A DNA stretch of 64,000 bases from a virus. Shown piece after piece: positions 1 to 64,000 of the stretch. The stretch is taken from UHGV virus genome UHGV-0144373; one strand, given 5' to 3'. The notes below the pieces were generated by a model. It was given only the letters and a program-made list of their open reading frames with translations, did no database searches and was not told the DNA's origin. How positions within the stretch are numbered: the stretch's first letter is position 1; every line of letters starts with the position of its first letter. Both the position numbers and the translations under genes were made by a program.

Positions 1-731
1 ATGAATTAAAGGAAGCACACGCAGAACTATCTAAAGGCCGTCGTATCCACATCGTAGACCATCAAGGGGCAATTGACCAAGATAACCTGCTGGAATTTGT
101 TGACTATCTTGTTAACAGCTTAGACTGTAAGATTATAATTCTTGACCCTATTACGTTGGCTCTGTCACGTTCAGATACAGATGAAGAGGAGGTTTTGTCT
201 GAACTATTACGTCGTTGCAAACGCTACCAGTATGCACAGGTTAACGTCTGTCACGTTCGTAAGAGTGCAGGTGGTCAGAAAGCCAACTCTGAAGGTGGAG
301 ACATCTCTGAAGAGGATATTAAGGGTTCTGGTGCATATTTTCAGATTTCTATGAATAACATTCTGTTAATGCGTAATAAGGTTGACCCAGACCCTGTTAA
401 GAAAAACTTGACAAAAATCAAGTTAACTAAGTGTCGTCGTCATGGTAAGTCAACAGGTATTGCTGGTCATACTTGGTACAATCCAGACACAGGACGTCTT
501 ATCAAAGCTTCTGGGTGTGGTGTTGACATTGATGGTGCAGCAGAAAATATTCGTCAACAGTTTGGTATTGGTGAAGCTGAAGACCATTATGACGATTCTT
601 TACCTCATTATGAGGATGAAGTGTTTGACCGTGAGACTGGTGAAGCCTATACTGAAGAACAGCGTCAAAGCTCAACGATTCCACCTGTATTAAGTGAGGA
701 TGCAGATGACTGCCCATTCGAAACTGAGTGA
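1..731 (+). CDS. replicative DNA helicase (DnaB/T7 gp4-like), C-terminal part; 5' end upstream of window
   Basis: Frame open from base 3 to TGA 729-731; translation has RecA-fold helicase C-terminal motifs (CKIIILDPITLAL; GSGAYFQISMNNILLMRNK, resembling DnaB H3/H4). Family assigned from motif memory. Confidence 0.55.
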   Translation, partial: ELKEAHAELSKGRRIHIVDHQGAIDQDNLLEFVDYLVNSLDCKIIILDPITLALSRSDTDEEEVLSELLRRCKRYQYAQVNVCHVRKSAGGQKANSEGGDISEEDIKGSGAYFQISMNNILLMRNKVDPDPVKKNLTKIKLTKCRRHGKSTGIAGHTWYNPDTGRLIKASGCGVDIDGAAENIRQQFGIGEAEDHYDDSLPHYEDEVFDRETGEAYTEEQRQSSTIPPVLSEDADDCPFETE

Positions 732-987
732 TAGTTATAAAAGAGAGGGGTTTATACCCTTCTTTGAAGAAAAAAGTTTAAATGAATTTCAGGAAGAGTG
801 TTTGACAAAGATTGATAGGTTCTATAGAATGCTCCTCATGAAATGCAATGGGGGAGTTGAGGTAAAAGAAGATTTCCACCAGAGCATGATTACAGTCGTC
901 ATTGCGCTACCTAAGCATAATATTAGTTGGCTGTTTATAATTAAAGAAAATGTGTTTGAATATCAAGTATATCGGAGAATATCATGA
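706..987 (+). CDS. hypothetical protein
   Basis: ATG706 with GAGGA 5 nt upstream; overlaps helicase 3' end; no recognisable motif. The ORF-track start at 694 is an alternative codon. Confidence 0.3.
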   Translation: MTAHSKLSDSYKREGFIPFFEEKSLNEFQEECLTKIDRFYRMLLMKCNGGVEVKEDFHQSMITVVIALPKHNISWLFIIKENVFEYQVYRRIS

Positions 988-1133
988 AACACTCTAAAGC
1001 ATTTGAAAAAGTTTTTGGGGATTCCTTAAAAGCCACTGCTGGAAAACCAGCAAAATACTATGAAGAAAAACGTGTAAGAACTGGAAAAACTGCACGTAAA
1101 GCAGCTTCTAAAGATAAGCACAACATCCAGTAA
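984..1133 (+). CDS. small basic hypothetical protein (49 aa)
   Basis: ATG984 preceded by GGAGA (974-978); 49 codons to TAA 1131-1133; below the ORF-track length cutoff. Confidence 0.3.
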   Translation: MKHSKAFEKVFGDSLKATAGKPAKYYEEKRVRTGKTARKAASKDKHNIQ

Positions 1134-1140
1134 TTAATGT

Positions 1141-1169
1141 TTGACAATAGAGTATCAACAAATTAGAAT
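1141..1169 (+). promoter_or_regulatory. sigma70-like promoter
   Basis: TTGACA (1141-1146), 17-nt spacer, TAGAAT (1164-1169), about 36 nt upstream of ATG1206. Confidence 0.45.
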
Positions 1170-1205
1170 TGATGCTCTTCATAAATTGAGATAGAGGTTT
1201 AAATA

Positions 1206-2063
1206 ATGTCTAAAGTTGTTAAAATGAAAGCTCCGGTAGAGAAGTACAAAGGTACTGAACGTCAAACTCTACGTTACCTTCTGAAAGATGTCTGGTTTTA
1301 TTACCTGAACACTTCACCATATCCGGGGAAAGGTAAATCCATTGATAAGAAATTCCCAGGCAAAGACTGTAACTACAGCGTATCAATTCTGGCAGAAGAC
1401 GGTAACAAACTCTTTAAAGAGTTTACTAAGTCTAAGAAAAACCCAGAAGGTTGGGATAAAGTTACTACTGAAGCAGTTGATGCAGATGACTTCGAAGAGA
1501 AGTTTGGTTGTAAACCACCTTTTGAAGCAGACACTTACTACATCTTGAAAGTAAGTCGTGCAGCAGCTTATAAAGATGGTGCTGTATGGACAGCTAAACA
1601 GTCATTCCCTGTAATGCTGATTGAAGAAGTAAATGGTAAGCGTGTAGCTGTTAAGCAGCCGATGAAGAAAATCAAAGCTCAAGCATCTGATAAACATGAA
1701 GATGATAAGAACTATGATGTAATTCATCCAGATATTGCAGTTGGTAACGGTTCTTTTGGTAGTGTGATTCTTTCTACTCACTTCTACACTTTTGAGAACA
1801 ATGTTCTGACAAAACCTATTCAGGAACAGTTTATCATTGATACTCTTGTACCTTACACTGGTGGTAACGGTGCTAACGGTGAACCTGAACTGGATGAAGA
1901 CGAACTGGCTATGCTTGGTCTTGATGGTGTCGAAGATAACGGTGAAATCACTGAAGAAGACGCAAAAGACCACAAACCTTCGAATGATTCTGATGATGGT
2001 GACGATGAAGATTTGCCAGACCCAGATGACGAAGAGGATGAAGACTTCGATACAGAAGACTAA
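1206..2063 (+). CDS. putative ssDNA-binding protein (acidic C-terminal tail)
   Basis: 285 aa; last about 35 residues almost all D/E (DSDDGDDEDLPDPDDEEDEDFDTED), as in SSB tails; sits between helicase and FEN genes. Inference only. Confidence 0.35.
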   Translation: MSKVVKMKAPVEKYKGTERQTLRYLLKDVWFYYLNTSPYPGKGKSIDKKFPGKDCNYSVSILAEDGNKLFKEFTKSKKNPEGWDKVTTEAVDADDFEEKFGCKPPFEADTYYILKVSRAAAYKDGAVWTAKQSFPVMLIEEVNGKRVAVKQPMKKIKAQASDKHEDDKNYDVIHPDIAVGNGSFGSVILSTHFYTFENNVLTKPIQEQFIIDTLVPYTGGNGANGEPELDEDELAMLGLDGVEDNGEITEEDAKDHKPSNDSDDGDDEDLPDPDDEEDEDFDTED

Positions 2064-2082
2064 TCTCTAAAAGTTACTTTAA

Positions 2083-2110
2083 AGCCCTGTACTCAGTATG
2101 GGGCTTTTTC
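2083..2110 (+). terminator. rho-independent terminator-like hairpin
   Basis: AGCCC-loop-GGGCT followed by TTTTT. Confidence 0.45.
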
Positions 2111-2125
2111 ATATGGAGAGCCATA

Positions 2126-3166
2126 ATGGAGAAGTACACATTAACAAAACTTCCCGATTCAGTTACACACGTCTTTATTGACTCTGACAGTATTGCCTAT
2201 AAAGGTGCTTGTGTAGTTGAGAAAGCAAAATATAAATACGTCAATAAACTCACAGCAGAAGAATCTGAGCCATTTGATAATGCGAAAGATGCTGCAAGAT
2301 GGTTAGCAGACCAGAGAATCCTTGTGGAAGAGCTTGGCCTGACATTTGATGAAGATGAATGGGAAAGACAGACTTGGAAAGAAGCTAAGAGTGAAAAAGA
2401 AGCTATCATGGCTACTCAACAGGTTCTTCAGGAATGGCTTAAGGTTGTTGGTAAAGAGAGAACTTGGGTAGGTTATTTAACAGAGAAAGGTGTGCATAAG
2501 CATAAAGACATTAAAGGTCTTGAGCACCAATATCAAGGTAACCGCAAAGATGCTGTCACGCCAACACACTTAGTTGCTTGTCGTGAATATCTTCTGTCAA
2601 GACCAGAGTTCAAACTGATTCTTGATGGATTTGAAGCTGACTCCATCGTTATTGCTAAAGCTGAAAAGATGGGTAAAAAAGCTGCCTTAATGAGTATTGA
2701 CAAAGACCTTCGACAAGCTGAAGGGACTTATTGTATTGATATGACCTATGAAAAGTCACCTTTGATTTTCATTGCTGACAACAACGTAGGTGAAATTTGG
2801 GATTGCCCAATAAAATCGACACCAAAAGCTAAGAAGACAGTTGGGGTAGGTTTTAAATTTCTTTGTTACCAAGCTGTGGCTGGTGATAATGCTGATAATT
2901 ATTTTGGTTTAAAGGGTGTTGGTAAGGTTACTATAATGAAAGCCCTTGAAGGTAAAACCACTTACAAAGAGTGTCTTGATGCAATTTATGAGCTTTATGC
3001 TAAGAAAGAGTCATACACTTATGTCTCGTGGGATGGTCAAACAATTACCAGAACACCTTTAGAGTTAATGCAGCAACACTTTTTCTTAGCTTATCAGGAA
3101 AGAAACAAGAAAGACGATTTTACTTTTAAGAAATATAATTGGGAGCCGTGTATGAATGAAGATTAA
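2126..3166 (+). CDS. flap endonuclease / 5'-3' exonuclease (FEN-like)
   Basis: 346 aa; motifs VFIDSDSIAYK, GFEADSIVIAKAEKMG, SIDKDLRQ and H3TH-like GLKGVGKVT match the 5'-3' exonuclease family. Confidence 0.7.
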   Translation: MEKYTLTKLPDSVTHVFIDSDSIAYKGACVVEKAKYKYVNKLTAEESEPFDNAKDAARWLADQRILVEELGLTFDEDEWERQTWKEAKSEKEAIMATQQVLQEWLKVVGKERTWVGYLTEKGVHKHKDIKGLEHQYQGNRKDAVTPTHLVACREYLLSRPEFKLILDGFEADSIVIAKAEKMGKKAALMSIDKDLRQAEGTYCIDMTYEKSPLIFIADNNVGEIWDCPIKSTPKAKKTVGVGFKFLCYQAVAGDNADNYFGLKGVGKVTIMKALEGKTTYKECLDAIYELYAKKESYTYVSWDGQTITRTPLELMQQHFFLAYQERNKKDDFTFKKYNWEPCMNED

Positions 3167-3653
3167 AGGATTTGGCAATTGCCCTACCTATGGTCATTGG
3201 GTATCTTTATGTGGGGAAGTTGACCCCACTAAACATTTTGGCTTTGTCTATTTAGTACACTGTAAGAAAACCGGACAATATTATATAGGAAAAAAACAGT
3301 TTAACAGTGTTACTAAAAGAAAAGTTGCTGGGAAGACCCGTAAGAAGATAGTCACTAAGGAAAGTGATTGGATGACTTACGAGACTTCTTCTGAGTATAT
3401 CAAAAAAGATATTGAAAGCTTTGGAAAAGAGTTTTTTGACTTTTACATTATCCAAACCTACTACACAAAAGGTGGCCTAGTCTATGGTGAAGCAAACCTT
3501 CAACATAAATTCGATGTAATGACAAAAAGAATTGACTCGAAGCTCAGACTCTTCTACAATGCCAATATTGCAGCAATTAAGTTTATTACTAAAGAAACTT
3601 ATGAAGATGCTGAAAAAAGAATCAATAAGGTAATGAAAGCAAATTGTGCTTGA
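3156..3653 (+). CDS. GIY-YIG-like nuclease domain protein (possible homing endonuclease)
   Basis: 165 aa; FGFVYLVHCKKTGQYYIGKK fits the GIY...YIG motif pattern; overlaps the FEN gene 3' end. Confidence 0.4.
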   Translation: MKIKGFGNCPTYGHWVSLCGEVDPTKHFGFVYLVHCKKTGQYYIGKKQFNSVTKRKVAGKTRKKIVTKESDWMTYETSSEYIKKDIESFGKEFFDFYIIQTYYTKGGLVYGEANLQHKFDVMTKRIDSKLRLFYNANIAAIKFITKETYEDAEKRINKVMKANCA

Positions 3654-3674
3654 CAACTATTGAGAGAGAATAAA

Positions 3675-3923
3675 ATGTTTAACAAAAGCAAAGCTGTGAG
3701 TCATGTAGCAAAAGTTGACAGCAAGATTGAAGAACTTGAGCGCACTCTTGCAAATGCTAGAGAGTCAATAATTAAAGAAGTTGAAGCTGTTGAATCTCAA
3801 ATGCAGCACCTAATGCTTAAACGCCAAGAGCTACGTGAGCATCTAGAATATATTGAAACACGAGAGCTAAAGGTTAACAAATATTTTAAGGAGTCCGAAT
3901 GTTTAACTCAAGAGAATCAGTAA
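3675..3923 (+). CDS. hypothetical protein (predicted coiled coil)
   Basis: ATG3675 after GAGAGAG; track start 3660 is TTG. Confidence 0.4.
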   Translation: MFNKSKAVSHVAKVDSKIEELERTLANARESIIKEVEAVESQMQHLMLKRQELREHLEYIETRELKVNKYFKESECLTQENQ

Positions 3924-4654
3924 AAAACTGGAACCTTCGTTGTGGAAACACTCAAAAGCAACCTTACAGTAATGAGTATTGGGAATCTTTGAAATCTCAA
4001 TCTCTGTGTATGCTTGAAGAAGCAAAAGAGCTTGTAAAAGCAATTGAAGAGAAAGACCCCATTGAGACACTGGATGCTCAGGCAGATTTGCAATATGTTC
4101 TTGACGGTTTGATTTACCTGTCACAACATGACCATAATGGTGCTATGAAAGCTGTTTGCCATAATAATGACCTGAAGTACACAGACGATTATGAAGAAGC
4201 TTTAAAACGTCTTGCAGACATTGAAAAGCATACTGGTCAAGAGTGTATTATCAGAATGTCAGTAGTTGATGGTAAAGAGTGGTATGCGATTGTTCGTGTA
4301 GCCGATGGGAAGGTTATGAAGCAATCGAACCTCCCTAAAGTACAGCTTGGTGAATACATTGTAGAACTTGAAAGCCAAGAACTTTTTGTGGTAGTATCTG
4401 AGACATGCGTTATCTGCAAAGGTATTGTAGGTAGCTTAAAGGATTTGGGTGTAGATGGTTTTGTAGAAGTTAATCCAATTACCTCTAAAGCAGATAAAGA
4501 CTTCTGTAAAGAGAATGGACTATGGATTGCAGATATTGTCTACTATGATGGTGAGCAGTTCCATGTAACCTCATACCCGAAACTGAATTATGATGCTAAT
4601 AACCTGAAGTGCTGGTTAAAAGGGGTTGGTTATAATGGATTCACAGAACATTAA
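3899..4654 (+). CDS. hypothetical protein with N-terminal MazG-like NTP pyrophosphohydrolase motif
   Basis: AAGGAG SD; LEEAKELVKAIEE...DAQADLQYVLDG resembles the EExxE...D metal-binding pattern of MazG-like domains. Weak. Confidence 0.3.
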   Translation: MFNSRESVKNWNLRCGNTQKQPYSNEYWESLKSQSLCMLEEAKELVKAIEEKDPIETLDAQADLQYVLDGLIYLSQHDHNGAMKAVCHNNDLKYTDDYEEALKRLADIEKHTGQECIIRMSVVDGKEWYAIVRVADGKVMKQSNLPKVQLGEYIVELESQELFVVVSETCVICKGIVGSLKDLGVDGFVEVNPITSKADKDFCKENGLWIADIVYYDGEQFHVTSYPKLNYDANNLKCWLKGVGYNGFTEH

Positions 4655-4958
4655 TAAAGAAGATGTGGCTCAGAAGAGCCACTTCTCAAACTACAATATC
4701 TCTATGACGGTGTTTATGAATGACCCGTTACTTGAGAAGTATGGTGAGACTCCAGATACACTTCTGGATAATGAACAAGTTTTAAAAGCAGTCCTGTACA
4801 AATACGGGATTGACATTGAGAAAGAGTATTCTTTTGAAATCTGCCAACACAGGAATACTTTCGGTAAAGTTGTGATGGCTCCACTCTTTATGGGTGTAGA
4901 AAGGACTGACTATGGTTGGTTGTATCTAAAAAGAAACTTGGAGAAATACCGTGTCTAA
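4635..4958 (+). CDS. hypothetical protein
   Basis: ATG4635 after AAGGGG; no motif. Confidence 0.4.
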   Translation: MDSQNINKEDVAQKSHFSNYNISMTVFMNDPLLEKYGETPDTLLDNEQVLKAVLYKYGIDIEKEYSFEICQHRNTFGKVVMAPLFMGVERTDYGWLYLKRNLEKYRV

Positions 4959-5289
4959 AACAAAAAAGTTATCTTATGATGACATTATCTCAGGTGCTAA
5001 ATTAGGTGTTGATAGTATCGGACAAGATGTTAAGCACGGAGACACAGTTATGTACTGTGACGACCTAAGAGGCAGAAGTGCAATCTTGTTTGGAAGAATT
5101 GTTTGCAAGATACGAGGTAATTACATTGTTGCAGACATGGATGTGAATATTACACAAAAACTTGAAACACTTATGGACGATAATACACCATCATGGTTCT
5201 CCCTGAATTGTATGCACACCTCTTCAGTCACAAAGGTAAGTGATAAGTTTTACGATATGTGGCAGAATGAGCAAATTTTCAAGATTTAA
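4951..5289 (+). CDS. hypothetical protein
   Basis: GTG start with GGAGAAA SD; no motif. Confidence 0.4.
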   Translation: MSKTKKLSYDDIISGAKLGVDSIGQDVKHGDTVMYCDDLRGRSAILFGRIVCKIRGNYIVADMDVNITQKLETLMDDNTPSWFSLNCMHTSSVTKVSDKFYDMWQNEQIFKI

Positions 5290-5294
5290 ACTAC

Positions 5295-5318
5295 GGAGCC
5301 TCTTCGGAGGCTCTTTTC
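5295..5318 (+). terminator. rho-independent terminator-like hairpin
   Basis: GGAGCCTC-TTCG-GAGGCTC then TTTT. Confidence 0.5.
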
Positions 5319-5335
5319 ACCTGTAGGATTCAAAA

Positions 5336-7570
5336 ATGATTAAGACAATTAAAAAATCAAACGGTACAGTAGTAAGCTTTGACCCAGAAAGACTGAATAA
5401 GTGGGCATCATGGGCAGATAAACGTGGAATTATCTGGTCAGAAGTCACTATGGAAGCCATGAAGCGTGTCTATGAGGGTTGCACTACAAAAGAGATGCAC
5501 CAAGCCATGATTGATGTTTGTGTTGATAAACAAACTCAAGAGTACTCAGATATGGCTGGACGGCTACTTCTGGGGATTATCTACAAAGAAGCCTTTGGAG
5601 GCTTTACTAAGGTTCCTACTCTGATTACCTTCGTTAAAAATATGGAGAGAGCAGGACTTTGGGAGAAGATGGATTATTCACAGGAAGAGCTTGAATATCT
5701 GCAAGGTTACATCGTACACTCAAAAGATATCTCTTACGGCTATGCAGTATTGAAACAGTTCAGAGACAAGTATGGTATCCGTGATATTAAAACTGGAAGA
5801 CTTTTTGAGTCACCACAATTTATGTTTATGGGTATGGCTATGAAAGCCTTTGAGAAGCAACCAAAGCACCGTAGACTGCAAGATGTTATCAAGCTGTACA
5901 CTTACCTATCTGACCTGAAGATTAACGCTCCTACGCCTTATTTAAACGGTTTAAGAGCCACCAAGTCAGGCTATGCGTCATGCTGTTTGATTAAGGCAAA
6001 TGATACTGCCGAATCTCTCGGTATTGCTGCAAAGGTTGCTTATGATATGACTACAAAGCAAGCTGGTATTGGTATGCTGATGGAGACACGTACTATTGGT
6101 GATGGTATCCGTCAAAATACAATTGAGCACATGGGTAAACTACCTTATTACAAGCTTGTACGTTCATCTGTAGAGGCAAATAAACAGAAGAGTCGTGGTG
6201 GTTCAGCTAATAACTTCTACACTGCTCTAGACCCGCAGATTGAAGATTTACTGCGTTTGAAGCACCCTACAACGGTTCCTTCTAAACGTATTAATGAGAT
6301 GGACTACTCATTCGGCACAAACGATTACTTCTGGCAGTGTGTTCAGTATGATACAGATTGGTTGCTATTCTCTTACAAAGATGCACCAAAACTCTATGAC
6401 ATGTTCTACACAGCATCTGCTGATGAGTTTGCTATGGCAGTTGGTCACGCAGTACATTCAGGAGTTAAGCACAGACGAGTAAAGGCTCGTGAAATTGCTA
6501 AGCTGTTTATTCAACAGCGTTATGCTACAGGTCGTGTGTATCCATTCTTCACTAACAATGCAAACACACATACACCATTTAAAGAACCATTGAAGATGTC
6601 AAATCTTTGTATGGAAATTGTGTTGCCAGTGTATGGTTTTGAGAAAGAGACAGACCTTTACAGAGATGATGCTGTGAAAGAGGATGGTGAGGTGGCTCTT
6701 TGCTTCCTAGCTAGTTTGGTTGCAGGGAGAATTTCAGAAGATGAATACGCTGACGTTGCTTATTATGCTCTTGCAATGGTTGACTCCGTTATTGACCTTA
6801 TGGATTATCCGTATCCGTCGATGCGCAACCATGTTCAGAAGCGTCGTTCTGTTGGGATTGGCCTTACAAATGTGGCTCATTACCTTGCGAAGAACTATGT
6901 GAACTACTCTTCACGAGCAGGTAAAACGAAACTTCATGAACTTGCAGAGATGCACTCTTACTATCTGCATGAAGCTTCTCTGAGACTTGCTAAAGAGCGT
7001 GGCGTTCCAGAGTACATGAAGTTCACTAAGTATCCTGAAGGCTGGGTTCCTCCAAAGACAGCTAACCAGAAGATTGATGAAAAGCATGATGCAAAACTAC
7101 GATATGATTGGGATGACTTAGCACAACGTATCAAAGAGAATGGTGGAATCCGAAACTCTGTATTAGAAGCTTACATGCCTAATGAGAGTTCTTCACTAGC
7201 AACTAATACGACAAATGGCTTGTACCCAATTCGTGACTTTATTTTAACTAAAAAGTCTGCAACTGGTAACGTACTGTTTATTGTTCCAGATTATGAAGAG
7301 TTGAAGTATGTTTATGAAATTGCTTGGGATATTGACACCTTTGATATGATTGATTGTTATGCAATTGTTCAAAAGTTCACTGGTCAAGCTATTTCTTCAG
7401 ACTTCTATGTTGACTATGCAAAGTCTAAGAAGGTATCATTGGCTCAAGCTTTGAAGTACATGATTTATGCCAACTCGGTAGGTATGAAAACCATGTACTA
7501 CCTTAACAGTCGCATTGGTGTAGGTAAATCTGCACTGCAAGATGCTTATTGCGAGGGTTGTGGTGTTTAG
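5336..7570 (+). CDS. nrdA: ribonucleoside-diphosphate reductase alpha subunit (class Ia)
   Basis: 744 aa; N-terminal ATP-cone (MIKTIKKSNGTVVSFDPERL), active-site NLCMEI motif, C-terminal Cys pair (YCEGCG). Confidence 0.9.
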   Translation: MIKTIKKSNGTVVSFDPERLNKWASWADKRGIIWSEVTMEAMKRVYEGCTTKEMHQAMIDVCVDKQTQEYSDMAGRLLLGIIYKEAFGGFTKVPTLITFVKNMERAGLWEKMDYSQEELEYLQGYIVHSKDISYGYAVLKQFRDKYGIRDIKTGRLFESPQFMFMGMAMKAFEKQPKHRRLQDVIKLYTYLSDLKINAPTPYLNGLRATKSGYASCCLIKANDTAESLGIAAKVAYDMTTKQAGIGMLMETRTIGDGIRQNTIEHMGKLPYYKLVRSSVEANKQKSRGGSANNFYTALDPQIEDLLRLKHPTTVPSKRINEMDYSFGTNDYFWQCVQYDTDWLLFSYKDAPKLYDMFYTASADEFAMAVGHAVHSGVKHRRVKAREIAKLFIQQRYATGRVYPFFTNNANTHTPFKEPLKMSNLCMEIVLPVYGFEKETDLYRDDAVKEDGEVALCFLASLVAGRISEDEYADVAYYALAMVDSVIDLMDYPYPSMRNHVQKRRSVGIGLTNVAHYLAKNYVNYSSRAGKTKLHELAEMHSYYLHEASLRLAKERGVPEYMKFTKYPEGWVPPKTANQKIDEKHDAKLRYDWDDLAQRIKENGGIRNSVLEAYMPNESSSLATNTTNGLYPIRDFILTKKSATGNVLFIVPDYEELKYVYEIAWDIDTFDMIDCYAIVQKFTGQAISSDFYVDYAKSKKVSLAQALKYMIYANSVGMKTMYYLNSRIGVGKSALQDAYCEGCGV

Positions 7571-7625
7571 TTTTAACAACTATGAGGGTCGTAAAAGACC
7601 CTCTAAAAATAACTTTGGAGAGACC

Positions 7626-7883
7626 ATGAAAGATTTAATAGAAAAACATGAGCGGCCTATATACTTGCTCCACAAGCCTCGGAAAACGATGTACTATGTG
7701 AGTAGCACAGACATGATGATAAAACAAAATGATGACTCATGGGTTGCTGGTATCTCTTACATCTCTACAGCAGATGGTAAAATCTACGCAAGACCTTATG
7801 AGATGTTTAACAAAGAAAATTGGGAAGTTTTAGACAGAAAACAAGCCTTAGAAATGATAAAGAAAGGAGAAATCACGCTATGA
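7626..7883 (+). CDS. hypothetical protein
   Basis: ATG7626 after GGAGAG; lies between nrdA and nrdB. Confidence 0.4.
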   Translation: MKDLIEKHERPIYLLHKPRKTMYYVSSTDMMIKQNDDSWVAGISYISTADGKIYARPYEMFNKENWEVLDRKQALEMIKKGEITL

Positions 7884-8953
7884 TTAACCAGCACCCAATC
7901 TTTTTAGGTGGTGAGAGAAAAACTTTTGACTCACTTAATAAGCACTACCCAAAAATCTTTGAACTTTATAAGCAACAAAAAGCACAAGACTGGTCAGAAG
8001 ATGAGTTCCCTTTTGAACAATCACGTCTTGATTTTGAGAGTGTCCCAGCATCAATGTCAGGTGTAATGCTTGAGATTCTTAAGTGGCAATGGGAAGCAGA
8101 CACTCAAGTTGCTAAGAGCTTGGCATTTGCCTTTGCACCATTTATCTCTGATGACATCTATGCAACTGCAATTATGAAGCAGTCTGAGATTGAAAACCTA
8201 CATGCCCTCACTTACTCGGAGATTGTAAGGCAATGTATTAAAAACCCTGAAACAATCTTAGATGAGATTAACCAGAATGTTGCTGTGCAAGAACGATTAA
8301 AAACTGTGAATCGTGTTCTTGAAGAATTACTGGATGAAGGCATAAACTATCGGCTGAGTTATGTCCGTGACTCACTTCTGGACAAAGACCCTTTACACTT
8401 CCATAAAGTGATTCTGAAAGGGCTGTTTGCAGTGACTGCACTTGAAGGTATATCTTTTATGGCATCCTTTGCATGTACTTTTGCACTTGATGCTCAAGAT
8501 AAATTTCAGGGTATTGCTCAAGCTGTCCAGAAAATTATGCTTGACGAAATCCTTCACACTAAAATTGATATTGAAGTTTTAAAAGAAACTTTAAGAGATG
8601 ATGAGTGGCAGAAAGCTTTTCAACAAATTCTTCCAGAGATTAAAGTAATCTTAGATGAAGTAGTTGAAAGTGAAGAGAAATGGTCGTATTATATCTTCTC
8701 CGAAGGACGTGCTGTAGTTGGCTTAAATACAAAGCTTCTTCATGAGTGGGTTTACTATAATGCTGCCCCACTGTATGATATGTTTGGCATTCCCAGAGAT
8801 TTTGTAGCTCCTAAAGAACCACCTTTGAAGTACATGATTAAGAAGATGGAAATTGATAAAGAGCAGAATGCTAATCAGGAGCAACAGAATGGTGCGTACC
8901 TATTGAATACTGTTGTAGATGATTTGAATAGTGGATTTTTAGAGGTTCCTTAA
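7880..8953 (+). CDS. nrdB: ribonucleoside-diphosphate reductase beta subunit
   Basis: ATG7880 after AAGGAGA; about 357 aa; di-iron ExxH-type motifs; immediately follows nrdA. Confidence 0.8.
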   Translation: MINQHPIFLGGERKTFDSLNKHYPKIFELYKQQKAQDWSEDEFPFEQSRLDFESVPASMSGVMLEILKWQWEADTQVAKSLAFAFAPFISDDIYATAIMKQSEIENLHALTYSEIVRQCIKNPETILDEINQNVAVQERLKTVNRVLEELLDEGINYRLSYVRDSLLDKDPLHFHKVILKGLFAVTALEGISFMASFACTFALDAQDKFQGIAQAVQKIMLDEILHTKIDIEVLKETLRDDEWQKAFQQILPEIKVILDEVVESEEKWSYYIFSEGRAVVGLNTKLLHEWVYYNAAPLYDMFGIPRDFVAPKEPPLKYMIKKMEIDKEQNANQEQQNGAYLLNTVVDDLNSGFLEVP

Positions 8954-9195
8954 TGACTTATATAATTTACTCCAAAACTGGATGCCCTCAGTGTGAGACT
9001 GCAAAGAATTTTGCAAAAGCTCGTGGTATTGACCATGTTGTAAGAATGTTAGGGCAGGACTATGAACTATCAGACCTGATGGATATTGCACAGATGCCAG
9101 TTCGTCAGATGCCATTCATCATGAAAACTGATGGACAAAACCTAAAGCCTGTTGGTACGCTACAGAATTTTATGGCAGAGGTGAATAATGCTTAA
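8953..9195 (+). CDS. glutaredoxin/NrdH-like redoxin
   Basis: 80 aa; CPQC dithiol motif near N-terminus; TAATG overlap with nrdB stop. Confidence 0.6.
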   Translation: MTYIIYSKTGCPQCETAKNFAKARGIDHVVRMLGQDYELSDLMDIAQMPVRQMPFIMKTDGQNLKPVGTLQNFMAEVNNA

Positions 9196-9394
9196 ACGCA
9201 TTTGGGAAGGTTTGGTTGTTGATGCACCAGCTATTGTGATTGGTATGCTGATTGTTAACCTATTTACTGACTTTGAACAAGGTTCATTGTTTGGAGCCAT
9301 GTTACTATGGGTTATCTTCGAAATATTAGAGATACAGTTAGGTATCACTGAAAAGCTAAGAGAACTCTTTTCGAAGTTTTCTAAAAAGATTTAA
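9188..9394 (+). CDS. small membrane protein (hypothetical)
   Basis: 68 aa with a hydrophobic core. Confidence 0.35.
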   Translation: MLKRIWEGLVVDAPAIVIGMLIVNLFTDFEQGSLFGAMLLWVIFEILEIQLGITEKLRELFSKFSKKI

Positions 9395-9402
9395 AATGAA
9401 AT

Positions 9403-9423
9403 GGTCTCTTCGGAGACCTTTTT
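9403..9423 (+). terminator. rho-independent terminator
   Basis: GGTCTC-TTCG-GAGACC followed by TTTTT. Confidence 0.55.
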
Positions 9424-9442
9424 AGCATGTAAAGGGGCAATA

Positions 9443-11587
9443 ATGAACAAAGTACAGATTATTAAAAAGAATGGCTCACTCGAAGAACCTGATATCAAAA
9501 AAGTTTTAGTAGCAGTCACAAAGTCAGCTAACAGAGTTGGTTATAAAGAGCTTCCACCAGATGTTACTCAAGCTCTTGAGTCAGCATTTATGAGGATTCT
9601 GGTAAAGTCCACTAAACAGAATAATTTGCTAATTTCGGTAAATGATATTCACAGTATTGTTGAGGGTGCTTTGGCAGAAGTCAATCACGAAATCTATGAG
9701 TCTTACTCAACATATAGAAATTACCGTAAAGAAGTTGCTCAAAATTGGGATGAACTCTACCAGAAGACCAGAGATACACTCTTCTTAGGTGACAGAGAGA
9801 ATGCTAACTTTGACAGCAGTTTAATTTCTACAAAAGGTTCAATTATTCGTGGTTATCTGACTAAAGAAATCTTTAAACAGTACCATTTAACACCAGAGGA
9901 ACTTGAAGCCATTGAAAAAGGGTTTATCTATATCCATGATTTAAGAGACCTAATTTTTGGTGGTATCAACTGTTGCCTGTTTGACATTGGTAAAGTCCTG
10001 AAAGGTGGCTTTGAAATGTCTGGCATCGAATATTGTGAACCGAAGTCTGTGCTGTCGGCCTTACAGGTTATTGGTGACGTAGTTCTTTCAGCAACTGCAC
10101 AGCAATTTGGTGGTTTTACTTTAGCAGAGATTGATAAGGTACTTGTGCCGTATGCTAAGAAGTCTCTACGCTATCATGCTGAGAAAGCAGCATCTTATGG
10201 TATTCCTAAAGAACATTACCACAATTATGTCATGGAGCAGCTACAGCTTGAATTAACTCAGGGTTTCCAGTCACTCGAAATGAAACTAAATACTGTACCT
10301 TGTAGCCGTGGTGATTTTGCATTTACAACTTTGACATTTGGATTACTTGACTCAGATATGTCTAATGAAGACAACCGACTGCAATACATGATTGCAAACA
10401 CCATTCTTGATGTTCGCATGAATGGACAAGGTAAGAGCAAGAAGCCTGTTGTATTCCCTAAACTGGTTTATATTCATGACCAGAAGAGACACGATGAGGA
10501 TATCTGTCAAGGCCAACTGTACAGCAAAGCTATTGAGTGTTGCTCTAAAGCGATGTATCCAGATTTCTTAAGTGTATCTGGTCATGGTGCTGTAGCAGAA
10601 GCTTTTGAGCGTTCTGGCAAGGTAATTTCACCGATGGGTTGCAGAGCTTTCTTATCCCCATATCTTAACGAGAATGGAGAAGAGTTCTACGTTGGTCGTG
10701 CTAATATTGGTGCTGTATCTTTGAACTTACCAATGATTTACCAGTATTCTAAAGAGAATGGTTTAGATTTCTGGAAAGAGCTTGATAAGTACCTAGAAAT
10801 GATTCGTAGCTTCCATAAGAAACGTTACGAAATGATTGCCAATATGCCAGCAAGTTCTAACCCTCTTGCATTCACACAAGGTGGTCTGTATAAAGGGACT
10901 AAGAAGCCTACTGACAAGGTTGGTTGGGATATTGTGAAGTCCTTCACAGCTTCTTTTGGGGTTACTGCTCTTGATGAGTTATCTGTTCTTGCTGAAGGTA
11001 AACGACTTCATGAAGTTGGAAGTTCTAGTTTTGCATACGATGTTCTGGCATACATTAACATGAAAACTGAAGAGTTTAAGAATGAAGATGGCTTCCTGTA
11101 TGCAGTATATGGCACTCCAGCAGAGTCATTGTGTGGAACTCAGCTAAAACAGTTCAGAGATATGTTTGGTGTTATTAAAGGCGTTTCTGACAAGGAATAC
11201 TTTACAAACAGTTTCCATATGAATGTTGCAGCAAACATCTCACCATTTGAGAAGCAGGACTTAGAAGAGCCATTCTTCCATATCTGTAGAGGTGGCAGAA
11301 TCCAGTATGTAAGGGTAGCTAACCCAGAAAACTTACCAGCACTTAAAAGTTGTATTACCAGAGGGATGTTGAAGGGTTTTTATCAGGGACTTAACTTTGA
11401 CTTAGCAATCTGTGAACATTGTGGTAACAGACCAAAGGCTGATGTGGAAGAATGTGAGGTTTGTCATTCACACGATATCTCTGTGATTAACAGGGTGTGC
11501 GGGTACTTGTCATTCACAAAAATTAAAGGTCAGTCTCGAATGAATGACGCTAAGATGGCAGAAATTAAGGATAGAGTTTCTATGTAA
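9443..11587 (+). CDS. nrdD: anaerobic ribonucleoside-triphosphate reductase (class III)
   Basis: ATG9443 after AAAGGGG; ATP-cone N-terminus; C-terminal Zn-ribbon CEHCGN...CEVCHSHD and glycyl-radical motif NRVCGYL. Confidence 0.85.
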   Translation: MNKVQIIKKNGSLEEPDIKKVLVAVTKSANRVGYKELPPDVTQALESAFMRILVKSTKQNNLLISVNDIHSIVEGALAEVNHEIYESYSTYRNYRKEVAQNWDELYQKTRDTLFLGDRENANFDSSLISTKGSIIRGYLTKEIFKQYHLTPEELEAIEKGFIYIHDLRDLIFGGINCCLFDIGKVLKGGFEMSGIEYCEPKSVLSALQVIGDVVLSATAQQFGGFTLAEIDKVLVPYAKKSLRYHAEKAASYGIPKEHYHNYVMEQLQLELTQGFQSLEMKLNTVPCSRGDFAFTTLTFGLLDSDMSNEDNRLQYMIANTILDVRMNGQGKSKKPVVFPKLVYIHDQKRHDEDICQGQLYSKAIECCSKAMYPDFLSVSGHGAVAEAFERSGKVISPMGCRAFLSPYLNENGEEFYVGRANIGAVSLNLPMIYQYSKENGLDFWKELDKYLEMIRSFHKKRYEMIANMPASSNPLAFTQGGLYKGTKKPTDKVGWDIVKSFTASFGVTALDELSVLAEGKRLHEVGSSSFAYDVLAYINMKTEEFKNEDGFLYAVYGTPAESLCGTQLKQFRDMFGVIKGVSDKEYFTNSFHMNVAANISPFEKQDLEEPFFHICRGGRIQYVRVANPENLPALKSCITRGMLKGFYQGLNFDLAICEHCGNRPKADVEECEVCHSHDISVINRVCGYLSFTKIKGQSRMNDAKMAEIKDRVSM

Positions 11588-11601
11588 AACTTGACAAGGT
11601 G

Positions 11602-11985
11602 ATGTGGGTCTTGATAGGCTTACATCACCTTTTTATTTGGAGTTACATTATGGACTTGTGGCTTTATGTAGCAGTTTGTGGGATTGTATGTCTGATAATC
11701 TTATTTATTCTTGGAATAATGCGATTTAGAGACATCATACAGTCAGATTTTTTGCCTGAGTTTGCCATGATGGTTGGAGTTATTGCACTTTGTGTCTTGG
11801 CGGTGTTCTATTCATACAAAACTGTGATACGGATGAAGGCAAACAATTGTGTAAAAACTCATCAACATCGTGAGGTTACTTATTTTGTGAGTGTACTTAG
11901 TGGGAACACCACTGTACTTGTCCCACAAACTTCTGTAGAGTATCTTTACACATGTGATAATGGTAAAACTATATGGTGGAATTAA
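11602..11985 (+). CDS. membrane protein (hypothetical)
   Basis: Two or three predicted TM helices; ATG11602. Confidence 0.4.
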   Translation: MWVLIGLHHLFIWSYIMDLWLYVAVCGIVCLIILFILGIMRFRDIIQSDFLPEFAMMVGVIALCVLAVFYSYKTVIRMKANNCVKTHQHREVTYFVSVLSGNTTVLVPQTSVEYLYTCDNGKTIWWN

Positions 11986-11987
11986 CA

Positions 11988-12188
11988 ATGACAACAATCT
12001 TAAAGGTATTGACACCCATACTACACATAGTAATCTTCTTCTTTGGTGTTAGTGTTATGGTATGGGGTTTTTCAGACCCACAATGGAATTTCTCATATCA
12101 TGGTAAGATGGATTTATGGTCATGCTTCAAACCATTTTTAGGGTTAGCTATAGCATTCAGTGCATTACCAACTAAGGCGAGATTATGA
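11988..12188 (+). CDS. small membrane protein (hypothetical)
   Basis: ATG11988 after GGTGGA; hydrophobic N-terminus. Confidence 0.3.
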   Translation: MTTILKVLTPILHIVIFFFGVSVMVWGFSDPQWNFSYHGKMDLWSCFKPFLGLAIAFSALPTKARL

Positions 12189-12580
12189 TTAAGTTGAACC
12201 AAAAACAGTTAGAGTGGATTAAAGATTACGCCTCAGAGTGTGGCTCTTGCGAAAAGAATCACGTAAGATATTCAACATTCCATACGACCTTCACATTGTA
12301 CATCAGCGACAACGTTCTAAGTGATTCTGTAGAAGATGGTGTAGCATTGCCTAATGAATTGCTTGACAAATTAGCTGTAGTCACTGGAACTTGGTCTGAA
12401 GAAGACGGTCATGAACTATCTAACGATGTTGCCTTCTACAGTCTTGAAAACATTATGAATCCAGAGTACATTATGCTAATGACTTGTGCACAAGACTGTG
12501 TGCCATTACAAAACTTTATTAAAGAGCACTGTGAAGAGTTTATTACTAAACAGGTTCCTTGTCAGGTGGTATTTGAATGA
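12185..12580 (+). CDS. hypothetical protein
   Basis: ORF with AAGGCGAG SD; Cys-rich; no motif. Confidence 0.4.
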   Translation: MIKLNQKQLEWIKDYASECGSCEKNHVRYSTFHTTFTLYISDNVLSDSVEDGVALPNELLDKLAVVTGTWSEEDGHELSNDVAFYSLENIMNPEYIMLMTCAQDCVPLQNFIKEHCEEFITKQVPCQVVFE

Positions 12581-12876
12581 GCAAAACAATTCGAAGAAAA
12601 GGTTTAAAGAACGTTCATGGACTTTATGAGTGGAGAAATGAGGTACGTAACAGAGAAAATGCTTCAGAGGTCTACTACCACTCTGATATGATGTCCAGAA
12701 AAGGTGGCTTTTACGACTTCACAAGTCAGCCTTGTAGAGAAATTAAGAAGGCTACTAAACGTCTTACAAGAACACAAATAAGGCAGCTTTCTAAGACATC
12801 CTTCTTAGATGAAGACTTTGACATTGATAGTAAGTCTCCAAAGAAAGCTGCTAAGAACACTTATATGTATTGGTGA
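12577..12876 (+). CDS. hypothetical basic protein
   Basis: ATGA overlap with upstream gene. Confidence 0.4.
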   Translation: MSKTIRRKGLKNVHGLYEWRNEVRNRENASEVYYHSDMMSRKGGFYDFTSQPCREIKKATKRLTRTQIRQLSKTSFLDEDFDIDSKSPKKAAKNTYMYW

Positions 12877-12885
12877 GGTAACTAG

Positions 12886-13371
12886 ATGAATTACATGGAG
12901 ATTAGACCATTTGACACAGCTAATGGTGAAGGGGTTCGTGTAAGCCTCTTCGTAGCTGGTTGTAAGCATCACTGTGAAGGCTGCTTTAACAGGGAGTCTT
13001 GGAAGTTTAATGCTGGTAAAGAGTTTACTTATGCAAACCTCTATGGAATCATCCAGCTAATGGGTGATAATGCTATCAGTGGGTTGTCAATACTTGGTGG
13101 AGAACCTCTGGATGATAGAAATATTCGAGAGGTCACCAATATATGCAAACGTATTAAAACTATTTATCCAGAGAAATCTATATGGCTCTGGACAGGTTTT
13201 CAACTACACGAAAAAATTCACCTAGATGTGATGAAATATGTTGACGTGGTGATTGATGGTAAGTATGATTCATCTAAACCCACAGTTAAACCATATCGTG
13301 GTTCTGATAACCAAAACCTCTGGAGAAAAGAGTATGGGTGGCAAGGTGATTGTCAGTGGAGAGCCGAGTAA
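12886..13371 (+). CDS. nrdG: anaerobic RNR activating protein (radical SAM)
   Basis: 161 aa; CKHHCEGC = CX3CX2C radical-SAM motif; follows nrdD. Confidence 0.8.
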   Translation: MNYMEIRPFDTANGEGVRVSLFVAGCKHHCEGCFNRESWKFNAGKEFTYANLYGIIQLMGDNAISGLSILGGEPLDDRNIREVTNICKRIKTIYPEKSIWLWTGFQLHEKIHLDVMKYVDVVIDGKYDSSKPTVKPYRGSDNQNLWRKEYGWQGDCQWRAE

Positions 13372-13495
13372 GTCTCGTCATAAAGTAGGTTATCGGTAAA
13401 GGACACTTTACAATGTTCTACAGAACAAACTTAACCGTTTGTGTCACTGAAAAAGAACTTAAAACATTTTGTGAAAATATTGAGAGAGATACGAA

Positions 13496-13753
13496 ATGGG
13501 ACTCTGGAACAGTTTTAAATCAAGAGTAAAAGCAGCACTAGCCTCATTAGGTATGCTCACTGGCGTTGATGTGACTCATCTTATGCAGAACTTTAAGATG
13601 GATGAGAAGCTGGCTAATGAGATTATGAAAAGTATCTATGTAGGCCGTGGTAAAGGTGGTAAGAAACAAGCCCACCGTCCGTCTGGTGCAGCAGCTATTA
13701 AACGAGCAGCTAAGAAAGCTCGTAACCGTAAACGTAATAAGAAGGCTAAATAA
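13496..13753 (+). CDS. hypothetical protein with basic C-terminus
   Basis: 85 aa; C-terminal K/R-rich tail. Confidence 0.4.
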   Translation: MGLWNSFKSRVKAALASLGMLTGVDVTHLMQNFKMDEKLANEIMKSIYVGRGKGGKKQAHRPSGAAAIKRAAKKARNRKRNKKAK

Positions 13754-13755
13754 TC

Positions 13756-14076
13756 ATGAGCAAAGTTTATAACACTCGTAAATTACAGATTTTCGTACTG
13801 TGCCAGTTTATGGCTAAAGAATACAACTTCTACTATTGTGGTACAGGTTTTATTAGCGACGATGATGGTTCATACCTACCATTCAAAGAAGCTGTAAAAC
13901 TCTTTAATGAAGAGAAAAGCTCTAAGAAAGATATTGAAAAGGTTAAGCTAACCTACAGTAAGAAAGATAAGAAAATTATCTGCCTAGATAACTTTGTAAA
14001 AGTTACTGGAGAAGCAAAAGAGTTTATGGATGAGAGTGAGATTTCATTCACAAGCATCTTGAAAGTAGCTCAGTAA
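13756..14076 (+). CDS. hypothetical protein
   Basis: ORF; no motif. Confidence 0.4.
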   Translation: MSKVYNTRKLQIFVLCQFMAKEYNFYYCGTGFISDDDGSYLPFKEAVKLFNEEKSSKKDIEKVKLTYSKKDKKIICLDNFVKVTGEAKEFMDESEISFTSILKVAQ

Positions 14077-14087
14077 ACAGATACTAT

Positions 14088-14118
14088 AAGGGAACTGTAA
14101 AGGTTCCCTTTTTATTTT
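14088..14118 (+). terminator. rho-independent terminator
   Basis: AAGGGAAC-loop-GGTTCCCTT then TTTTATTTT. Confidence 0.5.
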
Positions 14119-14127
14119 GGAGATGAT

Positions 14128-14643
14128 ATGTATCTGTCAAACCTGAAACGTTCTGCTGCAATGTCAGTGTTAAGACTCAGCTTTGAGGAACGTCAAGAGT
14201 TCATTGACTCCCACCAATACGACCCTTCCAACTCGAATCACATGATACTCTGGAATCGTGAGAGTACTCGTGAAAGAGCACTATTCCGCTATTACCCACA
14301 CTACACTATAGATAACCTGTATGAATTGTTTGTTGTGAAGAACACCATTACAGTGCTCAATCAACTTTGCAGATACACAGGTAGTCAATCCTTCACATTA
14401 GGCCACCACAAACCTGTTACAAAGGGTGGTGAGCATCACTGTGCAAACTGGTTTATCCAGACTAAACTTGATAACCAGAAGCAGGGAGATAACCTTCTAA
14501 GCACACCTAAGATGACCTACGAAGAGCAAGAGAAATATATCAAAAATAATATGCCAGATGTGCTTGACAACAACTATACAGATTTGGCAATATCTCTCCT
14601 GTTGAAGTTCGAGACAGTTTATAGGGCAACTTACAATGGCTAA
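14128..14643 (+). CDS. HNH endonuclease-like protein
   Basis: GHHKPVTKGGEHHCANWFIQTKLDNQKQGD fits the HNH pattern (HH...GG...N...N..K). Confidence 0.5.
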   Translation: MYLSNLKRSAAMSVLRLSFEERQEFIDSHQYDPSNSNHMILWNRESTRERALFRYYPHYTIDNLYELFVVKNTITVLNQLCRYTGSQSFTLGHHKPVTKGGEHHCANWFIQTKLDNQKQGDNLLSTPKMTYEEQEKYIKNNMPDVLDNNYTDLAISLLLKFETVYRATYNG

Positions 14644-14914
14644 AGAGAAGTGGGAGATTTTACCATTAGTCAGTGAAGGCGGTAATGGTTGCGAAATGTA
14701 CATGATACGTGGTCATGTTCCAGAACCAATTGCACTTGAGATGGTAAACAACTTTACAGATGGCTCTTACAAAGACTTAGGGGAGCCAACTATAAAGCAG
14801 CAATGGGTAAAGCCTGTACCAGACAGCACAGGTGGCTGTAGTGTACTTTATCACGTTGTAGACCCTGCAAAATGCAAATCTGCAATGGCAGTAACAAACG
14901 TAACTTTTGATTGA
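14636..14914 (+). CDS. hypothetical protein
   Basis: ORF overlapping the HNH gene end. Confidence 0.4.
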   Translation: MAKEKWEILPLVSEGGNGCEMYMIRGHVPEPIALEMVNNFTDGSYKDLGEPTIKQQWVKPVPDSTGGCSVLYHVVDPAKCKSAMAVTNVTFD

Positions 14915-14923
14915 GAGAAAATT

Positions 14924-15379
14924 ATGATTTTTTGCAGCTTCCAAAAAAGAATTATTGAGATTCTATACAATAAGTTTGGGACAGATAACACATTTGACTC
15001 AAATGAAGCTATTGAAGCCCTACAAGAAGGAAGTGATTATATCAAAAAACAGCCAATAGCAAACATCAGGTACTACTTGACTCAGATGAGAAAGTGGGGT
15101 GTGCTCATCGTGGTAGGACAGATTAAGCAACAAGGGAGGATGCTCATCAACCAATTAAACAGAGGTTTTATTGAGAAGCACATTCAGCTAGACTATTTAC
15201 TTAAAGAGCCACGAAACCAACGTGAAGAGCAGCAAAAAGACTTAAGTGGTGGTGTAGGTGTGTCTCCAGACATAAAATTCTTTATTGGTGAGTTGATGTT
15301 TGATACACTCCAAGATGCTGTTGAACACTGCAAAAAGTATATTATCAAAGTAAAACGTGCAAAAATTATTTGGGAGTAA
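14924..15379 (+). CDS. paralog family protein, subtype A (copy 1)
   Basis: Starts MIFCSFQKRIIEILYNKFGTDNTFDSNEAIE; ends AVEHCKKYIIKVKRAKIIWE; homologous to 15801-16265. Confidence 0.5.
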   Translation: MIFCSFQKRIIEILYNKFGTDNTFDSNEAIEALQEGSDYIKKQPIANIRYYLTQMRKWGVLIVVGQIKQQGRMLINQLNRGFIEKHIQLDYLLKEPRNQREEQQKDLSGGVGVSPDIKFFIGELMFDTLQDAVEHCKKYIIKVKRAKIIWE

Positions 15380-15383
15380 TAAC

Positions 15384-15779
15384 ATGTTTGAGCTTCTGAA
15401 GGTTCTGTATATAAATTTTGGCTATGATAAAACATTTTCTGGCTCACAACTAACTAAGGTTTTTAATAAATATCTACCACATGCTTCAATCAGGGATAAA
15501 GCTAATTGGTCTCACAGATTACGTAAAAGTGGGTATATTAGCGTTGTTGGGGCGACAGGCTTTAATAATGAGTATCTTATGAGAATCAATGAAAGCAAAG
15601 CTAAAAATGTGCTTTTAAATTGTAATGACTATCAACAAAAGGATGAAGAGGTCAGTGTAGGTGAAGTAGGGTACTTCATAGGTGACATACACTTTACCAG
15701 TATGGAGGCAGCAGTTGAGCATTGTAAGAGAACGGTTATCCAAACAAAAAGAAAGCGTATTGTTTGGGAAGAAGTTTAA
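15384..15779 (+). CDS. paralog family protein, subtype B (copy 1)
   Basis: ATG15384 (MFELLKVLYINFGYDKTF); shared C-terminal EHCK...K(R/K)xK(I/V)(I/V)WE motif; homologous to 16270-16650. Confidence 0.5.
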   Translation: MFELLKVLYINFGYDKTFSGSQLTKVFNKYLPHASIRDKANWSHRLRKSGYISVVGATGFNNEYLMRINESKAKNVLLNCNDYQQKDEEVSVGEVGYFIGDIHFTSMEAAVEHCKRTVIQTKRKRIVWEEV

Positions 15780-15800
15780 ACATTTGATTAGGAATACACT

Positions 15801-16265
15801 ATGATTTTTTGCAATTTACAGAAGCACGTAATAGAGATTTTATACAAAACCTTCGGGACAGAAAACACTTTTGACTCTAACGAAGCAATTGACACATTAA
15901 GAGAGAATAGCCTTTTTATACGAGGCCAGTCAATCAGTAATACCCGTGGGTATCTGACAATGTTAAGACAGTCTGGTGTACTGCTGACTGTAGGGCAGGT
16001 AAAAAGCAAAGGTAGACTAAGTATTAATCAATTAAATCGAGCCTTTATGGAGAAGCACATACAACTGTCAAGGATGCTAGATAATACGTGTGAAGAGTTG
16101 GGGAGTCCACAAAAAGCGAGTTCATCTGATGTTAAAGATGTGGATGCACAACCTGACGTAAGATACTTTATTGCTGATGTTATGTTTAAAACACTCGATG
16201 AAGCTATTGAGCACTGCAAAAAGCATCTTATTAAAGTTAAACATGCAAAAGTTATTTGGGAGTGA
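15801..16265 (+). CDS. paralog family protein, subtype A (copy 2)
   Basis: MIFCNLQKHVIEILYKTFGTENTFDSNEAID...EHCKKHLIKVKHAKVIWE. Confidence 0.5.
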   Translation: MIFCNLQKHVIEILYKTFGTENTFDSNEAIDTLRENSLFIRGQSISNTRGYLTMLRQSGVLLTVGQVKSKGRLSINQLNRAFMEKHIQLSRMLDNTCEELGSPQKASSSDVKDVDAQPDVRYFIADVMFKTLDEAIEHCKKHLIKVKHAKVIWE

Positions 16266-16269
16266 TGCT

Positions 16270-16650
16270 ATGATTGAACTGTTAAAAGTCCTATATAATA
16301 AGTTTGGTTATGATAAAACTTTTACTTGTTCACAGATACGTAGTATCCATGATAAGGAATTTCCAAATGTATCCAAGACAAACAAGTCAACTCGGTTCAA
16401 TCGTCTTCGCCAGAGGGGTTACATTAAAATAGTTGGATACAAGAATAACTCTTTCGAGTATGTAATGCAGATTAATAGAGAAGTGTCAAGTAAAATACTT
16501 GAAGAGCCAACAGCCGAAGAACAAAAGATACAAGACGGTGAAGTTCGCTTCTTTGTGGAGAAGGAAAGTTTTGGGTCAATAGATGAAGCTATCGAATATT
16601 GTAAAAAGAACATTATTCAGGTAAAGCGTAGAAAGGTTATTTGGGAATAA
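16270..16650 (+). CDS. paralog family protein, subtype B (copy 2)
   Basis: ATG16270 (MIELLKVLYNKFGYDKTF...EYCKKNIIQVKRRKVIWE). Confidence 0.5.
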   Translation: MIELLKVLYNKFGYDKTFTCSQIRSIHDKEFPNVSKTNKSTRFNRLRQRGYIKIVGYKNNSFEYVMQINREVSSKILEEPTAEEQKIQDGEVRFFVEKESFGSIDEAIEYCKKNIIQVKRRKVIWE

Positions 16651-16667
16651 AGAGAGAGAGAGAGAGA
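16651..16667 (+). repeat. (AG)8 dinucleotide repeat in the 5' leader of the prs-like gene
   Basis: AGAGAGAGAGAGAGAGA directly upstream of ATG16672. Confidence 0.9.
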
Positions 16668-16671
16668 AGCT

Positions 16672-17553
16672 ATGAAAACATCTATCCGTGTTACAGTTCA
16701 TTCACCGACTAAAGGGACTCACGAAGAAGAGTTTAACATTATCCAATTCCCTTCTGGTGAGATTGGTGGACACTTTTCACAAGAGCTTGTTGATTTTACT
16801 GCTTATGCAGCATCATCCATCAACAACGTGGTTATGATTGTAAAGGGTTATGACAAAGACACATTGTTTGCTGTTGCACTTGCTAAAGAAGCAATTGATG
16901 ATTTAGTTCCTCATGATTATGCTCTGAAGACTGTCATTTTTTACTACTTGCCAAATGCACGATATGACCGTCACATGTTTAAAGGCGACGCAGCAGCTTT
17001 AAAGGTTTTTGCTAAACAGATTAATGCAATGGGGTTTGGCGCAGTCTGTGCAGTTGACCCTCACAGCTATGTACCAGATAACCTGTTTAACTGCTTCCAG
17101 AGTATCCCTCAAAAGGAAATTGCAGTCCACTATGCAAATGACCCTCTGATTGATTACTTAGTAGCTCCAGATGCAGGTGCTTCTAAGAAGATTGCAGAGA
17201 CTGCTAAAGAGGTAGATAAACCATACATCACAATGTCTAAAGTACGCAACCTCAAGACTGGTGAAATCACTGGTATGCGAATCCTTGATGATGTTGATTT
17301 GACAGATAAAACTGTCATGATTCTGGATGATATTTGTGATGGAGGCCGAACCTTCATAGAAGCAGCTAAACACCTCCGTAAAGCAGGTGCAAAACGTGTG
17401 GAACTATATGTAACACATGGTATCTTCTCTAAAGGTGTTGAAAACTTACTTGACAATGGTATTGACCATATCTACACTACAAACTCTTTAGGCGAAGCTA
17501 AAGACCGTGGCTTAACACATTACGGCCAAGTTACTGTAGCAACCATTGATTGA
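16672..17553 (+). CDS. ribose-phosphate pyrophosphokinase-like protein (PRPP synthetase homolog; possible ADPR-PP synthetase)
   Basis: 293 aa; PRPP-binding loop MILDDICDGGRTF and VAPDAGASKK; Prs family by motif. Confidence 0.75.
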   Translation: MKTSIRVTVHSPTKGTHEEEFNIIQFPSGEIGGHFSQELVDFTAYAASSINNVVMIVKGYDKDTLFAVALAKEAIDDLVPHDYALKTVIFYYLPNARYDRHMFKGDAAALKVFAKQINAMGFGAVCAVDPHSYVPDNLFNCFQSIPQKEIAVHYANDPLIDYLVAPDAGASKKIAETAKEVDKPYITMSKVRNLKTGEITGMRILDDVDLTDKTVMILDDICDGGRTFIEAAKHLRKAGAKRVELYVTHGIFSKGVENLLDNGIDHIYTTNSLGEAKDRGLTHYGQVTVATID

Positions 17554-17563
17554 AACTTTATAG

Positions 17564-17584
17564 GGGCTTAAAAGCCCCATTTTG
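17564..17584 (+). terminator. hairpin (terminator/processing-like)
   Basis: GGGGCTT-AAA-AGCCCC followed by ATTTTG. Confidence 0.4.
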
Positions 17585-17598
17585 AGAGAGATTAAAAG

Positions 17599-19380
17599 AT
17601 GACTAAATCACTTTATGCAGTACCAGCAGGTCTTAATGCAGATGCTTACAAGGCATCACATATATATCAGTATCCAGATGCTACACAATATCTTATGTTG
17701 AACCTGACACCACGTAGTGATAAATGGTTTAACAGTCCTTTAGCAATTGACGGTGTAGTGGCTTTTGGTATTCAACGTTTTGTTAAAGATTACTTGATAG
17801 ACCACTGGAATGCCACTTTCTTTGAACGTGATAAAAAAGAAGCAATTGACGAAATCTTAGAAGTCATGAATGGTGTTCTGGGTAAAGATGCTATCGGTCG
17901 AGAGCATTGGGAAGCACTTCACGACTTAGGCTATCTACCAGTTGAAGTATACGCTGTAGAAGAAGGTGCAGTTGTTCCTATGCGTGTCCCAATGATTGTC
18001 TTCCAGAACACTGTTTCAGGCTTCCATTGGGTAGCAGGGTATCTGGAAGATGCTTTCTCTGCTGAGATTTGGAAGGCTTGCACTATTGCAACTATTGCAT
18101 TGCATTACAAACGCATCTGTAAGAAGTGGGCTGACCTTACTTGCGACAATGACTTACATTTACCCTATCAGTGCCATGACTTTGCTATGCGTGGTATGTC
18201 CGGCTTTACTGATGACGCATTTAACGCTGTAGGTCACTTAACCAGCTTTAAAGGAACTGATAGCTTCCCTGCTGTGTATACGGCTAAACGAATCTATGGA
18301 CAGTCCTACCCAATCTCTGATATTGGTAGCTCTGTACCAGCCACTGAACACTCTGTGATGTGTGCAAACATTGCTTGGGAAGGTGGTAATGAATTGATTG
18401 AAGATGAAAGACGTTTTAAAGGTGAGTTACAAACCTTCCGTCGTTTCTTAACAGAAACTTACCCAACTGGTATTGCAAGTATTGTTTCAGACACTTATAA
18501 CTTCTGGAGAACTGTGTCAGAAATCTTACCAGCACTACGTAAAGAAATTATGGAACGTGACGGTAAACTGGTAATTCGCCCTGACTCTGGAGACCCTGTA
18601 CATATTGTCACAGGTTATAAAGCAATCCACTTAGAGTGTGCTAAAAAGGCTTATTATGAGCACCTAAGCAAGCTGGAAGCCAGTGACACAATGCTGAATG
18701 CTGTTCTGAACATGAAGCTTGAAAACATCAGCTATGGTATTGCTGGATGGCTACTGTCAGAAGGATACGAAATGGTTGTTGATAGAGAAGACTTTGAAGT
18801 TGCTGATACAGTGATGTTGAAAAATGCTTATATGGTTGGTTCTGCAAACGTTATAACACGTCCTGTGGCTGAGATTGATGGAGCTATTAAGACACTGTAC
18901 AACATCTTTGGAGGAACTATTAACTCTAAAGGGTTTAAGGTACTGGATGAGCATATCGGTCTTATCTATGGTGACTCTATCACACTGGAACGTGCAAACG
19001 AAATCCTGAAGCGTCTGTATGAAATGGGTTTTGCAAGCTCTAACGTAGTATTTGGTGTAGGCTCTTACACTTACCAGTACATGACTCGTGACACCTTTGC
19101 ATTTGCTGTCAAAGCAACTCTTGCAAGCATTGGTGGTAAAGAGATTATGCTTGCAAAAGACCCTAAAACAGATAGTGGTGTTAAGAAATCTGCTTTTGGC
19201 GGTGTAGCACCTATGTGGGATGGTGATAAGTTGAAAGCTGTAGATGGCTATGGATTCCAGAGCTTTGCAGATGCACTTGAACATCCAGCTTGTGCTTTAC
19301 GTTTAGTCTTTAGTGACTCTGAGCAGTACGGTTACACATCTCTTGGTGATATTCGAAATAATATTGACAAGCAGCTTTAA
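17599..19380 (+). CDS. nicotinamide phosphoribosyltransferase-like protein (Nampt/NadV homolog)
   Basis: 593 aa; GFTDDAFNAVGHL, GTDSFPAVY and SVPATEHSVMC segments recalled as Nampt-family-like (from memory); immediately downstream of the prs-like gene. Confidence 0.7.
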   Translation: MTKSLYAVPAGLNADAYKASHIYQYPDATQYLMLNLTPRSDKWFNSPLAIDGVVAFGIQRFVKDYLIDHWNATFFERDKKEAIDEILEVMNGVLGKDAIGREHWEALHDLGYLPVEVYAVEEGAVVPMRVPMIVFQNTVSGFHWVAGYLEDAFSAEIWKACTIATIALHYKRICKKWADLTCDNDLHLPYQCHDFAMRGMSGFTDDAFNAVGHLTSFKGTDSFPAVYTAKRIYGQSYPISDIGSSVPATEHSVMCANIAWEGGNELIEDERRFKGELQTFRRFLTETYPTGIASIVSDTYNFWRTVSEILPALRKEIMERDGKLVIRPDSGDPVHIVTGYKAIHLECAKKAYYEHLSKLEASDTMLNAVLNMKLENISYGIAGWLLSEGYEMVVDREDFEVADTVMLKNAYMVGSANVITRPVAEIDGAIKTLYNIFGGTINSKGFKVLDEHIGLIYGDSITLERANEILKRLYEMGFASSNVVFGVGSYTYQYMTRDTFAFAVKATLASIGGKEIMLAKDPKTDSGVKKSAFGGVAPMWDGDKLKAVDGYGFQSFADALEHPACALRLVFSDSEQYGYTSLGDIRNNIDKQL

Positions 19381-19394
19381 AAGTATATGATAAG

Positions 19395-19417
19395 AGGCTC
19401 CTACGGGAGCCTTTTTA
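19395..19417 (+). terminator. rho-independent terminator
   Basis: AGGCTCC-TACG-GGAGCCT then TTTTT. Confidence 0.55.
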
Positions 19418-19433
19418 ATTTCTGGAGAAAACT

Positions 19434-19769
19434 ATGAAAATCAAAGAGATGAATATCAACATTGTCCTAGAAGAACGTTGGGAGAATATTAAGAAATCTG
19501 AAGATGGTAAAAAGTTCCTTAACAAAATTTTAGTAGCAGCTAAAGAAGAACTAACAGGTAAGGTTGCAGCAGCAATCACAATAAAGGTTTGTGTAAAAGG
19601 TCTCCCAGACAATCACCAATTTGCACTTGACGAGTTTAAAGAAGGCTTCTACAATCCAAACAAACAGATGATTGAAAGTAACTTTGCAGTATCTACAAGT
19701 ATCGTCCATGACAGAAGCTTTATCCTTTACAAAAATATGAGAGGTGAGTCATGCAAGCATATTGGATAG
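19434..19769 (+). CDS. hypothetical protein
   Basis: ORF with GGAGAAAA SD. Confidence 0.4.
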   Translation: MKIKEMNINIVLEERWENIKKSEDGKKFLNKILVAAKEELTGKVAAAITIKVCVKGLPDNHQFALDEFKEGFYNPNKQMIESNFAVSTSIVHDRSFILYKNMRGESCKHIG

Positions 19770-19927
19770 AAATTTTACTGTCACTTGGTAGTGTAGCAGT
19801 ATTTGTTTACCTTCTTTGCAAGTACTATGCAGAGTGCAAGAAGTGTGATTACTGCAACGGGGAAGGGTATACAAGAGCAGGTTGTTGCCCTATTTGTGGT
19901 GGTTCTGGTAAAATGTTTAATAAGTAA
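19751..19927 (+). CDS. small Cys-rich membrane protein (58 aa, hypothetical)
   Basis: ATG19751 to TAA 19925-19927; TM segment then CxxC...CCPICGG; below the ORF-track cutoff. Confidence 0.3.
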   Translation: MQAYWIEILLSLGSVAVFVYLLCKYYAECKKCDYCNGEGYTRAGCCPICGGSGKMFNK

Positions 19928-19955
19928 TTTAACAGTAAACTAAGAGGAAAGTATT

Positions 19956-22322
19956 ATGCGCATGGTAAACGACCACGCAGAAGTGCTTAAGAGTTCAACT
20001 TCTTTGGAGACATCTCAAGCACAGATTACAATGACACCTGAAATGTTCAGCCTTTTGAGTTCTGGTGTATACACATTTAAAGAGCGAGCAGTGATTCGTG
20101 AACTGTCATGTAATGCAGTGGATGCTCAGAAAGAAGCTGGAAAAGAGAACATCCCGTTCCATGTGCATTTACCTACTCGATTTGAGCCTTACTTTGAAGT
20201 CCGTGACTTTGGAACTGGATTGACTCATGATAAAGTTATGAGTTTGTACCTAAACTACGGAGCTTCTACGAAGAATGACTCTAATGATTACATTGGTGCA
20301 ATGGGTATCGGCTCAAAATCTCCATTTGCAATTGCTCAGTCATTCACAGTATCTAGCTATGTTGACGGTGTTGTTAATAAGTACTCTGTTTACCTTGAGA
20401 ATGGTATCCCTCAAGTAACTAAGCTTACTACTAACCAAACAAATGAACCTAATGGTTTAGCTGTACGTGTGGCAGTTGCTGACCACCGTATTTCAAAGTT
20501 CTTTGAAGAGGCTGGTCACGTATACTCATACTTTGCTGTAAAACCAGAAAGTAACATTGTATATGATGACGTGTTAGCAGATATGAACGTCATTGCCCGT
20601 GAAGAAGGTGTTTATGATGCTATGATTCATAAGCAAAGCTGGCGTTCTAGTGGCAACAGGACAGATTTTAATGTGGTAATGGGTAATATTGCCTACCCAG
20701 TTAATATGGAAGCATTACTTGGCGATGATTTCTTCAAAGTCTTGCCAGAATTTTTCCGTAGGAGCGTAGACCTTGTAAACATTTACATGCCTATTGGTTC
20801 AGTGGCTATTGCAGCTTCTCGTGAAGCATTGCAGATGAATGATACGACAAAAAATGTTATTATCGAGGCCACCAAAAAGATAACTGGAGCAATTACAAAG
20901 GATGTTATCAAGAAAGTTAATAGTCAACCTACACTCATGGATGCTGCACAGGCTTATGCTGAGTTACGTTTGAACTCACGAGAGATGTTTAATGCTGTGT
21001 GTCCAAAGCTGGAGTGGGGTGGTGTTAAGCTTGATTCTCTGGAAGAAGAATTACTAAACATTCGTCGTGGGATTATCTACGCAGAAGACGGCTCAGTCAT
21101 TTATGAACGTGACGGCAAAGGTAATATTAAGGTTGATAGGAACGGGAACAATATCCCTAAAGTAGATTATCTTTATAATCCAGTTGCTTATGTCAAGTTC
21201 AACTCTTTAGAGAGTAAGATTCGTGCAACAGCACTTTCCTACACTCAAGAGGCAAGTATGTTCAATATCTTTGGTGCAATGCGTAAAAGCCAAATTGAAC
21301 AGTTTTTGTTCGTGATTAATGACCGTCGCAATAAAAATGGCACTGAGAAGACTGTAGGCCGCAATCAGATTCTGCGTGGTGCATGTCGAGATTACGCCAA
21401 TGAGTCAAGTCTGTTTCACAGATACAATGGTATTGTGTTTGTATTCTCGACTGAAAAAGAGTTAGATGATTTAATCAACCTGCATAAACTTGATAAAAGC
21501 TTGTTAAAGATTGTGAAAATGTCTGATAAGGAACACCATTACCAGCGTAAAGAAGCTGTCAGGGGTGTTGTAAAACTCTGGAAAGCTGTTCCAGCAGAAG
21601 GTGTAGCCTCATACACAGAGGTGTCAGAAGACTTTGATACAATTGAAGAACCTCAGCTTTACATTAAGGCAGTTGGTGATACAGTTGATGGCGAATGTTT
21701 TTGCTCATCTCCAGAAGATGTAGCTAAGTCAGTTGCTAATGTTACAGGGAAGACAGTCTATGTTTTCCGAAAAGCAAATTGGAAAAAGATACCAGAAGAC
21801 TGGATTGAAGTAGATGAGAAGCTCTTGAACGACAGTTTAACTGATGTTCACTGGATTAATCATAACAGGTATATGACACGCATCTGTATGCGTGGTGTCC
21901 TTAACCTTACAAGCTGTTGGATTATTACCAGAAACTTTACGTTCAATAACAGGAAGATTTCTGATGGTTATTGCTATTCACGGGACACAAACAAAACTAT
22001 CTTCCTAGAAGGTAATGAAGATGCTGTTGAGGCAATGTTCGGTAAAATCCAATACGTTGCTGCACAATTTGCATACACTTACACTATTAGTGTGTTGCAA
22101 GATTTGAAAAGGTGTCTTGACAATGATACAAAGCTTTATAAGAAAATTAAGAAAGCTGGTGACCGTATGTTTATTAAGGTGACAAACTACTTCTCAAAAA
22201 GAAAACAAGAAAACTTCTTGCTTTCTCATTTAGATTGGAATAAAGTGTCACCCATTGAAGTGAGTAAGTTCTTGGGCTTTGATGTGAAGTGTGTTCCAGA
22301 AGGGACTACAATTTACGATTAA
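19956..22322 (+). CDS. rIIA: rIIA-like protein with N-terminal GHKL (Bergerat-fold) ATPase domain
   Basis: 788 aa; N-box ELSCNAVDA, G1 box VRDFGTGL, G2 box GAMGIGSKS in canonical order; rIIA assignment from architecture, size and following gene. Confidence 0.5.
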   Translation: MRMVNDHAEVLKSSTSLETSQAQITMTPEMFSLLSSGVYTFKERAVIRELSCNAVDAQKEAGKENIPFHVHLPTRFEPYFEVRDFGTGLTHDKVMSLYLNYGASTKNDSNDYIGAMGIGSKSPFAIAQSFTVSSYVDGVVNKYSVYLENGIPQVTKLTTNQTNEPNGLAVRVAVADHRISKFFEEAGHVYSYFAVKPESNIVYDDVLADMNVIAREEGVYDAMIHKQSWRSSGNRTDFNVVMGNIAYPVNMEALLGDDFFKVLPEFFRRSVDLVNIYMPIGSVAIAASREALQMNDTTKNVIIEATKKITGAITKDVIKKVNSQPTLMDAAQAYAELRLNSREMFNAVCPKLEWGGVKLDSLEEELLNIRRGIIYAEDGSVIYERDGKGNIKVDRNGNNIPKVDYLYNPVAYVKFNSLESKIRATALSYTQEASMFNIFGAMRKSQIEQFLFVINDRRNKNGTEKTVGRNQILRGACRDYANESSLFHRYNGIVFVFSTEKELDDLINLHKLDKSLLKIVKMSDKEHHYQRKEAVRGVVKLWKAVPAEGVASYTEVSEDFDTIEEPQLYIKAVGDTVDGECFCSSPEDVAKSVANVTGKTVYVFRKANWKKIPEDWIEVDEKLLNDSLTDVHWINHNRYMTRICMRGVLNLTSCWIITRNFTFNNRKISDGYCYSRDTNKTIFLEGNEDAVEAMFGKIQYVAAQFAYTYTISVLQDLKRCLDNDTKLYKKIKKAGDRMFIKVTNYFSKRKQENFLLSHLDWNKVSPIEVSKFLGFDVKCVPEGTTIYD

Positions 22323-22327
22323 AGTGT

Positions 22328-22357
22328 TTGACAAGGGGCTTTGAAGCCCCTTAGAAT
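22328..22357 (+). promoter_or_regulatory. promoter-like element with GC hairpin in the spacer
   Basis: TTGACA, 18-nt spacer containing GGGGCTTTGAAGCCCC, then TAGAAT. Confidence 0.35.
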
Positions 22358-22401
22358 AGCCTCACAAAATGAGTTATTAACTAACAAGAGAGAGTAATAA
22401 G

Positions 22402-23511
22402 ATGACTACTAAAACTAAAGCACAGATTGACGCAGAAATTTACAAACTGGTTAAAGAAGGTAAGCTTACTAAAACAGCTATTGCACAGAAGTTCAATACT
22501 TCAACCCGTTCAGTTGGTCGTGCTGTAGAGCGTCATGAAGCAACCTTAAAAGGTAAGAAAAAGGTAGCTTCTAAACCAGCTACGAAGACTTTGAAGCAAG
22601 TTGCTAAGTCAGTTAAAAAGAAAGCTGGAAAACCAGTTGAAAAGGTTGTTAAAGAGGTTGTACAAAAGGCTCCGGTAAATAAACTACACGAAGCTATGCA
22701 GAATGGCAACCAGATTGAGTACATGATTACTGGTGACTCTGTTATCATGACTTTCGGTGCAGATTCTGAAATAGTTGAATCTACCCATCCGAACTACAAA
22801 GAAATCGTGATGGCTGTTGTATCCGGTGAGTTTAAGAAAGCCTTTGAACTGATGAACATTCGTAAGTCTATCGAAAACTTCACTCAGGGTGCTATCACAA
22901 TCAAGGGTGACAAACTATTCTACGGTGCTGTTGAGATGCGTTCTACTCTGGTTGACCGTATTCTTCACATGATGAAGACTGGAGATAAAGGTTTTGAACG
23001 CCTTGTAATGTTCTTTGAAAAACTGATGGAAAACCCATCTAAAGATTCTGTAGAACAACTTTGGGGCTTCGTATCCCACCTTGATGTTGAAATTGATGAA
23101 GAAGGTTACATCATTGGTTGGAAGAAAGTCTCTACTCGTGAAGGTAAGCTGGTTGACTCCCACACCTACAGAGTACCTAATGATTTAGGTAACATTGTAG
23201 AAATGCCACGTTGGATGGTTGATAATAACCGTAACGTGACTTGCTCACAAGGTCTTCACGTTGGTGCTTGGGATTATGTTCGTTGCTTCTCAGGTGATAC
23301 AATTCTGAAGGTTCGTGTCCATCCACGAGATGTTGTATCTGTTCCAACTGATTACAACGATATGAAGATGCGTTCATCACGTTATGAAGTTGCAGCAATC
23401 GTTGACAATCAACGTAAAGTGCTGAAAGCATGGGATGGCAAGACTGAAGCTTTGCATGTCATCGTTGGTACTGCTGGCGAACTTATTTCTCAGCGTAAAC
23501 GTGAAATCTAA
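22402..23511 (+). CDS. rIIB: rIIB-like protein (tentative)
   Basis: 369 aa, directly downstream of the rIIA-like gene; Lys-rich N-terminal region; assignment by synteny only. Confidence 0.35.
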   Translation: MTTKTKAQIDAEIYKLVKEGKLTKTAIAQKFNTSTRSVGRAVERHEATLKGKKKVASKPATKTLKQVAKSVKKKAGKPVEKVVKEVVQKAPVNKLHEAMQNGNQIEYMITGDSVIMTFGADSEIVESTHPNYKEIVMAVVSGEFKKAFELMNIRKSIENFTQGAITIKGDKLFYGAVEMRSTLVDRILHMMKTGDKGFERLVMFFEKLMENPSKDSVEQLWGFVSHLDVEIDEEGYIIGWKKVSTREGKLVDSHTYRVPNDLGNIVEMPRWMVDNNRNVTCSQGLHVGAWDYVRCFSGDTILKVRVHPRDVVSVPTDYNDMKMRSSRYEVAAIVDNQRKVLKAWDGKTEALHVIVGTAGELISQRKREI

Positions 23512-23526
23512 TAAGTAATTTCTTAA

Positions 23527-23550
23527 AAGGCTGCTTCGGCGGCCTTTTTT
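23527..23550 (+). terminator. rho-independent terminator
   Basis: GGCTGC-TTCG-GCGGCC stem then TTTTTT. Confidence 0.5.
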
Positions 23551-23552
23551 AT

Positions 23553-23580
23553 TTGTATTTTGTGCAGAGTGCTGTATAAT
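23553..23580 (+). promoter_or_regulatory. sigma70-like promoter
   Basis: TTGTAT, 16-nt spacer, TATAAT (23575-23580). Confidence 0.4.
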
Positions 23581-23611
23581 TGTTGTCACGATAAACTAAA
23601 CAGGAGAACCA

Positions 23612-24160
23612 ATGAAGAAATTGATTCTAGGTTTGTGCTTAATGTTTACAGCACACTTATCTTATGCAGTTGACTGCCCAGAGCTATCAATTAGCCAAAA
23701 AGTAAACATGTTAAAAGCTTACCAGTATGGCGAGAATAACATGGGTAAAGGTTGGGGTATCACTCTAGCTGCTATAGCCTTACAAGAGTCAGAGTTAGGT
23801 CTGAAGGTAGAGAATAAAAAGACACATGATTATGGTATTTTCCAGAACCACTTGAAGACTGTTGTAAAGCGTAACAAAATCAGTCCTAATGTGGCTAAAA
23901 AGAAACTCTTAAAAGATTTTGACTATGCTGCAAAGGAAACTCACAAAGAGCTTGAATTTTGGACTAAGGTACACGGTCAACCAAAGTCAAAGAAGACTTT
24001 ACAAAAAGTTTTAGCATCATATAATGCTGGGTATTCGTACAAAATCCCTAAAGCTAAGAAATATTCTCAAGATGTCTATAACAACATGAAAGTCATTGCT
24101 CAATGTGAATTTGCAACAAACATTTCTAAGGTAAACCATGAAAAAATTAAAAAAGTCTGA
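23612..24160 (+). CDS. secreted protein with lytic-transglycosylase-like motif
   Basis: Signal peptide MKKLILGLCLMFTAHLSYA; LAAIALQESELG resembles the SLT-domain catalytic Glu region. Confidence 0.4.
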   Translation: MKKLILGLCLMFTAHLSYAVDCPELSISQKVNMLKAYQYGENNMGKGWGITLAAIALQESELGLKVENKKTHDYGIFQNHLKTVVKRNKISPNVAKKKLLKDFDYAAKETHKELEFWTKVHGQPKSKKTLQKVLASYNAGYSYKIPKAKKYSQDVYNNMKVIAQCEFATNISKVNHEKIKKV

Positions 24161-24833
24161 TGAAGTACTGTGTCATGCTTACGACTTACATCCTCATGAG
24201 TTAGGTCTTGATTCCTGTGTATGGACTCCAGAACAGTGTAGGGATTTTGAAGACACTGCAAGAGAAGTTGTATGTTCACTCGAAGAGTTCCACACATCAG
24301 AGCCAATTGTGAATGTTGTAGATAAAGAGACTGGACAAACTATAGGTGTAAGTCATGATAGCTTAGTCATAGTCAATAAAGACCTTGTAGAAAAAGGTAA
24401 CCTCATCTTAGCAGATATTGATGGTGTTCTTACAAATTTTAATCACGAAGATTACTCAACGGAATTGACTGATGGTTCATTCTCACAGTATACCAATCTT
24501 CTTGATTCTGTAAGAGCAAAGCCAACGTATGTTTTCAATATCATTGATGCAATTGCTAATCATGCTGCCATTGGACTCTTGACAGCGAGAGGTGAATCTC
24601 AGAGAATACCTACTGAGATGTTTTTAAGGCATAACACAGAGCATGACTACATGCTCTTTATGCGTGGTTTTGGGACTAACTCTATAAGTGCAGAAAGTTT
24701 GAAAGTGAGGATGATTCAGTCTTGCATTCTGCCTTACTTTAATATAGTATGTTTTATAGAAGACACAGAGAAGAATGTGCAGAAGGTGAACAGAATCCTT
24801 CCACACATCAAAACCATGTTAGTTAAACATTGA
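24138..24833 (+). CDS. HAD-superfamily hydrolase/phosphatase-like protein
   Basis: LILADIDGVLTNF fits HAD motif I (DxDG[TV]). Confidence 0.45.
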   Translation: MKKLKKSDEVLCHAYDLHPHELGLDSCVWTPEQCRDFEDTAREVVCSLEEFHTSEPIVNVVDKETGQTIGVSHDSLVIVNKDLVEKGNLILADIDGVLTNFNHEDYSTELTDGSFSQYTNLLDSVRAKPTYVFNIIDAIANHAAIGLLTARGESQRIPTEMFLRHNTEHDYMLFMRGFGTNSISAESLKVRMIQSCILPYFNIVCFIEDTEKNVQKVNRILPHIKTMLVKH

Positions 24834-24843
24834 GAGAAAACTT

Positions 24844-25308
24844 ATGAACAATATCATTACGGTAGCACTTGACGTTACGGCAAACAAATCTGAAGTAGTT
24901 CGTAACATTATCAAGAGCAACTTTGAGGGTAAAATCTTCCGTGCTGTCAACGTAAAAGCAGACGGTAACATCCGAGAGTATCGTGCTCTTTTGAATGTTA
25001 AGAAACACGTAAAAGGTTCTGGCTCAACGACAGCACATAAAGAAAATCTGATGACTATCTATGATATGGGTATGGCTTCAGAATTAGGTGCTGAAGGTAT
25101 CGTTAAAGAAGGTGCTCCGTATCGCTCTTTCAATCTGGAAACTACTCTCATGCTTTCCTTTACAAGTGGTTCTAAAACAACTACTTATCTCTTTACTGAT
25201 GCTGCAACGGTATCTGCTATCAAGGATAGCACTGTCAAAGCTGGGGTAGCTGCTGCTGCAAAAGCTTCTTCGATGGCTGCAAATGTCCTTGCTAAAGTCC
25301 TCGGTTAA
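24844..25308 (+). CDS. hypothetical protein
   Basis: ORF with SD; Ala-rich C-terminus. Confidence 0.4.
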   Translation: MNNIITVALDVTANKSEVVRNIIKSNFEGKIFRAVNVKADGNIREYRALLNVKKHVKGSGSTTAHKENLMTIYDMGMASELGAEGIVKEGAPYRSFNLETTLMLSFTSGSKTTTYLFTDAATVSAIKDSTVKAGVAAAAKASSMAANVLAKVLG

Positions 25309-25320
25309 GGTTAAGATACA

Positions 25321-25341
25321 GGCTCCTTCGGGAGCCTTTTT
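25321..25341 (+). terminator. rho-independent terminator
   Basis: GGCTCC-TTCG-GGAGCC then TTTTT. Confidence 0.55.
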
Positions 25342-25360
25342 CATTTTAGGAGATTGTTAA

Positions 25361-25708
25361 ATGACATTTAAAGAGTTCTGTCAAGCTACCTTCATAATTG
25401 TTTTCTTAGTTGGGGCAGGTGTCTGGGGAGGATACTCTTACAGAGACTATCAAGTTGCTGAAGCTGAGCTAAACAATCAAAAGCTCATAAGTGTTGCTAA
25501 AGATGCTTATCAGGAAGGTTTAGTCACACTGAGCACCAATTACAAAAATGATTTGAAAGATGTGCTTGCTAAGAATAAGCATACAAAAGAGGTACTAACA
25601 TATGAAAAAACTAAGCCAGAGTTTTATAATGTTTGTGTTACTGATAACTATGTCAGGGTGTTCAACGAACAAAGTGAACAGTACATTCAAAAACTCCCAA
25701 GTAAGTGA
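25361..25708 (+). CDS. i-spanin-like protein (N-terminal TM helix plus periplasmic helical region)
   Basis: 115 aa; TM FIIVFLVGAGVWGGYSY then charged helical region; 3' end overlaps the next gene in a different frame. Confidence 0.4.
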   Translation: MTFKEFCQATFIIVFLVGAGVWGGYSYRDYQVAEAELNNQKLISVAKDAYQEGLVTLSTNYKNDLKDVLAKNKHTKEVLTYEKTKPEFYNVCVTDNYVRVFNEQSEQYIQKLPSK

Positions 25709-25871
25709 GAGTGACAAGTACACTCAAGAAGAATCAAGATTCACTGTCAAAGGTAATACTGGCAGCGATGTGGCAGCAGCCCTTGAGTTCTATCGTGATG
25801 GATTTTACCAGTGCACAATCAAAGCTAATAACCTTATTGATATGATTTTATTAGGAAACAAACAGCAATGA
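25602..25871 (+). CDS. o-spanin-like lipoprotein
   Basis: 89 aa; signal peptide with lipobox-like TMSGC; gene starts 107 nt inside the preceding gene. Not Pro-rich, so tentative. Confidence 0.35.
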   Translation: MKKLSQSFIMFVLLITMSGCSTNKVNSTFKNSQVSESDKYTQEESRFTVKGNTGSDVAAALEFYRDGFYQCTIKANNLIDMILLGNKQQ

Positions 25872-26137
25872 CAGAGAATGAAGATACTTTTTACATAGAA
25901 GGGTACTTACTGTTGCCACGACCAAAAGAAACTTATATGCGAATTGATTTCTCACCAACCATTATGGATAATGTGATGTGCCATATCTTTATGCAAGGTG
26001 TCACAGCACAGCTTAAGTATGTTGGTAAAGAGTGCAAAATAAAGGTTGACACTCATCCAGAAATCAAAGAGAATCACTACACATGGTTCTTACCAGACTC
26101 TAAAGAAATCTTAGCAGTTCTTAAAACGAGGAAGTAG
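25868..26137 (+). CDS. hypothetical protein
   Basis: ORF; ATGA overlap. Confidence 0.4.
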   Translation: MTENEDTFYIEGYLLLPRPKETYMRIDFSPTIMDNVMCHIFMQGVTAQLKYVGKECKIKVDTHPEIKENHYTWFLPDSKEILAVLKTRK

Positions 26138-26139
26138 CT

Positions 26140-26463
26140 ATGCAGATTAATGGAAGAGACTTTGTAGCCGTTTACTACGAGAAGGATAAAGAGGTTGGTG
26201 TAGCACAAGTAACCTATGGCAATGGTAAGTGGCTATATGGAACAATCGCAGTAGTAGGAACAAGAAGTGATACAAAAACCTTTAAAGATTGTGTTGACCT
26301 TCTTGAAGAATCCATCCAGAATCATTGGTGTCTGATATGGATGACTGACAACGAAGTGATGGAGCGTTTCAAAAAGATTGATATCAACATTGATAGTATT
26401 GAGCATGTTGATTTATATGAACTGACCGAAAAGGTAAACTATGAAAGCTCTAGAGGTAATTGA
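26140..26463 (+). CDS. hypothetical protein
   Basis: ORF. Confidence 0.4.
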   Translation: MQINGRDFVAVYYEKDKEVGVAQVTYGNGKWLYGTIAVVGTRSDTKTFKDCVDLLEESIQNHWCLIWMTDNEVMERFKKIDINIDSIEHVDLYELTEKVNYESSRGN

Positions 26464-26668
26464 CAAAGATACTGGAGAAGTCACGTCAGCATGTGTTTTC
26501 GTGAGTCACGACACAGTGATACCATTTTACAACCTCGACAGTTTTAGTTTTACAGGGATAACTTCAGAGGAATACTTTGAAGACCTCACCTTTGCCAGAA
26601 TCTCTATAGACACATTCTATAAATGCTTCTATGATGAAGGTAAAGAATTACGAGAAACTGAACTATAA
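26441..26668 (+). CDS. hypothetical protein
   Basis: ORF. Confidence 0.4.
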   Translation: MKALEVIDKDTGEVTSACVFVSHDTVIPFYNLDSFSFTGITSEEYFEDLTFARISIDTFYKCFYDEGKELRETEL

Positions 26669-26680
26669 GGTATATATTAT

Positions 26681-26881
26681 ATGGCTGACTTCTGCAAAGA
26701 CTGTTCTATCGAAATGTTCGGACGTGATACAGGTGACTTAAAAGGTCTTATCACTGAAGATGACTTTAAAGCTGGCTATGCAATGCCAGTAATCTGTGAA
26801 GGTTGTGGGTGCATCTGGGTAGACCACGAAGGACAGCGTGTAAAACCTTCAGAAGATAAAGAATCTTGGGAGAGATGTTAA
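26681..26881 (+). CDS. small Cys-rich protein (zinc-ribbon-like)
   Basis: 66 aa; CKDC...CEGCGC. Confidence 0.4.
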   Translation: MADFCKDCSIEMFGRDTGDLKGLITEDDFKAGYAMPVICEGCGCIWVDHEGQRVKPSEDKESWERC

Positions 26882-27667
26882 ATGGGTATTGTAAAAATAA
26901 TCAATGGTGATATCTTTGCCGCATTTGATAAAGGTAAGTTTGACATCATCGGTCACGGTTGCAACTGTATGAATTTAATGGGTGCAGGTATTGCAGCAAC
27001 TATTTCTAAGCGTTATCCAAAAGTGTATGATACTGACACAGAAGTTTACCTGTTTGCAGGCGGCATCCGTCACAAACCCTGTGAAAATTTACTGGGTAAT
27101 TTCTCCGTAGCACGTTTAAAACAAGGCCGTATAGCTAACCTTTACACCCAACTTCATACTGGTAAAGATGCCCGATACAGTGCTTTAGAGTCATCTTTGA
27201 AACAGCTTAACAGATACTGTGAAGTTAACCAGTTGAAGAAAGTTGGTCTACCTATGATTGGTGCAGGTATTGGTGGACTCGACCCTCAAGCCGCCACAGT
27301 TATCATTAATCAGGTGATGAAAAGTGTAGATGTTTATCTGTATGTCTACGAAGGAGAGATGTACCACAAGTTACTCTCAGGTTGGAAGAACTACTGTGAA
27401 CCAGAATACTTTGCAGGTGTAGTAACGTTCACAGATAATACAGTTACCCTCTTCAGACGAAGAAAAGGTAAGATACATCAAAGTAACCCTCCGGTTGAAA
27501 AGATGTCTCTAAGTAACGCTCTAGTTACCCACCTGTCGAAGAGCAATCACAGAATTGCTGTGACATTTGGTAGTGATGCCGATGCTTACATTTATGCAAG
27601 AACTGATGAGGATATCGAGGCAATCTTCTCTTCACCAGAAGTTACCTTCTTAGACGCAAAGAACTAA
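26882..27667 (+). CDS. macrodomain protein (TARG1/OARD1-like), possible ADP-ribose hydrolase
   Basis: GDIFAAFDKGKFDIIGHGCNCMNLMGAGIA and VGLPMIGAGIGGLDP match the macrodomain signature pattern; about 110-aa C-terminal extension. Confidence 0.55.
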   Translation: MGIVKIINGDIFAAFDKGKFDIIGHGCNCMNLMGAGIAATISKRYPKVYDTDTEVYLFAGGIRHKPCENLLGNFSVARLKQGRIANLYTQLHTGKDARYSALESSLKQLNRYCEVNQLKKVGLPMIGAGIGGLDPQAATVIINQVMKSVDVYLYVYEGEMYHKLLSGWKNYCEPEYFAGVVTFTDNTVTLFRRRKGKIHQSNPPVEKMSLSNALVTHLSKSNHRIAVTFGSDADAYIYARTDEDIEAIFSSPEVTFLDAKN

Positions 27668-27730
27668 GAAACTCTGTAGGATATTCACAATAGGCTAAGC
27701 CTTTCTTATCTGGTAAATTTTTCAGGTAAG

Positions 27731-27920
27731 GAGGGCTTTTTCATTTCAGATTTGTGCAGGTAGAGTTCTGTAGAGGAATCTATAGAGAAAATTTTGAACT
27801 CCAAAGAGCTTTTTCATTTTCAAACTGTGCAGGTAATCTCCAAAGAGCTTTTTCATTTTCAAAACGTGCAGAGAAAAATCAGGTCGGGCAAGAAAAATCA
27901 TTTTAGAATTGTGCAGGTAG
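27731..27920 (+). repeat. four direct repeats (about 33 bp; iteron-like)
   Basis: 27731-27763, 27803-27836, 27841-27873, 27888-27920 share (AAAGAGC)TTTTTCATTTTCAAA-N-GTGCAGGTA; AT-rich stretch follows. Confidence 0.6.
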
Positions 27921-28094
27921 GTGGGTGTAGGTGGGGATGTCGCCATTTCTCACAAGGCTACCACATCCGAAAAGAAAAGTCAACAGAAAAATTTGTAGCG
28001 GATTGAAAAATAATTCTTGATTTGTTTTCTGTTTTGTGGTATTCGCGTGCGCCCGTTTCATTACATTTTGCCAAAAATATTTTTAAAATTTTTC

Positions 28095-28123
28095 TTGACT
28101 CCTCGAACGGGTTTTTATAGTAT
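28095..28123 (+). promoter_or_regulatory. sigma70-like promoter
   Basis: TTGACT, 17-nt spacer, TAGTAT. Confidence 0.4.
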
Positions 28124-28171
28124 TTGCATCAGACGGGGCGACAAGCTCCCTTCCTAAAATGGAAAGTCTAG

Positions 28172-28259
28172 AAAGTACTTTACAAGGGGCTTAAAAGTTG
28201 TTACCTTAAGCCCCAGATAAAGAGCTTTACCAACAACCTTAAACTAGGAGAATATGAAA
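28172..28259 (+). promoter_or_regulatory. class-A cassette element (copy 1)
   Basis: AAAGTACTTTACAA, hairpin GGGGCTTAA-N-TTAAGCCCC, AGATAAAGAGCTTTACC, then SD GGAGA and ATG. Confidence 0.6.
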
Positions 28260-28643
28260 ATGGCATATCGTGCACCTAAATTCATCAATAAAGATAATTT
28301 CCGCAATGCACTGGAAAAATCACTTGATGAGAATTTTACAGGTCAGATTATTGTTGTTCACGCATTCAATTTTAAGTATGATATTAACGGGAATAAAATC
28401 AATCATTACACGGCAACAATGTTAGATGGCACGCTTTCAAGTGAAAAAGCCGTACTAAATGCGCTTGCAGGACGTGGTAAAAACCTGATAAGATGCGATA
28501 AGAGACGTTATCAGGGCGGCGCATATGGTTATGATGATACTGTTTATCATCTTGAAAACATGGGCTATCAAGTAGAAAAAGCTGGAGTGTCGCAGATTAT
28601 TGGTCGTGATGGTTATGTAACTATCTTCAAAATTAACAAATAA
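28260..28643 (+). CDS. hypothetical small protein (cassette gene a)
   Basis: ATG28260 aligned with the conserved SD-ATG context. Confidence 0.45.
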   Translation: MAYRAPKFINKDNFRNALEKSLDENFTGQIIVVHAFNFKYDINGNKINHYTATMLDGTLSSEKAVLNALAGRGKNLIRCDKRRYQGGAYGYDDTVYHLENMGYQVEKAGVSQIIGRDGYVTIFKINK

Positions 28644-28730
28644 AGTACTTTACAAGGGGCTTATAGTTCGATAAAGTAAGCCCCAGATAAAGAGCTTTAC
28701 CACTAAATCCTAAATTGGAGAATCTGAAAA
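28644..28730 (+). promoter_or_regulatory. class-A cassette element (copy 2)
   Basis: Same element; palindrome TAAAGTACTTTA includes the upstream stop codon. Confidence 0.6.
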
Positions 28731-28988
28731 ATGGCTATTATTAAAAACGTTGTAATTACTGCAAAAACTCGTGATGACGCTCGCGTTATGGCTAAAAAGT
28801 TATGTGGGAAAGTGGTTGACAACGGGAAAAAATCTGCTGTAAGATGGGGCGTCAAGGTTGATAAACATTTAACCTTAAGACGCAGTTCAAACAACCTTTT
28901 TAAAGGTGTAAAATCACTCGGTAAAGTGAACGTTTTTACCAAAAAAGGCTATAAAATGCACTTATCATTAACTGGCAATTTAATCTGA
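28731..28988 (+). CDS. hypothetical small protein (cassette gene b)
   Basis: ORF after class-A element. Confidence 0.45.
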   Translation: MAIIKNVVITAKTRDDARVMAKKLCGKVVDNGKKSAVRWGVKVDKHLTLRRSSNNLFKGVKSLGKVNVFTKKGYKMHLSLTGNLI

Positions 28989-29076
28989 TAAAGTACTTTA
29001 CAAGGGGCTTAAAAGTTGTTACCTTAAGCCCCAGATAAAGAGCTTTACCACTAAATCCTAAATTGGAGATTCTAAA
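28989..29076 (+). promoter_or_regulatory. class-A cassette element (copy 3)
   Basis: Same element. Confidence 0.6.
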
Positions 29077-29589
29077 ATGAAAACTGTAGACGCTACCTTT
29101 GAAGTTGTAAAAGAAAAATTTTCAATTATCTATGAAGCGGTGAATTGCTACGAACCAAGCCATAATCTTGATGATTGGAAGTTTACAGATGACCATCAAG
29201 GCGGTGTGACTATTAAAAACCCCAACTATCGTCATAATGCCTTTAAATATGCAATCCCTTTAAATTATAGCCTTAAGCAGCTTTCTAGTGACTATGCAAA
29301 GCAAGGCCGGGAAAATCCATCCCGTGAGGCTTACATCAGCTTACAAAGAGAACTGGAAAGGGATTTAGAGGCTTCAGAATACAACCTTGCTGCAAAAGTT
29401 ATTGATGCAAATGGTCAAACAATTTTAGACAGTTTTTATATTGGTTACGCTTTCGATTGGTGCTATAGCGACGGCGTCGATTTAGAGGATAGACTAAAAG
29501 AGGAAGTGAGCAATTCAGGCGCAGAATCTGAAGTTATGGAACAACTAGAAGCCTTAAAAGATTCAGTGATGAATATCTTTAAGAACTAA
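29077..29589 (+). CDS. hypothetical protein (cassette gene c)
   Basis: 170 aa. Confidence 0.45.
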   Translation: MKTVDATFEVVKEKFSIIYEAVNCYEPSHNLDDWKFTDDHQGGVTIKNPNYRHNAFKYAIPLNYSLKQLSSDYAKQGRENPSREAYISLQRELERDLEASEYNLAAKVIDANGQTILDSFYIGYAFDWCYSDGVDLEDRLKEEVSNSGAESEVMEQLEALKDSVMNIFKN

Positions 29590-29681
29590 ATAGATTTCTT
29601 TACACGGGGTTATCAAGCTGATAAGATAGCCCCAGATAAAGAGCTTTATTTAAATCAACCCTTAAACTAGGAGATTCTAAA
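29590..29681 (+). promoter_or_regulatory. class-A cassette element (variant copy 4)
   Basis: Variant hairpin GGGGTTATC...GATAGCCCC, then AGATAAAGAGCTTTA and class-B-like CTTAAACTAGGAGATTCTAAA. Confidence 0.5.
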
Positions 29682-29978
29682 ATGAAATTATCAAATAAAG
29701 TTAGGGAAAATCTAAGCAAGTTACTCAACAAAATCGATTTTATCGAGACCTCAAGAAATACTCATGAGGTTATGGAATGGTTACACGGGAAAATAAATGG
29801 CCGCCGTGTAGTGATTTGTTTATGGAATAGTTGCAGGGAGTATAAAAAACCTGTATTACAAATTAATGTTTATGATGATACTTTTAAAAGTCCAGTAAAG
29901 TCTAAAAGCGATTTATTAGAATCTTATGAGATATCTGTAAATGGTAAAATCTCACAAAAAGAGGCAATACCATGCTGA
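29682..29978 (+). CDS. hypothetical small protein (cassette gene d)
   Basis: ORF. Confidence 0.45.
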   Translation: MKLSNKVRENLSKLLNKIDFIETSRNTHEVMEWLHGKINGRRVVICLWNSCREYKKPVLQINVYDDTFKSPVKSKSDLLESYEISVNGKISQKEAIPC

Positions 29979-30304
29979 TGACTGGTGTCACCGCAATTAT
30001 AGCCATTTTCGCGCTCTATAAGGCATATAAAGCCTATAATCTGGCAAGTAAGGCAATCACGCAGCAGGTTAGTAATAGCCTTGTAGAGAGCTTTCTAGAG
30101 CGTTTAAACGATGAACAAATAAAACGGTTAGAAATGAGCTTCAGATTTCAATCAAAAACTTATCAAATCAGCGACATTTTCAAAGATGATTTTCAGCTTG
30201 TCGATGATTATAACTCTCTGATAAATGCTTTAAATATCAGTGACTTAAAAGACTACTACGCTGTAATTGTCCAAGAAATGAGCAAACGAAAACAAAATGC
30301 TTGA
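29972..30304 (+). CDS. hypothetical small membrane protein (cassette gene e)
   Basis: N-terminal TM helix; AAAGAGG SD; no private element. Confidence 0.4.
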   Translation: MLMTGVTAIIAIFALYKAYKAYNLASKAITQQVSNSLVESFLERLNDEQIKRLEMSFRFQSKTYQISDIFKDDFQLVDDYNSLINALNISDLKDYYAVIVQEMSKRKQNA

Positions 30305-30393
30305 CACTGGTTTTTAGATAAATTAAATTACACATCAACGGGGAGGAAATGACCCCCCCACTAAATAAAACCCTTAAACTAGGAGATTCAAAA
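30301..30393 (+). promoter_or_regulatory. class-B cassette element (copy 1): promoter plus 5' stem-loop plus conserved SD
   Basis: TTGACA-17-TAAATT, hairpin GGGGAGG-AAATGA-CCCCCCC, leader ACTAAATAAAACCCTTAAACTAGGAGATTCAAAA. Confidence 0.55.
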
Positions 30394-30666
30394 ATGTATG
30401 CTACTAACAATGGTCGTACTCTAAATGTCACTCTGCGTCACTATGTAGACGGTGTGATGCACTTTGAGGATTTACGGGCTGAACAATATATCTTAGATTG
30501 GCAAGTCGCAGGACTCCAAAAAACTGTTACGGGATACGGTAAAAAGATTCCAACCAGTTGGAAAGTTCACTACAAAGGACGTTTGCGCAGAATTTATCAG
30601 GATGTTTGTAGCAATAGCGCATCAAGTTACATCATGGTAAAAGGTAAAAAGCTGCATTTAGTTTAA
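30394..30666 (+). CDS. hypothetical small protein (cassette gene f)
   Basis: ATG30394 after conserved SD; upstream in-frame ATG30349 lies in the hairpin loop and is not taken as the start. Confidence 0.45.
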   Translation: MYATNNGRTLNVTLRHYVDGVMHFEDLRAEQYILDWQVAGLQKTVTGYGKKIPTSWKVHYKGRLRRIYQDVCSNSASSYIMVKGKKLHLV

Positions 30667-30751
30667 AGTACTTTACAAGGGGCTTAAAAGTTGTTACCTT
30701 AAGCCCCAGATAAAGAGCTTTACCACTAAATCCTAAATTGGAGATTCAAAA
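30667..30751 (+). promoter_or_regulatory. class-A cassette element (copy 5)
   Basis: Same as copy 1. Confidence 0.6.
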
Positions 30752-31156
30752 ATGGCTATTAATAATCGTGAATTATCAATCTTAAAAGCACGTTTGACCA
30801 TTAATAGAATTAATGTTATGACATCAGCAGCGCCAGATGAAACCTTATATAATATTATTGGAAAGATTCAAAGTGTTATCTTAGACGTTGAAAACGTGAA
30901 AAACTCATTAACTGACGTTGCAGCAGGTATCACGCTAGACGGTGCACAATACGAAATGGCTGACATGTTGGGCAAATCTAAGGTAATGAATAAAGAGCTG
31001 GATTTAAAAATTTTTAGGTTCGCCGTGAAAGTATGGCTATCCGTCGAGTATGATGCTAATTATGCAATCGCTGACTTTTTCGCCACTTGGTTACAACGTA
31101 ATTTGACAAATCACGATTTTCGTGGTATCTGCGATGCAATTTATGCAGAACTCTAA
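30752..31156 (+). CDS. hypothetical protein (cassette gene g)
   Basis: 134 aa. Confidence 0.45.
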   Translation: MAINNRELSILKARLTINRINVMTSAAPDETLYNIIGKIQSVILDVENVKNSLTDVAAGITLDGAQYEMADMLGKSKVMNKELDLKIFRFAVKVWLSVEYDANYAIADFFATWLQRNLTNHDFRGICDAIYAEL

Positions 31157-31165
31157 AAAATTTTC

Positions 31166-31258
31166 TTGACGCTGGTTTTTAGATAGATTAAATTACACAT
31201 CAACGGGGAGGGTATGACCTCCCCACTAAATAAAACCCTTAAACTAGGAGATTCTAAA
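31166..31258 (+). promoter_or_regulatory. class-B cassette element (copy 2)
   Basis: TTGACG-17-TAAATT; perfect hairpin GGGGAGG-GTATGA-CCTCCCC. Confidence 0.55.
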
Positions 31259-31462
31259 ATGGCTATTATTAACGGTTTAAACATTGAAACCACACACATC
31301 AAAGATATTAAAGTCGGTGATACAGTTCTCTTTCACGGCGTAGAAAAAACCGTCACTGCAAAGGATATAAAAGAGGATTCTTTCATGGGTAGGACTCTTT
31401 TCGGTGATTCTTATTGCTTAGGTTACCTTGCAGTTTTAAAAGTTGTCAAAAATAACAAATAA
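31259..31462 (+). CDS. hypothetical small protein (cassette gene h)
   Basis: ATG31259 after conserved SD. Confidence 0.45.
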   Translation: MAIINGLNIETTHIKDIKVGDTVLFHGVEKTVTAKDIKEDSFMGRTLFGDSYCLGYLAVLKVVKNNK

Positions 31463-31547
31463 AGTACTTTACAAGGGGCTTATAGTTCGATAAAGTAAGC
31501 CCCAGATAAAGAGCTTTACCACTAAATCCTAAACTGGAGATTCTAAA
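31463..31547 (+). promoter_or_regulatory. class-A cassette element (copy 6)
   Basis: Same as copy 2. Confidence 0.6.
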
Positions 31548-32090
31548 ATGAAATGCTTTCACGGTACTACTCAAGAAAATTTCCTCAACCTGATTAATAA
31601 CGGTGATAAACCATCAGGTGCATGGAATTGTTCGGATATGGACGGCAATTTTTACGTGTACCCAGAGAATAAAATCTATGGCGACGATGAGGAAGAGATA
31701 ATCTCTGAAGGTATCCAACAAGCTATGGGAAATGCCGCTATCACCGCAGCTTTCCAGATGAAAACTCAAAACATTGTTATCTTGGAACTTGATATTCCAG
31801 AGGATGAGTTGAATGATGATTTCTCTTGCGATAATATGTCGAGCGTGGCAAGTTTTACAGAATACTTCGATTTGAATTGGATTAAAAAGGTTTACGTAAC
31901 CGAGTTTAATGCGATGTTTTCGCCTTTTTGTCTTCCTTCATTGGATAACCCAAATTTGAACTATCTTGATGAGTCTCTGGAGCTTCTTGCGAAAAGCGTT
32001 CAACAGGCGGACAGTATTCAGGTTTTTTGTGACATCATGGACACACTAACGGGAAACATCGCAGAGGGAGATTTAAAGAGCTTTTTCTGA
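31548..32090 (+). CDS. hypothetical protein (cassette gene i)
   Basis: 180 aa. Confidence 0.45.
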   Translation: MKCFHGTTQENFLNLINNGDKPSGAWNCSDMDGNFYVYPENKIYGDDEEEIISEGIQQAMGNAAITAAFQMKTQNIVILELDIPEDELNDDFSCDNMSSVASFTEYFDLNWIKKVYVTEFNAMFSPFCLPSLDNPNLNYLDESLELLAKSVQQADSIQVFCDIMDTLTGNIAEGDLKSFF

Positions 32091-32156
32091 AAACCTATGC
32101 AATCACCTTATAAACACTAATCAGCCCCTTGTAGGGGCTTTTAGGGGGCTTAAATC

Positions 32157-32390
32157 ATGCTTATAACCGTTTATCTCATCCTTTCTATTTGTAATGGCCA
32201 TTCATGCGACTTTAAAGGGCTTGAAGCGTTTACAGGAAGTAAAGAAAACGCTATTCAGGTTTGTCAGATAGCAAGACAAGACTACCCCGCCAGTGATGAT
32301 ATTCAATGCTACTTTAAAACAGAAGATGACGATGTAATCTATTTTGACAGCGTTGACGGTCAATATGAAATTATCATAGAAAAAGACTAG
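32157..32390 (+). CDS. hypothetical small protein (cassette gene j)
   Basis: ORF after hairpin AGCCCCTTGTAGGGGCT. Confidence 0.4.
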   Translation: MLITVYLILSICNGHSCDFKGLEAFTGSKENAIQVCQIARQDYPASDDIQCYFKTEDDDVIYFDSVDGQYEIIIEKD

Positions 32391-32480
32391 ACAAGCATGA
32401 TAAAAATCTGTAAATTACTAATTAACGGGGAGGAAATGACCCCCCCACTAAATAAAACCCTTAAACTAGGAGATTCAAAA
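32388..32480 (+). promoter_or_regulatory. class-B cassette element (copy 3)
   Basis: TAGACA-17-TAAATT; hairpin GGGGAGG-AAATGA-CCCCCCC. Confidence 0.5.
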
Positions 32481-32822
32481 ATGGCTTATGTAACCGTAAT
32501 TACCGATAAAGCTGGTTCATCTTGGTCAACTCAAGTAAGTGATAAGATGACACCTATGCAGTGCCTAAAATACTTTGAGCAATGGAATAAAGGCGAGGAA
32601 ACAAGCCCCTTTCAAGTGATGCAGATTATTCATGTAGACAATGAAGGGAATAAAACGGTTTTAAGTAGTGAGTACTACGCAAACCGCTTCGAAACGAGAA
32701 GTAAAGCAATGAAGCTTCTACGTGAATCCGGTTACTCCCATATCGCCGCACTAATCTGGGATGACCTGCTAAAAAACCAACGTATCAGCTATGTAAAACC
32801 TGAAAAAATATTCATCAGTTAA
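32481..32822 (+). CDS. hypothetical protein (cassette gene k)
   Basis: ATG32481 after conserved SD. Confidence 0.45.
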   Translation: MAYVTVITDKAGSSWSTQVSDKMTPMQCLKYFEQWNKGEETSPFQVMQIIHVDNEGNKTVLSSEYYANRFETRSKAMKLLRESGYSHIAALIWDDLLKNQRISYVKPEKIFIS

Positions 32823-32956
32823 TCAATAACTTACAAAAAACTTCTAAAAAAGTGTTGACAATACCCCTTGACATTGGTAATGTTGTTCGAGGGGGTTTAT
32901 CTAAAAGGGATTAACTTAAAAGATTCTTTATAGATAAGCTTAAAAAAAAAAATTGC

Positions 32957-33047
32957 TTGCAATCAGATATCAAAACAAGTAAATTACTAATCAACGGGAG
33001 GGATGACCTCCCCACTAAATAAAATCCTTAAACTAGGAGATTCAAAG
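32957..33047 (+). promoter_or_regulatory. class-B cassette element (copy 4)
   Basis: TTGCAA-17-TAAATT; hairpin GGGAGG-GATGA-CCTCCCC. Confidence 0.5.
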
Positions 33048-33578
33048 ATGAACAAGTTCAAAGCTATCAATTACATTCGTTCAAATGCTGTAATGTCTAA
33101 ACCTGTTAAAGATACCTATGAATTTCGCTGCAATGGTGTACACTTTGCAACCATCACTAAATCAGAAAAAGGGGCTTATTACGTTCATCGTCGTAATGTT
33201 GCAACCGTTGTAGTCTCTCATTTTATGCAAGCTATAGCGGAGTTATTACCGCTATTCTTAGAAATTTACTTAGATGAGTGTAAAAACGTTCACAAACACG
33301 TTAAAAGCCTTTTAAACAGTTATAAAATGGCTTACGAGCGTTCTATCAAGTTTTTAAACAAGTTCTATAAAGCCCCTGTAAATACTGTTTCAATGGCTTA
33401 CAATGTAAGCGGTGAGTTGGTTAGTCTCTTCGAAGTGGAAGAAATCGAACTATATAACTCACGTCCTGATGGTTACGCTAAGACACTGGGGGAAGGCTTA
33501 TCTTTCAATATCAAGAACTTAGAAAAAACTCTAAAAGATATTGAAAAAGATATTGACGAGACAATCAAAAATCTGTAA
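33048..33578 (+). CDS. hypothetical protein (cassette gene l)
   Basis: ATG33048 after conserved SD. Confidence 0.45.
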   Translation: MNKFKAINYIRSNAVMSKPVKDTYEFRCNGVHFATITKSEKGAYYVHRRNVATVVVSHFMQAIAELLPLFLEIYLDECKNVHKHVKSLLNSYKMAYERSIKFLNKFYKAPVNTVSMAYNVSGELVSLFEVEEIELYNSRPDGYAKTLGEGLSFNIKNLEKTLKDIEKDIDETIKNL

Positions 33579-33643
33579 ATTGTCAATCAACGGGGAGGCG
33601 ATAACCTCCCCACTAAATAAAGTCCTAAACTGGAGTTATCAAG
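33553..33643 (+). promoter_or_regulatory. class-B cassette element (copy 5)
   Basis: TTGACG-17-TAAATT; hairpin GGGGAGG-CGATAA-CCTCCCC (no ATG in loop). Confidence 0.5.
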
Positions 33644-33907
33644 ATGGAAAACGTAGAATTAACCACACTTTTACAAATTGCAACCGACAAAGAAAACGTA
33701 GCTTTATTTCACCGCATCGAAAGTGATTTGTTCAATGGTGAAATCATCAAAGAGTCTTACGAGGTTGTTGGATTCAAAGATGGTAAAACATTTGGATTCT
33801 TTGACCTCGAAAAAGGCAACGCTGTTACAAAATATGATGTTTTATCTTGTGAGATTCTTACAAAATACAACGAAAAAAGGCTTGCAACATACGCCAATAT
33901 GCAGTAA
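33644..33907 (+). CDS. hypothetical small protein (cassette gene m)
   Basis: ORF. Confidence 0.45.
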   Translation: MENVELTTLLQIATDKENVALFHRIESDLFNGEIIKESYEVVGFKDGKTFGFFDLEKGNAVTKYDVLSCEILTKYNEKRLATYANMQ

Positions 33908-33972
33908 ATTACTAATCAACGGGAGGGATGACCTCCCCACTAAATAAAATCCTTAAACTAGGAGATTCAAAA
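33883..33972 (+). promoter_or_regulatory. class-B cassette element (copy 6)
   Basis: TTGCAA-17-TAAATT; hairpin GGGAGG-GATGA-CCTCCCC. Confidence 0.5.
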
Positions 33973-34221
33973 ATGGCAACTATCCGCGCTACTGTTAACG
34001 AGTTCGGTTTTTCCTCTCTGGATGTTAAATTTGACATTGCAGGCACTGATAACGCCTTTGAAATGGTGAAAGGTCTTATCAGTCAGACCATCAAAGATTA
34101 TAATCCTTCGGATGAGTTCTGGGAGGAAACAAAACAAGAAGTTCTCAAGGATGGTTATACTTATCACTATTGGGGCGATTTAATTGTTTCCCTGTACTAC
34201 GATAAACAAGGTTACAACTAA
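33973..34221 (+). CDS. hypothetical small protein (cassette gene n)
   Basis: ATG33973 after conserved SD. Confidence 0.45.
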   Translation: MATIRATVNEFGFSSLDVKFDIAGTDNAFEMVKGLISQTIKDYNPSDEFWEETKQEVLKDGYTYHYWGDLIVSLYYDKQGYN

Positions 34222-34261
34222 TCAACGCAGCGGGGCTAAACAGCCCCAGATACCTTTATAC

Positions 34262-34284
34262 AGCCCCTCATAGGGGCTTTTTTA
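34262..34284 (+). terminator. rho-independent terminator
   Basis: AGCCCCT-CAT-AGGGGCT then TTTTTT; preceded by a second hairpin GGGGCT-AAAC-AGCCCC (34232-34247). Confidence 0.55.
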
Positions 34285-34289
34285 CGTCT

Positions 34290-35945
34290 TATCAAATCCC
34301 TTATACAACCCTTTCCCTTTCCTTTCCAGAATCTTTCCACTGATTCGATAAAGCCTATCTCATACCTTAAAAAGCAATAACTCTATAGCCTATTCTATAG
34401 CCTTTTATCAAATCCACTAATTGGCATTGTTACCAATCCCTTAAATATAAGCCCATAACCCGAAAGGGAAGGGCAACCCCTAAAACGCTCTATAACGCTC
34501 TATAACAGCCTTATCAACCTAACTTAATGGATTGCATTACCTCACCTTAAAAAGCTCTTTACAGGGCTTTATAGAGCCTTAAAAGAACCTTATAAGGGTA
34601 TAAGCTTTATCATCTCGTTAGTATTCTTGTGAACTACTAAAAAGGGTTTGATAGTTCCTTTAAAGTATGTTATAGGGGCTATAAAGTTACTTCAAAGTAA
34701 CGTAAAAGTTGCTTAAAAGTTACGTAAATGCTAGCCACCTTTAACATTTTCTTAACAATTTCTTAACAATCCCTACATAGTTATACTTGTTAGCAACTTG
34801 TCAGCCCCTTGTTAAATCTCTGTTAAGACCATGTAAAAGCCTTGTAAGAGTCTTTGACATAGCCTTTAAAGCTCCTGTAAAGCCCTATAAAGAGCTATCC
34901 ATACAGTTGAGGGGTAAATACTAGGGAGATACTAAAAGAGCCTATAAAGAGCTATAGAGAGCTTTTAAGAGGTATGTTTAAAGAATCACTAAAAGGGAAA
35001 GGGAACGATAAGAAAGAGATAGTGACCATGTTAACAGTTTGTTAAAAAGATTAAACACTTGTTAGGAACTTGTTAATTATCTTAATTGGTATTGTTACCA
35101 ATCCCTACAAAATAACTCTTTAAAATTAACTATATAGCTCTTGTTAGTCATCTATTAAGAATCTGTAAAGACTATTCAGCACTTGTTAGAAAACTGTTAC
35201 ACTCTTGTTAGTTCTGTTAAGAATCTGTTAAGACCTTTAAAGAGATGTTAAGACGATGTGAGAACTGTTAAGAGATTGTTAAGGATATTTTAAAATTTTG
35301 CAAAGGGGGTGTTAAGGAGCTGTTAAGGGCTACCAAGCAGATATACATCCTAATCAGATATTTTTCAGTTCCTTCAAAGACCCTAAAAAATGACTTGATA
35401 GTCCTATTTTATAAAAATTTTAAAATTCTGAATAATTACCTATACAGTCTTTTAAAAATACAGGTAGAAACAGGCTTATAAGATACCTTGTTAGTACCGT
35501 GTTAGACCTTGTGAGATAAGGTCTGTAAAGATATTCCTGTTAAGTTTGTTAAAACAGTCTATATAGAGGCTTAGTAATACCTAGTGAACACCTATAGAGG
35601 GTATCATAGCTAACCTAATGGGTTACTGTTAAGTAACACAGGTAACCTAGAGATTAAGAGGTGTATAGGAGCTTCTAAGAGGGTATAGAGAGATGGTTAA
35701 GGTGATTGTATAGGTTGTTAAGAAGGCTTGTTAGAGGGCTATTTAGAAGGGTTATACAGATGGCTATTAAGACCACTAGATAGTTACTAAGATACTATAT
35801 AGTACTATATAACTATATAGAGAGTAAGATTAAGAAGGTTGTTAAGAAGGATAGATATTTTATTCACATATGATGGTGACCCAGAGGTTGGGACAACCGA
35901 TAAAATTTTATAAAAAATATAAATTTCGTAAATTTTACTCAATAA
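34290..35945. repeat. 1.65-kb ORF-free, AT-rich region dense in short repeats
   Basis: No ORF of 60 aa or more on either strand; many copies of TGTTAAG/CTTGTTAG, TAAAGAGCT and TATAGAGAGCTT; duplicated 23-mer AATTGG(C/T)ATTGTTACCAATCCCT at 34419-34441 and 35084-35106. Confidence 0.7.
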
Positions 35946-35972
35946 AAAGCCCCCAATTAAGGAGGCTCTTAA
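35946..35972 (-). terminator. rho-independent terminator (minus strand)
   Basis: Minus-strand reading: AGCCTCC-TTAATT-GGGGGCT then TTTTTATT, just downstream of the stop of the 35979-36530 gene. Confidence 0.45.
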
Positions 35973-35978
35973 GATATT

Positions 35979-36530
35979 TTAAATCAGTGTTTCCAGAACT
36001 GTTTTTAGTGATGACTTAGTTGTCTGATAAAAATGAGTGAATCCGTTGTTGTTATCGAATATCTGCATCATGATATCATCTCCCTTGATTGGGTATACTC
36101 GGATATCATAGTGAAACCCATTAAAGACAGCAGAACCATTACAGAATACACTAAAATCACTTGCTGAGATGTACTCTTCATGACCTGTGATTTTTATACA
36201 GACACCTTTACTCGGTCTCTTAGGATTGATATCTTCCATCACAGACATACTCTGTCCACCAAGAGATACCATAGTGACCACTTTACGGTTCTTCTGTTTA
36301 AAGTACATCTTAACTTTCTGTAAAGTGTCTTCATAGAACGGGTAAGACTTCTCTACAAAGACTCCTTCAAGTGGCTCTTTACCATTTTTAACTTCTCTGA
36401 TATGTCGTATTGAGAAGACAAGCTGCTCTAGTATGTCAAGGCTTTCTTTGGATAATGCTTCTCGAACATCACTCCAGTCAAGTACTAGGTAGTTACCTTC
36501 AACTTCTTTTACATCCATAAGCTCTTTCAT
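35979..36530 (-). CDS. hypothetical protein
   Basis: 183 aa; ATG with GAAGGTAG SD; no confident motif. Confidence 0.4.
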   Translation of the reverse strand: MKELMDVKEVEGNYLVLDWSDVREALSKESLDILEQLVFSIRHIREVKNGKEPLEGVFVEKSYPFYEDTLQKVKMYFKQKNRKVVTMVSLGGQSMSVMEDINPKRPSKGVCIKITGHEEYISASDFSVFCNGSAVFNGFHYDIRVYPIKGDDIMMQIFDNNNGFTHFYQTTKSSLKTVLETLI

Positions 36531-36581
36531 TTCGCTACCTTCTAAGTTCTACAAAGGGGCTATCAAGTAACCCCTAAGTTA

Positions 36582-36806
36582 TTACTCAGACTTTTCAGTC
36601 TTCTTATCGGACTTCTTACTAGTCTTCTTCTCAGCTTTCTGTTCAGGTTCCTTCTCAGAAGTTGCCTTGATAACCATATCAAGAAGCTCTGATAAGTCAC
36701 TCTTCAGCAAAGTAACAGGCTGCTCATTGTAGAAGTTTTTGTCAAGATAGACTTTAAACTCTTCTATAGAAGGAAATCCAAAAATTGGTACAGGTGTCTT
36801 AATCAT
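36582..36806 (-). CDS. hypothetical protein with Lys/Glu-rich C-terminus
   Basis: 74 aa; GGAGAGA SD. Confidence 0.4.
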   Translation of the reverse strand: MIKTPVPIFGFPSIEEFKVYLDKNFYNEQPVTLLKSDLSELLDMVIKATSEKEPEQKAEKKTSKKSDKKTEKSE

Positions 36807-36882
36807 TACTTAGTCTCTCCATAGGCATCTTTTAAGATTGCCTTGTTAATCATTTCAGCGATTGCAAAACGAACACATACAG

Positions 36883-37386
36883 CTATAATTGTAGGTTGCA
36901 TTCTTTACTTACCTCTTCAAGTTTAACCTCAGAGTCCTTAAGTCGTTTCTTATGAACTCTGAACCTCATTAGTGAGATGATGATACCAGCTAAAGGAACA
37001 GCATACAAGTACCAAACATCATGTACCTTTGCAGTAATCTGTGTAATGGTCAAGTCTTGAGCTATACAACTGATTGCTGATACTGCCAGTAACATTGCTA
37101 AGAAGAACGCCAGTACCATAACAATACTTAGGCAACCTCTGGCATGGTGTTCATGCTTAATGCACTTATTCTTTTCGTCAACAACTCTGTTGTAGTCGTT
37201 TGTAAAGTCTCTGTAGAAAGCTTTCAAGTATTCTTGACTGTAGCCCTCAAAGCAACCTGTACCGTACCAATAATCACCACCAAAATGTGCTATGATACCG
37301 GTATCTCCATTTGGTTTGGTTACTCTTAGGGAGACATGATGACCAGTCTTCTGGTAATCTATTTTGTATCTTTCTTCGTAAATCAT
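36883..37386 (-). CDS. membrane protein (hypothetical)
   Basis: ATG at 37384-37386 with AGAGGTG SD (track start 37416 also possible); two predicted TM helices. Confidence 0.4.
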   Translation of the reverse strand: MIYEERYKIDYQKTGHHVSLRVTKPNGDTGIIAHFGGDYWYGTGCFEGYSQEYLKAFYRDFTNDYNRVVDEKNKCIKHEHHARGCLSIVMVLAFFLAMLLAVSAISCIAQDLTITQITAKVHDVWYLYAVPLAGIIISLMRFRVHKKRLKDSEVKLEEVSKECNLQL

Positions 37387-37601
37387 TTTCCAACACCTCT
37401 CAATCGTTTGTTCCATTCAAGGTCAACAAGTCTTTGCAGGACTTTCCCTCTAGGTGTTACACCTTTTAAATCTGCATCGTAGCAACGGTAAAAGTCACCT
37501 TCAGCGTGTTTACCATAGCATTTTCTGATATTCTGGCTTCTGCGATACTGTTCTAACAAGGACAGTTTGTAGTAATCTTCGACTGTAGTTAGTTTTTTCA
37601 T
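37383..37601 (-). CDS. hypothetical protein
   Basis: 72 aa; stop overlaps next start (ATGA). Confidence 0.35.
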   Translation of the reverse strand: MKKLTTVEDYYKLSLLEQYRRSQNIRKCYGKHAEGDFYRCYDADLKGVTPRGKVLQRLVDLEWNKRLRGVGK

Positions 37602-37684
37602 TCTTTCACCGTAGTGTTTCTCTAGAAACTAAAAAGGGAACTACCTCTCGATAGCTCCCATCATAATTAATATTGTATACTCGG

Positions 37685-38266
37685 TCAAGAGTATTTTTTA
37701 GGCAGCAATGCACTACGCTTGTTACTCTCTTCACTCAACAGTGCAATGAAATCATCACTTTTACCTTTCCACGGGCTGAATGAAGGTATGTGTTCGCGGA
37801 TAGCCTCAATCACTGTTTTAAGTGCTGTGTTCTTCATCCACCAATCAGAATCTGCTGATGCTACCACGTAGTATCCACCGTCATCAGTTAAAATTGGCTC
37901 TGAAATACATGGTGAAATCAAAGTGGTGATGATTGAACCATTGTTCATGTAGTATGTGCGTTTCATAACCTTTTCAAGAAGCTTGTGAAGGTCACCAAAC
38001 AGTGTTACAAGTTCTTTGTGGTCAATATCTTTTTCGAGGTTTGCTCGATACTTCAATAGAGCAGCATCAACCTCTCTATCATTGAACTTGAAATATTGAA
38101 CTTCTTCAACAAGGCAAACACTGATGTTGTTAACATTCATAGTCAACTTACAAACTTTTGCAGGAGAGTTGATACTTGGTTGAAAAAGTGCAACACACCC
38201 TTCAATGTTTCCAAAATGTTGTACCAGTGTTACTTGTGGAGTGATATTCTGTTGCTCTTCGGACAT
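37685..38266 (-). CDS. hypothetical protein
   Basis: 193 aa; GAGGAAA SD. Confidence 0.4.
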   Translation of the reverse strand: MSEEQQNITPQVTLVQHFGNIEGCVALFQPSINSPAKVCKLTMNVNNISVCLVEEVQYFKFNDREVDAALLKYRANLEKDIDHKELVTLFGDLHKLLEKVMKRTYYMNNGSIITTLISPCISEPILTDDGGYYVVASADSDWWMKNTALKTVIEAIREHIPSFSPWKGKSDDFIALLSEESNKRSALLPKKYS

Positions 38267-38610
38267 TACAGTTTCCTCATTAAATACTTTTTAAGTTGTG
38301 TGTTAGGTTTCTCAAAAACTTCTATAGAAGATATCTTGACAGCTTCACCACGCATACCAGTATGTTTGAATATGTAATACTCTAACATCCCTATGTACTT
38401 TGCTGGTAAGTCATATTTGACATACACCGTCACAGAATCTTCAAATTCGACAACCTTTGTACCATCTTTGTAGTTAAACTCTTTAGGATGGTTGTAGTTG
38501 TCTATGTCGTACATTAAAAAGAGTCTTTTACGTTGTAGGTCAAGCTTATTTGTTAAAGACTCTTTGATATCTGAGAAGTTTTTGTACACTGTGACATGGA
38601 GCTTATTCAT
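38266..38610 (-). CDS. hypothetical protein
   Basis: ATG at 38608-38610 with GAGAG SD (track start 38652 is an alternative codon). Confidence 0.35.
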   Translation of the reverse strand: MNKLHVTVYKNFSDIKESLTNKLDLQRKRLFLMYDIDNYNHPKEFNYKDGTKVVEFEDSVTVYVKYDLPAKYIGMLEYYIFKHTGMRGEAVKISSIEVFEKPNTQLKKYLMRKL

Positions 38611-38896
38611 CGTTAAACTCTCTGACGAAGAAATAGTTGACTTTGTTATCACCTACCATAAGGTCAAAGCAGGTATTTTCAAAAGGTTTGTTGTAGGCAT
38701 CATATGAAACATATGGGTCAGCTACTTGCTTAGTGCTTAACTTCTTACTTGATGGTTTTAAGAGGCCACCATACAGCTTCTTGATAGCCTCTTCTACAAC
38801 AGACCAGATAATTTCGTCAGTAATTTCTTCGTACAGGTCAAGTTCACGCTCTAGTGAGAAGTCACAAATAGGGAAAATAACCTGTACTTTACTCAT
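38603..38896 (-). CDS. hypothetical protein
   Basis: 97 aa. Confidence 0.35.
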   Translation of the reverse strand: MSKVQVIFPICDFSLERELDLYEEITDEIIWSVVEEAIKKLYGGLLKPSSKKLSTKQVADPYVSYDAYNKPFENTCFDLMVGDNKVNYFFVREFNDE

Positions 38897-39285
38897 TAAC
38901 GGATAACCTGTGTGACTTGAATTGCTTCAGTTACTGATAAATCACCTACTTGCTCTTCTTTGATAAAAGTGAAGGTAAGTTCAACGGGTTCTTGCTCTTC
39001 TTGCTCAACCGGAACACCGTTAAGCTCATCAAAGATTGACTGAGTTGTCCAGTCTTCTCCACCATCTGGATAATGGATGGCGTAACGAGGAAACTCCATA
39101 TCATACCAGCCAAATACAGGACAACCATCTTCATCATCTCGCATTCTGCGAAGGGTGCTACCTGAGCCTGTAAAGCGAAGACTAATATTCCCATTACACT
39201 CAAAAATCACTGCGTCGGCAAGTCCAGTATCTTCTCGACCATCATGTCCAAAAGTGTCAACTTTTACTTGAATCTCTTTATTCAT
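38896..39285 (-). CDS. hypothetical protein
   Basis: 129 aa; GAGAGAGG SD. Confidence 0.4.
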   Translation of the reverse strand: MNKEIQVKVDTFGHDGREDTGLADAVIFECNGNISLRFTGSGSTLRRMRDDEDGCPVFGWYDMEFPRYAIHYPDGGEDWTTQSIFDELNGVPVEQEEQEPVELTFTFIKEEQVGDLSVTEAIQVTQVIR

Positions 39286-39676
39286 AAAAACCTCTCTCTG
39301 CTTGTTCGATTTTTGCTCTTAAAACTTCACAACGTTCTATGTGATATCTGGCCTCATGCTCATGTGTTGCCAAAGTCCTTTCAAGAACTGTTTTATAGTA
39401 ACTCACAAGCTGCTCTCTTGTCAAGGGATGTTCTGAAATAATATCAAGGCCGCTTTCCCCTAGAGTATTAAACTGCCCGTGTTCATTTACATGGTAAGTC
39501 TCAAACTTGAATAGGCCGTTGTTAGCAGCCTCAATAGGTGAGAGTTCAACCAACTCAACAGTAAACATTGTGTGTACCCTATCACCAATTGTAACAATGT
39601 TGCTACCAATGATTCTCACCATTGAGCCATTGCGAGTGTACTTAAAAGTTCCAAAGTCACTAGCCCAAAGTTTCAT
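39278..39676 (-). CDS. hypothetical protein
   Basis: 132 aa; AAGGAGAAA SD. Confidence 0.4.
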   Translation of the reverse strand: MKLWASDFGTFKYTRNGSMVRIIGSNIVTIGDRVHTMFTVELVELSPIEAANNGLFKFETYHVNEHGQFNTLGESGLDIISEHPLTREQLVSYYKTVLERTLATHEHEARYHIERCEVLRAKIEQAERGFYE

Positions 39677-39727
39677 AGTTTTCTCCTTAGAAAATAAAAA
39701 AGGCTCCCGAAGGAGCCTATGAAGATA

Positions 39728-40192
39728 TTACTTTGGATATACACTGTCAAGATAAATCTCAGCTTCCATTCTACGTCTGTTTTTCAGGCCGTTTGAAGTG
39801 ACATTCTTACCTTTGACTGTAACCTTGTTCCACCATTGCATAGCTTCTGCACAACCGGCCTTATTACCATCGTTGTGGCGCTTGATAAATGTGGAATCCT
39901 GCATAGCTGTGATGCCAATGTTGTATGTTTCACTTACAAGTGCATCAAACTCATTCTGAGAAGTTGGAACCTTGATAGCTTTGTTCACTGCTGCAACGAA
40001 CTTTTCAACATCTGCGAGAAGATACTGTTCAGCTTGTTCAGCGGTAATCCTCATACCCATCTTAACAGGTTTGCCAGCAATACGGATTGTCCCGTACCCA
40101 ATTGTGGGGATTCCAGCAGAATCTTCGTAAGCCTCTAGCTTAAGACCTTCAAAGAACTTAATAGCTTCTAAACCTTTTCTTGAGAGTTGCAT
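39728..40192 (-). CDS. endolysin, GH24 lysozyme (T4 e / lambda R-like)
   Basis: 154 aa; N-terminal LEAIKFFEGLKLEAYEDSAGIPTIGYGT matches the catalytic Glu/Asp/Thr region of phage lysozymes; GGAGGTATA SD. Confidence 0.8.
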   Translation of the reverse strand: MQLSRKGLEAIKFFEGLKLEAYEDSAGIPTIGYGTIRIAGKPVKMGMRITAEQAEQYLLADVEKFVAAVNKAIKVPTSQNEFDALVSETYNIGITAMQDSTFIKRHNDGNKAGCAEAMQWWNKVTVKGKNVTSNGLKNRRRMEAEIYLDSVYPK

Positions 40193-40824
40193 TATACCTC
40201 CCCTGCTGGGTTAACTGTAACTGTTGCCGCATTAGATGTTACAGAGCCACCTGCGCCAGTAACTACACAGGTGTAGCTTCCTGTATCAGCAGCGGTTGCA
40301 CCTTCTTTGGTGTAAGTTGCAGTAGTTGCATCGAGGATGTCTTCCTCACCTTTCTTCCACTGGTAACCTGTCGCACCTGTTGCCACAACATTCAGCGTTA
40401 AGGTCTCACCTTCATTGATTTCTTGATTGGTTGGTTGCTGAGTGATTGATGGTGGCTTGATAGCATCCTTCAACTTAGCATTCAACATTGAGAATGGTTT
40501 AACTCTTGCCAGCCATTCACAATAAACTGTATCAACGTCTTTACCATTGATAATTGCATATTGTAAGTCCATGAAGAAGTCAGAAGTTCTCATTTGAGCA
40601 CCGATGCTGTAAAGCAACTCATCACTAAATGGGACTTTATAGGCTGGTTTGTAGTCAAACTTCTTAACTTCTGCAATATCAGCTTCAGGCCAATACGAAC
40701 TATAGGTAAGTGGTAAAATAGCCTCTTGATATGTTCTAAAATCATATCTCTTACCAGCCTTTACGTTTGCAATGAAGCCCTTCACAAACTCTTTGAAGTC
40801 TGGGTAAGTCTTTGCTTTAATCAT
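40192..40824 (-). CDS. paralog pair member with C-terminal Ig-like domain
   Basis: 210 aa; N-terminal 125 aa homologous to the next gene; C-terminus PPSITQQP...EGETLTLNVVATGATGYQWKKGEE...DTGSYTCVVTGAGGSV is an I-set-like Ig pattern. Confidence 0.45.
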   Translation of the reverse strand: MIKAKTYPDFKEFVKGFIANVKAGKRYDFRTYQEAILPLTYSSYWPEADIAEVKKFDYKPAYKVPFSDELLYSIGAQMRTSDFFMDLQYAIINGKDVDTVYCEWLARVKPFSMLNAKLKDAIKPPSITQQPTNQEINEGETLTLNVVATGATGYQWKKGEEDILDATTATYTKEGATAADTGSYTCVVTGAGGSVTSNAATVTVNPAGEV

Positions 40825-41192
40825 TTCTTTTTAGCCTCTAAATGTGCGTTTAGTCTAAAATAACCTTTGTGATGCGGAGATACATCACCAACAACAACAC
40901 CTTTAACCTTATAACCTTTACCAATTACATACTGAATATCCATAAGGAATCTTCCCAGACCAACAATATGGAACATTGGATATAATAGATTCTCAGAGTC
41001 TGGAATATTGATTTCTGGTTTGTAGGTGCGTTGTTCGCTTGTTGGTGTAATATCTTCTTCAGGCCATTTACTGAGTCTCCATGTCAAAGGTGTTGGGATA
41101 ACATCATTAAGGTTGTACCTTTCACCATTTTGCACGGAATTGATATAGGATTGTAGGAAGCAATAAAAGTCTTTTGCACTCTTAGCTTTCAT
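40821..41192 (-). CDS. paralog pair member (no Ig domain)
   Basis: 123 aa; shares Y(P/N)DF..F(V/L)..(F/Y)I..V..G.RY and FxMDxQY(A/V)I motifs with the upstream paralog. Confidence 0.45.
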   Translation of the reverse strand: MKAKSAKDFYCFLQSYINSVQNGERYNLNDVIPTPLTWRLSKWPEEDITPTSEQRTYKPEINIPDSENLLYPMFHIVGLGRFLMDIQYVIGKGYKVKGVVVGDVSPHHKGYFRLNAHLEAKKK

Positions 41193-41239
41193 TAAATATC
41201 CTTATAAATAGTTAAAGGGGCATCAGCCCCTATTCACAC

Positions 41240-41830
41240 TTAAGCTTTGGTCTTAAGTAGGTTCTTAAGTTTTTTAAGATTCATACTCTCATCAAACTTA
41301 AAACCAAATCCATTGACATAATCAATGAACTCGGATTTCTTACTGAGTGACAGTGCGTAACTCATATCAAAGTTCTTACTTGTTTCTGCGTCTGGACTAG
41401 AGTTCACATCAAATGAAATTTCTGTAGGCTCTTGCTTACTTTTTCTCATATTATCAATTAACAAACATGTATAGTTTGCTGGATAGAAGTTTACACTACC
41501 ATCAACGTAGCTGTACTTATTATTATGGATAAGGTTGGAAAATACCTTAAGGAATGTTTCTGAGTCGTGGCAAACAAGTTTGAATTGGCTGCTCTCTCCA
41601 AGTGCAACTAATGAGTACGGACTTTCACTATCGAAGTCATAGTTTGGATTCGATGTCGTCACTGTTACACGCATCAAGTTATTAGCAATAGTCTTCTGTT
41701 TAAAAGAATTTTGAACATAGTGAAGACCTCTACCACACTGATTGACTAGCTCTTTAAGTAGGTCATTTGCATACGGTGAATTAATTGATACAGAGCCATC
41801 ACTATTGTAATTAAAACTTACTGTTAACAT
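41240..41830 (-). CDS. hypothetical protein
   Basis: 196 aa. Confidence 0.4.
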   Translation of the reverse strand: MLTVSFNYNSDGSVSINSPYANDLLKELVNQCGRGLHYVQNSFKQKTIANNLMRVTVTTSNPNYDFDSESPYSLVALGESSQFKLVCHDSETFLKVFSNLIHNNKYSYVDGSVNFYPANYTCLLIDNMRKSKQEPTEISFDVNSSPDAETSKNFDMSYALSLSKKSEFIDYVNGFGFKFDESMNLKKLKNLLKTKA

Positions 41831-42057
41831 TTTTCAGTTCTCCTGCGATTTATAATTTTGCTGCAATAGAGAAACGAAGTAAACTCACTGGAAGAAACCA
41901 TTAAGTGTTGTTCACTAGATTGAGCCATTGCCCTGAAATACATTCCAGTCAAAGCATCATAGTGACTATTCTTTCCAATTGAGGTTATATAGCCATGACT
42001 CTTTGCAGTTTGATATAAATCTATAATATCTGCGATTTCTAATTGGGAACTACACAT
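41824..42057 (-). CDS. hypothetical protein
   Basis: 77 aa; AAGAGGA SD. Confidence 0.35.
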   Translation of the reverse strand: MCSSQLEIADIIDLYQTAKSHGYITSIGKNSHYDALTGMYFRAMAQSSEQHLMVSSSEFTSFLYCSKIINRRRTEKC

Positions 42058-42200
42058 AGATAATCCTCTTGTCTTCTGTAATTTTGAAAGAACAGGTACA
42101 GACCAATTTCAGAGGATGAATAGTAGATTAATTCTACCCTTTTTGATTCCTTACAGTGATTGGTATTCTTACCTTTCTTCGGTTTATTTGATTTTCTCAT
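42039..42200 (-). CDS. small basic hypothetical protein
   Basis: ATG at 42198-42200 with AAAGGAGA SD (track start 42221 is TTG). Confidence 0.3.
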   Translation of the reverse strand: MRKSNKPKKGKNTNHCKESKRVELIYYSSSEIGLYLFFQNYRRQEDYLCVVPN

Positions 42201-42449
42201 TAAGTCTCCTTTGTAGAACAAGGCAGACCTACAGCTTTAAGTAAGATGGTACAGTAATCCATACAACAAGTCAAGAACTATTGCAAGTTAAAAAAGTTGT
42301 TGACAAAGCACTTGACAAGGTATAGGCTTATAAATACTTAGAAGATAACTTAAAAGGTTCCTCTAAAAAGGCTATTTAAACAGATATCTTTCTGGATATC
42401 TATCTTTTATCTTAAAAGCCTTTTAAGAGGTCTTATAAGAGGCATACCA

Positions 42450-42821
42450 ATGAAAAACAGAACAAACAAAGGCCAGTTTAAAAAAGGCCAGTCTGGAAAC
42501 CCATCTGGAAGACCAAAAGGCTCTCGTAACAAAAGCTCACTCGTAAAAGCTCAACTGACCATTGATAATTCTGCTGAGTTTGCTGCAAAGTTGTTTGAAG
42601 CGATTGTTACAAGGGACGCTGCTAAGCTTGCAGAGTTCGGTTTGACGACTGACGATGTAAACCTGAAGTCGATGATGGAAGCTGGTAAAACTATCATGAC
42701 CCACTCAGCAGGTGAGATGAAAGCGATTGCAGCAGACACTAAGAAGACCCCTGATAATGGTGGTCAGTCTCAGACAGATAACAAGCCAACGTTCTCTGCT
42801 GTAGCGACTCTCAAAAAATAA
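42450..42821 (+). CDS. hypothetical protein with N-terminal GNPSGRPKG motif
   Basis: 123 aa; basic N-terminus KKGQSGNPSGRPKGSRNK. Confidence 0.4.
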   Translation: MKNRTNKGQFKKGQSGNPSGRPKGSRNKSSLVKAQLTIDNSAEFAAKLFEAIVTRDAAKLAEFGLTTDDVNLKSMMEAGKTIMTHSAGEMKAIAADTKKTPDNGGQSQTDNKPTFSAVATLKK

Positions 42822-42833
42822 TTTTAAAAGGTG

Positions 42834-42869
42834 TTGACAGACTCTACAAAGTTGCTCTAAAGTCTGTCA
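42834..42869 (+). promoter_or_regulatory. promoter-like TTGACA overlapped by a perfect 9-bp inverted repeat (operator-like)
   Basis: TGACAGACT (42835-42843) and AGTCTGTCA (42861-42869) separated by 17 bp; TTGACA at 42834-42839. Confidence 0.4.
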
Positions 42870-42902
42870 CATCAAACAACAAACGAGAGAAGAGAGTAAA
42901 AT

Positions 42903-44318
42903 ATGAGCGAGTTATTTAAACATGCGCACCTTCATGCAGGTCGAACTGAAAATGGTGCTGTAAACCATACTTCATCAATGTCTGCTCTTGTAGACTTTTA
43001 CAAAGCTGCTGGTTCAAGCCGTAGCAACGTAGAAATCTTACCAGACCTGTTCTACAAAGCTTTGCGTGAGGATGTTGATGTTGCAGTTCGTATTTTGCTT
43101 CATATGCGAGATGTACGAGAAGGTATGGGTGAGCGTAAAGCCTTCAGAACTGTTTTGCTTCAAGCGATTGAAGACAAAGTTTTAGAGCCTACACAGTTTC
43201 TTCGCATTATGGATAAGATTGCAGAACTTGGTCGTTTTGATGACTTCAAAATCTTCGTAGGTACTCGTTTCGAGACAGATGCCTTCAAACATTTAGAAGC
43301 AGCATTACTAGACCCTGCAACAGCAGGTTTGGCAGCTAAGTGGTTACCACGAGTCAAACCACGTCATAAGCAGTTTGTAAAACGTTTCTGCAAGTTTGCC
43401 AACTTGAGTGAGAAAGAGTACCGCACACTGTTATCTGCACTGTCTGATACGGTTGAGCAAAAAATCTCTGCTAATGAGTTTGGTAAGATTGACTACAGTA
43501 AGATTCCTTCACTCGCTGCTGCACGTTACCAAAAGCTCTTTAACCGCAAAGATGGAGAACGTTACAAAGCTTACATCGAATCACTCTCAAAGGGTGAGTC
43601 TAAGATTAACGCTGGTGCTGTTTATCCATACGATGTGATTAAGTCTCTCAAGCATGGTAATGCAGATGTTGCCAATGAGCAGTGGAAAGCACTACCAAAC
43701 TGGATGGCAGAAGGTGAGAACATCTTGTGTATGACCGATGTTTCAGGCTCAATGTCTTGGGTGAATCTTGGTTCAATCACTGCCCTTGATATTGGTGTAT
43801 CACTTGCCTTGTATGTAGCAGAACGCAATACTGGTTGCTTTAAGGATGAGTTAATGGTTTATTCAACAAACCCTTACTTCATTGAACTGAGTGGTGATTT
43901 ACGAAACCGTCATCGTCAGGTGATGCGACACGTTGAATATGGCTCAACTAACTTACAAGCAGCTTTTGACCGCATTCTTGAGATAGGTAAGAGAAACAAC
44001 TTGACTCAGAAAGATATGCCAAGCAAGCTTATCATCTTCTCCGATATGGAGTTCAATCAGGTTGATGGAGCTAACGGTCGTACAAACTTTGAAGCAATTC
44101 GAGATAAGTACGAAAAAGCTGGATATGAGATGCCACAACTGGTATTCTGGTACTTAGCAAACCGTAATGGTACTTGCGAAGTGTCTGTTAAGGATAACGG
44201 TGTAGCAATGGTATCTGGTTTCTCTCCAGCCACTTTAAAAGCTCTGCTTGGTGGTGAGAAGTTTGACCCAATCAGCGTAATGCTCAAAGCAGTAATGATT
44301 GACCGTTACATCTGGTAA
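42903..44318 (+). CDS. von Willebrand factor A (vWA) domain protein
   Basis: 471 aa; MIDAS motif DVSGSMS in the C-terminal half; large N-terminal domain of unknown type. Confidence 0.55.
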   Translation: MSELFKHAHLHAGRTENGAVNHTSSMSALVDFYKAAGSSRSNVEILPDLFYKALREDVDVAVRILLHMRDVREGMGERKAFRTVLLQAIEDKVLEPTQFLRIMDKIAELGRFDDFKIFVGTRFETDAFKHLEAALLDPATAGLAAKWLPRVKPRHKQFVKRFCKFANLSEKEYRTLLSALSDTVEQKISANEFGKIDYSKIPSLAAARYQKLFNRKDGERYKAYIESLSKGESKINAGAVYPYDVIKSLKHGNADVANEQWKALPNWMAEGENILCMTDVSGSMSWVNLGSITALDIGVSLALYVAERNTGCFKDELMVYSTNPYFIELSGDLRNRHRQVMRHVEYGSTNLQAAFDRILEIGKRNNLTQKDMPSKLIIFSDMEFNQVDGANGRTNFEAIRDKYEKAGYEMPQLVFWYLANRNGTCEVSVKDNGVAMVSGFSPATLKALLGGEKFDPISVMLKAVMIDRYIW

Positions 44319-44337
44319 AAAGTTTTAAAAAAGGGTA

Positions 44338-44366
44338 TTGACAATGTGTTTGATACCCTTTAATAT
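44338..44366 (+). promoter_or_regulatory. sigma70-like promoter upstream of tRNA array
   Basis: TTGACA, 17-nt spacer, TAATAT; embedded in inverted repeat GGGTAT...ATACCC. Confidence 0.45.
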
Positions 44367-44484
44367 GTTCTACATAGAAACGAAATGAGAGCTTTTCTAA
44401 GATACTGAAAAATATTTTAAAAAAGTTCTTGACAACCACTAAAAAATAATGTTAAAGTGGTTACATAGAGTTTGAAAAGTTTAT

Positions 44485-44561
44485 CTCTGTTTAGCTCAGC
44501 TTGGTAGAGCGTTCCGTTTGGGGCGGTAAGGCCGGAGGTTCAAGTCCTCCAACAGAGACCA
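44485..44561 (+). tRNA. tRNA-Pro (anticodon TGG)
   Basis: Cloverleaf folded by eye: acceptor CTCTGTT/AACAGAG, anticodon loop TTTGGGG, T-loop TTCAAGT, encoded CCA. Confidence 0.65.
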
Positions 44562-44568
44562 AATTAAT

Positions 44569-44646
44569 GTTCCAGTAGACAAAATGGTATAGTCACCACT
44601 CTTTCAAAGTGGATATCTGAGGGTTCAAATCCCTTCTGGAACGCCA
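44569..44646 (+). tRNA. tRNA-Glu (anticodon TTC)
   Basis: Acceptor GTTCCAG/CTGGAAC, anticodon loop CTTTCAA, T-loop TTCAAAT, CCA. Confidence 0.6.
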
Positions 44647-44653
44647 GTTTTGA

Positions 44654-44725
44654 CAGAAGACCAATTACAGCAAACTTAATCTACTCATCTGACACGAAAT
44701 CGGACAAAGAAGATATTTGGTCTGG
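44654..44725 (+). repeat. inter-tRNA structured element, CAGAAGACC...GGTCTGG family (copy 1)
   Basis: Starts CAGAAGACCAATTACAGCAA, ends TTGGTCTGG; termini complementary. Confidence 0.45.
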
Positions 44726-44737
44726 TCATTGAGAATT

Positions 44738-44813
44738 GCGGGTATAGAGAAAGGGCGTCTCACATGTCTCATTAGCATGGTATCGGCAGGTTCGACTCCT
44801 GCACCCGCCTCCA
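44738..44813 (+). tRNA. tRNA with anticodon CAT (Met, fMet or Ile2)
   Basis: Anticodon stem CATGT/GCATG, loop CTCATTA, T-arm GCAGG-TTCGACT-CCTGC, CCA; acceptor has one mismatch. Confidence 0.45.
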
Positions 44814-44819
44814 ATTTTG

Positions 44820-44880
44820 CAGAAGACCGTATTCAGCAACAAAATACTTTTTGCGGATAAAAGAAAAAACACGGTCTGGC
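44820..44880 (+). repeat. inter-tRNA structured element (copy 2)
   Basis: CAGAAGACCGTATTCAGCAA...ACGGTCTGGC. Confidence 0.45.
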
Positions 44881-44890
44881 AATGTATTAA

Positions 44891-44967
44891 GGTTAGGAAG
44901 CACATAAGGTATGTGCGGTCGCCTGTTAAGCGAATGGCACAGGGTTCGAATCCCTGACTAACCGCCA
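44891..44967 (+). tRNA. tRNA-Asn (anticodon GTT)
   Basis: D-stem GCAC/GTGC, anticodon loop CTGTTAA, T-arm CAGGG-TTCGAAT-CCCTG, CCA. Confidence 0.6.
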
Positions 44968-45036
44968 AATTTAGGAGAGAAGCGATTGCTCACCGATTTG
45001 TAAGGTGCAAGTCCTTAGCCTGAATAGAAATTAAAT

Positions 45037-45124
45037 GTGTCGTTATCCCGTAGATGGTAGCGGTGGGGACTGTAAATCCCTTGTCATTGAGACTCGGTAG
45101 GTTCGACTCCTACACGGCACACCA
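45037..45124 (+). tRNA. tRNA-Tyr (anticodon GTA), long variable arm
   Basis: Acceptor GTGTCGT/ACGGCAC, anticodon loop CTGTAAA, 15-nt variable arm, T-arm GTAGG-TTCGACT-CCTAC, CCA. Confidence 0.6.
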
Positions 45125-45129
45125 ATAAA

Positions 45130-45207
45130 GGTTATGTAGTTTAATTTGGTTAAAATACTCCCCTGTCACGGGAGATGATGAGGGTTCAAATCCCTTCGTA
45201 ACCGCCA
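45130..45207 (+). tRNA. tRNA-Asp (anticodon GTC)
   Basis: Acceptor GGTTATG/CGTAACC, anticodon stem CTCCC/GGGAG, loop CTGTCAC, CCA. Confidence 0.65.
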
Positions 45208-45268
45208 ATTTTGAGAGGGCTATTTAGCCCCTCCCTTAAAGGGTTCTTACGAGTATCCTTTAAAGGAG

Positions 45269-45341
45269 CAGAAGACCAAATACAGCAAGAACGTATGAAA
45301 TTTCAAGCCAATTTAATTTTGAAAATTTAAACTTGGTCTGG
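45269..45341 (+). repeat. inter-tRNA structured element (copy 3)
   Basis: CAGAAGACCAAATACAGCAA...ACTTGGTCTGG. Confidence 0.45.
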
Positions 45342-45354
45342 CTCAACAAATTTA

Positions 45355-45486
45355 CAGAAGACCGTTTACAGCAAAACTTAAACAATCTATTTCTCCGGTA
45401 AAGAAAAGGCGAAGGTTCGATTCCTTCACTCGGCAGATGTCGAGTTGGTGTAATGGTAGCACTTAAGATGATAAACAACGGTCTGG
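45355..45486 (+). repeat. inter-tRNA structured element (copy 4) containing tRNA-like hairpins
   Basis: CAGAAGACCGTTTACAGCAA...CGGTCTGG; inside: T-arm-like GAAGG-TTCGATT-CCTTC, acceptor-like hairpin ACTCGGC-AGAT-GTCGAGT, D-arm-like GTG-TAATGGTAG-CAC. Confidence 0.4.
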
Positions 45487-45488
45487 TA

Positions 45489-45630
45489 ATTATCTTTGTA
45501 GATAAGTTATTAAGCTTACCTGTGAGTATGCGACCACAAAGGGTGAAAGGGTAAATTCTAGATTTAAACCCAAAAAGGCACATCGCTACAGACCTTAAGC
45601 AAGTCTGGGTAGCTTATCTACAAAGATAAT
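45489..45630 (+). repeat. perfect 18-bp inverted repeat flanking a 106-nt structured segment
   Basis: ATTATCTTTGTAGATAAG (45489-45506) and its exact reverse complement CTTATCTACAAAGATAAT (45613-45630). Confidence 0.7.
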
Positions 45631-45635
45631 TTAAT

Positions 45636-45711
45636 GGAAGTGTAGCAGAATGGTGATGCGGCAGACTTTTAATCTGACAGGCGATGGGTTCGAATCCCTC
45701 CACTTCTACCA
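45636..45711 (+). tRNA. tRNA-Lys (anticodon TTT)
   Basis: Acceptor GGAAGTG/CACTTCT, anticodon loop CTTTTAA, T-loop TTCGAAT, CCA; T-stem weak. Confidence 0.5.
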
Positions 45712-45715
45712 AAAT

Positions 45716-45792
45716 GGTTCAGTCGCAGATAAGGTAATGCAAGGGTCTCATAAGCCCTATGAATGTGGGTTCGATTCCCATCTGAACCTCCA
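45716..45792 (+). tRNA. tRNA-Met (anticodon CAT)
   Basis: Acceptor GGTTCAG/CTGAACC, anticodon stem AGGGT/GCCCT, loop CTCATAA, T-arm GTGGG-TTCGATT-CCCAT, CCA. Confidence 0.6.
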
Positions 45793-45794
45793 AT

Positions 45795-45869
45795 TGTGGG
45801 TTAGCATAAATGGTAATGCAAACGGCTGATAACCGTTAGAAGAGGGTTCGATACCCTCACCTACAACCA
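45795..45869 (+). tRNA. tRNA-Ile (anticodon GAT)
   Basis: D-stem GCAT/ATGC, anticodon stem AACGG/CCGTT, loop CTGATAA, T-arm GAGGG-TTCGATA-CCCTC, CCA. Confidence 0.65.
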
Positions 45870-45884
45870 ATTTCAATAAAGTTG

Positions 45885-45913
45885 TTGACATTGAGATGTG
45901 ACTACTTTATAGT
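45885..45913 (+). promoter_or_regulatory. sigma70-like promoter inside tRNA array
   Basis: TTGACA, 17-nt spacer, TATAGT. Confidence 0.5.
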
Positions 45914-46117
45914 AACCTTAGTTTTCGTTGCGTAGCGTCTATTTTGCAAATTTAAAATAAATGCAAACGACAATGTTTTTCTGGCAGTAGCTTGATAGGC
46001 TAAACACCAGTGAGGTCTTCCAATCCCTCATCAAAGAATTTGGCGTACTCGCCCACGGTATGATTAATAAGGTGGGCATCTTTAAGGGCTTTCTAAGAGA
46101 GTCTTTAAAGATAATTA

Positions 46118-46199
46118 CGGGGCGTATCTCAGCTGTCTTCTAAACAGCCGTTAACCGAGTAAGTGGAGTATGCGGGTTCGAGTCCTGCCGCCTCGACCA
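46118..46199 (+). tRNA. atypical tRNA-like gene, anticodon TCT (Arg); D-arm apparently missing
   Basis: Acceptor CGGGGCG/CGCCTCG, perfect anticodon arm GCTGT-CTTCTAA-ACAGC, T-arm GCGGG-TTCGAGT-CCTGC, CCA; only 5 nt between position 9 and the anticodon stem, and a 23-nt variable region. Confidence 0.35.
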
Positions 46200-46342
46200 A
46201 TTTAGTTAGCAGATTACTTAGACGACCTAAGCGGGTCTTCCTGTAGGGAGGTGGTCTGTATCTCATGTTTTCCAGAACATGTAAATAATCTGAGAAGGGG
46301 CTTTACAGTGTTGAGATAATACGGTAAGCTTCGAATTATAGT

Positions 46343-46425
46343 ATGGGATGATGTTAAGACTCTAAGGCATGAGCAACGGCTTCCAACACCGTTTCAAAGG
46401 GGTTCAACTCCTCCGTCCCATGCCA
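46343..46425 (+). tRNA. tRNA, anticodon undetermined (possibly Trp, CCA)
   Basis: Acceptor ATGGGAT/GTCCCAT, T-loop TTCAACT, CCA; best anticodon hairpin AACGG/CCGTT around TTCCAAC; about 7 extra nt in the D region. Confidence 0.3.
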
Positions 46426-46438
46426 AAGTCTTATTAGG

Positions 46439-46528
46439 GGTAGGTAGCGGCTAATGGTAGCCAAACTGTCTTGAAAACAGTTGCCACTGTAGAGATACGG
46501 TGAGGGTTCGACTCCTTTACTTACCGCC
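46439..46528 (+). tRNA. tRNA-Ser (anticodon TGA), long variable arm
   Basis: Acceptor GGTAGGT/ACTTACC, anticodon stem ACTGT/ACAGT, loop CTTGAAA, about 20-nt variable arm, discriminator G. Confidence 0.6.
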
Positions 46529-46784
46529 TAATAAGATTTTAAAGCCAAGCTTCATTCGGATGTTGCTTTGGTATCCCTCGTGTATTGTCTAACACACTGA
46601 TAAATCACCTAGTAGGTGTCACGGAGAAGAGATAATATCAAGCTCTCCAAAGGTTCTAGTCACCGGATTAAACAAGACTATGCAAAGACCTTTTTAGGTC
46701 TTTTTAGAGGGCTTCTAAGGTTATTACAGCTTGTTGTGGAACCTTGTTGCTTAGGTTCTTAGAAGTTCTCTAAAAAGATTTAAT

Positions 46785-46861
46785 GCACCTATAGCCCAAC
46801 TGGTAGAGGCAGCAGACTTAGAATCTGCTCAGTGTGAGTTCGAATCTCTCTAGGTGTACCA
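46785..46861 (+). tRNA. tRNA with anticodon TAG (Leu by anticodon) but short variable arm
   Basis: Acceptor GCACCTA/TAGGTGT, anticodon stem GCAGA/TCTGC, loop CTTAGAA, 5-nt variable loop, discriminator A, CCA. Confidence 0.5.
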
Positions 46862-46868
46862 AATTAAT

Positions 46869-46944
46869 GCAGGTGTAGCAAAATGGTTATGCGGCTGACT
46901 CTTAATCAGTAAGACGATGGGTTCAATTCCCTCCACCTGTACCA
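46869..46944 (+). tRNA. tRNA-Lys (anticodon CTT)
   Basis: Paralogous to the TTT tRNA; anticodon loop CTCTTAA; T-loop TTCAATT; CCA. Confidence 0.55.
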
Positions 46945-46950
46945 AACATT

Positions 46951-47026
46951 GGGGATGTAGTTTACATGGTTAAAACATAAGTTTTGCAAACTTAAGTACA
47001 GGGTTCAATTCCCTGCTTCTCCACCA
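46951..47026 (+). tRNA. tRNA-Ala (anticodon TGC)
   Basis: G3:U70 wobble in acceptor (Ala identity element), anticodon stem TAAGT/ACTTA, loop TTTGCAA, T-arm CAGGG-TTCAATT-CCCTG, CCA. Confidence 0.65.
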
Positions 47027-47032
47027 ATTAGT

Positions 47033-47107
47033 GCATCCATAGTTTAAATGGGAAAATTACAGTCTTCCAAACTGAGGTTGAGGGTTCGATTCCCTCTGGA
47101 TGCTCCA
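47033..47107 (+). tRNA. tRNA-Gly (anticodon TCC)
   Basis: Acceptor GCATCCA/TGGATGC, anticodon loop CTTCCAA, T-arm GAGGG-TTCGATT-CCCTC, CCA. Confidence 0.6.
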
Positions 47108-47114
47108 AATTAAT

Positions 47115-47190
47115 GCTCCTATCGTATAATTGGCTATTACGGTTGCCTTGTAAGCAACTTATCAGGGTTCGAATCCTTGTGGGAGCACCA
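47115..47190 (+). tRNA. tRNA-Thr (anticodon TGT)
   Basis: Acceptor GCTCCTA/TGGGAGC, anticodon stem GTTGC/GCAAC, loop CTTGTAA, CCA. Confidence 0.65.
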
Positions 47191-47285
47191 ATTCAGAGGT
47201 CAAGTGAAAGACCGCTGGTGTCAACTGAAGACCGTAACAAATTCCACGGAGTTGAGTTAGCGGCACAACTTCAGACCTCTTTCAT

Positions 47286-47360
47286 ACTCGCTTAGTTTAT
47301 ATGGTAAAACACCACCCTTACAAGATGAAGAAAAAGGTTCAAGTCCTTTAGTGAGTACCA
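47286..47360 (+). tRNA. tRNA-Val (anticodon TAC), weak anticodon stem
   Basis: Acceptor ACTCGCT/AGTGAGT, D-stem GTTT/AAAC, loop CTTACAA with 3 of 5 stem pairs, T-arm AAAGG-TTCAAGT-CCTTT, CCA. Confidence 0.45.
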
Positions 47361-47361
47361 T

Positions 47362-47439
47362 GTTCCAGTATCCCAATTGGCAGAGGATGCAAGCTCAAAC
47401 CTTGTATTAGTGATGGTTCGAATCCGTCTTGGAACACCA
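47362..47439 (+). tRNA. tRNA with anticodon CAA (Leu by anticodon) but short variable arm
   Basis: Acceptor GTTCCAG/TTGGAAC, anticodon stem GCAAG/CTTGT, loop CTCAAAC, discriminator A, CCA. Confidence 0.5.
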
Positions 47440-47444
47440 ATTTT

Positions 47445-47520
47445 GCAGGATTAGTTCAAATGGATAGAGCAACAGTCTACGAAGCTGTTAATAGGGGTTC
47501 GAATCCCTTATCCTGCACCA
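47445..47520 (+). tRNA. tRNA-Arg (anticodon ACG)
   Basis: Acceptor GCAGGAT/ATCCTGC, anticodon loop CTACGAA, T-arm AGGGG-TTCGAAT-CCCTT, CCA. Confidence 0.65.
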
Positions 47521-47538
47521 GACAAGTAAGAGGAATTT

Positions 47539-47781
47539 ATGCAAACATTAATCGTCATTGAACATGAAAATTCCAATAGTATTGAGTTTGTAAGGGTTCC
47601 CACTATAGATACCCACATTTTCTTGAAAGTCGGATGGGGATGTGACCCAATAAAAGTAGAAAATTTTATTGGTCATTACTTTGGTGGAAGACAACTTAAA
47701 AGCGTCAATTTTGAGACAATGTTACCAGAAAACTCAGAAACAAATAATAATGTTTATCTCCTTACGAGGATTAGACAATGA
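47539..47781 (+). CDS. hypothetical protein embedded in tRNA array
   Basis: 80 aa; AAGAGGA SD. Confidence 0.4.
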   Translation: MQTLIVIEHENSNSIEFVRVPTIDTHIFLKVGWGCDPIKVENFIGHYFGGRQLKSVNFETMLPENSETNNNVYLLTRIRQ

Positions 47782-48335
47782 GATATCTGAAGTATGCTTC
47801 ATGGATTTTCCTAGCTTTGTTAGAACCATTGGCAGCAACCTTAGCAGTTATCTTAGCACCCTTTGTAGTCCCATTCTACAGTGAGAAGAAAGGTCATCTA
47901 CCTTTTGGATTCAGATGGATGGAGACATATGACAACCCAATTGATGGTGATAAAGGTCATGTCGAACGATGGGCTAAGATTAGAAAGATTGGTAAGCTTG
48001 GTGTCTATATGCAGAGAGTTGGTTGGCTCTGGAGAAACAAAGCTTATAACTTCTCTTACCATGTGTTAGGAAGAGATGTAAAAGATGTTACTAAGTGGAA
48101 AGGTAATATCAATGTAAGTTCTAACCCTGAAGATAATCAGACAGGTTATCTCCTAATGTGGAACAGTAATGCTTGGGGATTATTCGCTTTTATCCCGTCA
48201 ATTAAAGTCTTTGGTAATCAATTCTACTGGAGAATTTATGTTGGGTGGAAACTTAAAAGTGTTGTCCCAAAAGAAAGAGCATTCTCAAGGGAAAGAGTTA
48301 TGTTGGCATTCTTTATTCATCCACTGAGAAAGTAA
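47778..48335 (+). CDS. hypothetical membrane-associated protein embedded in tRNA array
   Basis: 185 aa; hydrophobic N-terminus; ATGA overlap with upstream ORF. Confidence 0.4.
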   Translation: MRYLKYASWIFLALLEPLAATLAVILAPFVVPFYSEKKGHLPFGFRWMETYDNPIDGDKGHVERWAKIRKIGKLGVYMQRVGWLWRNKAYNFSYHVLGRDVKDVTKWKGNINVSSNPEDNQTGYLLMWNSNAWGLFAFIPSIKVFGNQFYWRIYVGWKLKSVVPKERAFSRERVMLAFFIHPLRK

Positions 48336-48343
48336 AGATTTAA

Positions 48344-48419
48344 AGGGGATTAGTTTACAAGGTTAAAACCTCGGTCTTTGAAATCGAAGAAGTTGGTTCA
48401 ATTCCAACATCCCCCGCCA
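48344..48419 (+). tRNA. tRNA-Gln (anticodon TTG)
   Basis: Acceptor AGGGGAT/ATCCCCC (1:72 mismatch), anticodon loop CTTTGAA, T-arm GTTGG-TTCAATT-CCAAC, CCA. Confidence 0.55.
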
Positions 48420-48421
48420 AT

Positions 48422-48500
48422 GCTCCATTACTCCAATTGGCAGAGAGGCCAGACTTAAAATCTGTGTTATGTATCGGTTCGAATCCGATATGGAGTACCA
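48422..48500 (+). tRNA. tRNA with anticodon TAA (Leu by anticodon) but short variable arm
   Basis: Acceptor GCTCCAT/ATGGAGT, anticodon loop CTTAAAA, T-arm ATCGG-TTCGAAT-CCGAT, discriminator A, CCA. Confidence 0.5.
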
Positions 48501-48505
48501 AATTT

Positions 48506-48581
48506 AGCGGTATAGCATAACTGGCAATGCAGCAGCCTCTGAAGCTGTCCTATTAAGGTTCAAATCCTTATGCCGCTGCCA
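48506..48581 (+). tRNA. tRNA-Gln (anticodon CTG)
   Basis: Acceptor AGCGGTA/TGCCGCT, anticodon stem GCAGC/GCTGT, loop CTCTGAA, T-arm TAAGG-TTCAAAT-CCTTA, CCA. Confidence 0.6.
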
Positions 48582-48612
48582 CTTCTAAGGATTCTTGCGA
48601 GAGTCCTTAAAT

Positions 48613-48688
48613 GTGGCCTTATCATAAACGGTAATGACCCATGCTGTGAACATGGTCTATACGGGTTCAAATCCCGTAGGTCACCCCA
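48613..48688 (+). tRNA. tRNA-His (anticodon GTG)
   Basis: Acceptor GTGGCCT/AGGTCAC, anticodon stem CCATG/CATGG, loop CTGTGAA, discriminator C, CCA. Confidence 0.65.
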
Positions 48689-48693
48689 ATTTA

Positions 48694-48770
48694 TAGTCCA
48701 AGTAGCTTATATGGTTAAAGCGCGTGTCTGAAAAACATGAGAAGAGGGTTCAAATCCCACTGGACTACCA
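48694..48770 (+). tRNA. tRNA-Phe (anticodon GAA)
   Basis: D-stem GCTT/AAGC, anticodon stem CGTGT/ACATG, loop CTGAAAA, T-loop TTCAAAT; exact 5' boundary ambiguous. Confidence 0.5.
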
Positions 48771-48786
48771 ATTTCAAAGGTGCTTA

Positions 48787-49521
48787 ATGAAAGAGATGAC
48801 AGAACAAGGTAAGGAGATTTTTAATCTCTTAAAAACCGGTAAAGGGTTCTCTAACCCGCTTATTACTGGTGCAGCAGTTCTCGGTGGAACCGTAGCTGCT
48901 TCTACATCACTTGTAAGCTCTATTAGTTCTGTAACAGACCCTACAATGAAGGAGAAACTTGTTGCTGCTGGGCTTACAACAGTCCTTCTAAACAGCTTTA
49001 CAACAAGCCTTACAAGCACTACAGCAACTACTAAAACTCTGACAGACTACGGTCAAAAGTCTATTGATGAGTTTTCATCACGTATGCAGGTAGCAAAGGG
49101 GTATTCCAATGTTATGGGTGCAGCAGGAGAACAAGTTGGTTGTACACCATTCAGTGGTATCATGGGTGTTGCTACAGAGTATGGTCAAAAAGCTATTGAC
49201 ATGATAAACAGTACACTAGATAGTGTTAATGGTGTGTTAAGTGACTTACAAGATGCTATTGATAAGGGTCTTGATACTGTTTCTGATTTAGCTAACCAAG
49301 CTGTCAGTAAGATTAATGAAGGTATCTCAAAGATTACAGCTTATGCAGATGAAGTTGTGCAGATGATTGAAGAAGAAGCTGCCCTTATTGCAGAGTACCT
49401 TAAAACGAATATCAATGGGTTCTTAGCAGGTATCTTACCAGACTGGTTTGATGATGCTTGTAAAACTGGTGTAATTGATGCTATTGCAACACCAGAAATG
49501 AAGAACGCATTACAGAAATAA
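48787..49521 (+). CDS. hypothetical Ser/Thr-rich protein
   Basis: ATG48787 after AAAGG; the track start at 48724 (GTG) would overlap tRNA-Phe. Confidence 0.4.
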   Translation: MKEMTEQGKEIFNLLKTGKGFSNPLITGAAVLGGTVAASTSLVSSISSVTDPTMKEKLVAAGLTTVLLNSFTTSLTSTTATTKTLTDYGQKSIDEFSSRMQVAKGYSNVMGAAGEQVGCTPFSGIMGVATEYGQKAIDMINSTLDSVNGVLSDLQDAIDKGLDTVSDLANQAVSKINEGISKITAYADEVVQMIEEEAALIAEYLKTNINGFLAGILPDWFDDACKTGVIDAIATPEMKNALQK

Positions 49522-49523
49522 AT

Positions 49524-49616
49524 GGAAGATTAACCCTAAAAGGTAAGGGAGCAGTTTGCTAAACTGCCAGTAGCTGAGAAATCGGTGTACCAGTTCAAGT
49601 CTGGTATCTTCCTCCA
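49524..49616 (+). tRNA. tRNA-Ser (anticodon GCT), long variable arm
   Basis: Acceptor GGAAGAT/ATCTTCC, anticodon stem GCAGT/ACTGC, loop TTGCTAA, 21-nt variable arm, T-arm ACCAG-TTCAAGT-CTGGT, CCA. Confidence 0.6.
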
Positions 49617-49620
49617 ATTT

Positions 49621-49696
49621 GAATCCGTGACAGAAATGGCTATGTGCCTGTCTGCAAAACAGGTTTATAAGGGTTTGAGTCCCTTCGGATTCTCCA
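49621..49696 (+). tRNA. tRNA-Cys (anticodon GCA)
   Basis: Acceptor GAATCCG/CGGATTC, anticodon stem CCTGT/ACAGG, loop CTGCAAA, non-canonical T-loop TTTGAGT, CCA. Confidence 0.5.
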
Positions 49697-49858
49697 ATTT
49701 ATTTTACTCTCTCTCAATTAAAATAATAATAATGCCCTGCTATAAGTATTCTTCCTTTCGCTACCGAAGAGTATTTTTAGACAGGGCTTTTTTACAGAGT
49801 TATACTTTATAGGAAGACTTATACAGTATGTCTCTGACGTACATTGTGGTTTCTCCTT

Positions 49859-49882
49859 GACGGTCTCTGTGCCGTCTTTTTT
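49859..49882 (+). terminator. rho-independent terminator
   Basis: GACGG-loop-CCGTC then TTTTTT; preceded by a larger hairpin GCCCTG...CAGGGC plus T-run at 49734-49793. Confidence 0.5.
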
Positions 49883-49918
49883 AAGGGGAAACAAGATTAA
49901 TTATTTGGAGAAAACATA

Positions 49919-50119
49919 ATGAGCGAGAACGTTTATAAAGAACTTTATGAAGCTAACAAGAAGTTAGAGTTTATGCAGAATACTATCATGGCAATTGCAG
50001 ACAGGCTATCTGTAGCAACAGGTATTGATATTAAAGAAGCATCTATGGATGCACTTCTTGATGCTGTTGATGCAAAGTTCGAAGTTAAGAAAGAAGAGAC
50101 TGCTACAGACTCTGAATAA
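49919..50119 (+). CDS. hypothetical small protein upstream of terminase
   Basis: 66 aa; GGAGAAAA SD. Confidence 0.4.
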   Translation: MSENVYKELYEANKKLEFMQNTIMAIADRLSVATGIDIKEASMDALLDAVDAKFEVKKEETATDSE

Positions 50120-50140
50120 TTCTATTTGCGGAGGCGCTTA

Positions 50141-51742
50141 ATGGACTTAAATGCTGTTAAGCAGAAGCGAGTGGAAGATGTTAGGAAAGTCCTAGCTGGA
50201 GAGTTGGGGCTTTCTGATGAAGTAAAAGAAATTATCAAATCATTCGGTAAAGACCCCTCTAAATTCCTTCCAACTCAAATTCTGACTTTATTAAGATACA
50301 CACCAGACCAAGTTCGCCTCATCTTTAAATTGATGACTGATAAGAACTATGTAGCCCCTCAACCGGGTTCTCAAGAGGTCTTTTTAAATACTAATGCTGA
50401 CTTGGTTCTCTATGGTGGTGCTGCTGGTGCTGGTAAAACTGCTGCATTGTTAATGGACTCTTTAAGATTCATTGAAGACCCTAACTATAATGCTGTATAT
50501 TTCCGTCGAAATACAACACAGCTACAAGGTGGTTTATGGCCTGCTGCAAAGAAACTATTTGGTAAGTTTGGTGGGATTCCTCACGAGCAGAAGATGACTA
50601 TCACATTCCCTTCTGGGGCAACTATCAAGTTTACCTACCTAGAACTTGAAAAGCACGCTGAAGGTCATCAGGGTATTGAATACTCAGCTATTTACTTTGA
50701 CGAAGGTACACACTTCTCTGCTTCGCAGATTTCATACCTACAAACCCGTCTGCGTTCTGGTGCTGAAGGCGATTCATACATGAAGATTTCCATGAACCCA
50801 GACAGAGACCATTTTATTTATGATTGGGTAGAACCATTCTTAGATGAAGAAGGTTATCCAGACCCTGAAAAGTGTGGTCGTATTCGTTGGTATGTAATGA
50901 ATGATGGTGTGATGGTTTCTGATTGGGAGAGAGACAAGATTCTTGAAATGTTCCCTCTTGAGATTCCTCAAACATACACCTTCATCTCTGGTACGATTGA
51001 TGATAACCCGATTCTTGACTTCTTAGAACCAAAGTATCGCGGTAAGCTTGAAAACAACACTCCTGTAAACGTTGCAAGACTTCGTTTCGGTAACTGGAAG
51101 GCTCGTGCAGAAGGTTCAAACTATTGGCAAAGGCAATGGTGTGAAATTGTTGATTCACTCCCAGAAGATGTATTTGATGTTAGAGCATGGGACTTAGCAG
51201 CAACTTTACCATCTGAGATTAACCCTAATCCAGACTGGACAGCAGGTGTTAAGATGGGTAAATCTAAAAAAGACGGTTGCTATTATATCATTGATGTAGT
51301 AAGATTTAGAGATAGACCCTCTGGAGTCGAAACACAAATTAATTTGACTGCTGAAAGTGACGGTAAGCGAACTGGTATTTTTATCCCTCAAGACCCAGGC
51401 GCTGCTGGTAAATCCTACGCAACATCCCTCATCAGGAAACTTGCCGAGAAAGGCTATCGTGCAAGAGCTAAACCAACAAATAAAGATAAAGTTACCCGCT
51501 TTGCGGGATTTTCTGCTGCTTCTGAAGCTGGACTTGTAAAAGTCTTGAGAGGTAGTTGGAATGAAGCTTACTTTCAAGAGCTTGAAGGCTTTTGTGGTGA
51601 TGGCAAAACTAAAGATGACCAAGTGGATGCTACCAGTGATGCTTTCAACAGTCTTAACGAAGTTAAACTATTCAAGCCACCATCAATGGGTGCTCACACA
51701 GACTTAGTGAGAGGAAATCCATATGAGGGGCTTAGACGTTGA
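50141..51742 (+). CDS. terminase large subunit
   Basis: ATG50141 after GCGGAGG; Walker A LYGGAAGAGKTAA; size and position immediately upstream of portal. Confidence 0.75.
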   Translation: MDLNAVKQKRVEDVRKVLAGELGLSDEVKEIIKSFGKDPSKFLPTQILTLLRYTPDQVRLIFKLMTDKNYVAPQPGSQEVFLNTNADLVLYGGAAGAGKTAALLMDSLRFIEDPNYNAVYFRRNTTQLQGGLWPAAKKLFGKFGGIPHEQKMTITFPSGATIKFTYLELEKHAEGHQGIEYSAIYFDEGTHFSASQISYLQTRLRSGAEGDSYMKISMNPDRDHFIYDWVEPFLDEEGYPDPEKCGRIRWYVMNDGVMVSDWERDKILEMFPLEIPQTYTFISGTIDDNPILDFLEPKYRGKLENNTPVNVARLRFGNWKARAEGSNYWQRQWCEIVDSLPEDVFDVRAWDLAATLPSEINPNPDWTAGVKMGKSKKDGCYYIIDVVRFRDRPSGVETQINLTAESDGKRTGIFIPQDPGAAGKSYATSLIRKLAEKGYRARAKPTNKDKVTRFAGFSAASEAGLVKVLRGSWNEAYFQELEGFCGDGKTKDDQVDATSDAFNSLNEVKLFKPPSMGAHTDLVRGNPYEGLRR

Positions 51743-51758
51743 TAGCTAGGTGAGAAGA

Positions 51759-53225
51759 ATGGCAGATATTACAGAAACACAAGAAAGCTTACCACCATTT
51801 AGAATGGGTGAAGTAGGTTCTTTGGGTCTGAAGGTTAAGAATGGAAGAATCTATGAAGAACCTCGTCAGGCACTAAGGTTCCCTGAAAGTATTAAAACTT
51901 TCCAATTAATGATGCGTGACCCTGCTGTAGCAGCATCTGTAAATATTATTAAGATGTTTGTCAGAAAAGTCAACTGGAGATTCGTACCTCCAAAGGGAAA
52001 AGAGCAAGACCCTAAAATGCTTGAAAGAGCAGACTTCTTTAATTCTTTAATGGATGACATGGAGCATGATTGGGCAGATTTTATTAACTCTGTAATGTCA
52101 TTCTGCACTTATGGGTTCTGTGTTAACGAGAAAGTTTATAAGAAGCGACAGGGCAAGAAAGGAAAGTACCAGTCTAAGTTTGATGATGGTCTAATTGGGT
52201 GGGCTAAATTACCAATCAGAAACCAATCAACACTCGATAAGTGGTATTTTGACGAAGACTTTAGAAAAGTTACTGGTGTCAGACAAAATCTGAGAAATGT
52301 TTCACATATTGCCGGAGCAATTAATCTTGGAGAGAGACCACTAACAAGAAAACTTCCACGAGCTAAATTCATGCTGTTTAAGTATGACGATGAATATGGA
52401 AATCCAGAAGGTCGTTCACCATTACTTAATGCCTATGTGCCGTGGAAGTATAAAGTTCAGATTGAAGAGTACGAAGCTGTTGGTGTTTCAAGAGACTTGG
52501 TAGGTATGCCAAAGATTGGTTTACCACCAGATTATCTGGATGAAAATGCAGAACCTGAAAAGAAAGCTTTCGTACAATACTGCAAAACTGTTGTTAATGA
52601 TATGATTGCTAATGACAGAGCAGGTTTAATCTGGCCTAGATATATTGACCCAGATACTAAAGAGGATATTTTTGAGTTCTCATTAGTTTCTAGACAGGGT
52701 GCTAAAGCATACGATACAGGTTCTATTATTGACAGATATTCTAAGCAGATTATGATGGCATTTATGTCAGATATTCTTGCTATGGGTCAGTCAAAATATG
52801 GTTCATTCTCTCTTGCAGATTCTAAGACAAGCTTACTAGCAATGTCAGTAGATATTCTGCTGAAGCAAATTAAGAACGTAATTAACCGTGATTTAGTTGC
52901 ACAGACTTATGCTCTTAATATGTGGGACGATGAAGAACATGTGCAAATCACATATGATGATATCGAAACCCCAGACCTTGAAGTAATTGGTTCTTATATC
53001 CAGAAGACTGTTGCAGTAGGTGCTTTGGAAGTTGACAAAGAGCTATCTAACAAGCTTAGAGAGCATATTGGTCTTCCTCCTGCTGATGAGTCTCAGCCAG
53101 TATCTGAAAAGCTTTCTCCAAATAGCCAAAGCCGTTCAGGAGATGGTTATAAGACCGCTGGAGAAGGTACTGCAAAGACACCTTCAGCGAAAGACCCAAG
53201 CACAGCAAATAAGGCAAATAAATAA
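51759..53225 (+). CDS. portal protein
   Basis: ATG51759 after GAGAAGA; 488 aa; between terminase and head protease. Assigned by synteny and size. Confidence 0.6.
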   Translation: MADITETQESLPPFRMGEVGSLGLKVKNGRIYEEPRQALRFPESIKTFQLMMRDPAVAASVNIIKMFVRKVNWRFVPPKGKEQDPKMLERADFFNSLMDDMEHDWADFINSVMSFCTYGFCVNEKVYKKRQGKKGKYQSKFDDGLIGWAKLPIRNQSTLDKWYFDEDFRKVTGVRQNLRNVSHIAGAINLGERPLTRKLPRAKFMLFKYDDEYGNPEGRSPLLNAYVPWKYKVQIEEYEAVGVSRDLVGMPKIGLPPDYLDENAEPEKKAFVQYCKTVVNDMIANDRAGLIWPRYIDPDTKEDIFEFSLVSRQGAKAYDTGSIIDRYSKQIMMAFMSDILAMGQSKYGSFSLADSKTSLLAMSVDILLKQIKNVINRDLVAQTYALNMWDDEEHVQITYDDIETPDLEVIGSYIQKTVAVGALEVDKELSNKLREHIGLPPADESQPVSEKLSPNSQSRSGDGYKTAGEGTAKTPSAKDPSTANKANK

Positions 53226-53725
53226 TGACTGAAGTTATCTCTATTTCAAATGCTACACGAGTGCATTCGTATAGAGGTGTCCTTATCATTACTGACAAGT
53301 TATCTGTAGAGGCTGGCTCAAGGGTCAGCCTTTCAGGTTATGTAAGTGATGGTGGAACCTCTGACGTTTTCACTATTTGCAGGTTACTTGATTCCCCAAT
53401 GAGTGGAAAACCGTTTATTTCAGGAAATTGTAGTGAAATTGTTAAAATTCCATTTGACAGTTCATGCCTTTTGGGTGTAAAGTTATATAACTGCGAGAAT
53501 AAACGTATCAATGTTAATAGCATTGAAGCCGCTTTCATTACCCTCGACACTGCATTTCAATCTCCAATGACAGTTAATAGAGAAACAAACAGACTTGAAT
53601 ACATTTTTTCACAAAATGATTACAAAGTACTTGTCAAAGGCAAAGTATATGATATGATTGTAAATGTGGTAGATGAATCTGGTAACCATTCAACAGTCCT
53701 TAAACAAAAAGTAAGGTTTAATTAA
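53225..53725 (+). CDS. hypothetical head-module protein
   Basis: 166 aa; TAATG overlap with portal stop. Confidence 0.4.
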   Translation: MTEVISISNATRVHSYRGVLIITDKLSVEAGSRVSLSGYVSDGGTSDVFTICRLLDSPMSGKPFISGNCSEIVKIPFDSSCLLGVKLYNCENKRINVNSIEAAFITLDTAFQSPMTVNRETNRLEYIFSQNDYKVLVKGKVYDMIVNVVDESGNHSTVLKQKVRFN

Positions 53726-54057
53726 TGGGAACATTAACTATTGATGGTAAGAATAAAATCCTCGCCACGCTAACCCCAACGACTATTATTTTACACAATG
53801 TAGACCCAACGGCAGACCCTACAGCAAATAAGGTTACTCAGCCAGTGGCTATTTATTTTTCTGAACCGGATAATGGCTTAATTGCCTCAGAAGACACAGT
53901 TAACATTACTGTTCCAGCTTCTGCAACGGTCTCACACTATAGCTTGTGGGATGCTAACGATAAATGCGTGGCAACTGGTGCTCTTAGCAAACCTCAATTC
54001 TTCGCTGAAGAAGGTATCTATGTTATCTCTTCAGTCTCTGTAGATTTAAACAAATAG
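53725..54057 (+). CDS. hypothetical head-module protein
   Basis: 110 aa. Confidence 0.4.
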   Translation: MGTLTIDGKNKILATLTPTTIILHNVDPTADPTANKVTQPVAIYFSEPDNGLIASEDTVNITVPASATVSHYSLWDANDKCVATGALSKPQFFAEEGIYVISSVSVDLNK

Positions 54058-54068
54058 GGTGAGTAAAA

Positions 54069-55415
54069 ATGAGTTCGAATATCTTCAGACTTGCTGATAG
54101 ATTATTCAACCAACCTTTACTAGCCACTGAATCATTAGCTCACTCAGCAGCAACTTATGTGAATAACAGATTGCTGGGTGATGTCCAAGCAGCAGTAAAC
54201 TTTGATAAACCCAAAGGTGAAGCAAGAAGTCTTTTAAAAGTAAAAGATGACATTGCTATTATCCCTATTATGGGTGGTTTAACCCATCGTATGACATTCA
54301 TTGATGCAATGTGTACAGGTGGATTAAGCTCTTATGAGGGTTTACGTAGAGGCTTTGACGAAGCTTTAGCAGATGAGTCAATTAAGACTATTGTTCTGCA
54401 CATTGATTCTGGTGGTGGTGAAGCTTCAGGTTGCTTTGAATTAGCACGTCACATCATGGCTTCAAGAGGCCAAAAGAAAATTATTGCTTATGTAGATGAG
54501 TTCGCTTGTTCCGCTGCATATGCTCTTGCATCTTCTGCTGAAGAAATTATTGCATCACCAGATGCAGATGTTGGTTCTATTGGTGTAATCATGGTTCATC
54601 AGGAATTAACTAAGGCATTTGAAAAGAATGGCGTAACAATTAACGTCATCAAAGCTGGTGAGTTTAAAGGTATGGGTTCACCATTCCAAGCACTCTCAGA
54701 AGAAAGCAAAGAAAGACTTCAAAAGAGAATTAATGATACCTACGCAACCTTTACAGGTTTTGTAGCTGAATCTCGTAATCTCTCTGAAGAAGCTGTAAAG
54801 AATACTGAGGCGAATGTTTATTCTGCTCAGGAAGCTCTTGAACTTGGTTTAATTAACTCAATCATGTCTCAAGATGATTTCTTAAATTACTTACAAGGTT
54901 CTGAAGAGGCTCCTGTAAGTTTAAACGTTAACAATTCAGGTGAAGAAATGACTGAACAAGAAAAGCAAGAACTAGAAGCTTTGCGTCTTCAGGTTGCTCA
55001 AATGAAAGCTAAAGAACAGGAAGCTGCTTTGTCAGATTTGACTAATAAGATTTCTGCTTCTGCTGAAGCTTTTGGGTTTGATGCAAAAGAAGCTGCAACG
55101 ACTATTTTAGGTGCTGGTCTTGATAACCCTCTAAGCGTTCTGTTTATGAATGCTATGGAAGGTGCTAACCAGAAACTTAATGAAACTATCGCGTCCCATG
55201 CTTCTGCAATGGAAGAAAAAGAATCAGAAATTACCAAGCTGAAAGAAACTGCTGGTGCTGTTCTTGAACATTCCAACGCTATGGAAGAAGTGGGTAATGA
55301 CGGCGAAGCTGATTTGGTTGAAGAAGAAAAAGAACCAGCTAAGAATGCTTCCGAAGACACCGCTGAACAACGCAAACTGGCTCTCCAGAATGCTCTAAAA
55401 TCTCTTATCAAATAA
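54069..55415 (+). CDS. prohead protease (S49/ClpP-like) with C-terminal scaffold-like region
   Basis: 448 aa; FACSAAYALASSAEEII matches the S49 serine-peptidase active-site region; C-terminal 200 aa is Ala/Glu-rich helical, as in lambda C/Nu3. Confidence 0.65.
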   Translation: MSSNIFRLADRLFNQPLLATESLAHSAATYVNNRLLGDVQAAVNFDKPKGEARSLLKVKDDIAIIPIMGGLTHRMTFIDAMCTGGLSSYEGLRRGFDEALADESIKTIVLHIDSGGGEASGCFELARHIMASRGQKKIIAYVDEFACSAAYALASSAEEIIASPDADVGSIGVIMVHQELTKAFEKNGVTINVIKAGEFKGMGSPFQALSEESKERLQKRINDTYATFTGFVAESRNLSEEAVKNTEANVYSAQEALELGLINSIMSQDDFLNYLQGSEEAPVSLNVNNSGEEMTEQEKQELEALRLQVAQMKAKEQEAALSDLTNKISASAEAFGFDAKEAATTILGAGLDNPLSVLFMNAMEGANQKLNETIASHASAMEEKESEITKLKETAGAVLEHSNAMEEVGNDGEADLVEEEKEPAKNASEDTAEQRKLALQNALKSLIK

Positions 55416-55426
55416 GGAACACAACA

Positions 55427-55804
55427 ATGGCATATCAAGGTTTTACTAAGTTAGGTAAAAGAGAACCTCTGAATGATATCATTCTTTGGGAACAGGTTAC
55501 CCCAACAGGTCACTCTCGTAAAGAGTACACTCCAAAAGCTTCTACAGAATACCGTGTTGGTGAAGTTCTGAAAGCAGATGGCTCTAAAGTTGCAGCAGGA
55601 GAAGAAGCTCAGGCCGATTCTGTATGTATCGTTAACTTTTATGCAGACCTGCAACTGTCTTACCATGGTCAGTTGAAAGTGGTTGGTATTTACCGTGACG
55701 CAGAACTGAAAGACATGCTTACTCTTGAATCAAGCGTTAATGCTGATGAAGTCAAGAAAGCTCTGGCTGCTAAAGGTATTGATTTCGTACCAACTGGCCT
55801 GTAA
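55427..55804 (+). CDS. putative head decoration protein
   Basis: 125 aa, between protease and major capsid gene. Synteny only. Confidence 0.35.
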   Translation: MAYQGFTKLGKREPLNDIILWEQVTPTGHSRKEYTPKASTEYRVGEVLKADGSKVAAGEEAQADSVCIVNFYADLQLSYHGQLKVVGIYRDAELKDMLTLESSVNADEVKKALAAKGIDFVPTGL

Positions 55805-55837
55805 TAACAATAATAAGACATTCTGGAGAATTTTACA

Positions 55838-56944
55838 ATGTTGACTAATTCTGAAAAAAGCAGATTTTTCCTTGCTGACCTAACTGGTGAAGTCCAGTCT
55901 ATCCCAAATACTTATGGGTATATTTCCAACTTAGGTCTGTTCCGTTCAGCACCAATCACCCAAACTACTTTCCTTATGGACTTGACTGATTGGGATGTTA
56001 GCTTGCTTGATGCGGTAGACCGTGATAGCCGTAAAGCAGAGACTAGCGCACCTGAGCGTGTTCGTCAAATCAGCTTCCCAATGATGTACTTCAAAGAAGT
56101 TGAAAGCATTACTCCTGATGAGATTCAGGGTGTACGTCAGCCAGGCACTGCAAATGAACTGACTACTGAAGCTGTAGTACGTGCTAAGAAGCTGATGAAG
56201 ATTCGTACCAAGTTCGATATTACTCGTGAGTTCCTGTTTATGCAAGCTCTGAAGGGTAAAGTTGTTGATGCTCGAGGTACTCTGTATGCTGACCTGTACA
56301 AACAGTTCGACGTTGAGAAGAAGACTGTTTACTTCGACCTTGACAATCCGAACTCTGATATTGATGCTCACATCGAAGAACTACGTATGCACATGGAAGA
56401 CGAAGCTAAGACTGGTACTGTAATCAACGGTGAAGAGATTCACGTAGTTGTTGACAGAACTTTCTTCAGTAAACTTACCAAGCATCCGAAGATTCGTGAC
56501 GCATACCTTGCACAGCAGACTCCGCTGGCATGGCAACAGATTACTGGCTCTCTGAGAACTGGTGGTTCTGATGGTGTTCAGGCTCATATGAACACTTTCT
56601 ACTACGGTGGTGTTAAGTTTGTCCAGTACAACGGTAAGTTCAAAGACAAGCGTGGTAAGGTTCACACTCTGGTGAGCATTGATAGTGTAGCAGCAACTGT
56701 TGGTGTAGGTCATGCTTTCCCTAACGTTTCTATGCTGGGTGAAGCTAACAACATCTTCGAAGTGGCATATGGTCCATGTCCTAAGATGGGTTACGCAAAT
56801 ACACTTGGTCAGGAACTGTACGTATTTGAATACGAAAAAGACCGTGACGAAGGTATTGACTTCGAAGCTCACTCTTACATGCTGCCATACTGTACTCGTC
56901 CTCAGTTGCTGGTAGATGTTCGCGCTGACGCTCAAGGTGGCTAA
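55838..56944 (+). CDS. major capsid protein (HK97-fold, lambda E-like)
   Basis: 368 aa; CTGGAGAA SD; position after protease and decoration genes. Confidence 0.65.
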   Translation: MLTNSEKSRFFLADLTGEVQSIPNTYGYISNLGLFRSAPITQTTFLMDLTDWDVSLLDAVDRDSRKAETSAPERVRQISFPMMYFKEVESITPDEIQGVRQPGTANELTTEAVVRAKKLMKIRTKFDITREFLFMQALKGKVVDARGTLYADLYKQFDVEKKTVYFDLDNPNSDIDAHIEELRMHMEDEAKTGTVINGEEIHVVVDRTFFSKLTKHPKIRDAYLAQQTPLAWQQITGSLRTGGSDGVQAHMNTFYYGGVKFVQYNGKFKDKRGKVHTLVSIDSVAATVGVGHAFPNVSMLGEANNIFEVAYGPCPKMGYANTLGQELYVFEYEKDRDEGIDFEAHSYMLPYCTRPQLLVDVRADAQGG

Positions 56945-56964
56945 TAAACTTAGGAGGGTTATGA

Positions 56965-57414
56965 ATGTGTTATACAGGCGACCCAGCCAATAACCCTCTT
57001 GATAGAGTAAGAATCCTCTGCACAGACACTAATAATGATGAAATTCTTATTGAGCAGTCTGTGCTAGAGTGGTTCTATCTAGAATCTGGAAAGGATGAAA
57101 AGAAAGCAGCCATCAAAGCTCTTAAATATTTACTCTTTCAAGTAGCCAAGATGGGAGATGAGAAGGTTGGTGGTGTTTATTTACGTAACTCTTCCAGATT
57201 CAAATCTCTGAAAGCTGTTTATGACGACCTTGTTAAAAGCTCTGTTTCAGGACTACCCTATGCAGGTGGTATTAATCAGTGTGATATTGACATGCGTCGT
57301 CAGAATCCTTGCTCTGTCAAGAAATACACAGAATATGGTGATGCTGCCAGATACGAAGGCAGAGATTACTGCAACCGTGTTAATGGCGTATTTATTATCG
57401 AGCGAGATGAATAA
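56965..57414 (+). CDS. head-tail connector/neck protein (hypothetical)
   Basis: 149 aa; TAGGAGGG SD. Confidence 0.4.
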   Translation: MCYTGDPANNPLDRVRILCTDTNNDEILIEQSVLEWFYLESGKDEKKAAIKALKYLLFQVAKMGDEKVGGVYLRNSSRFKSLKAVYDDLVKSSVSGLPYAGGINQCDIDMRRQNPCSVKKYTEYGDAARYEGRDYCNRVNGVFIIERDE

Positions 57415-57896
57415 TGGTTAAAAGGGTTATTCACCCCGCTAGAGCAAAATTAGTCGGGGCTATGAAGAACTTGCAAACGGCTAATGCTCAAGTTGGGTAT
57501 TTTCAAGAACAAGGTCAACATAGCTCTGGTTTTTCTTATCCTGCTTTAATGTATTTACAAGAAGTTATTGGGGTTCCTTCAGCTTCTGGTAAAGTATATC
57601 GTAGGTTGTTTGAAATCACTATGATGCTAAACAAACAGACCTTGTTAGAGCAGACTAAGAAGAATCTATATAAGCAACTTAGCAGTCTCAACACAGACCC
57701 TTCAAATACCTTAGAAGCATTTGCAAAGAATGCTCAAAAGGCAATTAAAAGGGGGTTTGGTAATTCTGCTATCCTCCCTCCTAACGCACCTTCCACAGTC
57801 AAGAAAAAAGGCTTTAACGCACCTCTTGTTGAGACAGGTGACTTAAGAGATAACCTTGCTTATAAAATTTCTACTAAGAAGGGTATTAAAAAATGA
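57414..57896 (+). CDS. neck/head completion protein (hypothetical)
   Basis: 160 aa. Confidence 0.4.
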   Translation: MVKRVIHPARAKLVGAMKNLQTANAQVGYFQEQGQHSSGFSYPALMYLQEVIGVPSASGKVYRRLFEITMMLNKQTLLEQTKKNLYKQLSSLNTDPSNTLEAFAKNAQKAIKRGFGNSAILPPNAPSTVKKKGFNAPLVETGDLRDNLAYKISTKKGIKK

Positions 57897-58294
57897 GACT
57901 CTTAAACAGGCACAGCTTTGTAGTAAAGCGTAAAGTCTCTGAAGACGGTTATTATAACGATGATGGTGATTGGGTAGCTTCACAAGATATTGTAGAGGTT
58001 AACTGCAAAGGTAATATCCAGCCATATATCAAAGGTTCTGTAAAGAATGGTACACAGATTGCTTTACCGGAAGGTATCAGACTTACCGATACAAGAATCC
58101 TGTATACCACATATAAACTTAGAACTTCAGATGATGTAGAGTGGAATGAGTCTGATATTGTTATGATTGATGGTCATGAGTATGAAGTATTTATGACTAT
58201 GGATTGGTCACAGCAATTAGCCCATACGTCCCATTATGAATATATTATTATTAGAAGGGATAAAATGAATGCAGTTAGAAACAGCAGAACTTGA
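57893..58294 (+). CDS. neck/tail completion protein (hypothetical)
   Basis: 133 aa. Confidence 0.4.
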   Translation: MRLLNRHSFVVKRKVSEDGYYNDDGDWVASQDIVEVNCKGNIQPYIKGSVKNGTQIALPEGIRLTDTRILYTTYKLRTSDDVEWNESDIVMIDGHEYEVFMTMDWSQQLAHTSHYEYIIIRRDKMNAVRNSRT

Positions 58295-58868
58295 AAAAGG
58301 TCTAGTTAGAACCTTAGTGGATGTTATTGGTCACAGACTAGCTCGTGATAAAAATAATAGACCGAACGTAATTAGAGCTTACCCTTCTGATAACTCAAAT
58401 GACAAAGGTTTAAAACCTGACCAGCCATTTATCACTGTATATTGTCAAGATGCTGCAACACCTTATGGTTGGGTTCTTGATAAGTTTGTTGAGGATGATG
58501 TAGTTTGCTACAGAATTGCTTTTCAGATTCCTGTATTAATTACGGTAAATGGTAAAGGTGCTCACAGTATTATGCTTGAGCTTAAACAACGATTAGAGAT
58601 GAGTTCAGTCAGGGATTTAATTCTTGAAGAGACAGGAGCTACAGTACTAGACACTGGAGCCATCCCAAATGACTACACTTATCTCAATACAGATTTCGAA
58701 AATTCTGCGCCTCTTGTTGTAACTCTTGTAAAAAACTCAGTCCTGAAGGATGAACGTGGAAGTATTATTGAGCGTGTCATTGTTGATGGTGAGTTGGTTT
58801 ATGAAGAAGGACAAGAGCCACCAGAATATACTATCCATCTAGATGTAGACTCCAAAGGGGTAAAATAA
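58269..58868 (+). CDS. neck/tail terminator protein (hypothetical)
   Basis: 199 aa. Confidence 0.4.
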   Translation: MQLETAELEKGLVRTLVDVIGHRLARDKNNRPNVIRAYPSDNSNDKGLKPDQPFITVYCQDAATPYGWVLDKFVEDDVVCYRIAFQIPVLITVNGKGAHSIMLELKQRLEMSSVRDLILEETGATVLDTGAIPNDYTYLNTDFENSAPLVVTLVKNSVLKDERGSIIERVIVDGELVYEEGQEPPEYTIHLDVDSKGVK

Positions 58869-60221
58869 ATGTGGAATCCAATTGTTAATGTAGATATTAC
58901 ATTGAACACCGCAGGAACTACAAGAGAAGGTTTTGGTTTGCCACTATTCTTAGCTTCAACAGATAACTTTGAAGAAAGAGTTCGTGGCTACACTTCCTTA
59001 ACTGAAGTTGCTGAAGATTTCGATGAGAGGTCTGCTGCATATAAGGCTGCTAAACAACTTTGGAGTCAGACTCCTAAAGTAACTCAGCTTTATATTGGTA
59101 GACGTGCTATGCAGTACACTGTATCAATTCCTAATGCCGTTGCTGAAAGTACAGACTACTCAATTACTGTAGCTGTTGGCGGTGGAATTTCTCAACCATA
59201 CCAGTACACATCAAAAAACTCAGATACTGCTGAGAAAGTTTTGCAACAGTTTAAAACACAGATTGAAGCTGACCCAACAATCAAAGATAAGGTTTCTGTG
59301 AACGTAACTGGTAGTGGTGCTTCTGCCACAATGATTATTACCAAAGCTGGTGATAATGACTTTGTGAAAGTAACAACTACAGCACAGACTGTATATATTG
59401 CAAGTACAACTGCTGATACAGCATCAACTGCTCTGGCAGCTATCGAAGCTTACTCTACTGACTGGTATTTCATTGCAGCAGAAGACAGAACGCAACAGTT
59501 TGTCTTAGCAATGGCTTCTGAGATTCAGGCTCGTAAGAAAATCTTCTTTACGGCTAACTCCGATGTAACAGCCCTACAAGGTACAGAGTTAGCCAGCGCA
59601 AATGATGTTCCAGCACAGCTTGCTAAGAGCATGTACACCCGTACAGTTTGCTTGTGGCATCACACAGCAGCAGAAGATTATCCAGAAATGGCATACATTG
59701 CTTATGGTGCTCCATACGATGCAGGTTCAATTGCTTGGGGCAATGCTCAACTAACTGGTGTAGCTGCTTCTCTACAGCCAGCTAATAAGAGACCTCTGAC
59801 AAGTATTCAGAAGTCAGCTTTAGATGCACGTCACTGTAACTTTATTGACCTTGATGGTGGTGTTCCAGTGGTTCGTAGAGGGATTACTTCTGGTGGGGAA
59901 TGGATTGATATCATCCGTGGTGTTGACTGGTTAGAATCAGACCTGAAAACTTCTCTGAGAGACTTGCTAATTAATCAGAAGGGTGGTAAGATTACTTATG
60001 ATGATACTGGTATTACCCGTATTCGTCAAGTCATTGAAACCTCTCTGCAAAGAGCAGTCAACAGAAACTTCCTGTCATCTTACACAGTTAATGTTCCTAA
60101 AGCCTCTCAAGTTGCTTTGGCAGACAAGAAAGCACGTATCCTGAAAGACGTTACCTTCGCAGGTGTCTTAGCAGGGGCTATCTTGGATGTTGACTTGAAA
60201 GGTACAGTGGCTTACGAATAA
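58869..60221 (+). CDS. tail sheath protein (putative)
   Basis: 450 aa, followed by a 148-aa tube-sized protein, chaperone pair and tape measure: myovirus-type order. Confidence 0.45.
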   Translation: MWNPIVNVDITLNTAGTTREGFGLPLFLASTDNFEERVRGYTSLTEVAEDFDERSAAYKAAKQLWSQTPKVTQLYIGRRAMQYTVSIPNAVAESTDYSITVAVGGGISQPYQYTSKNSDTAEKVLQQFKTQIEADPTIKDKVSVNVTGSGASATMIITKAGDNDFVKVTTTAQTVYIASTTADTASTALAAIEAYSTDWYFIAAEDRTQQFVLAMASEIQARKKIFFTANSDVTALQGTELASANDVPAQLAKSMYTRTVCLWHHTAAEDYPEMAYIAYGAPYDAGSIAWGNAQLTGVAASLQPANKRPLTSIQKSALDARHCNFIDLDGGVPVVRRGITSGGEWIDIIRGVDWLESDLKTSLRDLLINQKGGKITYDDTGITRIRQVIETSLQRAVNRNFLSSYTVNVPKASQVALADKKARILKDVTFAGVLAGAILDVDLKGTVAYE

Positions 60222-60236
60222 TAGAGGTAAATTGGA

Positions 60237-60683
60237 ATGGCTATGTATCAGCAATATTCCCCTAAAGACGTTGTATGTAGCTGGAATGGTATTGCCATTG
60301 AAGGCTTTGCCCCAGATTCATTCTTGCGTCTACAGAGAACATCACCGCTTGTGACACCAGTTGTTGGTGCAGGTGGTCAAGTTGCTCTGACAAGAAATGC
60401 AGACAAGACAGGTACTATTGAGATTGAGTTAATGCAGACTTCTCTCTCTAACCAGATGCTTTCTGCAATTCAAGCTAAACAAGACAATATGGAACTTGAA
60501 GAAGATATCTCTTCTAACTTCGTAATCTACGACCCATCAGGCTCTGTTCTGGCAACTGGTATTAATGCTTGGTTGCAGGAATTACCACAGATTGAACTTG
60601 GTCGTGACCAGAACTCTAAAACTTGGATTTTTGGTTGTGAGAAGCTAGACTACACTTCTACAATTCCAGCGTCAAGTGTTTAA
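60237..60683 (+). CDS. tail tube protein (putative)
   Basis: 148 aa; AGAGGTAAA SD; synteny. Confidence 0.45.
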   Translation: MAMYQQYSPKDVVCSWNGIAIEGFAPDSFLRLQRTSPLVTPVVGAGGQVALTRNADKTGTIEIELMQTSLSNQMLSAIQAKQDNMELEEDISSNFVIYDPSGSVLATGINAWLQELPQIELGRDQNSKTWIFGCEKLDYTSTIPASSV

Positions 60684-60756
60684 TAAATCCTATAAGGGGG
60701 AGACTTTAAAAGGTCTTCCCCTTTTTTGTTTCTTTTAAAAGTATTAAGGAATCACA

Positions 60757-61155
60757 ATGAAAACAGAATCTAGAGTAATTAATGGTAAGAAAGTGAATAT
60801 CATTCTGCTTGGGGCAAGAGATGGTATTAGGATGTCTATGAAGTTGGGTAAAATTGTTGTTCCAACTTTTGCACAGATGCTGTCAAGTCTGACTGACAAG
60901 GGTAAGAAAGAAGCTCCAATGGTTCCATTTAAAGAACTTGTTGAAGCTTGTTTTGACAGAATTGAAGAAATTAACCTTGAAGAAATGGCTACCCTGTTAT
61001 TTCAAGGGGCAACTGTTGATGACTTCCCACTTAATATTGATACGTACTTCCAAGCAAACTACGGTGAGTTTATTGATTACTTAGCATTTGCGCTGGAGGC
61101 AAACTTCGGAAGTTTTTTCGAAGCAAGCATTTTCAAAAGCCTAACTTCTCAGTAA
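60757..61155 (+). CDS. tail assembly chaperone (G-like)
   Basis: 132 aa immediately upstream of tape measure; slippery heptamer TTTTTTC near the 3' end. Confidence 0.5.
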   Translation: MKTESRVINGKKVNIILLGARDGIRMSMKLGKIVVPTFAQMLSSLTDKGKKEAPMVPFKELVEACFDRIEEINLEEMATLLFQGATVDDFPLNIDTYFQANYGEFIDYLAFALEANFGSFFEASIFKSLTSQ

Positions 61156-61157
61156 AC

Positions 61158-61396
61158 ATGGGTAACACTCTACAGACACCACTAACTGATGCTGCTGTAG
61201 AGGCAACCTATGAAGAAGCAGACGAGATGAAATTTGTGCTTGCTATTTATGGTATGGAAGGGTGTAAAGAAACACTTGACCAACTCTTTGCTATGACATT
61301 CTCTGATTTATTATCATTGAGACAATTTCTTGAGATTCAGAGGTCGTATAAAGAGGAAATTGCTTACAACGAACTTAGAAGAGCAGGAAAAATGTA

Positions 61397-61397
<1 letters not shown>
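61158..61397 (+). CDS. tail assembly chaperone -1 frame extension (T-like)
   Basis: ORF in the -1 frame relative to 60757-61155; frame open from the slippery site at 61113-61119 through to 61397. Confidence 0.45.

Positions 61398-64000
<2,603 letters not shown>

What the first reader, a model, noticed from the sequence alone, without database searches (positions are those of the whole stretch)
46118..46199. tRNA-like gene with a canonical Arg(TCT) anticodon arm but no room for a D-arm
Acceptor stem, T-arm and encoded CCA are canonical and the anticodon hairpin is perfect, yet only 5 nt separate position 9 from the anticodon stem while 23 nt lie between the anticodon stem and T-stem. It may be a D-arm-deleted pseudogene, a non-canonical tRNA, or my fold is wrong.
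Basis: seen in the sequence. Interest (0 to 1): 0.45.

Follow-up and report, generated by a model that had tools for sequence, protein, structure and literature searches.

The report
Rewired arginine tRNA of phages
This is not a broken tRNA gene but one member of a widespread, phage-only family of arginine tRNAs whose D-arm is built from two separated pieces of the chain, a layout that standard tRNA finders miss and that I could not find described.

Summary
Window 46118-46199 (+) has a 7-bp acceptor stem, a T-arm, an encoded CCA and a perfect UCU anticodon arm. Only 5 nt lie before that arm and 23 nt after it. ARAGORN never calls it. Rfam tRNA reaches 31.2 bits only in a sensitive search.

It is not a pseudogene. 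Pattern scans recovered 138 distinct relatives from phage and metagenome contigs, and almost none from 185,579 bacterial genomes. All helices covary. Nt 11-13 of the "5-nt linker" always pair with the 3 nt just before UAAnnGG in the "23-nt variable region" (11 pair combinations, 138/138 paired). That segment reads like a D-loop (A14 A15 n n G18 G19 A20). I read this as a D stem and loop with changed chain connectivity.

137/138 anticodons are arginine (UCU, CCU, ACG, UCG). In sister Felix O1-like phages the same slot, with the same flanks, holds a canonical 77-nt tRNA-Arg(UCU) (113 versus 102 records). tRNA clusters that carry the rewired gene nearly always lack a canonical Arg(UCU). AGA makes up 37% of this phage's Arg codons.

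Best reading: a functional, structurally novel tRNA-Arg. Expression and charging are untested.

The parts
46118..46124 (+). Acceptor stem, 5' strand (CGGGGCG). It pairs with 46189-46195.
   Evidence: Seven pairs, 99.5% of cells paired across 53 relatives, and all seven pairs show changes on both sides.
46125..46127 (+). U8 A9 U10 connector, invariant in the family.
   Evidence: Invariant columns T8 A9 T10 in alignment A1.
46128..46130 (+). C11 U12 C13: one strand of the D-stem-like helix. It runs straight on through A14 (46131) into the anticodon stem, as the 3' strand of a normal D stem does through nt 26.
   Evidence: It pairs with 46157-46159. Pair 12:41 is UA 40 / AU 9 / GC 4, and pair 13:40 is CG 47 / GC 3 / UA 3, with none unpaired. 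In the larger set there are 11 combinations and 138/138 are paired.
46132..46148 (+). Anticodon arm: stem GCUGU/ACAGC, loop CUUCUAA, anticodon UCU at 46139-46141.
   Evidence: All five stem pairs covary. Loops across the family carry UCU, CCU, ACG or UCG in 137 of 138 members.
46149..46156 (+). Linker CGUUAACC, an 8-nt bulge between the anticodon stem and the second strand of the D-like helix. C-R-U-U-A-A is near-invariant; its function is unexplained.
   Evidence: Invariant columns C32 T34 T35 A36 A37. Linker variants are listed.
46157..46159 (+). G40 A41 G42: second strand of the D-stem-like helix.
   Evidence: Covaries with 46128-46130. Sliding the partner by 1-3 columns drops pairing from 100% to 8-40%.
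46160..46171 (+). UAAGUGGAGUAU: a D-loop-like segment (A14 A15 n16 n17 G18 G19 A20 equivalents at 46161-46167), followed by GUAU leading into the T stem (U at 46171 = the position-48 equivalent).
   Evidence: Only the two 'n' positions vary. The consensus AAUUGGA equals the D-loop of the canonical tRNA-Arg(UCU) of phage Andreotti (AAUUGGAUA). Length variants insert just after GGA, as in normal D-loops (L071, L075, L056b). The role in tertiary structure is inferred.
46172..46188 (+). T-arm: GCGGG / UUCGAGU / CCUGC.
   Evidence: 98.9% of cells are paired, and three pairs show double changes.
46189..46199 (+). Acceptor stem 3' strand CGCCUCG, discriminator A (46196), encoded CCA (46197-46199).
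   Evidence: Discriminator across the family: G 81, A 49, T 6, C 2. CCA is encoded in 104 of 138 members.
45885..45913 (+). Promoter-like site TTGACA-N17-TATAGT. It could start the transcript that carries the upstream tmRNA-like element and this tRNA (context only; inferred).
   Evidence: It matches 11 of 12 consensus positions, and no terminator-like site lies between it and the tRNA.

Best explanation
The locus encodes a working but structurally non-canonical arginine tRNA (anticodon UCU, reading AGA and probably AGG).

Shown:
- The RNA has four covarying helices: a 7-bp acceptor stem, a 5-bp T stem, a 5-bp anticodon stem, and a 3-bp (sometimes 4-bp) helix between nt 11-13 and nt 40-42.

Inferred (structure):
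- The fourth helix is the D stem with changed connectivity. The strand that follows U8 A9 runs directly into the anticodon stem, which is the role of the normal 3' D strand plus nt 26.
- The partner strand comes after the anticodon arm. It is followed by a D-loop-like run, A14 A15 n n G18 G19 A20.
- That run can dock on the T-loop and then enters the T stem through a U at the position-48 place.
- In effect the D/anticodon domain is circularly permuted inside an otherwise normal tRNA.
- The stack of anticodon stem (5) + 14:39 + 3 pairs + a possible U43:G51 closing pair gives about 10 layers, as in a normal anticodon/D arm. An L-shape of normal size is therefore plausible.

Inferred (function):
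- The RNA is cut out of the phage tRNA operon by RNase P and 3' trimming.
- It is charged by host ArgRS through C35, U36, A73 and the A20-equivalent.
- It supplies decoding of AGA, which is frequent in the phage and rare in the host.

Why phages keep the rewired form alongside the canonical one is unknown. Escape from something that acts on canonical tRNA-Arg is a guess.
For: - Family and structure: 138 distinct members, with every helix covarying. For the D-like helix alone, pairing is 100% against 82% in shuffles, 19 cells have double changes against 2.9 +/- 1.3, and slid controls pair at 8-40%. The family model scores members 90-101 bits and ordinary tRNAs no more than 36.
- Arginine identity: with the anticodon left free in the scan, the loops carry UCU (127), CCU (5), ACG (3), UCG (2) and one ACU. 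C35 is invariant. The discriminator is G or A in 130 of 138. An A follows GG, where the ArgRS identity element A20 sits (Shimada 2001, cited in PMC12475279).
- Isoacceptor sets: one contig (L154) holds three rewired isoacceptors (ACG, CCU, UCU). L056 holds CCU plus a divergent UCU copy.
- Orthologous slot: phage Andreotti has a canonical 77-nt tRNA-Arg(tct) between the same flanks. 113 records carry the canonical cassette and 102 carry the rewired one.
- Complementary distribution: of 35 loci with the rewired UCU gene and at least 15 other tRNAs, only 2 also have a canonical Arg(tct). Other common tRNAs are present in 26-34 of the 35.
- Demand: AGA is 36.9% of Arg codons (15.0 per 1000) in the window's long ORFs, against 5.1% in E. 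coli O157:H7 (PMC3606486).
- Setting: it lies in a same-strand array of 25 tRNAs. In phage 121Q it sits 4 nt after tRNA-Ser.
Against: - There are no expression, processing or aminoacylation data.
- RNAalifold recovers only three arms, not the 3-bp helix.
- The proposed structure evaluates at -21.0 kcal/mol against an MFE of -24.0 for a fold that breaks the anticodon stem. The single-sequence z-score is only -0.14.
- The D-loop-like positions are invariant, so their tertiary roles cannot be tested by covariation. One variant (L213) changes the predicted 15:48 partners together, but to G:G.
- The invariant CGUUAA bulge has no place in the model.
- Four loci carry both a canonical and a rewired Arg(UCU).
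- Many loci are near-identical Felix-like contigs, so counts of loci and records overstate the number of independent cases.
Confidence: 0.7

Rival explanations
1. A tRNA-Arg mimic that is not used in translation. For example, it could be a decoy or inhibitor for a host enzyme that recognises tRNA-Arg (an anticodon nuclease of the colicin D type, ArgRS, or a modification enzyme), or a regulatory RNA. It would keep tRNA-Arg features only to be recognised.
For: The anticodon loop is strongly conserved, as is an unexplained invariant CGUUAA bulge. Four loci carry it together with a canonical Arg(UCU). The roughly 1:1 polymorphism with the canonical allele, and its spread across unrelated phage families, resemble defence/counter-defence dynamics. 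Phage tRNAs are known to counter tRNA-cleaving defences (Azam 2024, cited in PMC12475279).
Against: A decoy would not need a full acceptor/T minihelix with an encoded CCA and an R73 discriminator. It would not need to come as sets of different Arg anticodons in one phage (L154, L056). It would not need to replace the canonical gene in the same slot, nor to be mutually exclusive with it in 33 of 35 large clusters.
Confidence: 0.17
2. The tRNA-like half of an unusual phage tmRNA. It would be charged with alanine through G3:U70 and work with the tag-like reading frame (ANDNVFLAVA) that lies 120 nt upstream.
For: The window copy has G2:C71, G3:U70, G4:C69 and A73. Rfam tmRNA partly matches 45927-46116 (16 bits, E 1.9e-4), and a tag-like ORF is present. 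tmRNA tRNA-like domains also lack a normal D-arm. A TLD-only tmRNA is known in mycobacteriophage DS6A (PMC4131195).
Against: G3:U70 occurs in only 9 of 138 members. The family has a conserved Arg anticodon arm, which tmRNA lacks. The two modules occur separately in most phages. In sister phages the slot after the tag-like element holds an ordinary tRNA-Arg. Both acceptor strands lie downstream of the tag, an order that is neither standard nor permuted tmRNA. ARAGORN finds no tmRNA.
Confidence: 0.03
3. A decaying tRNA-Arg(UCU) pseudogene that lost its D-arm and gained an insertion.
For: Standard finders reject it or call it 'tRNA-OTHER' or 'tRNA-Leu(taa)'. The single-sequence fold is no better than that of shuffled sequence.
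Against: 138 distinct members come from unrelated phages and many environments. All stems have compensatory changes, and the 'defective' regions are near-invariant. This is the opposite of decay.
Confidence: 0.01

Closest known systems
Canonical bacterial and phage tRNA-Arg(UCU) (Rfam RF00005), e.g. the 77-nt gene in the same slot of Escherichia phage Andreotti
   Same: A 7/5 acceptor/T minihelix, discriminator R73, encoded CCA, the anticodon loop CUUCUAA, a T-arm of the same type, a U8 A9 start, and the D-loop motif AAUUGGA. The genomic slot and flanks are the same.
   Different: There is no D hairpin between nt 9 and nt 26. The D-stem-like helix is made by nt 11-13 and a strand placed after the anticodon arm. 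An 8-nt bulge with an invariant CGUUAA is present, and the D-loop-like run leads directly into the T stem. The family model gives the canonical gene only 13 bits.
D-armless mitochondrial tRNAs (metazoan tRNA-Ser(AGY/AGN), nematode armless tRNAs) - from my own knowledge
   Same: No D hairpin at the usual place, and a short connector between the acceptor and anticodon stems. By coincidence they also read AGN codons.
   Different: Those tRNAs have lost the D-loop/T-loop contact and are short. This RNA keeps a covarying D-like helix and a D-loop-like G18 G19 run, is longer than normal (82 nt with CCA), and would work with a bacterial translation system. ARAGORN's mitochondrial mode does not call it.
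tmRNA tRNA-like domain, including the TLD-only gene of mycobacteriophage DS6A (PMC4131195)
   Same: An acceptor/T minihelix with CCA and a reduced D region. A helix closes between the segment after the acceptor 5' strand and a segment before the T-arm. It is phage-borne.
   Different: It has a true anticodon arm with Arg anticodons. G3:U70 is not a family trait (9 of 138). No reading frame lies between the acceptor strands.
Circularly permuted tRNA genes of Cyanidioschyzon merolae (cf. PMC3728597)
   Same: The idea that tRNA segments can be reordered in the gene.
   Different: In those genes the whole gene is permuted and processing restores a canonical tRNA. Here the acceptor strands are in the normal order, and the mature RNA itself would have an internally permuted D/anticodon domain.
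Irregular cloverleaf tRNAs (8/4 and 9/3 allo-tRNAs, phage 8/4 tRNA-Ser/His; Mukai et al., PMC5389517)
   Same: A precedent for non-standard tRNA architectures that sit in phage tRNA clusters and were found by sequence mining.
   Different: Those change the split between acceptor and T stems. This family keeps 7/5 and changes the D region.

Membership tests
Canonical cloverleaf tRNA (Rfam RF00005) | 7-bp acceptor stem, discriminator, 3' CCA | tested here: met
   The 7 acceptor pairs are 46118-46124 with 46189-46195, followed by A and CCA. All 7 pairs covary.
Canonical cloverleaf tRNA (Rfam RF00005) | 5-bp T stem with a 7-nt UUCRANY loop | tested here: met
   GCGGG/UUCGAGU/CCUGC; 98.9% of cells are paired.
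Canonical cloverleaf tRNA (Rfam RF00005) | 5-bp anticodon stem, 7-nt loop with U33 and purine 37 | tested here: met
   GCUGU-CUUCUAA-ACAGC; all 5 pairs covary.
Canonical cloverleaf tRNA (Rfam RF00005) | D hairpin (stem-loop-stem) between nt 9 and nt 26 | tested here: not met
   Only UCUCA lies there. Rfam aligns it with the D-arm deleted. The D-like helix uses a strand located after the anticodon arm.
Canonical cloverleaf tRNA (Rfam RF00005) | Reaches the detection thresholds of standard tools | tested here: inconclusive
   ARAGORN gives no call in any mode tried. Rfam gives 31.2 bits against a gathering score of 29 in the sensitive search, but the hit is absent from the default whole-window run.
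Arginine tRNA (E. coli-type ArgRS identity set: A20, C35, U36/G36, A/G73) | C35 and U36 or G36 in the anticodon | tested here: met
   The window copy has UCU. 137 of 138 family members have UCU, CCU, ACG or UCG.
Arginine tRNA (E. coli-type ArgRS identity set: A20, C35, U36/G36, A/G73) | A or G at position 73 | tested here: met
   A at 46196; across the family G 81 and A 49 of 138.
Arginine tRNA (E. coli-type ArgRS identity set: A20, C35, U36/G36, A/G73) | A20 in the D-loop | tested here: inconclusive
   An invariant A (46167) follows the GG of the D-loop-like run, as in the canonical AAUUGGAUA. The equivalence in 3D is inferred.
Arginine tRNA (E. coli-type ArgRS identity set: A20, C35, U36/G36, A/G73) | Charged with arginine and used on the ribosome | not testable with these tools
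   This needs an aminoacylation assay or tRNA-seq.
tmRNA tRNA-like domain | G3:U70 alanine identity pair conserved | tested here: not met
   It is present in the window copy but in only 9 of 138 members.
tmRNA tRNA-like domain | No anticodon arm; the mRNA-like domain lies between the two acceptor strands (or in the known permuted order) | tested here: not met
   A covarying anticodon arm is present. The tag-like ORF lies upstream of both acceptor strands. The two modules are separable.
D-armless (mitochondrial-type) tRNA | D stem absent, replaced by an unpaired loop | tested here: not met
   Nt 11-13 pair with nt 40-42 in 138 of 138 members. ARAGORN -mt reports no D-replacement-loop tRNA here.
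tRNA pseudogene | No selective constraint on structure | tested here: not met
   Covariation score 0.772 against 0.187 in shuffles. Members come from many phage groups.
Whole-gene circularly permuted tRNA | 3' half encoded upstream of the 5' half | tested here: not met
   The acceptor 5' strand, anticodon arm, T-arm and acceptor 3' strand are in the normal order.

The most novel reading that the evidence does not exclude
This is a new architectural class of elongator tRNA: a translationally active tRNA-Arg whose D/anticodon domain is circularly permuted within the molecule yet folds into a normal L-shape. Phages keep and exchange it (perhaps by way of the neighbouring HNH homing endonucleases) because the rewired core escapes a host factor that cleaves, modifies or sequesters canonical tRNA-Arg. 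That would explain why only arginine isoacceptors use the scaffold, and why canonical and rewired alleles coexist about 1:1 at one locus.
Probability: 0.3. Interest if true: 0.9.

Novelty: new variant of a known kind. Interest (0 to 1): 0.8.

Why it matters
- tRNA architecture: outside organelles, the order acceptor, D hairpin, anticodon arm, variable region, T-arm is treated as essentially fixed. A family of at least 138 distinct phage genes that keeps all the parts but connects them differently would show that the tRNA core tolerates rewiring in a bacterial translation system.
- Synthetic biology: it would provide a natural scaffold for orthogonal tRNA design.
- Annotation: Felix O1-like, rV5-like, T5-like and jumbo phages are currently annotated as lacking tRNA-Arg(UCU), or the gene is labelled 'tRNA-OTHER', 'tRNA-Leu' or a hypothetical protein. 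Phage tRNA repertoires and codon-usage analyses are therefore biased for the codon (AGA) that phages supplement most often.
- Phage-host conflict: the restriction to arginine tRNAs, and the balanced polymorphism with the canonical allele, point to an unknown selective agent acting on tRNA-Arg.

Tried and rejected
- Alternative canonical cloverleaf: ARAGORN at default, -ps, -ps80, with introns, and in mitochondrial mode found nothing at the locus. Its Arg(tct) calls on relatives L051 and L063 borrow upstream bases and have mismatched stems.
- Pairing of nt 11-13 with the second GAG (46166-46168), as in the ViennaRNA MFE: rejected. That GAG is invariant while nt 12 and 13 vary.
- A YY/GG mini-hairpin inside the 23-nt segment: rejected, because YY is AA, AU or AG in many members.
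- tmRNA reading: followed because of G3:U70 and the upstream tag-like ORF, then rejected for the family (see rivals).
- ARAGORN 'ssrA' in Felix O1, as stated in two genome announcements: not reproduced on Felix O1 1-50000 or on the window.
- RNAalifold does not predict the 3-bp helix, so the helix rests on pair counts alone.
- Search for covariation at the predicted tertiary pairs, leaving these positions free in a scan: only one variant turned up (L213).
- A shared GUUAA motif with the neighbouring tRNA-Trp-like gene suggested a common module, but that gene's pattern occurs only in Felix O1-like phages. One scan was wasted on a mis-spaced pattern.
- Nine literature searches found no description of this tRNA.

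Full report
**What is there.**
The window is a Felix O1-like phage (Felixounavirus), about 99% identical to Escherichia phages EC6 and L27 over this region. Positions 44485-49696 hold 25 same-strand tRNA genes. The finding lies between tRNA-Ile(GAU) and tRNA-Ser(UGA).

- a 7-bp acceptor stem;
- U8 A9;
- five further nucleotides (UCUCA);
- a perfect 5-bp/7-nt anticodon arm with UCU;
- 23 nucleotides;
- a normal T-arm, the acceptor 3' strand, A73 and CCA.

Detection by standard tools is poor:
- ARAGORN does not report it in any mode.
- The default Rfam run over the window omits it.
- A sensitive Rfam run gives tRNA at 31.2 bits, just above the gathering score of 29. That alignment has the D-arm deleted and a 20-nt insertion in the variable region.
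- A few GenBank records label the orthologue 'tRNA-OTHER Nd_NNN' or a bare 'tRNA'. Phage 121Q calls its copy tRNA-Leu(taa). Most records leave it unannotated or lay hypothetical ORFs over it.

**It is a family, not a wreck.**
blastn showed that the 82-nt element alone recurs at about 86% identity in unrelated phages:
- rV5-like phages of about 145 kb;
- the 348-kb phage 121Q and its relatives;
- a 337-kb Salmonella phage;
- T5-like Klebsiella phages;
- a Vibrio phage.

Pattern scans of IMG/VR and of metagenomes then gave 138 distinct sequences. In contrast, one genome from each of 185,579 bacterial and archaeal species gave only six hits, all on metagenome-assembled contigs. The element therefore belongs to phages.

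Acceptor stems differ at almost every position between members but stay paired. On 53 aligned members:
- 94.9% of cells form standard pairs, against 64.9% in shuffles;
- 18 of 21 pairs show changes on both sides;
- the covariation score is 0.772, against 0.187 in shuffles and 0.09-0.14 for slid partners.

A covariance model built from these sequences scores members 90-101 bits, one divergent copy 56.6 bits, and ordinary tRNAs at most 36 bits. The window holds exactly one member, at 100.5 bits.

**Where the D-arm went.**
The three nucleotides after G-U-A-U (C11 U12 C13; 46128-46130) covary with the three nucleotides immediately before U-A-A-n-n-G-G (G40 A41 G42; 46157-46159). The combinations seen are CUC/GAG, CGC/GCG, CAC/GUG, CAG/CUG, CUU/AAG, CCC/GGG, CGG/CCG, CGU/ACG, CAU/AUG, CGU/GCG and CUG/CAG. 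All 138 of 138 members are fully paired.

On the 53-sequence alignment, this helix alone is:
- 100% paired, against 82% in shuffles;
- carrying 19 double-change cells, against 2.9 +/- 1.3;
- 8-40% paired when the partner is slid by 1-3 columns.

Neither the scans nor my filters required this pairing. A fourth pair (14:39) is Watson-Crick or G:U in 27 members and A:C or C:A in 104.

Pairing with the second GAG, which ViennaRNA prefers for the single sequence, is excluded because that GAG never changes. RNAalifold, working from energies, recovers only the three classical arms. The fourth helix therefore rests on the pair counts.

**My structural reading (inference).**
- The strand C11-C13 runs through one nucleotide into the anticodon stem. 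This is exactly what the 3' strand of a normal D stem does through nt 26.
- Its partner strand is followed by U-A-A-n-n-G-G-A. That is the D-loop consensus A14 R15 n16 n17 G18 G19 A20, and only the two 'n' positions vary.
- The family consensus AAUUGGA equals the D-loop of the canonical tRNA-Arg(UCU) of a sister phage (AAUUGGAUA).
- The rare length variants insert just after GGA, where normal D-loops vary (L071, L075, L056b).
- The chain then reaches the T stem through G-U-A-U, ending with a U where Y48 would pair with R15. U8 is invariant.

So the parts of the tRNA core are all present, but the block 'D 5' strand + D-loop' has moved from before the anticodon arm to after it. This is an internal circular permutation of the D/anticodon domain. 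The stack of about ten layers matches a normal anticodon/D arm.

Two things remain outside the model:
- The invariant C-R-U-U-A-A bulge (46149-46154) is not explained.
- The tertiary contacts cannot be tested by covariation, because the positions do not vary. The single variant found (L213) changes both predicted 15:48 partners at once, to G:G.

**It behaves like the phage's tRNA-Arg.**
1. With the anticodon left free in the metagenome scan, 137 of 138 members carry arginine anticodons from both codon boxes: UCU 127, CCU 5, ACG 3, UCG 2, and one ACU. The discriminator is G or A in 130 members.
2. One contig carries three rewired genes with ACG, CCU and UCU (L154). Another carries CCU plus a divergent UCU copy, next to ordinary Arg(ACG) and Arg(CCG) (L056).
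3. Phage Andreotti, of the same genus, has a canonical 77-nt tRNA-Arg(UCU) in exactly this slot, with the same flanks on both sides. In the phage collection 113 records carry the canonical cassette and 102 carry the rewired one.
4. Among 35 loci with a rewired UCU gene and at least 15 other tRNAs, only two also have a canonical Arg(UCU). Other common tRNAs occur in 26-34 of those 35.
5. AGA is 36.9% of arginine codons in the window's long ORFs and CGU is 38%. The phage's two arginine tRNAs would be Arg(ACG) at 47445-47520 and this gene. AGA is 5.1% of Arg codons in E. coli O157:H7 (PMC3606486).

**Rivals.**
- The tmRNA idea arose for two reasons. The window copy has G2:C71, G3:U70, G4:C69 and A73. 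In addition, a tmRNA-like tag frame lies just upstream. It fails for the family, for three reasons. G3:U70 is present in only 9 of 138 members. The Arg anticodon arm is conserved. The two elements travel separately.
- A non-translating tRNA-Arg mimic cannot be excluded without experiments. However, it fits poorly with the isoacceptor sets, with replacement of the canonical gene in the same slot, and with mutual exclusion.
- A pseudogene is excluded.

**Known or new.**
Nine full-text searches and targeted reading of the Felix O1, wV8, rV5, tmRNA-database and irregular-tRNA papers found no description of such a tRNA. The library does not cover most subscription journals, so this is not proof.

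I file it as a new variant of a known kind: a tRNA, very probably tRNA-Arg, with a core topology not described for any tRNA that I know of.

**Limits.**
- All functional steps (transcription from the promoter-like site at 45885-45913, RNase P processing, arginylation, ribosome use) are inferred.
- Counts of loci and records include many near-identical Felix O1-like genomes.
- The family was collected with patterns that fixed parts of the sequence, so its real diversity is larger than seen. The divergent copy L056b, which scores 56.6 bits, shows this.

Noticed in passing
window 45954-46078 (tag-like frame 45963-45998), behind the promoter-like site at 45885-45913: [quoted passage not shown] It has a reading frame GCA...GCU UGA UAG, encoding ANDNVFLAVA**. 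The peptide is conserved, with synonymous and conservative changes, across unrelated phages: lambdoid prophage ANEEMYLAVA, Kuttervirus Maynard ANDNTFLAVA, Schitoviridae UTK0001 ANDDVVLMAA, Klebsiella P5026 ANDTELLAVA, Erwinia Omen ANDAQFLAVA. It also occurs at 97 chromosomal and 247 plasmid places in E. coli genomes. No recognisable tRNA-like domain goes with it. Rfam and ARAGORN do not call a tmRNA in any of these. It may be an undescribed tmRNA-derived RNA and deserves its own study.
   Followed up: partly
window 46343-46425 (+): A second non-canonical tRNA-like gene, with anticodon CCA (Trp), an encoded CCA end, a C31.A39 mismatch, and an 8-nt insertion (UGUUAAGA) between nt 9 and the D stem. 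Only relaxed ARAGORN (-ps80, -mt) and a 22-bit Rfam tRNA-Sec hit see it. Trp is the one amino acid missing from the 25 called tRNAs. The gene is conserved in Felix O1 and Andreotti, and its pattern was found only in Felix O1-like contigs.
   Followed up: partly
L082 (Felix O1) 2452-2533 and CDS 2504-2896; also phages warpig, Alf5, heid: HNH homing-endonuclease genes sit directly beside the tRNA-Arg slot in several relatives. In Felix O1 the annotated ORF even starts inside the rewired tRNA. This may explain cassette exchange between the canonical and rewired alleles and spread between phage families.
   Followed up: no
window 46119-46121 with 46193-46195, and 46196: The window copy carries G2:C71, G3:U70, G4:C69 and A73, which is nearly the full alanyl-tRNA synthetase identity set. 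This is shared by the 121Q, rV5-like and T5-like copies but by only 9 of 138 members overall. It is probably chance, but mischarging with alanine at AGA codons is not excluded.
   Followed up: partly
L154 (metagenome contig Ga0255783_10000721) 4102-4183, 8598-8679, 11201-11282; L056 12999-13080 and 13348-13429: Single phage contigs carry two or three rewired tRNA-Arg genes with different anticodons (ACG, CCU, UCU). The second L056 copy is divergent: its linker is AGAAA instead of CGUUAA, its D-loop-like run is AAUUGGAUAG, and it scores 56.6 bits. The family is therefore broader than my patterns captured.
   Followed up: partly
L003 (E. coli lambdoid prophage, between the Q antiterminator and the holin) about 4125-4215; L209 (Maynard) about 280-425 and 807-835: T-arm-like hairpins with long closing stems lie next to the tmRNA-like tag element in other phages. 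They have no CCA and no standard cloverleaf. Their relation to the tag element is unknown.
   Followed up: no
Literature: PMC4392139, PMC4319497: Two genome announcements state that ARAGORN finds a tmRNA (ssrA) in Felix O1 and Moogle. ARAGORN 1.2.41 finds none in Felix O1 1-50000 or in this window. The earlier call may have been triggered by the tag-like element.
   Followed up: partly

Follow-up and report, generated by a model that had tools for sequence, protein, structure and literature searches.

Three tRNA-Leu genes without a long variable arm in the tRNA array of a Felixounavirus

Introduction

The long variable arm defines bacterial tRNA-Leu in textbooks and in reviews of tRNA identity. 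An exception that has been studied biochemically is the type I tRNA-Leu(CAA) of Streptomyces coelicolor (Fan, Huang, Ji and Wang, NAR 2019, PMC6614811). According to this study, the only one to examine such an exception in bacteria biochemically, the LeuRS of E. coli cannot use type I tRNA-Leu (PMC6614811). The S. coelicolor tRNA gave a negative result with the E. coli enzyme in what is the only published test of a natural type I substrate; the authors state that this enzyme charges type II exclusively and report that its leucine-specific domain prefers a large variable loop in the tRNA (PMC6614811). Leucine identity in E. coli is set by A73, A14, A15-U48, G18G19 and tertiary pairs between the D and T arms. 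Neither the anticodon nor the long arm is required, and both arm-less and anticodon-arm-less variants of E. coli tRNA-Leu are still active (PMC9976931; PMC6614811). No paper on phage tRNA-Leu with a short arm turned up in a full-text search of the literature; the nearest were PMC6614811 and one sentence in PMC6582537.

Here we analyse a DNA stretch of 64,000 nt (the window), which spans all but about a quarter of the genome of a Felixounavirus, a phage of the Felix O1 type with E. coli and Salmonella as hosts. Its tRNA array contains three tRNAs with leucine anticodons that lack the long arm.

Results

The tRNA Array

The 25 tRNAs called by ARAGORN cover 19 amino acids, with only Trp absent (Table 1). 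This agrees with a preliminary description made from the letters alone, which reached all 20 amino acids only by reading three short-armed tRNAs as Leu and an element at 46343 as Trp. ARAGORN returned exactly the coordinates and anticodons (tag, caa, taa) proposed there for the three. A few small ORFs interrupt the array, and the gaps between the three Leu genes and their neighbours are only 2–8 nt. The annotated tRNA order in the Felixounavirus records MZ726791 and KC139543 is the same as in the window. A base-exact cassette swap was also observed in Felixounavirus. An RNA-binding-like protein is encoded upstream of the array; a PDB sequence search gave no match for it.

Table 1. Position of the tRNA array and of the tRNA genes discussed in the text.
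Feature	Position	Strand	Variable region or length	Basis
tRNA array, 25 called genes, 19 amino acids	44485..49696	+		ARAGORN
tRNA-Tyr(GUA), internal class II control	45037..45124	+	15-nt variable arm	ARAGORN, segmentation
Trp-like tRNA candidate	46343..46425	+		ARAGORN only at -ps80; homologous element in ASO1A
tRNA-Ser(UGA), internal class II control	46439..46528	+	20-nt variable arm	ARAGORN, segmentation
tRNA-Leu(UAG), type I	46785..46861	+	77 nt	ARAGORN, Rfam 57.3 bits, segmentation
tRNA-Leu(CAA), type I	47362..47439	+	78 nt	ARAGORN, Rfam 41.2 bits, segmentation
tRNA-Leu(UAA), type I	48422..48500	+	79 nt	ARAGORN, Rfam 47.5 bits, segmentation
tRNA-Ser(GCU), internal class II control	49524..49616	+	21-nt variable arm	ARAGORN, segmentation

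Two tRNA-like elements in the array, at 46117–46198 and 46343–46425, are clearly non-canonical. The second has a 7-bp acceptor stem (ATGGGAT/GTCCCAT) with A1-U72, followed by G73 and a CCA end, an anticodon loop containing CCA, and a T arm with the loop TTCAACT, but its D region is aberrant and about 5 nt over the normal length. It was called neither by ARAGORN at default settings nor by Rfam at E ≤ 1, while ARAGORN at the 80% threshold (-ps80) reported a tRNA-Trp(cca) at 46348–46425. The homologous element of ASO1A has a canonical CUCCAAA loop. The proposed Trp identity is plausible from the CCA anticodon, G73, A1-U72 and the 7-bp acceptor stem, with the aberrant D region and the silence of the default tools as reservations.

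Structure of the Three tRNA-Leu Genes

All three genes score above the gathering score (29 bits) of the Rfam tRNA model RF00005, with full-length matches to model positions 1–71. Segmentation of the cloverleaf gave variable loops of 5 nt (TCAGT) for Leu(UAG), 6 nt (ATTAGT) for Leu(CAA) and 7 nt (GTTATGT) for Leu(UAA), and none thus has the variable arm of more than 10 nt, folded into a hairpin, that marks class II. The absence of a long arm, the lengths and the presence of A73 in all three had been noted from the sequence before, and the ARAGORN and Rfam calls and the segmentation agree. The same procedure recovered the variable arms described for the Tyr and both Ser tRNAs (15–21 nt). A hidden long arm is physically impossible because the adjacent genes leave no space for it; around Leu(CAA), for example, the Val gene ends at 47360 and the Arg gene starts at 47445.

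In other respects the three tRNAs are regular. Each encodes its CCA end after A73, and the 7-nt anticodon loops (CTTAGAA, CTCAAAC, and CTTAAAA) contain U33 and leucine anticodons. The T loop TTCGAAT and G18G19 are fully canonical. Leu(UAG) and Leu(UAA) share a G1.U72 pair. With leucine anticodons, variable loops of about 5 nt and a canonical bacterial cloverleaf, the genes belong to type I tRNA-Leu. A structure-aware tRNA-Leu core pattern matched the window exactly three times, at these genes, with 0.00 matches expected from 100 shuffles.

Thermodynamic folding gave the cloverleaf as the minimum-free-energy structure for Leu(UAG) and as the centroid for Leu(CAA), but the minimum-energy structure of Leu(UAA) is not a cloverleaf. 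For this gene the cloverleaf therefore rests on ARAGORN, Rfam and the covariation in its family. The folding z-scores of the three (−0.16 to −1.6) are unremarkable compared with shuffled sequences; uninformative thermodynamic folding is normal for tRNAs. Folding energies no better than those of shuffled sequences, together with a U50.U64 mismatch in the T stem of Leu(UAG) and a C.U mismatch topping the anticodon stem of Leu(UAA), would also fit decaying pseudogenes or gene-finder artefacts from which the arm has been deleted. The Rfam scores, well over the threshold, argue against this, as does the conservation described below.

Leucine Identity Elements and Comparison With the Host

The tRNA-Leu set of E. 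coli is entirely type II. A blastn search of 5,426 complete E. coli genomes gave no match for any of the three genes, and the host enzyme would thus never meet such a design outside infection. Because blastn gave no E. coli match, the E. coli tRNA-Leu genes were taken by coordinate and compared by structure. All three phage tRNAs have the A73 that E. coli LeuRS requires, and U8-A14, A15 with U48 (the T that ends the variable loop) and G18G19 are present in all of them. Their D arms are 17 nt long, with a 3-bp stem and an 11-nt loop (xAAyyGGyAGA), the same architecture as in E. coli leuZ/X/W/VPQ; the arms GCCCAACTGGTAGAGGC, TCCCAATTGGCAGAGGA and CTCCAATTGGCAGAGAG match GCGAAATTGGTAGACGC of E. 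coli position for position. The comparison with host tRNA-Leu suggested in the preliminary description thus revealed an identical D arm architecture and preserved identity elements. As far as the sequences can tell, the arm-independent part of the E. coli leucine identity set is retained and the arm alone is missing.

The core of the three tRNAs is more similar to type I tRNA-Leu of phages with unrelated hosts (0.72–0.83 identity) than to E. coli tRNA-Leu (0.50–0.64). On these values, a recent origin from a host tRNA-Leu by deletion of the arm was rejected.

Could the tRNAs carry leucine anticodons and have another amino acid attached, so that UUA, UUG or CUN would be partly recoded? Loss of the class II arm accompanied reassignment of leucine codons in some organelles and yeasts (PMC7609411), and the UAA and CAA anticodons share A35, A36 and A73 with tRNA-Phe. 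However, G3:U70, which would signal Ala, occurs in none of the three, and both the long arm needed by SerRS and the G34 needed for Phe are absent. The use and meaning of the codons bear on the same question.

Codon Use and Codon Meaning

Leucine accounts for 8.1% of the codons in 67 ORFs of the window, and TTA, TTG and CTA make up 24, 13, and 12% of the Leu codons, respectively. The codons of phage NrdA were compared with conserved columns of distant homologues (48–51% identity). The columns were Leu for 4/4 TTA and 6/6 CTA codons; for TTG they were Leu in four of seven cases and Ile or Met in the others. CTG, CTT and CTC showed the same pattern of Leu columns. Because the host alone can read all of these codons, this comparison is no proof that the phage tRNAs are in use. 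It does speak for the standard meaning of the codons: the three anticodons are sense anticodons for Leu that read no stop codon, and no altered meaning was seen. As Leu makes up so large a share of all codons, mis-insertion would be very costly. We consider another amino-acid identity unlikely for the three tRNAs, and partial recoding of the kind outlined above very improbable. The preliminary description had weighed unusual short-arm tRNA-Leu against another identity; A73, U8-A14, A15/U48, G18G19, the D arm, the tRNA-Leu relatives in phages and the NrdA codons all favor the former.

Distribution and Conservation of Type I tRNA-Leu

The closest relatives of the three genes are tRNA-Leu genes of other phages. 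Many Felixounavirus records contain Leu(UAG) with 100% identity and annotate it as tRNA-Leu, Leu(CAA) is annotated as tRNA-Leu(caa) in MZ726791 and KC139543, and Leu(UAA) has at least 99% identity in 216 of 264 matching phage records. The tRNA-Leu label of all three is thus already in public records. The window tRNA-Leu genes are near-identical in hundreds of genomes, which represent several genera of the subfamily.

We collected a family of 182 distinct short-arm tRNA-Leu sequences from phages and viral contigs. Pairing is 88–100% at every stem position, and apart from one invariant pair each position shows 3–6 pair types, with compensatory changes in all four stems. A73 is found in 181/182 sequences, A14A15 in 178/182 and a 5-nt variable loop in 160/182. 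The family includes each of the six Leu anticodons; U33 is canonical and position 37 is a purine. At the same viral loci, long arms are kept by 73 of 74 Ser and 35 of 36 Tyr tRNAs. SerRS and bacterial TyrRS use the long arm, which would explain why the Ser and Tyr tRNAs of these arrays keep it.

IMG/VR and GTDB were scanned with an arm-length-neutral pattern that requires a T loop with TTCGA and a D loop with GGYAGA and samples a subset of the genes; proportions are given within the first 120 matches and are not totals. Among these listed matches, type I makes up about 30% of the IMG/VR tRNA-Leu. The length of the variable region is strictly bimodal among the matches listed, either 4–7 or 11–19 nt and never 8–10 nt, which makes random decay of a long arm improbable. 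Together with near-identity in hundreds of genomes of several genera and the family-wide compensatory changes, this leaves pseudogenes or artefacts as an extremely improbable explanation. In the preliminary description the short-arm tRNA-Leu were called unusual, which is true when measured against cellular textbooks but not in phages, where they are frequent.

Type I tRNA-Leu is also chromosomal in Actinomycetota, and the core GCCCAAyyGGCAGAGGC...nCAGT...GGTTCGA is common to these actinobacterial genes and the phage genes. A prophage origin was rejected for two bacterial short-arm loci, which are flanked by ordinary chromosomal genes (a subtilase and a histidine kinase at one, a Na/H antiporter and Ppx/GppA at the other). 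Bixzunavirus mycobacteriophages carry three short-loop tRNA-Leu genes.

Probable Charging by the Host LeuRS

Fourteen ORFs of the window reach 300 aa, and the 10 largest of them gave no match to an aminoacyl-tRNA synthetase family. A phage-encoded LeuRS was rejected on the basis of these 10 ORFs, and the LeuRS of the host would have to serve. An alternative is that the three are stable tRNA-shaped RNAs that are charged by the enterobacterial LeuRS with low efficiency, if at all, and that are kept for a role other than decoding: as decoys that engage host factors binding or attacking tRNA-Leu, as scaffolds for processing of the array, or as leftovers that work only in some hosts. The negative result of E. 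coli LeuRS with S. coelicolor tRNA-Leu(CAA) and its description as type II-only (PMC6614811) would fit, as would the greater likeness to type I Leu of unrelated-host phages than to host tRNA-Leu, the lack of similar sequences in the E. coli genomes searched, and the company of the two non-canonical elements in the array. The S. coelicolor tRNA, however, carries C48 and not U48, and this difference may account for its failure with the E. coli enzyme. In the phage tRNAs the E. coli identity elements are conserved exactly, A15/U48 and A73 among them, and engineered arm-less variants of E. coli tRNA-Leu are charged (PMC9976931). A decoy would not need the intact Leu anticodon loops or the six Leu anticodons, U33 and purine 37 of the family, and the three anticodons fit codons that the phage over-uses. 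We therefore regard a non-decoding role as improbable, though a reading to be kept in mind.

Discussion

The gene structure, the identity elements, the conservation and covariation, the distribution of the family and the leucine meaning of the codons lead us to think it quite probable that the phage carries three working type I leucine tRNAs, charged with leucine by the LeuRS of the host. The three would be expressed from the array, leucylated by the host's own enterobacterial LeuRS and used by the ribosome. An E. coli-type LeuRS reads A73 and the shape of the elbow (U8-A14, A15-U48, the placement of G18G19 and the contacts between D loop and T loop) and ignores the anticodon and the long arm, and every element that it reads is retained here. 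The anticodons UAA, CAA and UAG duplicate the single-copy minor host isoacceptors leuZ, leuX and leuW, and the tRNAs would serve UUA, UUG and CUA/CUN, which the AT-rich phage uses far more than the host. Ordinary decoding of UUA/UUG/CUN as leucine is thus the most likely function, with charging by the host LeuRS as the step that we infer.

A wider reading, which we offer tentatively and hold to be possible but doubtful, is that type I is a pan-phage lineage making up about one third of phage tRNA-Leu. It would move between phages with unrelated hosts, as in the base-exact cassette swap of Felixounavirus, and still be charged by the LeuRS of most bacteria. The design might be kept because loss of the arm insulates these tRNAs from host factors that recognise class II features, for example defence nucleases directed at tRNA, cross-charging by SerRS and tRNA quality control. 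If so, E. coli LeuRS would accept natural type I tRNA-Leu, against the published "type II only", and a common origin with the phage genes may apply to the type I genes that occur patchily in chromosomes of Actinomycetota.

Felix O1 and its relatives are a well-known group of coliphages and Salmonella phages, and the three such tRNAs that they carry have hardly drifted in sequence. The tRNAs offer natural arm-less substrates with E. coli identity elements for studies of LeuRS specificity, and possibly a handle on why phages carry tRNAs, i.e., for codon supply or for evasion of tRNA-directed host defences. For annotators, phage tRNA-Leu genes of 74–79 nt should not be taken as errors.

Comparison With Known Systems

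Canonical class II tRNA-Leu of E. coli (leuZ/X/W/VPQ), T4 and T5 resemble the window genes in anticodons, A73, the 17-nt D arm architecture and U48, and leuZ also has the G1.U72 pair seen in two of the three. The presumed role is that of the T4 and T5 tRNA-Leu, namely to supplement rare isoacceptors. In contrast, the canonical tRNAs have variable arms of 13–15 nt and a total length of 85–87 nt. At position 9 they have G, against A in most type I genes, and at positions 13 and 22 they have G/A13.A22 instead of the C13.A22 of type I; their core identity to the window genes is only 0.50–0.70. The tRNA-Leu of animal mitochondria is likewise class I in architecture, and A73 and A14 serve as its identity elements (PMC9976931), but animal mitochondrial tRNAs have degenerate D and T loops and a dedicated LeuRS, whereas the loops of the phage tRNAs are canonical.

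A tRNA-Leu(TAG) with a short variable loop is also found in a horizontally mobile tRNA array of mycobacteria (Behra et al., BMC Evol Biol 2019; PMC6582537). HNH endonuclease genes lie nearby and long-arm chromosomal isoacceptors coexist with it; the host is an actinobacterium, and the paper mentions the tRNA in one sentence as a structural oddity, with no analysis of identity or distribution (PMC6582537). Type I tRNA-Leu(CAA) of S. coelicolor is likewise bacterial-type, has a 5-nt variable loop (ACAGC) and belongs to the same sequence family as the window genes. It is chromosomal and charged by a LeuRS with an adapted leucine-specific domain (PMC6614811), while the window tRNAs are phage-borne and enter a host whose tRNA-Leu are all type II and whose LeuRS failed on the Streptomyces substrate. 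In the S. coelicolor system A73 is no identity element (PMC6614811) and position 48 is C, whereas the phage tRNAs have U48 and an E. coli-style identity set.

Leucine tRNAs lacking the long variable arm

On the + strand of the window, ARAGORN called 25 tRNAs from 44485 to 49696, three of them with leucine anticodons (Table). The preliminary description had given these three as 77–79-nt molecules with 5–7-nt variable loops, which ARAGORN, Rfam and our own segmentation bore out as written. Automated folding with ARAGORN returned the anticodons UAG, CAA and UAA and no canonical long arm, and the general tRNA model of Rfam (gathering score 29 bits) matched all three full-length. According to the ARAGORN drawings and our segmentation the variable regions are TCAGT (5 nt) for tRNA-Leu(UAG), ATTAGT (6 nt) for tRNA-Leu(CAA) and GTTATGT (7 nt) for tRNA-Leu(UAA), and all three carry A73. 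Long arms in tRNA-Tyr and both tRNA-Ser, also described at that stage, were found again by segmentation: 15 nt for Tyr(GUA), 20 nt for Ser(UGA) and 21 nt for Ser(GCU). As the leucine genes lie only 2–8 nt from the adjoining genes (ARAGORN coordinates), there is no space for a missed arm. A tRNA-Leu core pattern run over the window matched the three leucine sites alone, where shuffles predict 0.00 matches.

tRNA-Glu(UUC) (44569–44646, +) and tRNA-Leu(CAA) have an identical 5' acceptor strand and positions 8–9 (GTTCCAGTA), with discriminators G and A, respectively, and a further difference at position 66. By segmentation, Ser(GCU) (49524–49616, +) has U73, where bacterial tRNA-Ser typically has G73; Ser(UGA) (46439–46528, +) has G73 and a partial encoded CCA.

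Location and properties of the features discussed (window coordinates unless a comparison locus, L, is named)
Feature	Position	Strand	Description
tRNA-Leu(UAG)	46785–46861	+	77 nt including encoded CCA (ARAGORN); Rfam 57.3 bits
tRNA-Leu(CAA)	47362–47439	+	78 nt including encoded CCA (ARAGORN); Rfam 41.2 bits
tRNA-Leu(UAA)	48422–48500	+	79 nt including encoded CCA (ARAGORN); Rfam 47.5 bits
tRNA-like element	46117–46198	+	perfect 7-bp acceptor CGGGGCG/CGCCTCG, discriminator A, CCA
Trp-like tRNA candidate	46343–46425	+	A1-U72, G73, CCA, anticodon CCA, 7-bp acceptor stem
471-aa gene directly upstream of array	42903–44318	+	PHROG 850 'RNA-binding protein', E=1.5e-182; Pfam DUF2828 and DUF7788
Mycobacterium phage FudgeTart (Bixzunavirus)			three short-arm tRNA-Leu, 74–76 nt, adjoining 84-nt Ser
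Streptomyces phage Elmer			two short-arm tRNA-Leu
Pseudomonas phage PE09 (Otagovirus)			two short-arm tRNA-Leu, with 90-nt Ser and 85-nt Tyr
Enterobacter phage F2M1E (Vequintavirinae)			two short-arm tRNA-Leu
Enterococcus phage Porthos (Herelleviridae)			one short-arm tRNA-Leu beside one long
Cyanophage P-RSM6 (Kyanoviridae)			one short-arm tRNA-Leu
Erwinia phage Tian (Ounavirinae)			three short-arm tRNA-Leu
Actinobacterial type I loci (Herbiconiux, Arcanobacterium bovis, Gordonia, Nocardioides, Saccharothrix)	L289 2732–2806, L260 4746–4820, L252 491–566, L240, L251, L318, L332 7368–7442		

The array is 96% identical to that of Escherichia phage VpaE1_ev035 and matches about 400 records from Felixounavirus and related Ounavirinae with Escherichia, Salmonella, Shigella, Citrobacter and Erwinia as hosts. 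Public records with identical gene order name the genes tRNA-Leu(tag), (caa) and (taa) and do not remark on their shape. Of 264 phage records matching tRNA-Leu(UAA), 216 do so at 99% identity or more. The tRNA-Leu(UAG) slot varies among Felixounaviruses, being occupied by one of two unrelated type I (short-arm) sequences: the 77-nt gene of the window or a 79-nt gene (GGGAGATTGACGG..., at 2825–2903 in both L001 and L002). This swap is base-exact: the flanks agree right up to where the tRNA starts and once more from its terminal ACCA onward. The class Ia ribonucleotide reductase NrdA and NrdB and the anaerobic NrdD (5336–11587, +) and a NAPRTase/NAMPT-like protein (17599–19380) are ordinary for the group.

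Amino-acid identity and codon use

The preliminary description had left a choice between short-arm tRNA-Leu and tRNAs of another identity. All three lack G3:U70, the long arm required by SerRS and the G34 for PheRS. The meaning of the codons was examined by aligning the phage NrdA (5336–7570) with 21 homologues (48–51% identity) and considering columns with at least 80% conservation. TTA stands under Leu in 4/4 such columns and CTA in 6/6; TTG does so in 4/7, the remainder being Ile or Met. CTG, CTT and CTC, which the window tRNAs read less or not at all, give the same column pattern. With the Ala, Ser and Phe determinants missing and this outcome of the codon test, a non-leucine identity seems unlikely, and leucine is favoured.

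Leu makes up 8.1% of the codons in 67 window ORFs, and TTA, TTG and CTA account for 24, 13 and 12% of the Leu codons. These are minor codons in E. coli, read by the single-copy leuZ, leuX and leuW. The three phage anticodons are exactly those of these host tRNAs, which fits the usual explanation of phage tRNAs as a codon supply.

Leucine identity elements and relation to host tRNAs

Over 17 nt, the D arms of the three tRNAs (GCCCAACTGGTAGAGGC, TCCCAATTGGCAGAGGA and CTCCAATTGGCAGAGAG) are laid out like that of host leuW (GCGAAATTGGTAGACGC), with a 3-bp stem and a non-Watson-Crick pair at 13:22, then A14 and A15, two pyrimidines, G18G19, and the bases Y, A, G and A. Their final variable nucleotide is T, so that U48 would be able to pair with A15. 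G1.U72 is present in two of the three, as it is in host leuZ. E. coli LeuRS recognizes A73, A14, A15-U48, G18G19 and D/T tertiary pairs; it needs neither anticodon nor long arm, and arm-less variants stay active (review PMC9976931; Fan et al., 2019, introduction, PMC6614811). Judged by these elements, the window tRNAs look like E. coli tRNA-Leu except for the absent arm.

The E. coli K-12 tRNA-Leu genes are 85–87 nt with 13–15-nt arms, and the tRNA-Leu of phages T4 (87 nt) and T5 (85 nt) are long-armed like those of the host, unlike the window genes. With the variable region and anticodon left out, core identity is 0.50–0.64 to E. coli tRNA-Leu and 0.72–0.83 to type I tRNA-Leu from phages of unrelated hosts and viral contigs, and blastn against 5,426 complete E. 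coli genomes gave no match for any of the three. We therefore rejected a recent origin by arm deletion from host genes.

A short-arm family in phages and bacteria

Distant blastn with tRNA-Leu(UAG) gave gap-free, near-full-length matches to tRNA-Leu annotated in phages whose hosts differ widely; ARAGORN, run on the fetched loci, showed short-arm tRNA-Leu in seven of these phages (Table). In Porthos (L009 3825–4068) ∼85 nt separate an 86-nt long-arm Leu(UAA) from a 75-nt short-arm Leu(UAG).

An arm-neutral pattern (T loop, anticodon loop, D loop and U8 fixed, arm length free) was used on IMG/VR and on GTDB species genomes, taking 120 stretches per database in scan order; this pattern-limited sample gives proportions, not a census. 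Variable-region length was strictly bimodal, 4–7 or 11–19 nt and never 8–10. Short-arm matches occurred in 29/120 IMG/VR stretches, and 55 of the 183 tRNA-Leu called by ARAGORN in the 120 stretches (30%) were short-armed (49/138 in stretches with at least three tRNAs). Both arm types occurred together in 11/120.

Among 182 distinct short-arm tRNA-Leu, all six Leu anticodons are represented. Pairing is 88–100% at every position of the four stems, with 3–6 pair types at all stem pairs except one invariant pair. A73 is found in 181 and A14A15 in 178; 160 have a 5-nt variable loop, and in ∼92% the loop ends in T. Pairing and conservation of this kind are evidence for a functional family. Position 9 is A in 134 and G in 47, where the sampled long-arm genes always have G, and 13:22 is C.A in 147; both changes accompany arm loss. 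As 73/74 Ser and 35/36 Tyr tRNAs of the same viral loci keep their long arms, the loss is specific to the class II isotype whose synthetase needs no arm.

Short-armed loci made up 9/120 in the GTDB sample. Single chromosomal type I tRNA-Leu of ∼75 nt were found in Nocardioides, Gordonia, Arcanobacterium bovis and Herbiconiux (UAA), and a chromosomal CAA gene in Saccharothrix. Where Pfam gave hits, at two loci, the neighbouring genes are of ordinary chromosomal, housekeeping type. These tRNA genes add further Actinomycetota, and the UAA isoacceptor, to the sole published case, Streptomyces. Two more matches lie in Planctomycetota MAG contigs. One contig (JBCCHQ010000007.1; L303 3550–3912) has tandem type I tRNA-Leu cag, taa and gag with an odd tRNA-Tyr call of 100 nt after them, and this three-gene run looks like a phage-type array within the MAG bin.

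tRNA-like elements and the upstream gene

The gap between the Ile and Ser(UGA) genes contains two non-canonical tRNA-like elements. The first (46117–46198) has a canonical T arm (GCGGG-TTCGAGT-CCTGC) and no D arm. Its hairpin GCTGT-CTTCTAA-ACAGC, separated from the T stem by ∼23 nt, would present UCU (Arg AGA/AGG), an isoacceptor otherwise absent from the array. The Rfam hit, to tRNA-Sec, is weak (23.3 bits, E=0.36), and the element was not called by ARAGORN even at -ps80; LR699048 has an untyped 'tRNA' annotated at the equivalent position. The second is the Trp candidate of the preliminary description, called by ARAGORN only at the 80% threshold. Its D region is ∼5 nt over length and it has C.A at 31:39; in the ASO1A homologue the loop is the canonical CUCCAAA. 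In the related phage Tian, a normal tRNA-Trp of 76 nt sits between the Gly and Thr genes instead (L011 4745–4820).

A PDB sequence search with the product of the gene upstream of the array gave no match. Judged by its position, this protein might possibly be a partner of the tRNA-like RNAs of the array; a Ro/Y-RNA-like system is speculation.

Probable charging by LeuRS and comparison with known systems

Short-loop tRNA-Leu is already known from animal mitochondria and S. coelicolor, and one sentence notes it for some mycobacteria, in their tRNA gene clusters (Behra et al., 2019, PMC6582537). Full-text literature searching turned up no account of it for phages, enterobacterial ones included. 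A design common in phages, and entering hosts with a purely type II (long-arm) set, thus appears undescribed in the literature searched.

The window has 14 ORFs of at least 300 aa, and the 10 largest gave no match to a synthetase family. Among characterised tRNAs, the nearest relative is S. coelicolor type I tRNA-Leu(CAA), which its own LeuRS charges via an adapted leucine-specific domain (Fan et al., 2019, PMC6614811). EcLeuRS, the E. coli enzyme, showed zero charging of this tRNA and is called type II-only by the authors, who also report that its leucine-specific domain favours large variable loops (PMC6614811). Charging of the phage type I tRNA-Leu by the host LeuRS is the weak link of our account, yet from the sequences it is quite probable: the variable loop of the S. 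coelicolor substrate is ACAGC, giving C48, whereas the phage tRNAs hold U48 with A15, the E. coli determinant.

Follow-up and report, generated by a model that had tools for sequence, protein, structure and literature searches.

How is the second of two overlapping reading frames, lying between the tail tube and tape measure genes of a Felix O1-like phage, brought to expression? The stretch of DNA that raises this question (hereafter the window; 64,000 nt of UHGV virus genome UHGV-0144373) belongs to a Felixounavirus. Over the 961 bases that surround the site, identity is 99.1% to Enterobacteria phage KhF3 and 95-99% to about 210 Felix O1-like phages. At this locus a programmed -1 frameshift very probably allows two tail assembly chaperones, one short and one long, to be made from the same start codon. 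The frameshift itself is almost certainly genuine, being a very well supported prediction from sequence, and its basis is directly observed: the geometry of the frames, the homology of the proteins, and the conservation of both the site and the -1 ORF.

The genes follow the order sheath, tube, chaperone (G), -1 ORF (T) and tape measure. The tail sheath gene (58869-60221) encodes a protein of 450 aa with matches to DUF3383 and PHROG 205. The tail tube gene (60237-60683, + strand; Pfam KPP10_Orf10, PHROG 280) marks the upstream edge of the conserved arrangement, and the tape measure protein gene (61397-63607, + strand; Pfam TMP_3, PHROG 4036) follows the T frame. The zero-frame chaperone gene, an analogue of gpG, occupies 60757-61155 (+ strand) and encodes 132 aa. 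Its product matches the Pfam family PF21822, Phage_TAC_15 (E = 5e-19; 69.5 bits against a cut-off of 22) and PHROG 1613 (E = 3e-48), and for the -1 ORF the match is to PHROG 4963 (E = 3e-55), "tail assembly chaperone". The gene identities that were assumed in the preliminary description, tail assembly chaperone and tape measure, are borne out by these Pfam and PHROG matches. A sequence search of the PDB with the fusion returned no related solved structure. Between the tail tube and chaperone genes lies a strong rho-independent terminator (60694-60733, + strand), formed by a 13-bp stem and a following TTTTTGTTTCT; the KhF3 record annotates it as such. Its effect would be that the chaperone and tape measure genes are transcribed less than those for sheath and tube.

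The chaperone gene starts with ATG 60757, preceded at a distance of 6 nt by an AAGGA Shine-Dalgarno sequence (60746-60750), and ends with TAA at 61153-61155; ATG 61158 comes 2 nt later. The slippery heptamer T TTT TTC is found at 61113-61119 (+ strand). The codons at this place start at 61111 (AGT), 61114 (TTT) and 61117 (TTC) and specify Ser119, Phe120 and Phe121, which means that the heptamer, read in the zero frame, has the form X XXY YYZ. ORF 60757-61155 holds no other in-frame heptamer of this kind. The final -1-frame stop 5' of it is TGA at 61074; from 61077 the -1 frame is open as far as TAA 61395-61397 and takes in ORF 61158-61397. Both frames are open over the 26 codons of the overlap at 61077-61155 (+ strand). 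After the shift, the -1-frame segment (the T part; 61119-61397, + strand) would comprise 92 codons and a stop, with ORF 61158-61397 contained in it. The predicted coding region of the G-T fusion (60757-61397, + strand) is 641 nt long, one base (61119) being read twice. The predicted junction peptide is ...ANFGSFFRSKHFQ... (...ANFGSFFRSKHFQKPNF...), with the -1-frame reading Arg-Ser-Lys-His-Phe-Gln-... A +1 or -2 shift is ruled out, the +1 frame being full of stops (61142, 61163 and beyond).

These results agree closely with the preliminary description. The coordinates and the register that it gave for the heptamer are exact, the -1 frame that it claimed to be open from the heptamer to 61397 is open throughout 61077-61397, and the fusion, there estimated at about 210 aa, computes to 213 aa. 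Its placement of the T frame directly upstream of the tape measure gene also holds, as the stop of the -1 ORF overlaps the tape measure ATG by one base (TAATG). Judged by the criteria for G/GT frameshifts (Xu, Hendrix and Duda 2004), the locus has overlapping ORFs between the tube and tape measure genes, a -1 frame that stays open past the end of G, and a zero-frame X XXY YYZ heptamer inside the overlap. The second ORF is also without independent translation signals, though ATG 61158 leaves room for reinitiation.

The chance rate of such sites was estimated from in-frame X XXY YYZ heptamers in the 67 long ORFs of the window, where they occur at 0.0048 per codon. The probability of at least one in-frame heptamer in an overlap of 26 codons is P = 0.12. 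In-frame TTTTTTC occurs only once among the same 67 ORFs, at this site. The heptamer by itself is weak evidence, not significant at that P value, and the significance of the site comes from its conservation and context.

To assess conservation, the locus was collected from GenBank phages and IMG/VR contigs. Part of the loci were fetched with a peptide pattern, the NYG motif, that lies outside the site, and the conservation result is therefore not circular. The resulting 13 lineages, five groups of Ounavirinae among them, include Felixounavirus, SUSP-like phages, the locus L028, Mooglevirus, Pectobacterium phage Arno18, a Hafnia phage, Kolesnikvirus (phiEa104), the uncultured IMG/VR contigs L037 and L038, Shandongvirus H101, Vequintavirinae phage UPEC06 and Certrevirus CR3. 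In all of them T TTT TTC or T TTT TTT (T TTT TTY) stands in the zero frame on homologous x-Phe-Phe codons, over a range of protein identity from 99% down to 28%, and a -1 ORF of 97-130 aa extends from the site almost to the tape measure gene (13/13). The T run has six residues here and seven in L037, L038 and H101. The preliminary description had held that absence of the heptamer from otherwise syntenic relatives would speak against its claim; all relatives examined that share at least 28% identity have it, the exception being L039 at 25%. In this GC-rich contig the homologous position (1549-1557) reads GAC CTT TTT ACC, with no canonical heptamer, yet its -1 frame contains no stop for 138 codons. 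The sequence GAC CTT TTT could be a non-canonical shift site, or the site could have been lost. Taken over these lineages, one slippery site appears to be fixed across the whole Phage_TAC_15 family, a modest addition to what is known.

The codon-level test was made on 17 residues that are both invariant and degenerate in 8 lineages. Ser119 is encoded by AGT in 8/8 lineages, a codon that accounts for 18% of Ser codons in the window, and Phe120 by TTT, likewise in all eight; Phe121 is TTC or TTT. The other invariant degenerate residues vary synonymously in 13 of 14 cases, and synonymous sites are frozen only at the heptamer. Where lineages have Cys or Gly before Phe-Phe, the codon still ends in T (TGT, GGT). 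Indels in the linker between lineages are all multiples of 3.

Megablast comparison of the window with Erwinia phages gave a sole alignment, 61102-61142, at 92.7% identity. This conserved block of 41 nt was considered as an RNA element beyond coding and rejected. Dual coding suffices as an explanation, because after the heptamer every base is codon position 1 or 2 in one of the two translated frames; the block differs in non-Ounavirinae relatives. Several further observations concern the surroundings of the site. The three bases before the T run (61110-61112 here) are AAG in 10 of the 13 lineages and xTG or AGG in the others, and the Gly or Ser codon in front (GGA/TCA) ends in A in all 8 lineages compared; the invariant A, or AAG, may represent an E-site context effect. 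The 70 kb IMG/VR contig L037, from a distant relative, carries two more in-frame heptamers at 1857-1866, G GGA AAG and A AAG GGT, 3-6 nt 3' of T TTT TTT, which may be alternative shift sites. In phiEa104 (L002 1-630; NC_015292 35347-36706) the tail sheath, one gene here, is annotated in the RefSeq record as two adjacent CDSs that are 4 nt apart. The two-part annotation may stem from a sequencing error or reflect genuine splitting or recoding.

A downstream stimulatory hairpin, which the preliminary description had marked as worth searching for, is supported neither by folding of single sequences nor by folding of alignments. For the window and three relatives, the 60-90 nt 3' of the heptamer fold no better than their shuffles (z = +0.9 and +1.2), and RNAalifold on 7 lineages gives -1.29 kcal/mol and no covariation. 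A stable stem-loop of the dnaX type was not found 5-9 nt after the heptamer, and an Rfam scan of 60600-61600 returned chance-level matches only (E about 0.75). Folding of 121 nt gives z = -2.3, with a core stem of 61168-61175 paired with 61195-61202. We rejected this stem as a classical stimulator, as it begins 48 nt after the heptamer, which is too far. The stem (61168-61202, + strand) has 8 perfect base pairs (CTCTACAG / CTGTAGAG) and spans the codons for LQTPLTDAAVE. At the homologous place SUSP-like phages and Mooglevirus have another GC-rich hairpin (CAGACCCC...GGGGCTG), with no covariation support.

On the 5' side, an internal Shine-Dalgarno-like sequence, GGAGG, is found at 61095-61099 (+ strand). 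Its spacer of 13 nt to the heptamer falls within the 9-14 nt that is the effective Shine-Dalgarno spacing for stimulation of -1 shifts, as in dnaX (PMC5009743). A similar motif (GGAGG, AAGGAG, TAAGG/AGGGAG or AGGTGA) precedes the heptamer by 10-14 nt in 10/13 lineages, and the background of such 5-mers at that spacing is 0.8% of window positions. The Hafnia, Erwinia and CR3 lineages have no Shine-Dalgarno-like motif. The codon usage of the window would give GGAGG from Leu-Glu-Ala by chance codon choice in about 10% of cases. On account of this chance level and of the three lineages that lack the motif, we keep GGAGG as a candidate 5' stimulator only.

The phage also has a cluster of 25 tRNA genes that includes tRNA-Phe(GAA) and tRNA-Ser(GCU) (48695-48770 and 49524-49616, + strand). 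The former decodes both slippery codons and the latter the AGT just before them. We speculate, with more doubt than confidence, that U UUU UUY was fixed before the split of Ounavirinae, Vequintavirinae, Certrevirus and Shandongvirus, that shifting is driven by an internal Shine-Dalgarno sequence 10-14 nt upstream and not by 3' structure, and that the phage tRNA-Phe(GAA) and tRNA-Ser(GCU) might tune the shift. If true, this would be a structure-free chaperone frameshift, stimulated by rRNA pairing, across a large group of myoviruses.

The T frame might instead be a separate gene of 79 aa, translated from ATG 61158 by termination and reinitiation after the G stop at 61153-61155, with a functionless heptamer. 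In favour of this reading, the ATG is placed 2 nt after TAA, a comparable ATG is present in SUSP-like and Mooglevirus phages, and two separate CDSs are annotated in Felix O1, KhF3, radambza, BPS15S6 and Sf15. However, ATG 61158 has no Shine-Dalgarno sequence, and in phiEa104 the -1 frame has no ATG, GTG or TTG for 55 codons after the heptamer, a stretch in which conserved T residues (TEAAV, KFALYLYG) fall. In the Hafnia phage the first candidate start (GTG, L003 1702) is already inside the conserved T region. A separate gene would also explain neither the absence of -1-frame stops all the way back to the heptamer in 13/13 lineages nor the synonymous freezing of the heptamer, and we regard it as improbable. 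The ATG without a Shine-Dalgarno sequence, the start gap in phiEa104 and the linker indels in multiples of 3 together argue that the T frame is entered from the heptamer, possibly with some extra reinitiation at ATG 61158 in this phage.

The T run itself suggests two other readings. RNA polymerase could slip on it and add one U in some transcripts, from which the fusion would be made by normal translation. The site is indeed a homopolymeric run, T6 here and T7 in the three lineages named above, and in lambda a few per cent of fusion product is enough (PMC5009743). For productive transcriptional slippage in bacteria, however, the runs described have about 9 A or T (PMC5009743), and 6-7 is short by comparison. 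What the lineages conserve is the position of the heptamer in the zero frame (X at codon position 3, Z = C or T), a feature that bears on re-pairing of tRNAs and not on slippage of polymerase; polymerase slippage is accordingly very improbable. Least credible of all, and only marginally worth considering, is that the heptamer is coincidental and that the hairpin and T run at 61093-61119 form an internal intrinsic terminator or a pause site. A consensus scan does find 61093-61109 plus AAGTTTTTTC to be terminator-like, and the chance expectation for the heptamer is 0.12, but the scan of the region gave 2 such matches against 1.1 expected. The stem has 6 pairs, 2 of them G-U (-6.5 kcal/mol, z = -0.5). 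In 6 of 7 lineages it does no better than shuffled sequence, and its shape is not conserved; a terminator within the chaperone gene would moreover cut off the tape measure gene too. We rejected a terminator at 61093-61109, since the hairpin is weak, non-conserved and made from Glu and Phe codons, the GGAGG region pairing weakly with the Phe-Gly codons before the T run.

Under the programmed -1 frameshift, ribosomes would start at ATG 60757 and most would end at TAA 61153, releasing the chaperone of 132 aa. A minority would shift with two Phe-tRNAs (anticodon GAA) on UUU in the P site and UUC in the A site of U UUU UUC; both tRNAs would slip one base in the 5' direction and re-pair with UUU UUU. 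Translation in the -1 frame would then continue to TAA 61395 and yield the G-T fusion of 213 aa. By analogy with gpG/gpGT of lambda and E/E+E' of P2, the shared N-terminal part would coat the tape measure protein and the T part would recruit the tail tube protein, with a fixed low rate of shifting that would set the ratio of short product to fusion. The slippage itself, its efficiency, the two domain roles and stimulation by GGAGG are what we infer from the observed features. According to the Atkins review, in E. coli the synthetic heptamers U UUU UUA and U UUU UUU shift far less readily than A AAA AAG. This result counts against the frameshift reading, as do the 12% chance expectation of the heptamer, the unsupported 3' structure and the contig L039.

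The finding is already known and ordinary, a standard frameshift of a tail chaperone. Genome papers on Moogle and Mijalis state that these phages have a tape measure chaperone with a translational frameshift (PMC4319497, PMC5543628), and the same fusion is deposited as a joined CDS in Salmonella phage Mushroom (CPT_Mushroom69/70; KP143762, Felixounavirus), where CPT_Mushroom69 is 641 nt, and likewise in Citrobacter phage Maleficent. These deposited joined annotations are predictions. In the literature we found no demonstration at the protein level in Felix O1-like phages, only prediction-based statements in genome announcements. Public annotation is inconsistent: in most Felixounavirus records (Felix O1, KhF3, radambza, BPS15S6, Sf15) the T part is a stand-alone gene or a hypothetical protein, and only the CPT-tagged records, Mushroom and Maleficent, join it to the chaperone. 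The main value of the result is for annotation, as Felixounavirus records, including the Felix O1 reference and KhF3, should carry the joined CDS. Phages of this kind serve in biocontrol of Salmonella and E. coli and in phage synthesis in cell-free systems, in which tail assembly could be limited by the ratio of the chaperones. The modest additions made here are a site that appears fixed across the family, the finding of no 3' structure, and a 5' Shine-Dalgarno candidate that can be tested; family-wide fixation and the Shine-Dalgarno candidate leave the general understanding of such frameshifts unchanged.

Among the known systems, E. coli dnaX resembles the present site in its internal Shine-Dalgarno-like sequence 9-14 nt 5' of the heptamer (PMC5009743), the distance here being 13 nt. 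It differs in having A AAA AAG and a strong 3' stem-loop, with about 50% of ribosomes shifting, whereas here no 3' stem-loop was found and the role of the Shine-Dalgarno-like sequence is that of a candidate.

The slippery sequence of lambda is G GGA AAG. The gpG/gpGT system was reportedly studied by Levin, Hendrix and Casjens in 1993 and by Xu, Hendrix and Duda in 2004, 2013 and 2014. As in the window, lambda has two overlapping ORFs between the major tail and tape measure genes, and the -1 shift takes place shortly before the first ORF ends. The long product of lambda is the minority species, and neither product is in the virion (PMC5009743). In contrast to lambda, which is a siphovirus, the phage described here has a contractile tail and a U-rich heptamer, and the Pfam TAC_15 match suggests a relationship at the family level only.

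The E/E+E' system of P2 is said to have been described by Christie et al. in 2002. P2 is likewise a myovirus with a T-run heptamer and no 3' hairpin found; its -1 shift occurs at TTTTTTG, with no detectable downstream hairpin (PMC3091744). It differs from the present system in belonging to another chaperone family, in its smaller proteins (91 and 142 aa), and in the Z base, which is G in P2 and C or T here.

The closest counterparts are Mushroom, whose orthologue has 97% protein identity and a joined CDS of the same 641-nt length, and the Mooglevirus phages Maleficent, Moogle and Mijalis, with 75-76% protein identity (Mijalis; Maleficent fusion). In Mushroom and Mooglevirus the TTTTTTC heptamer, its flanks and the GGAGG sequence are identical to those of the window, and there is no material difference between these systems and the one described here.
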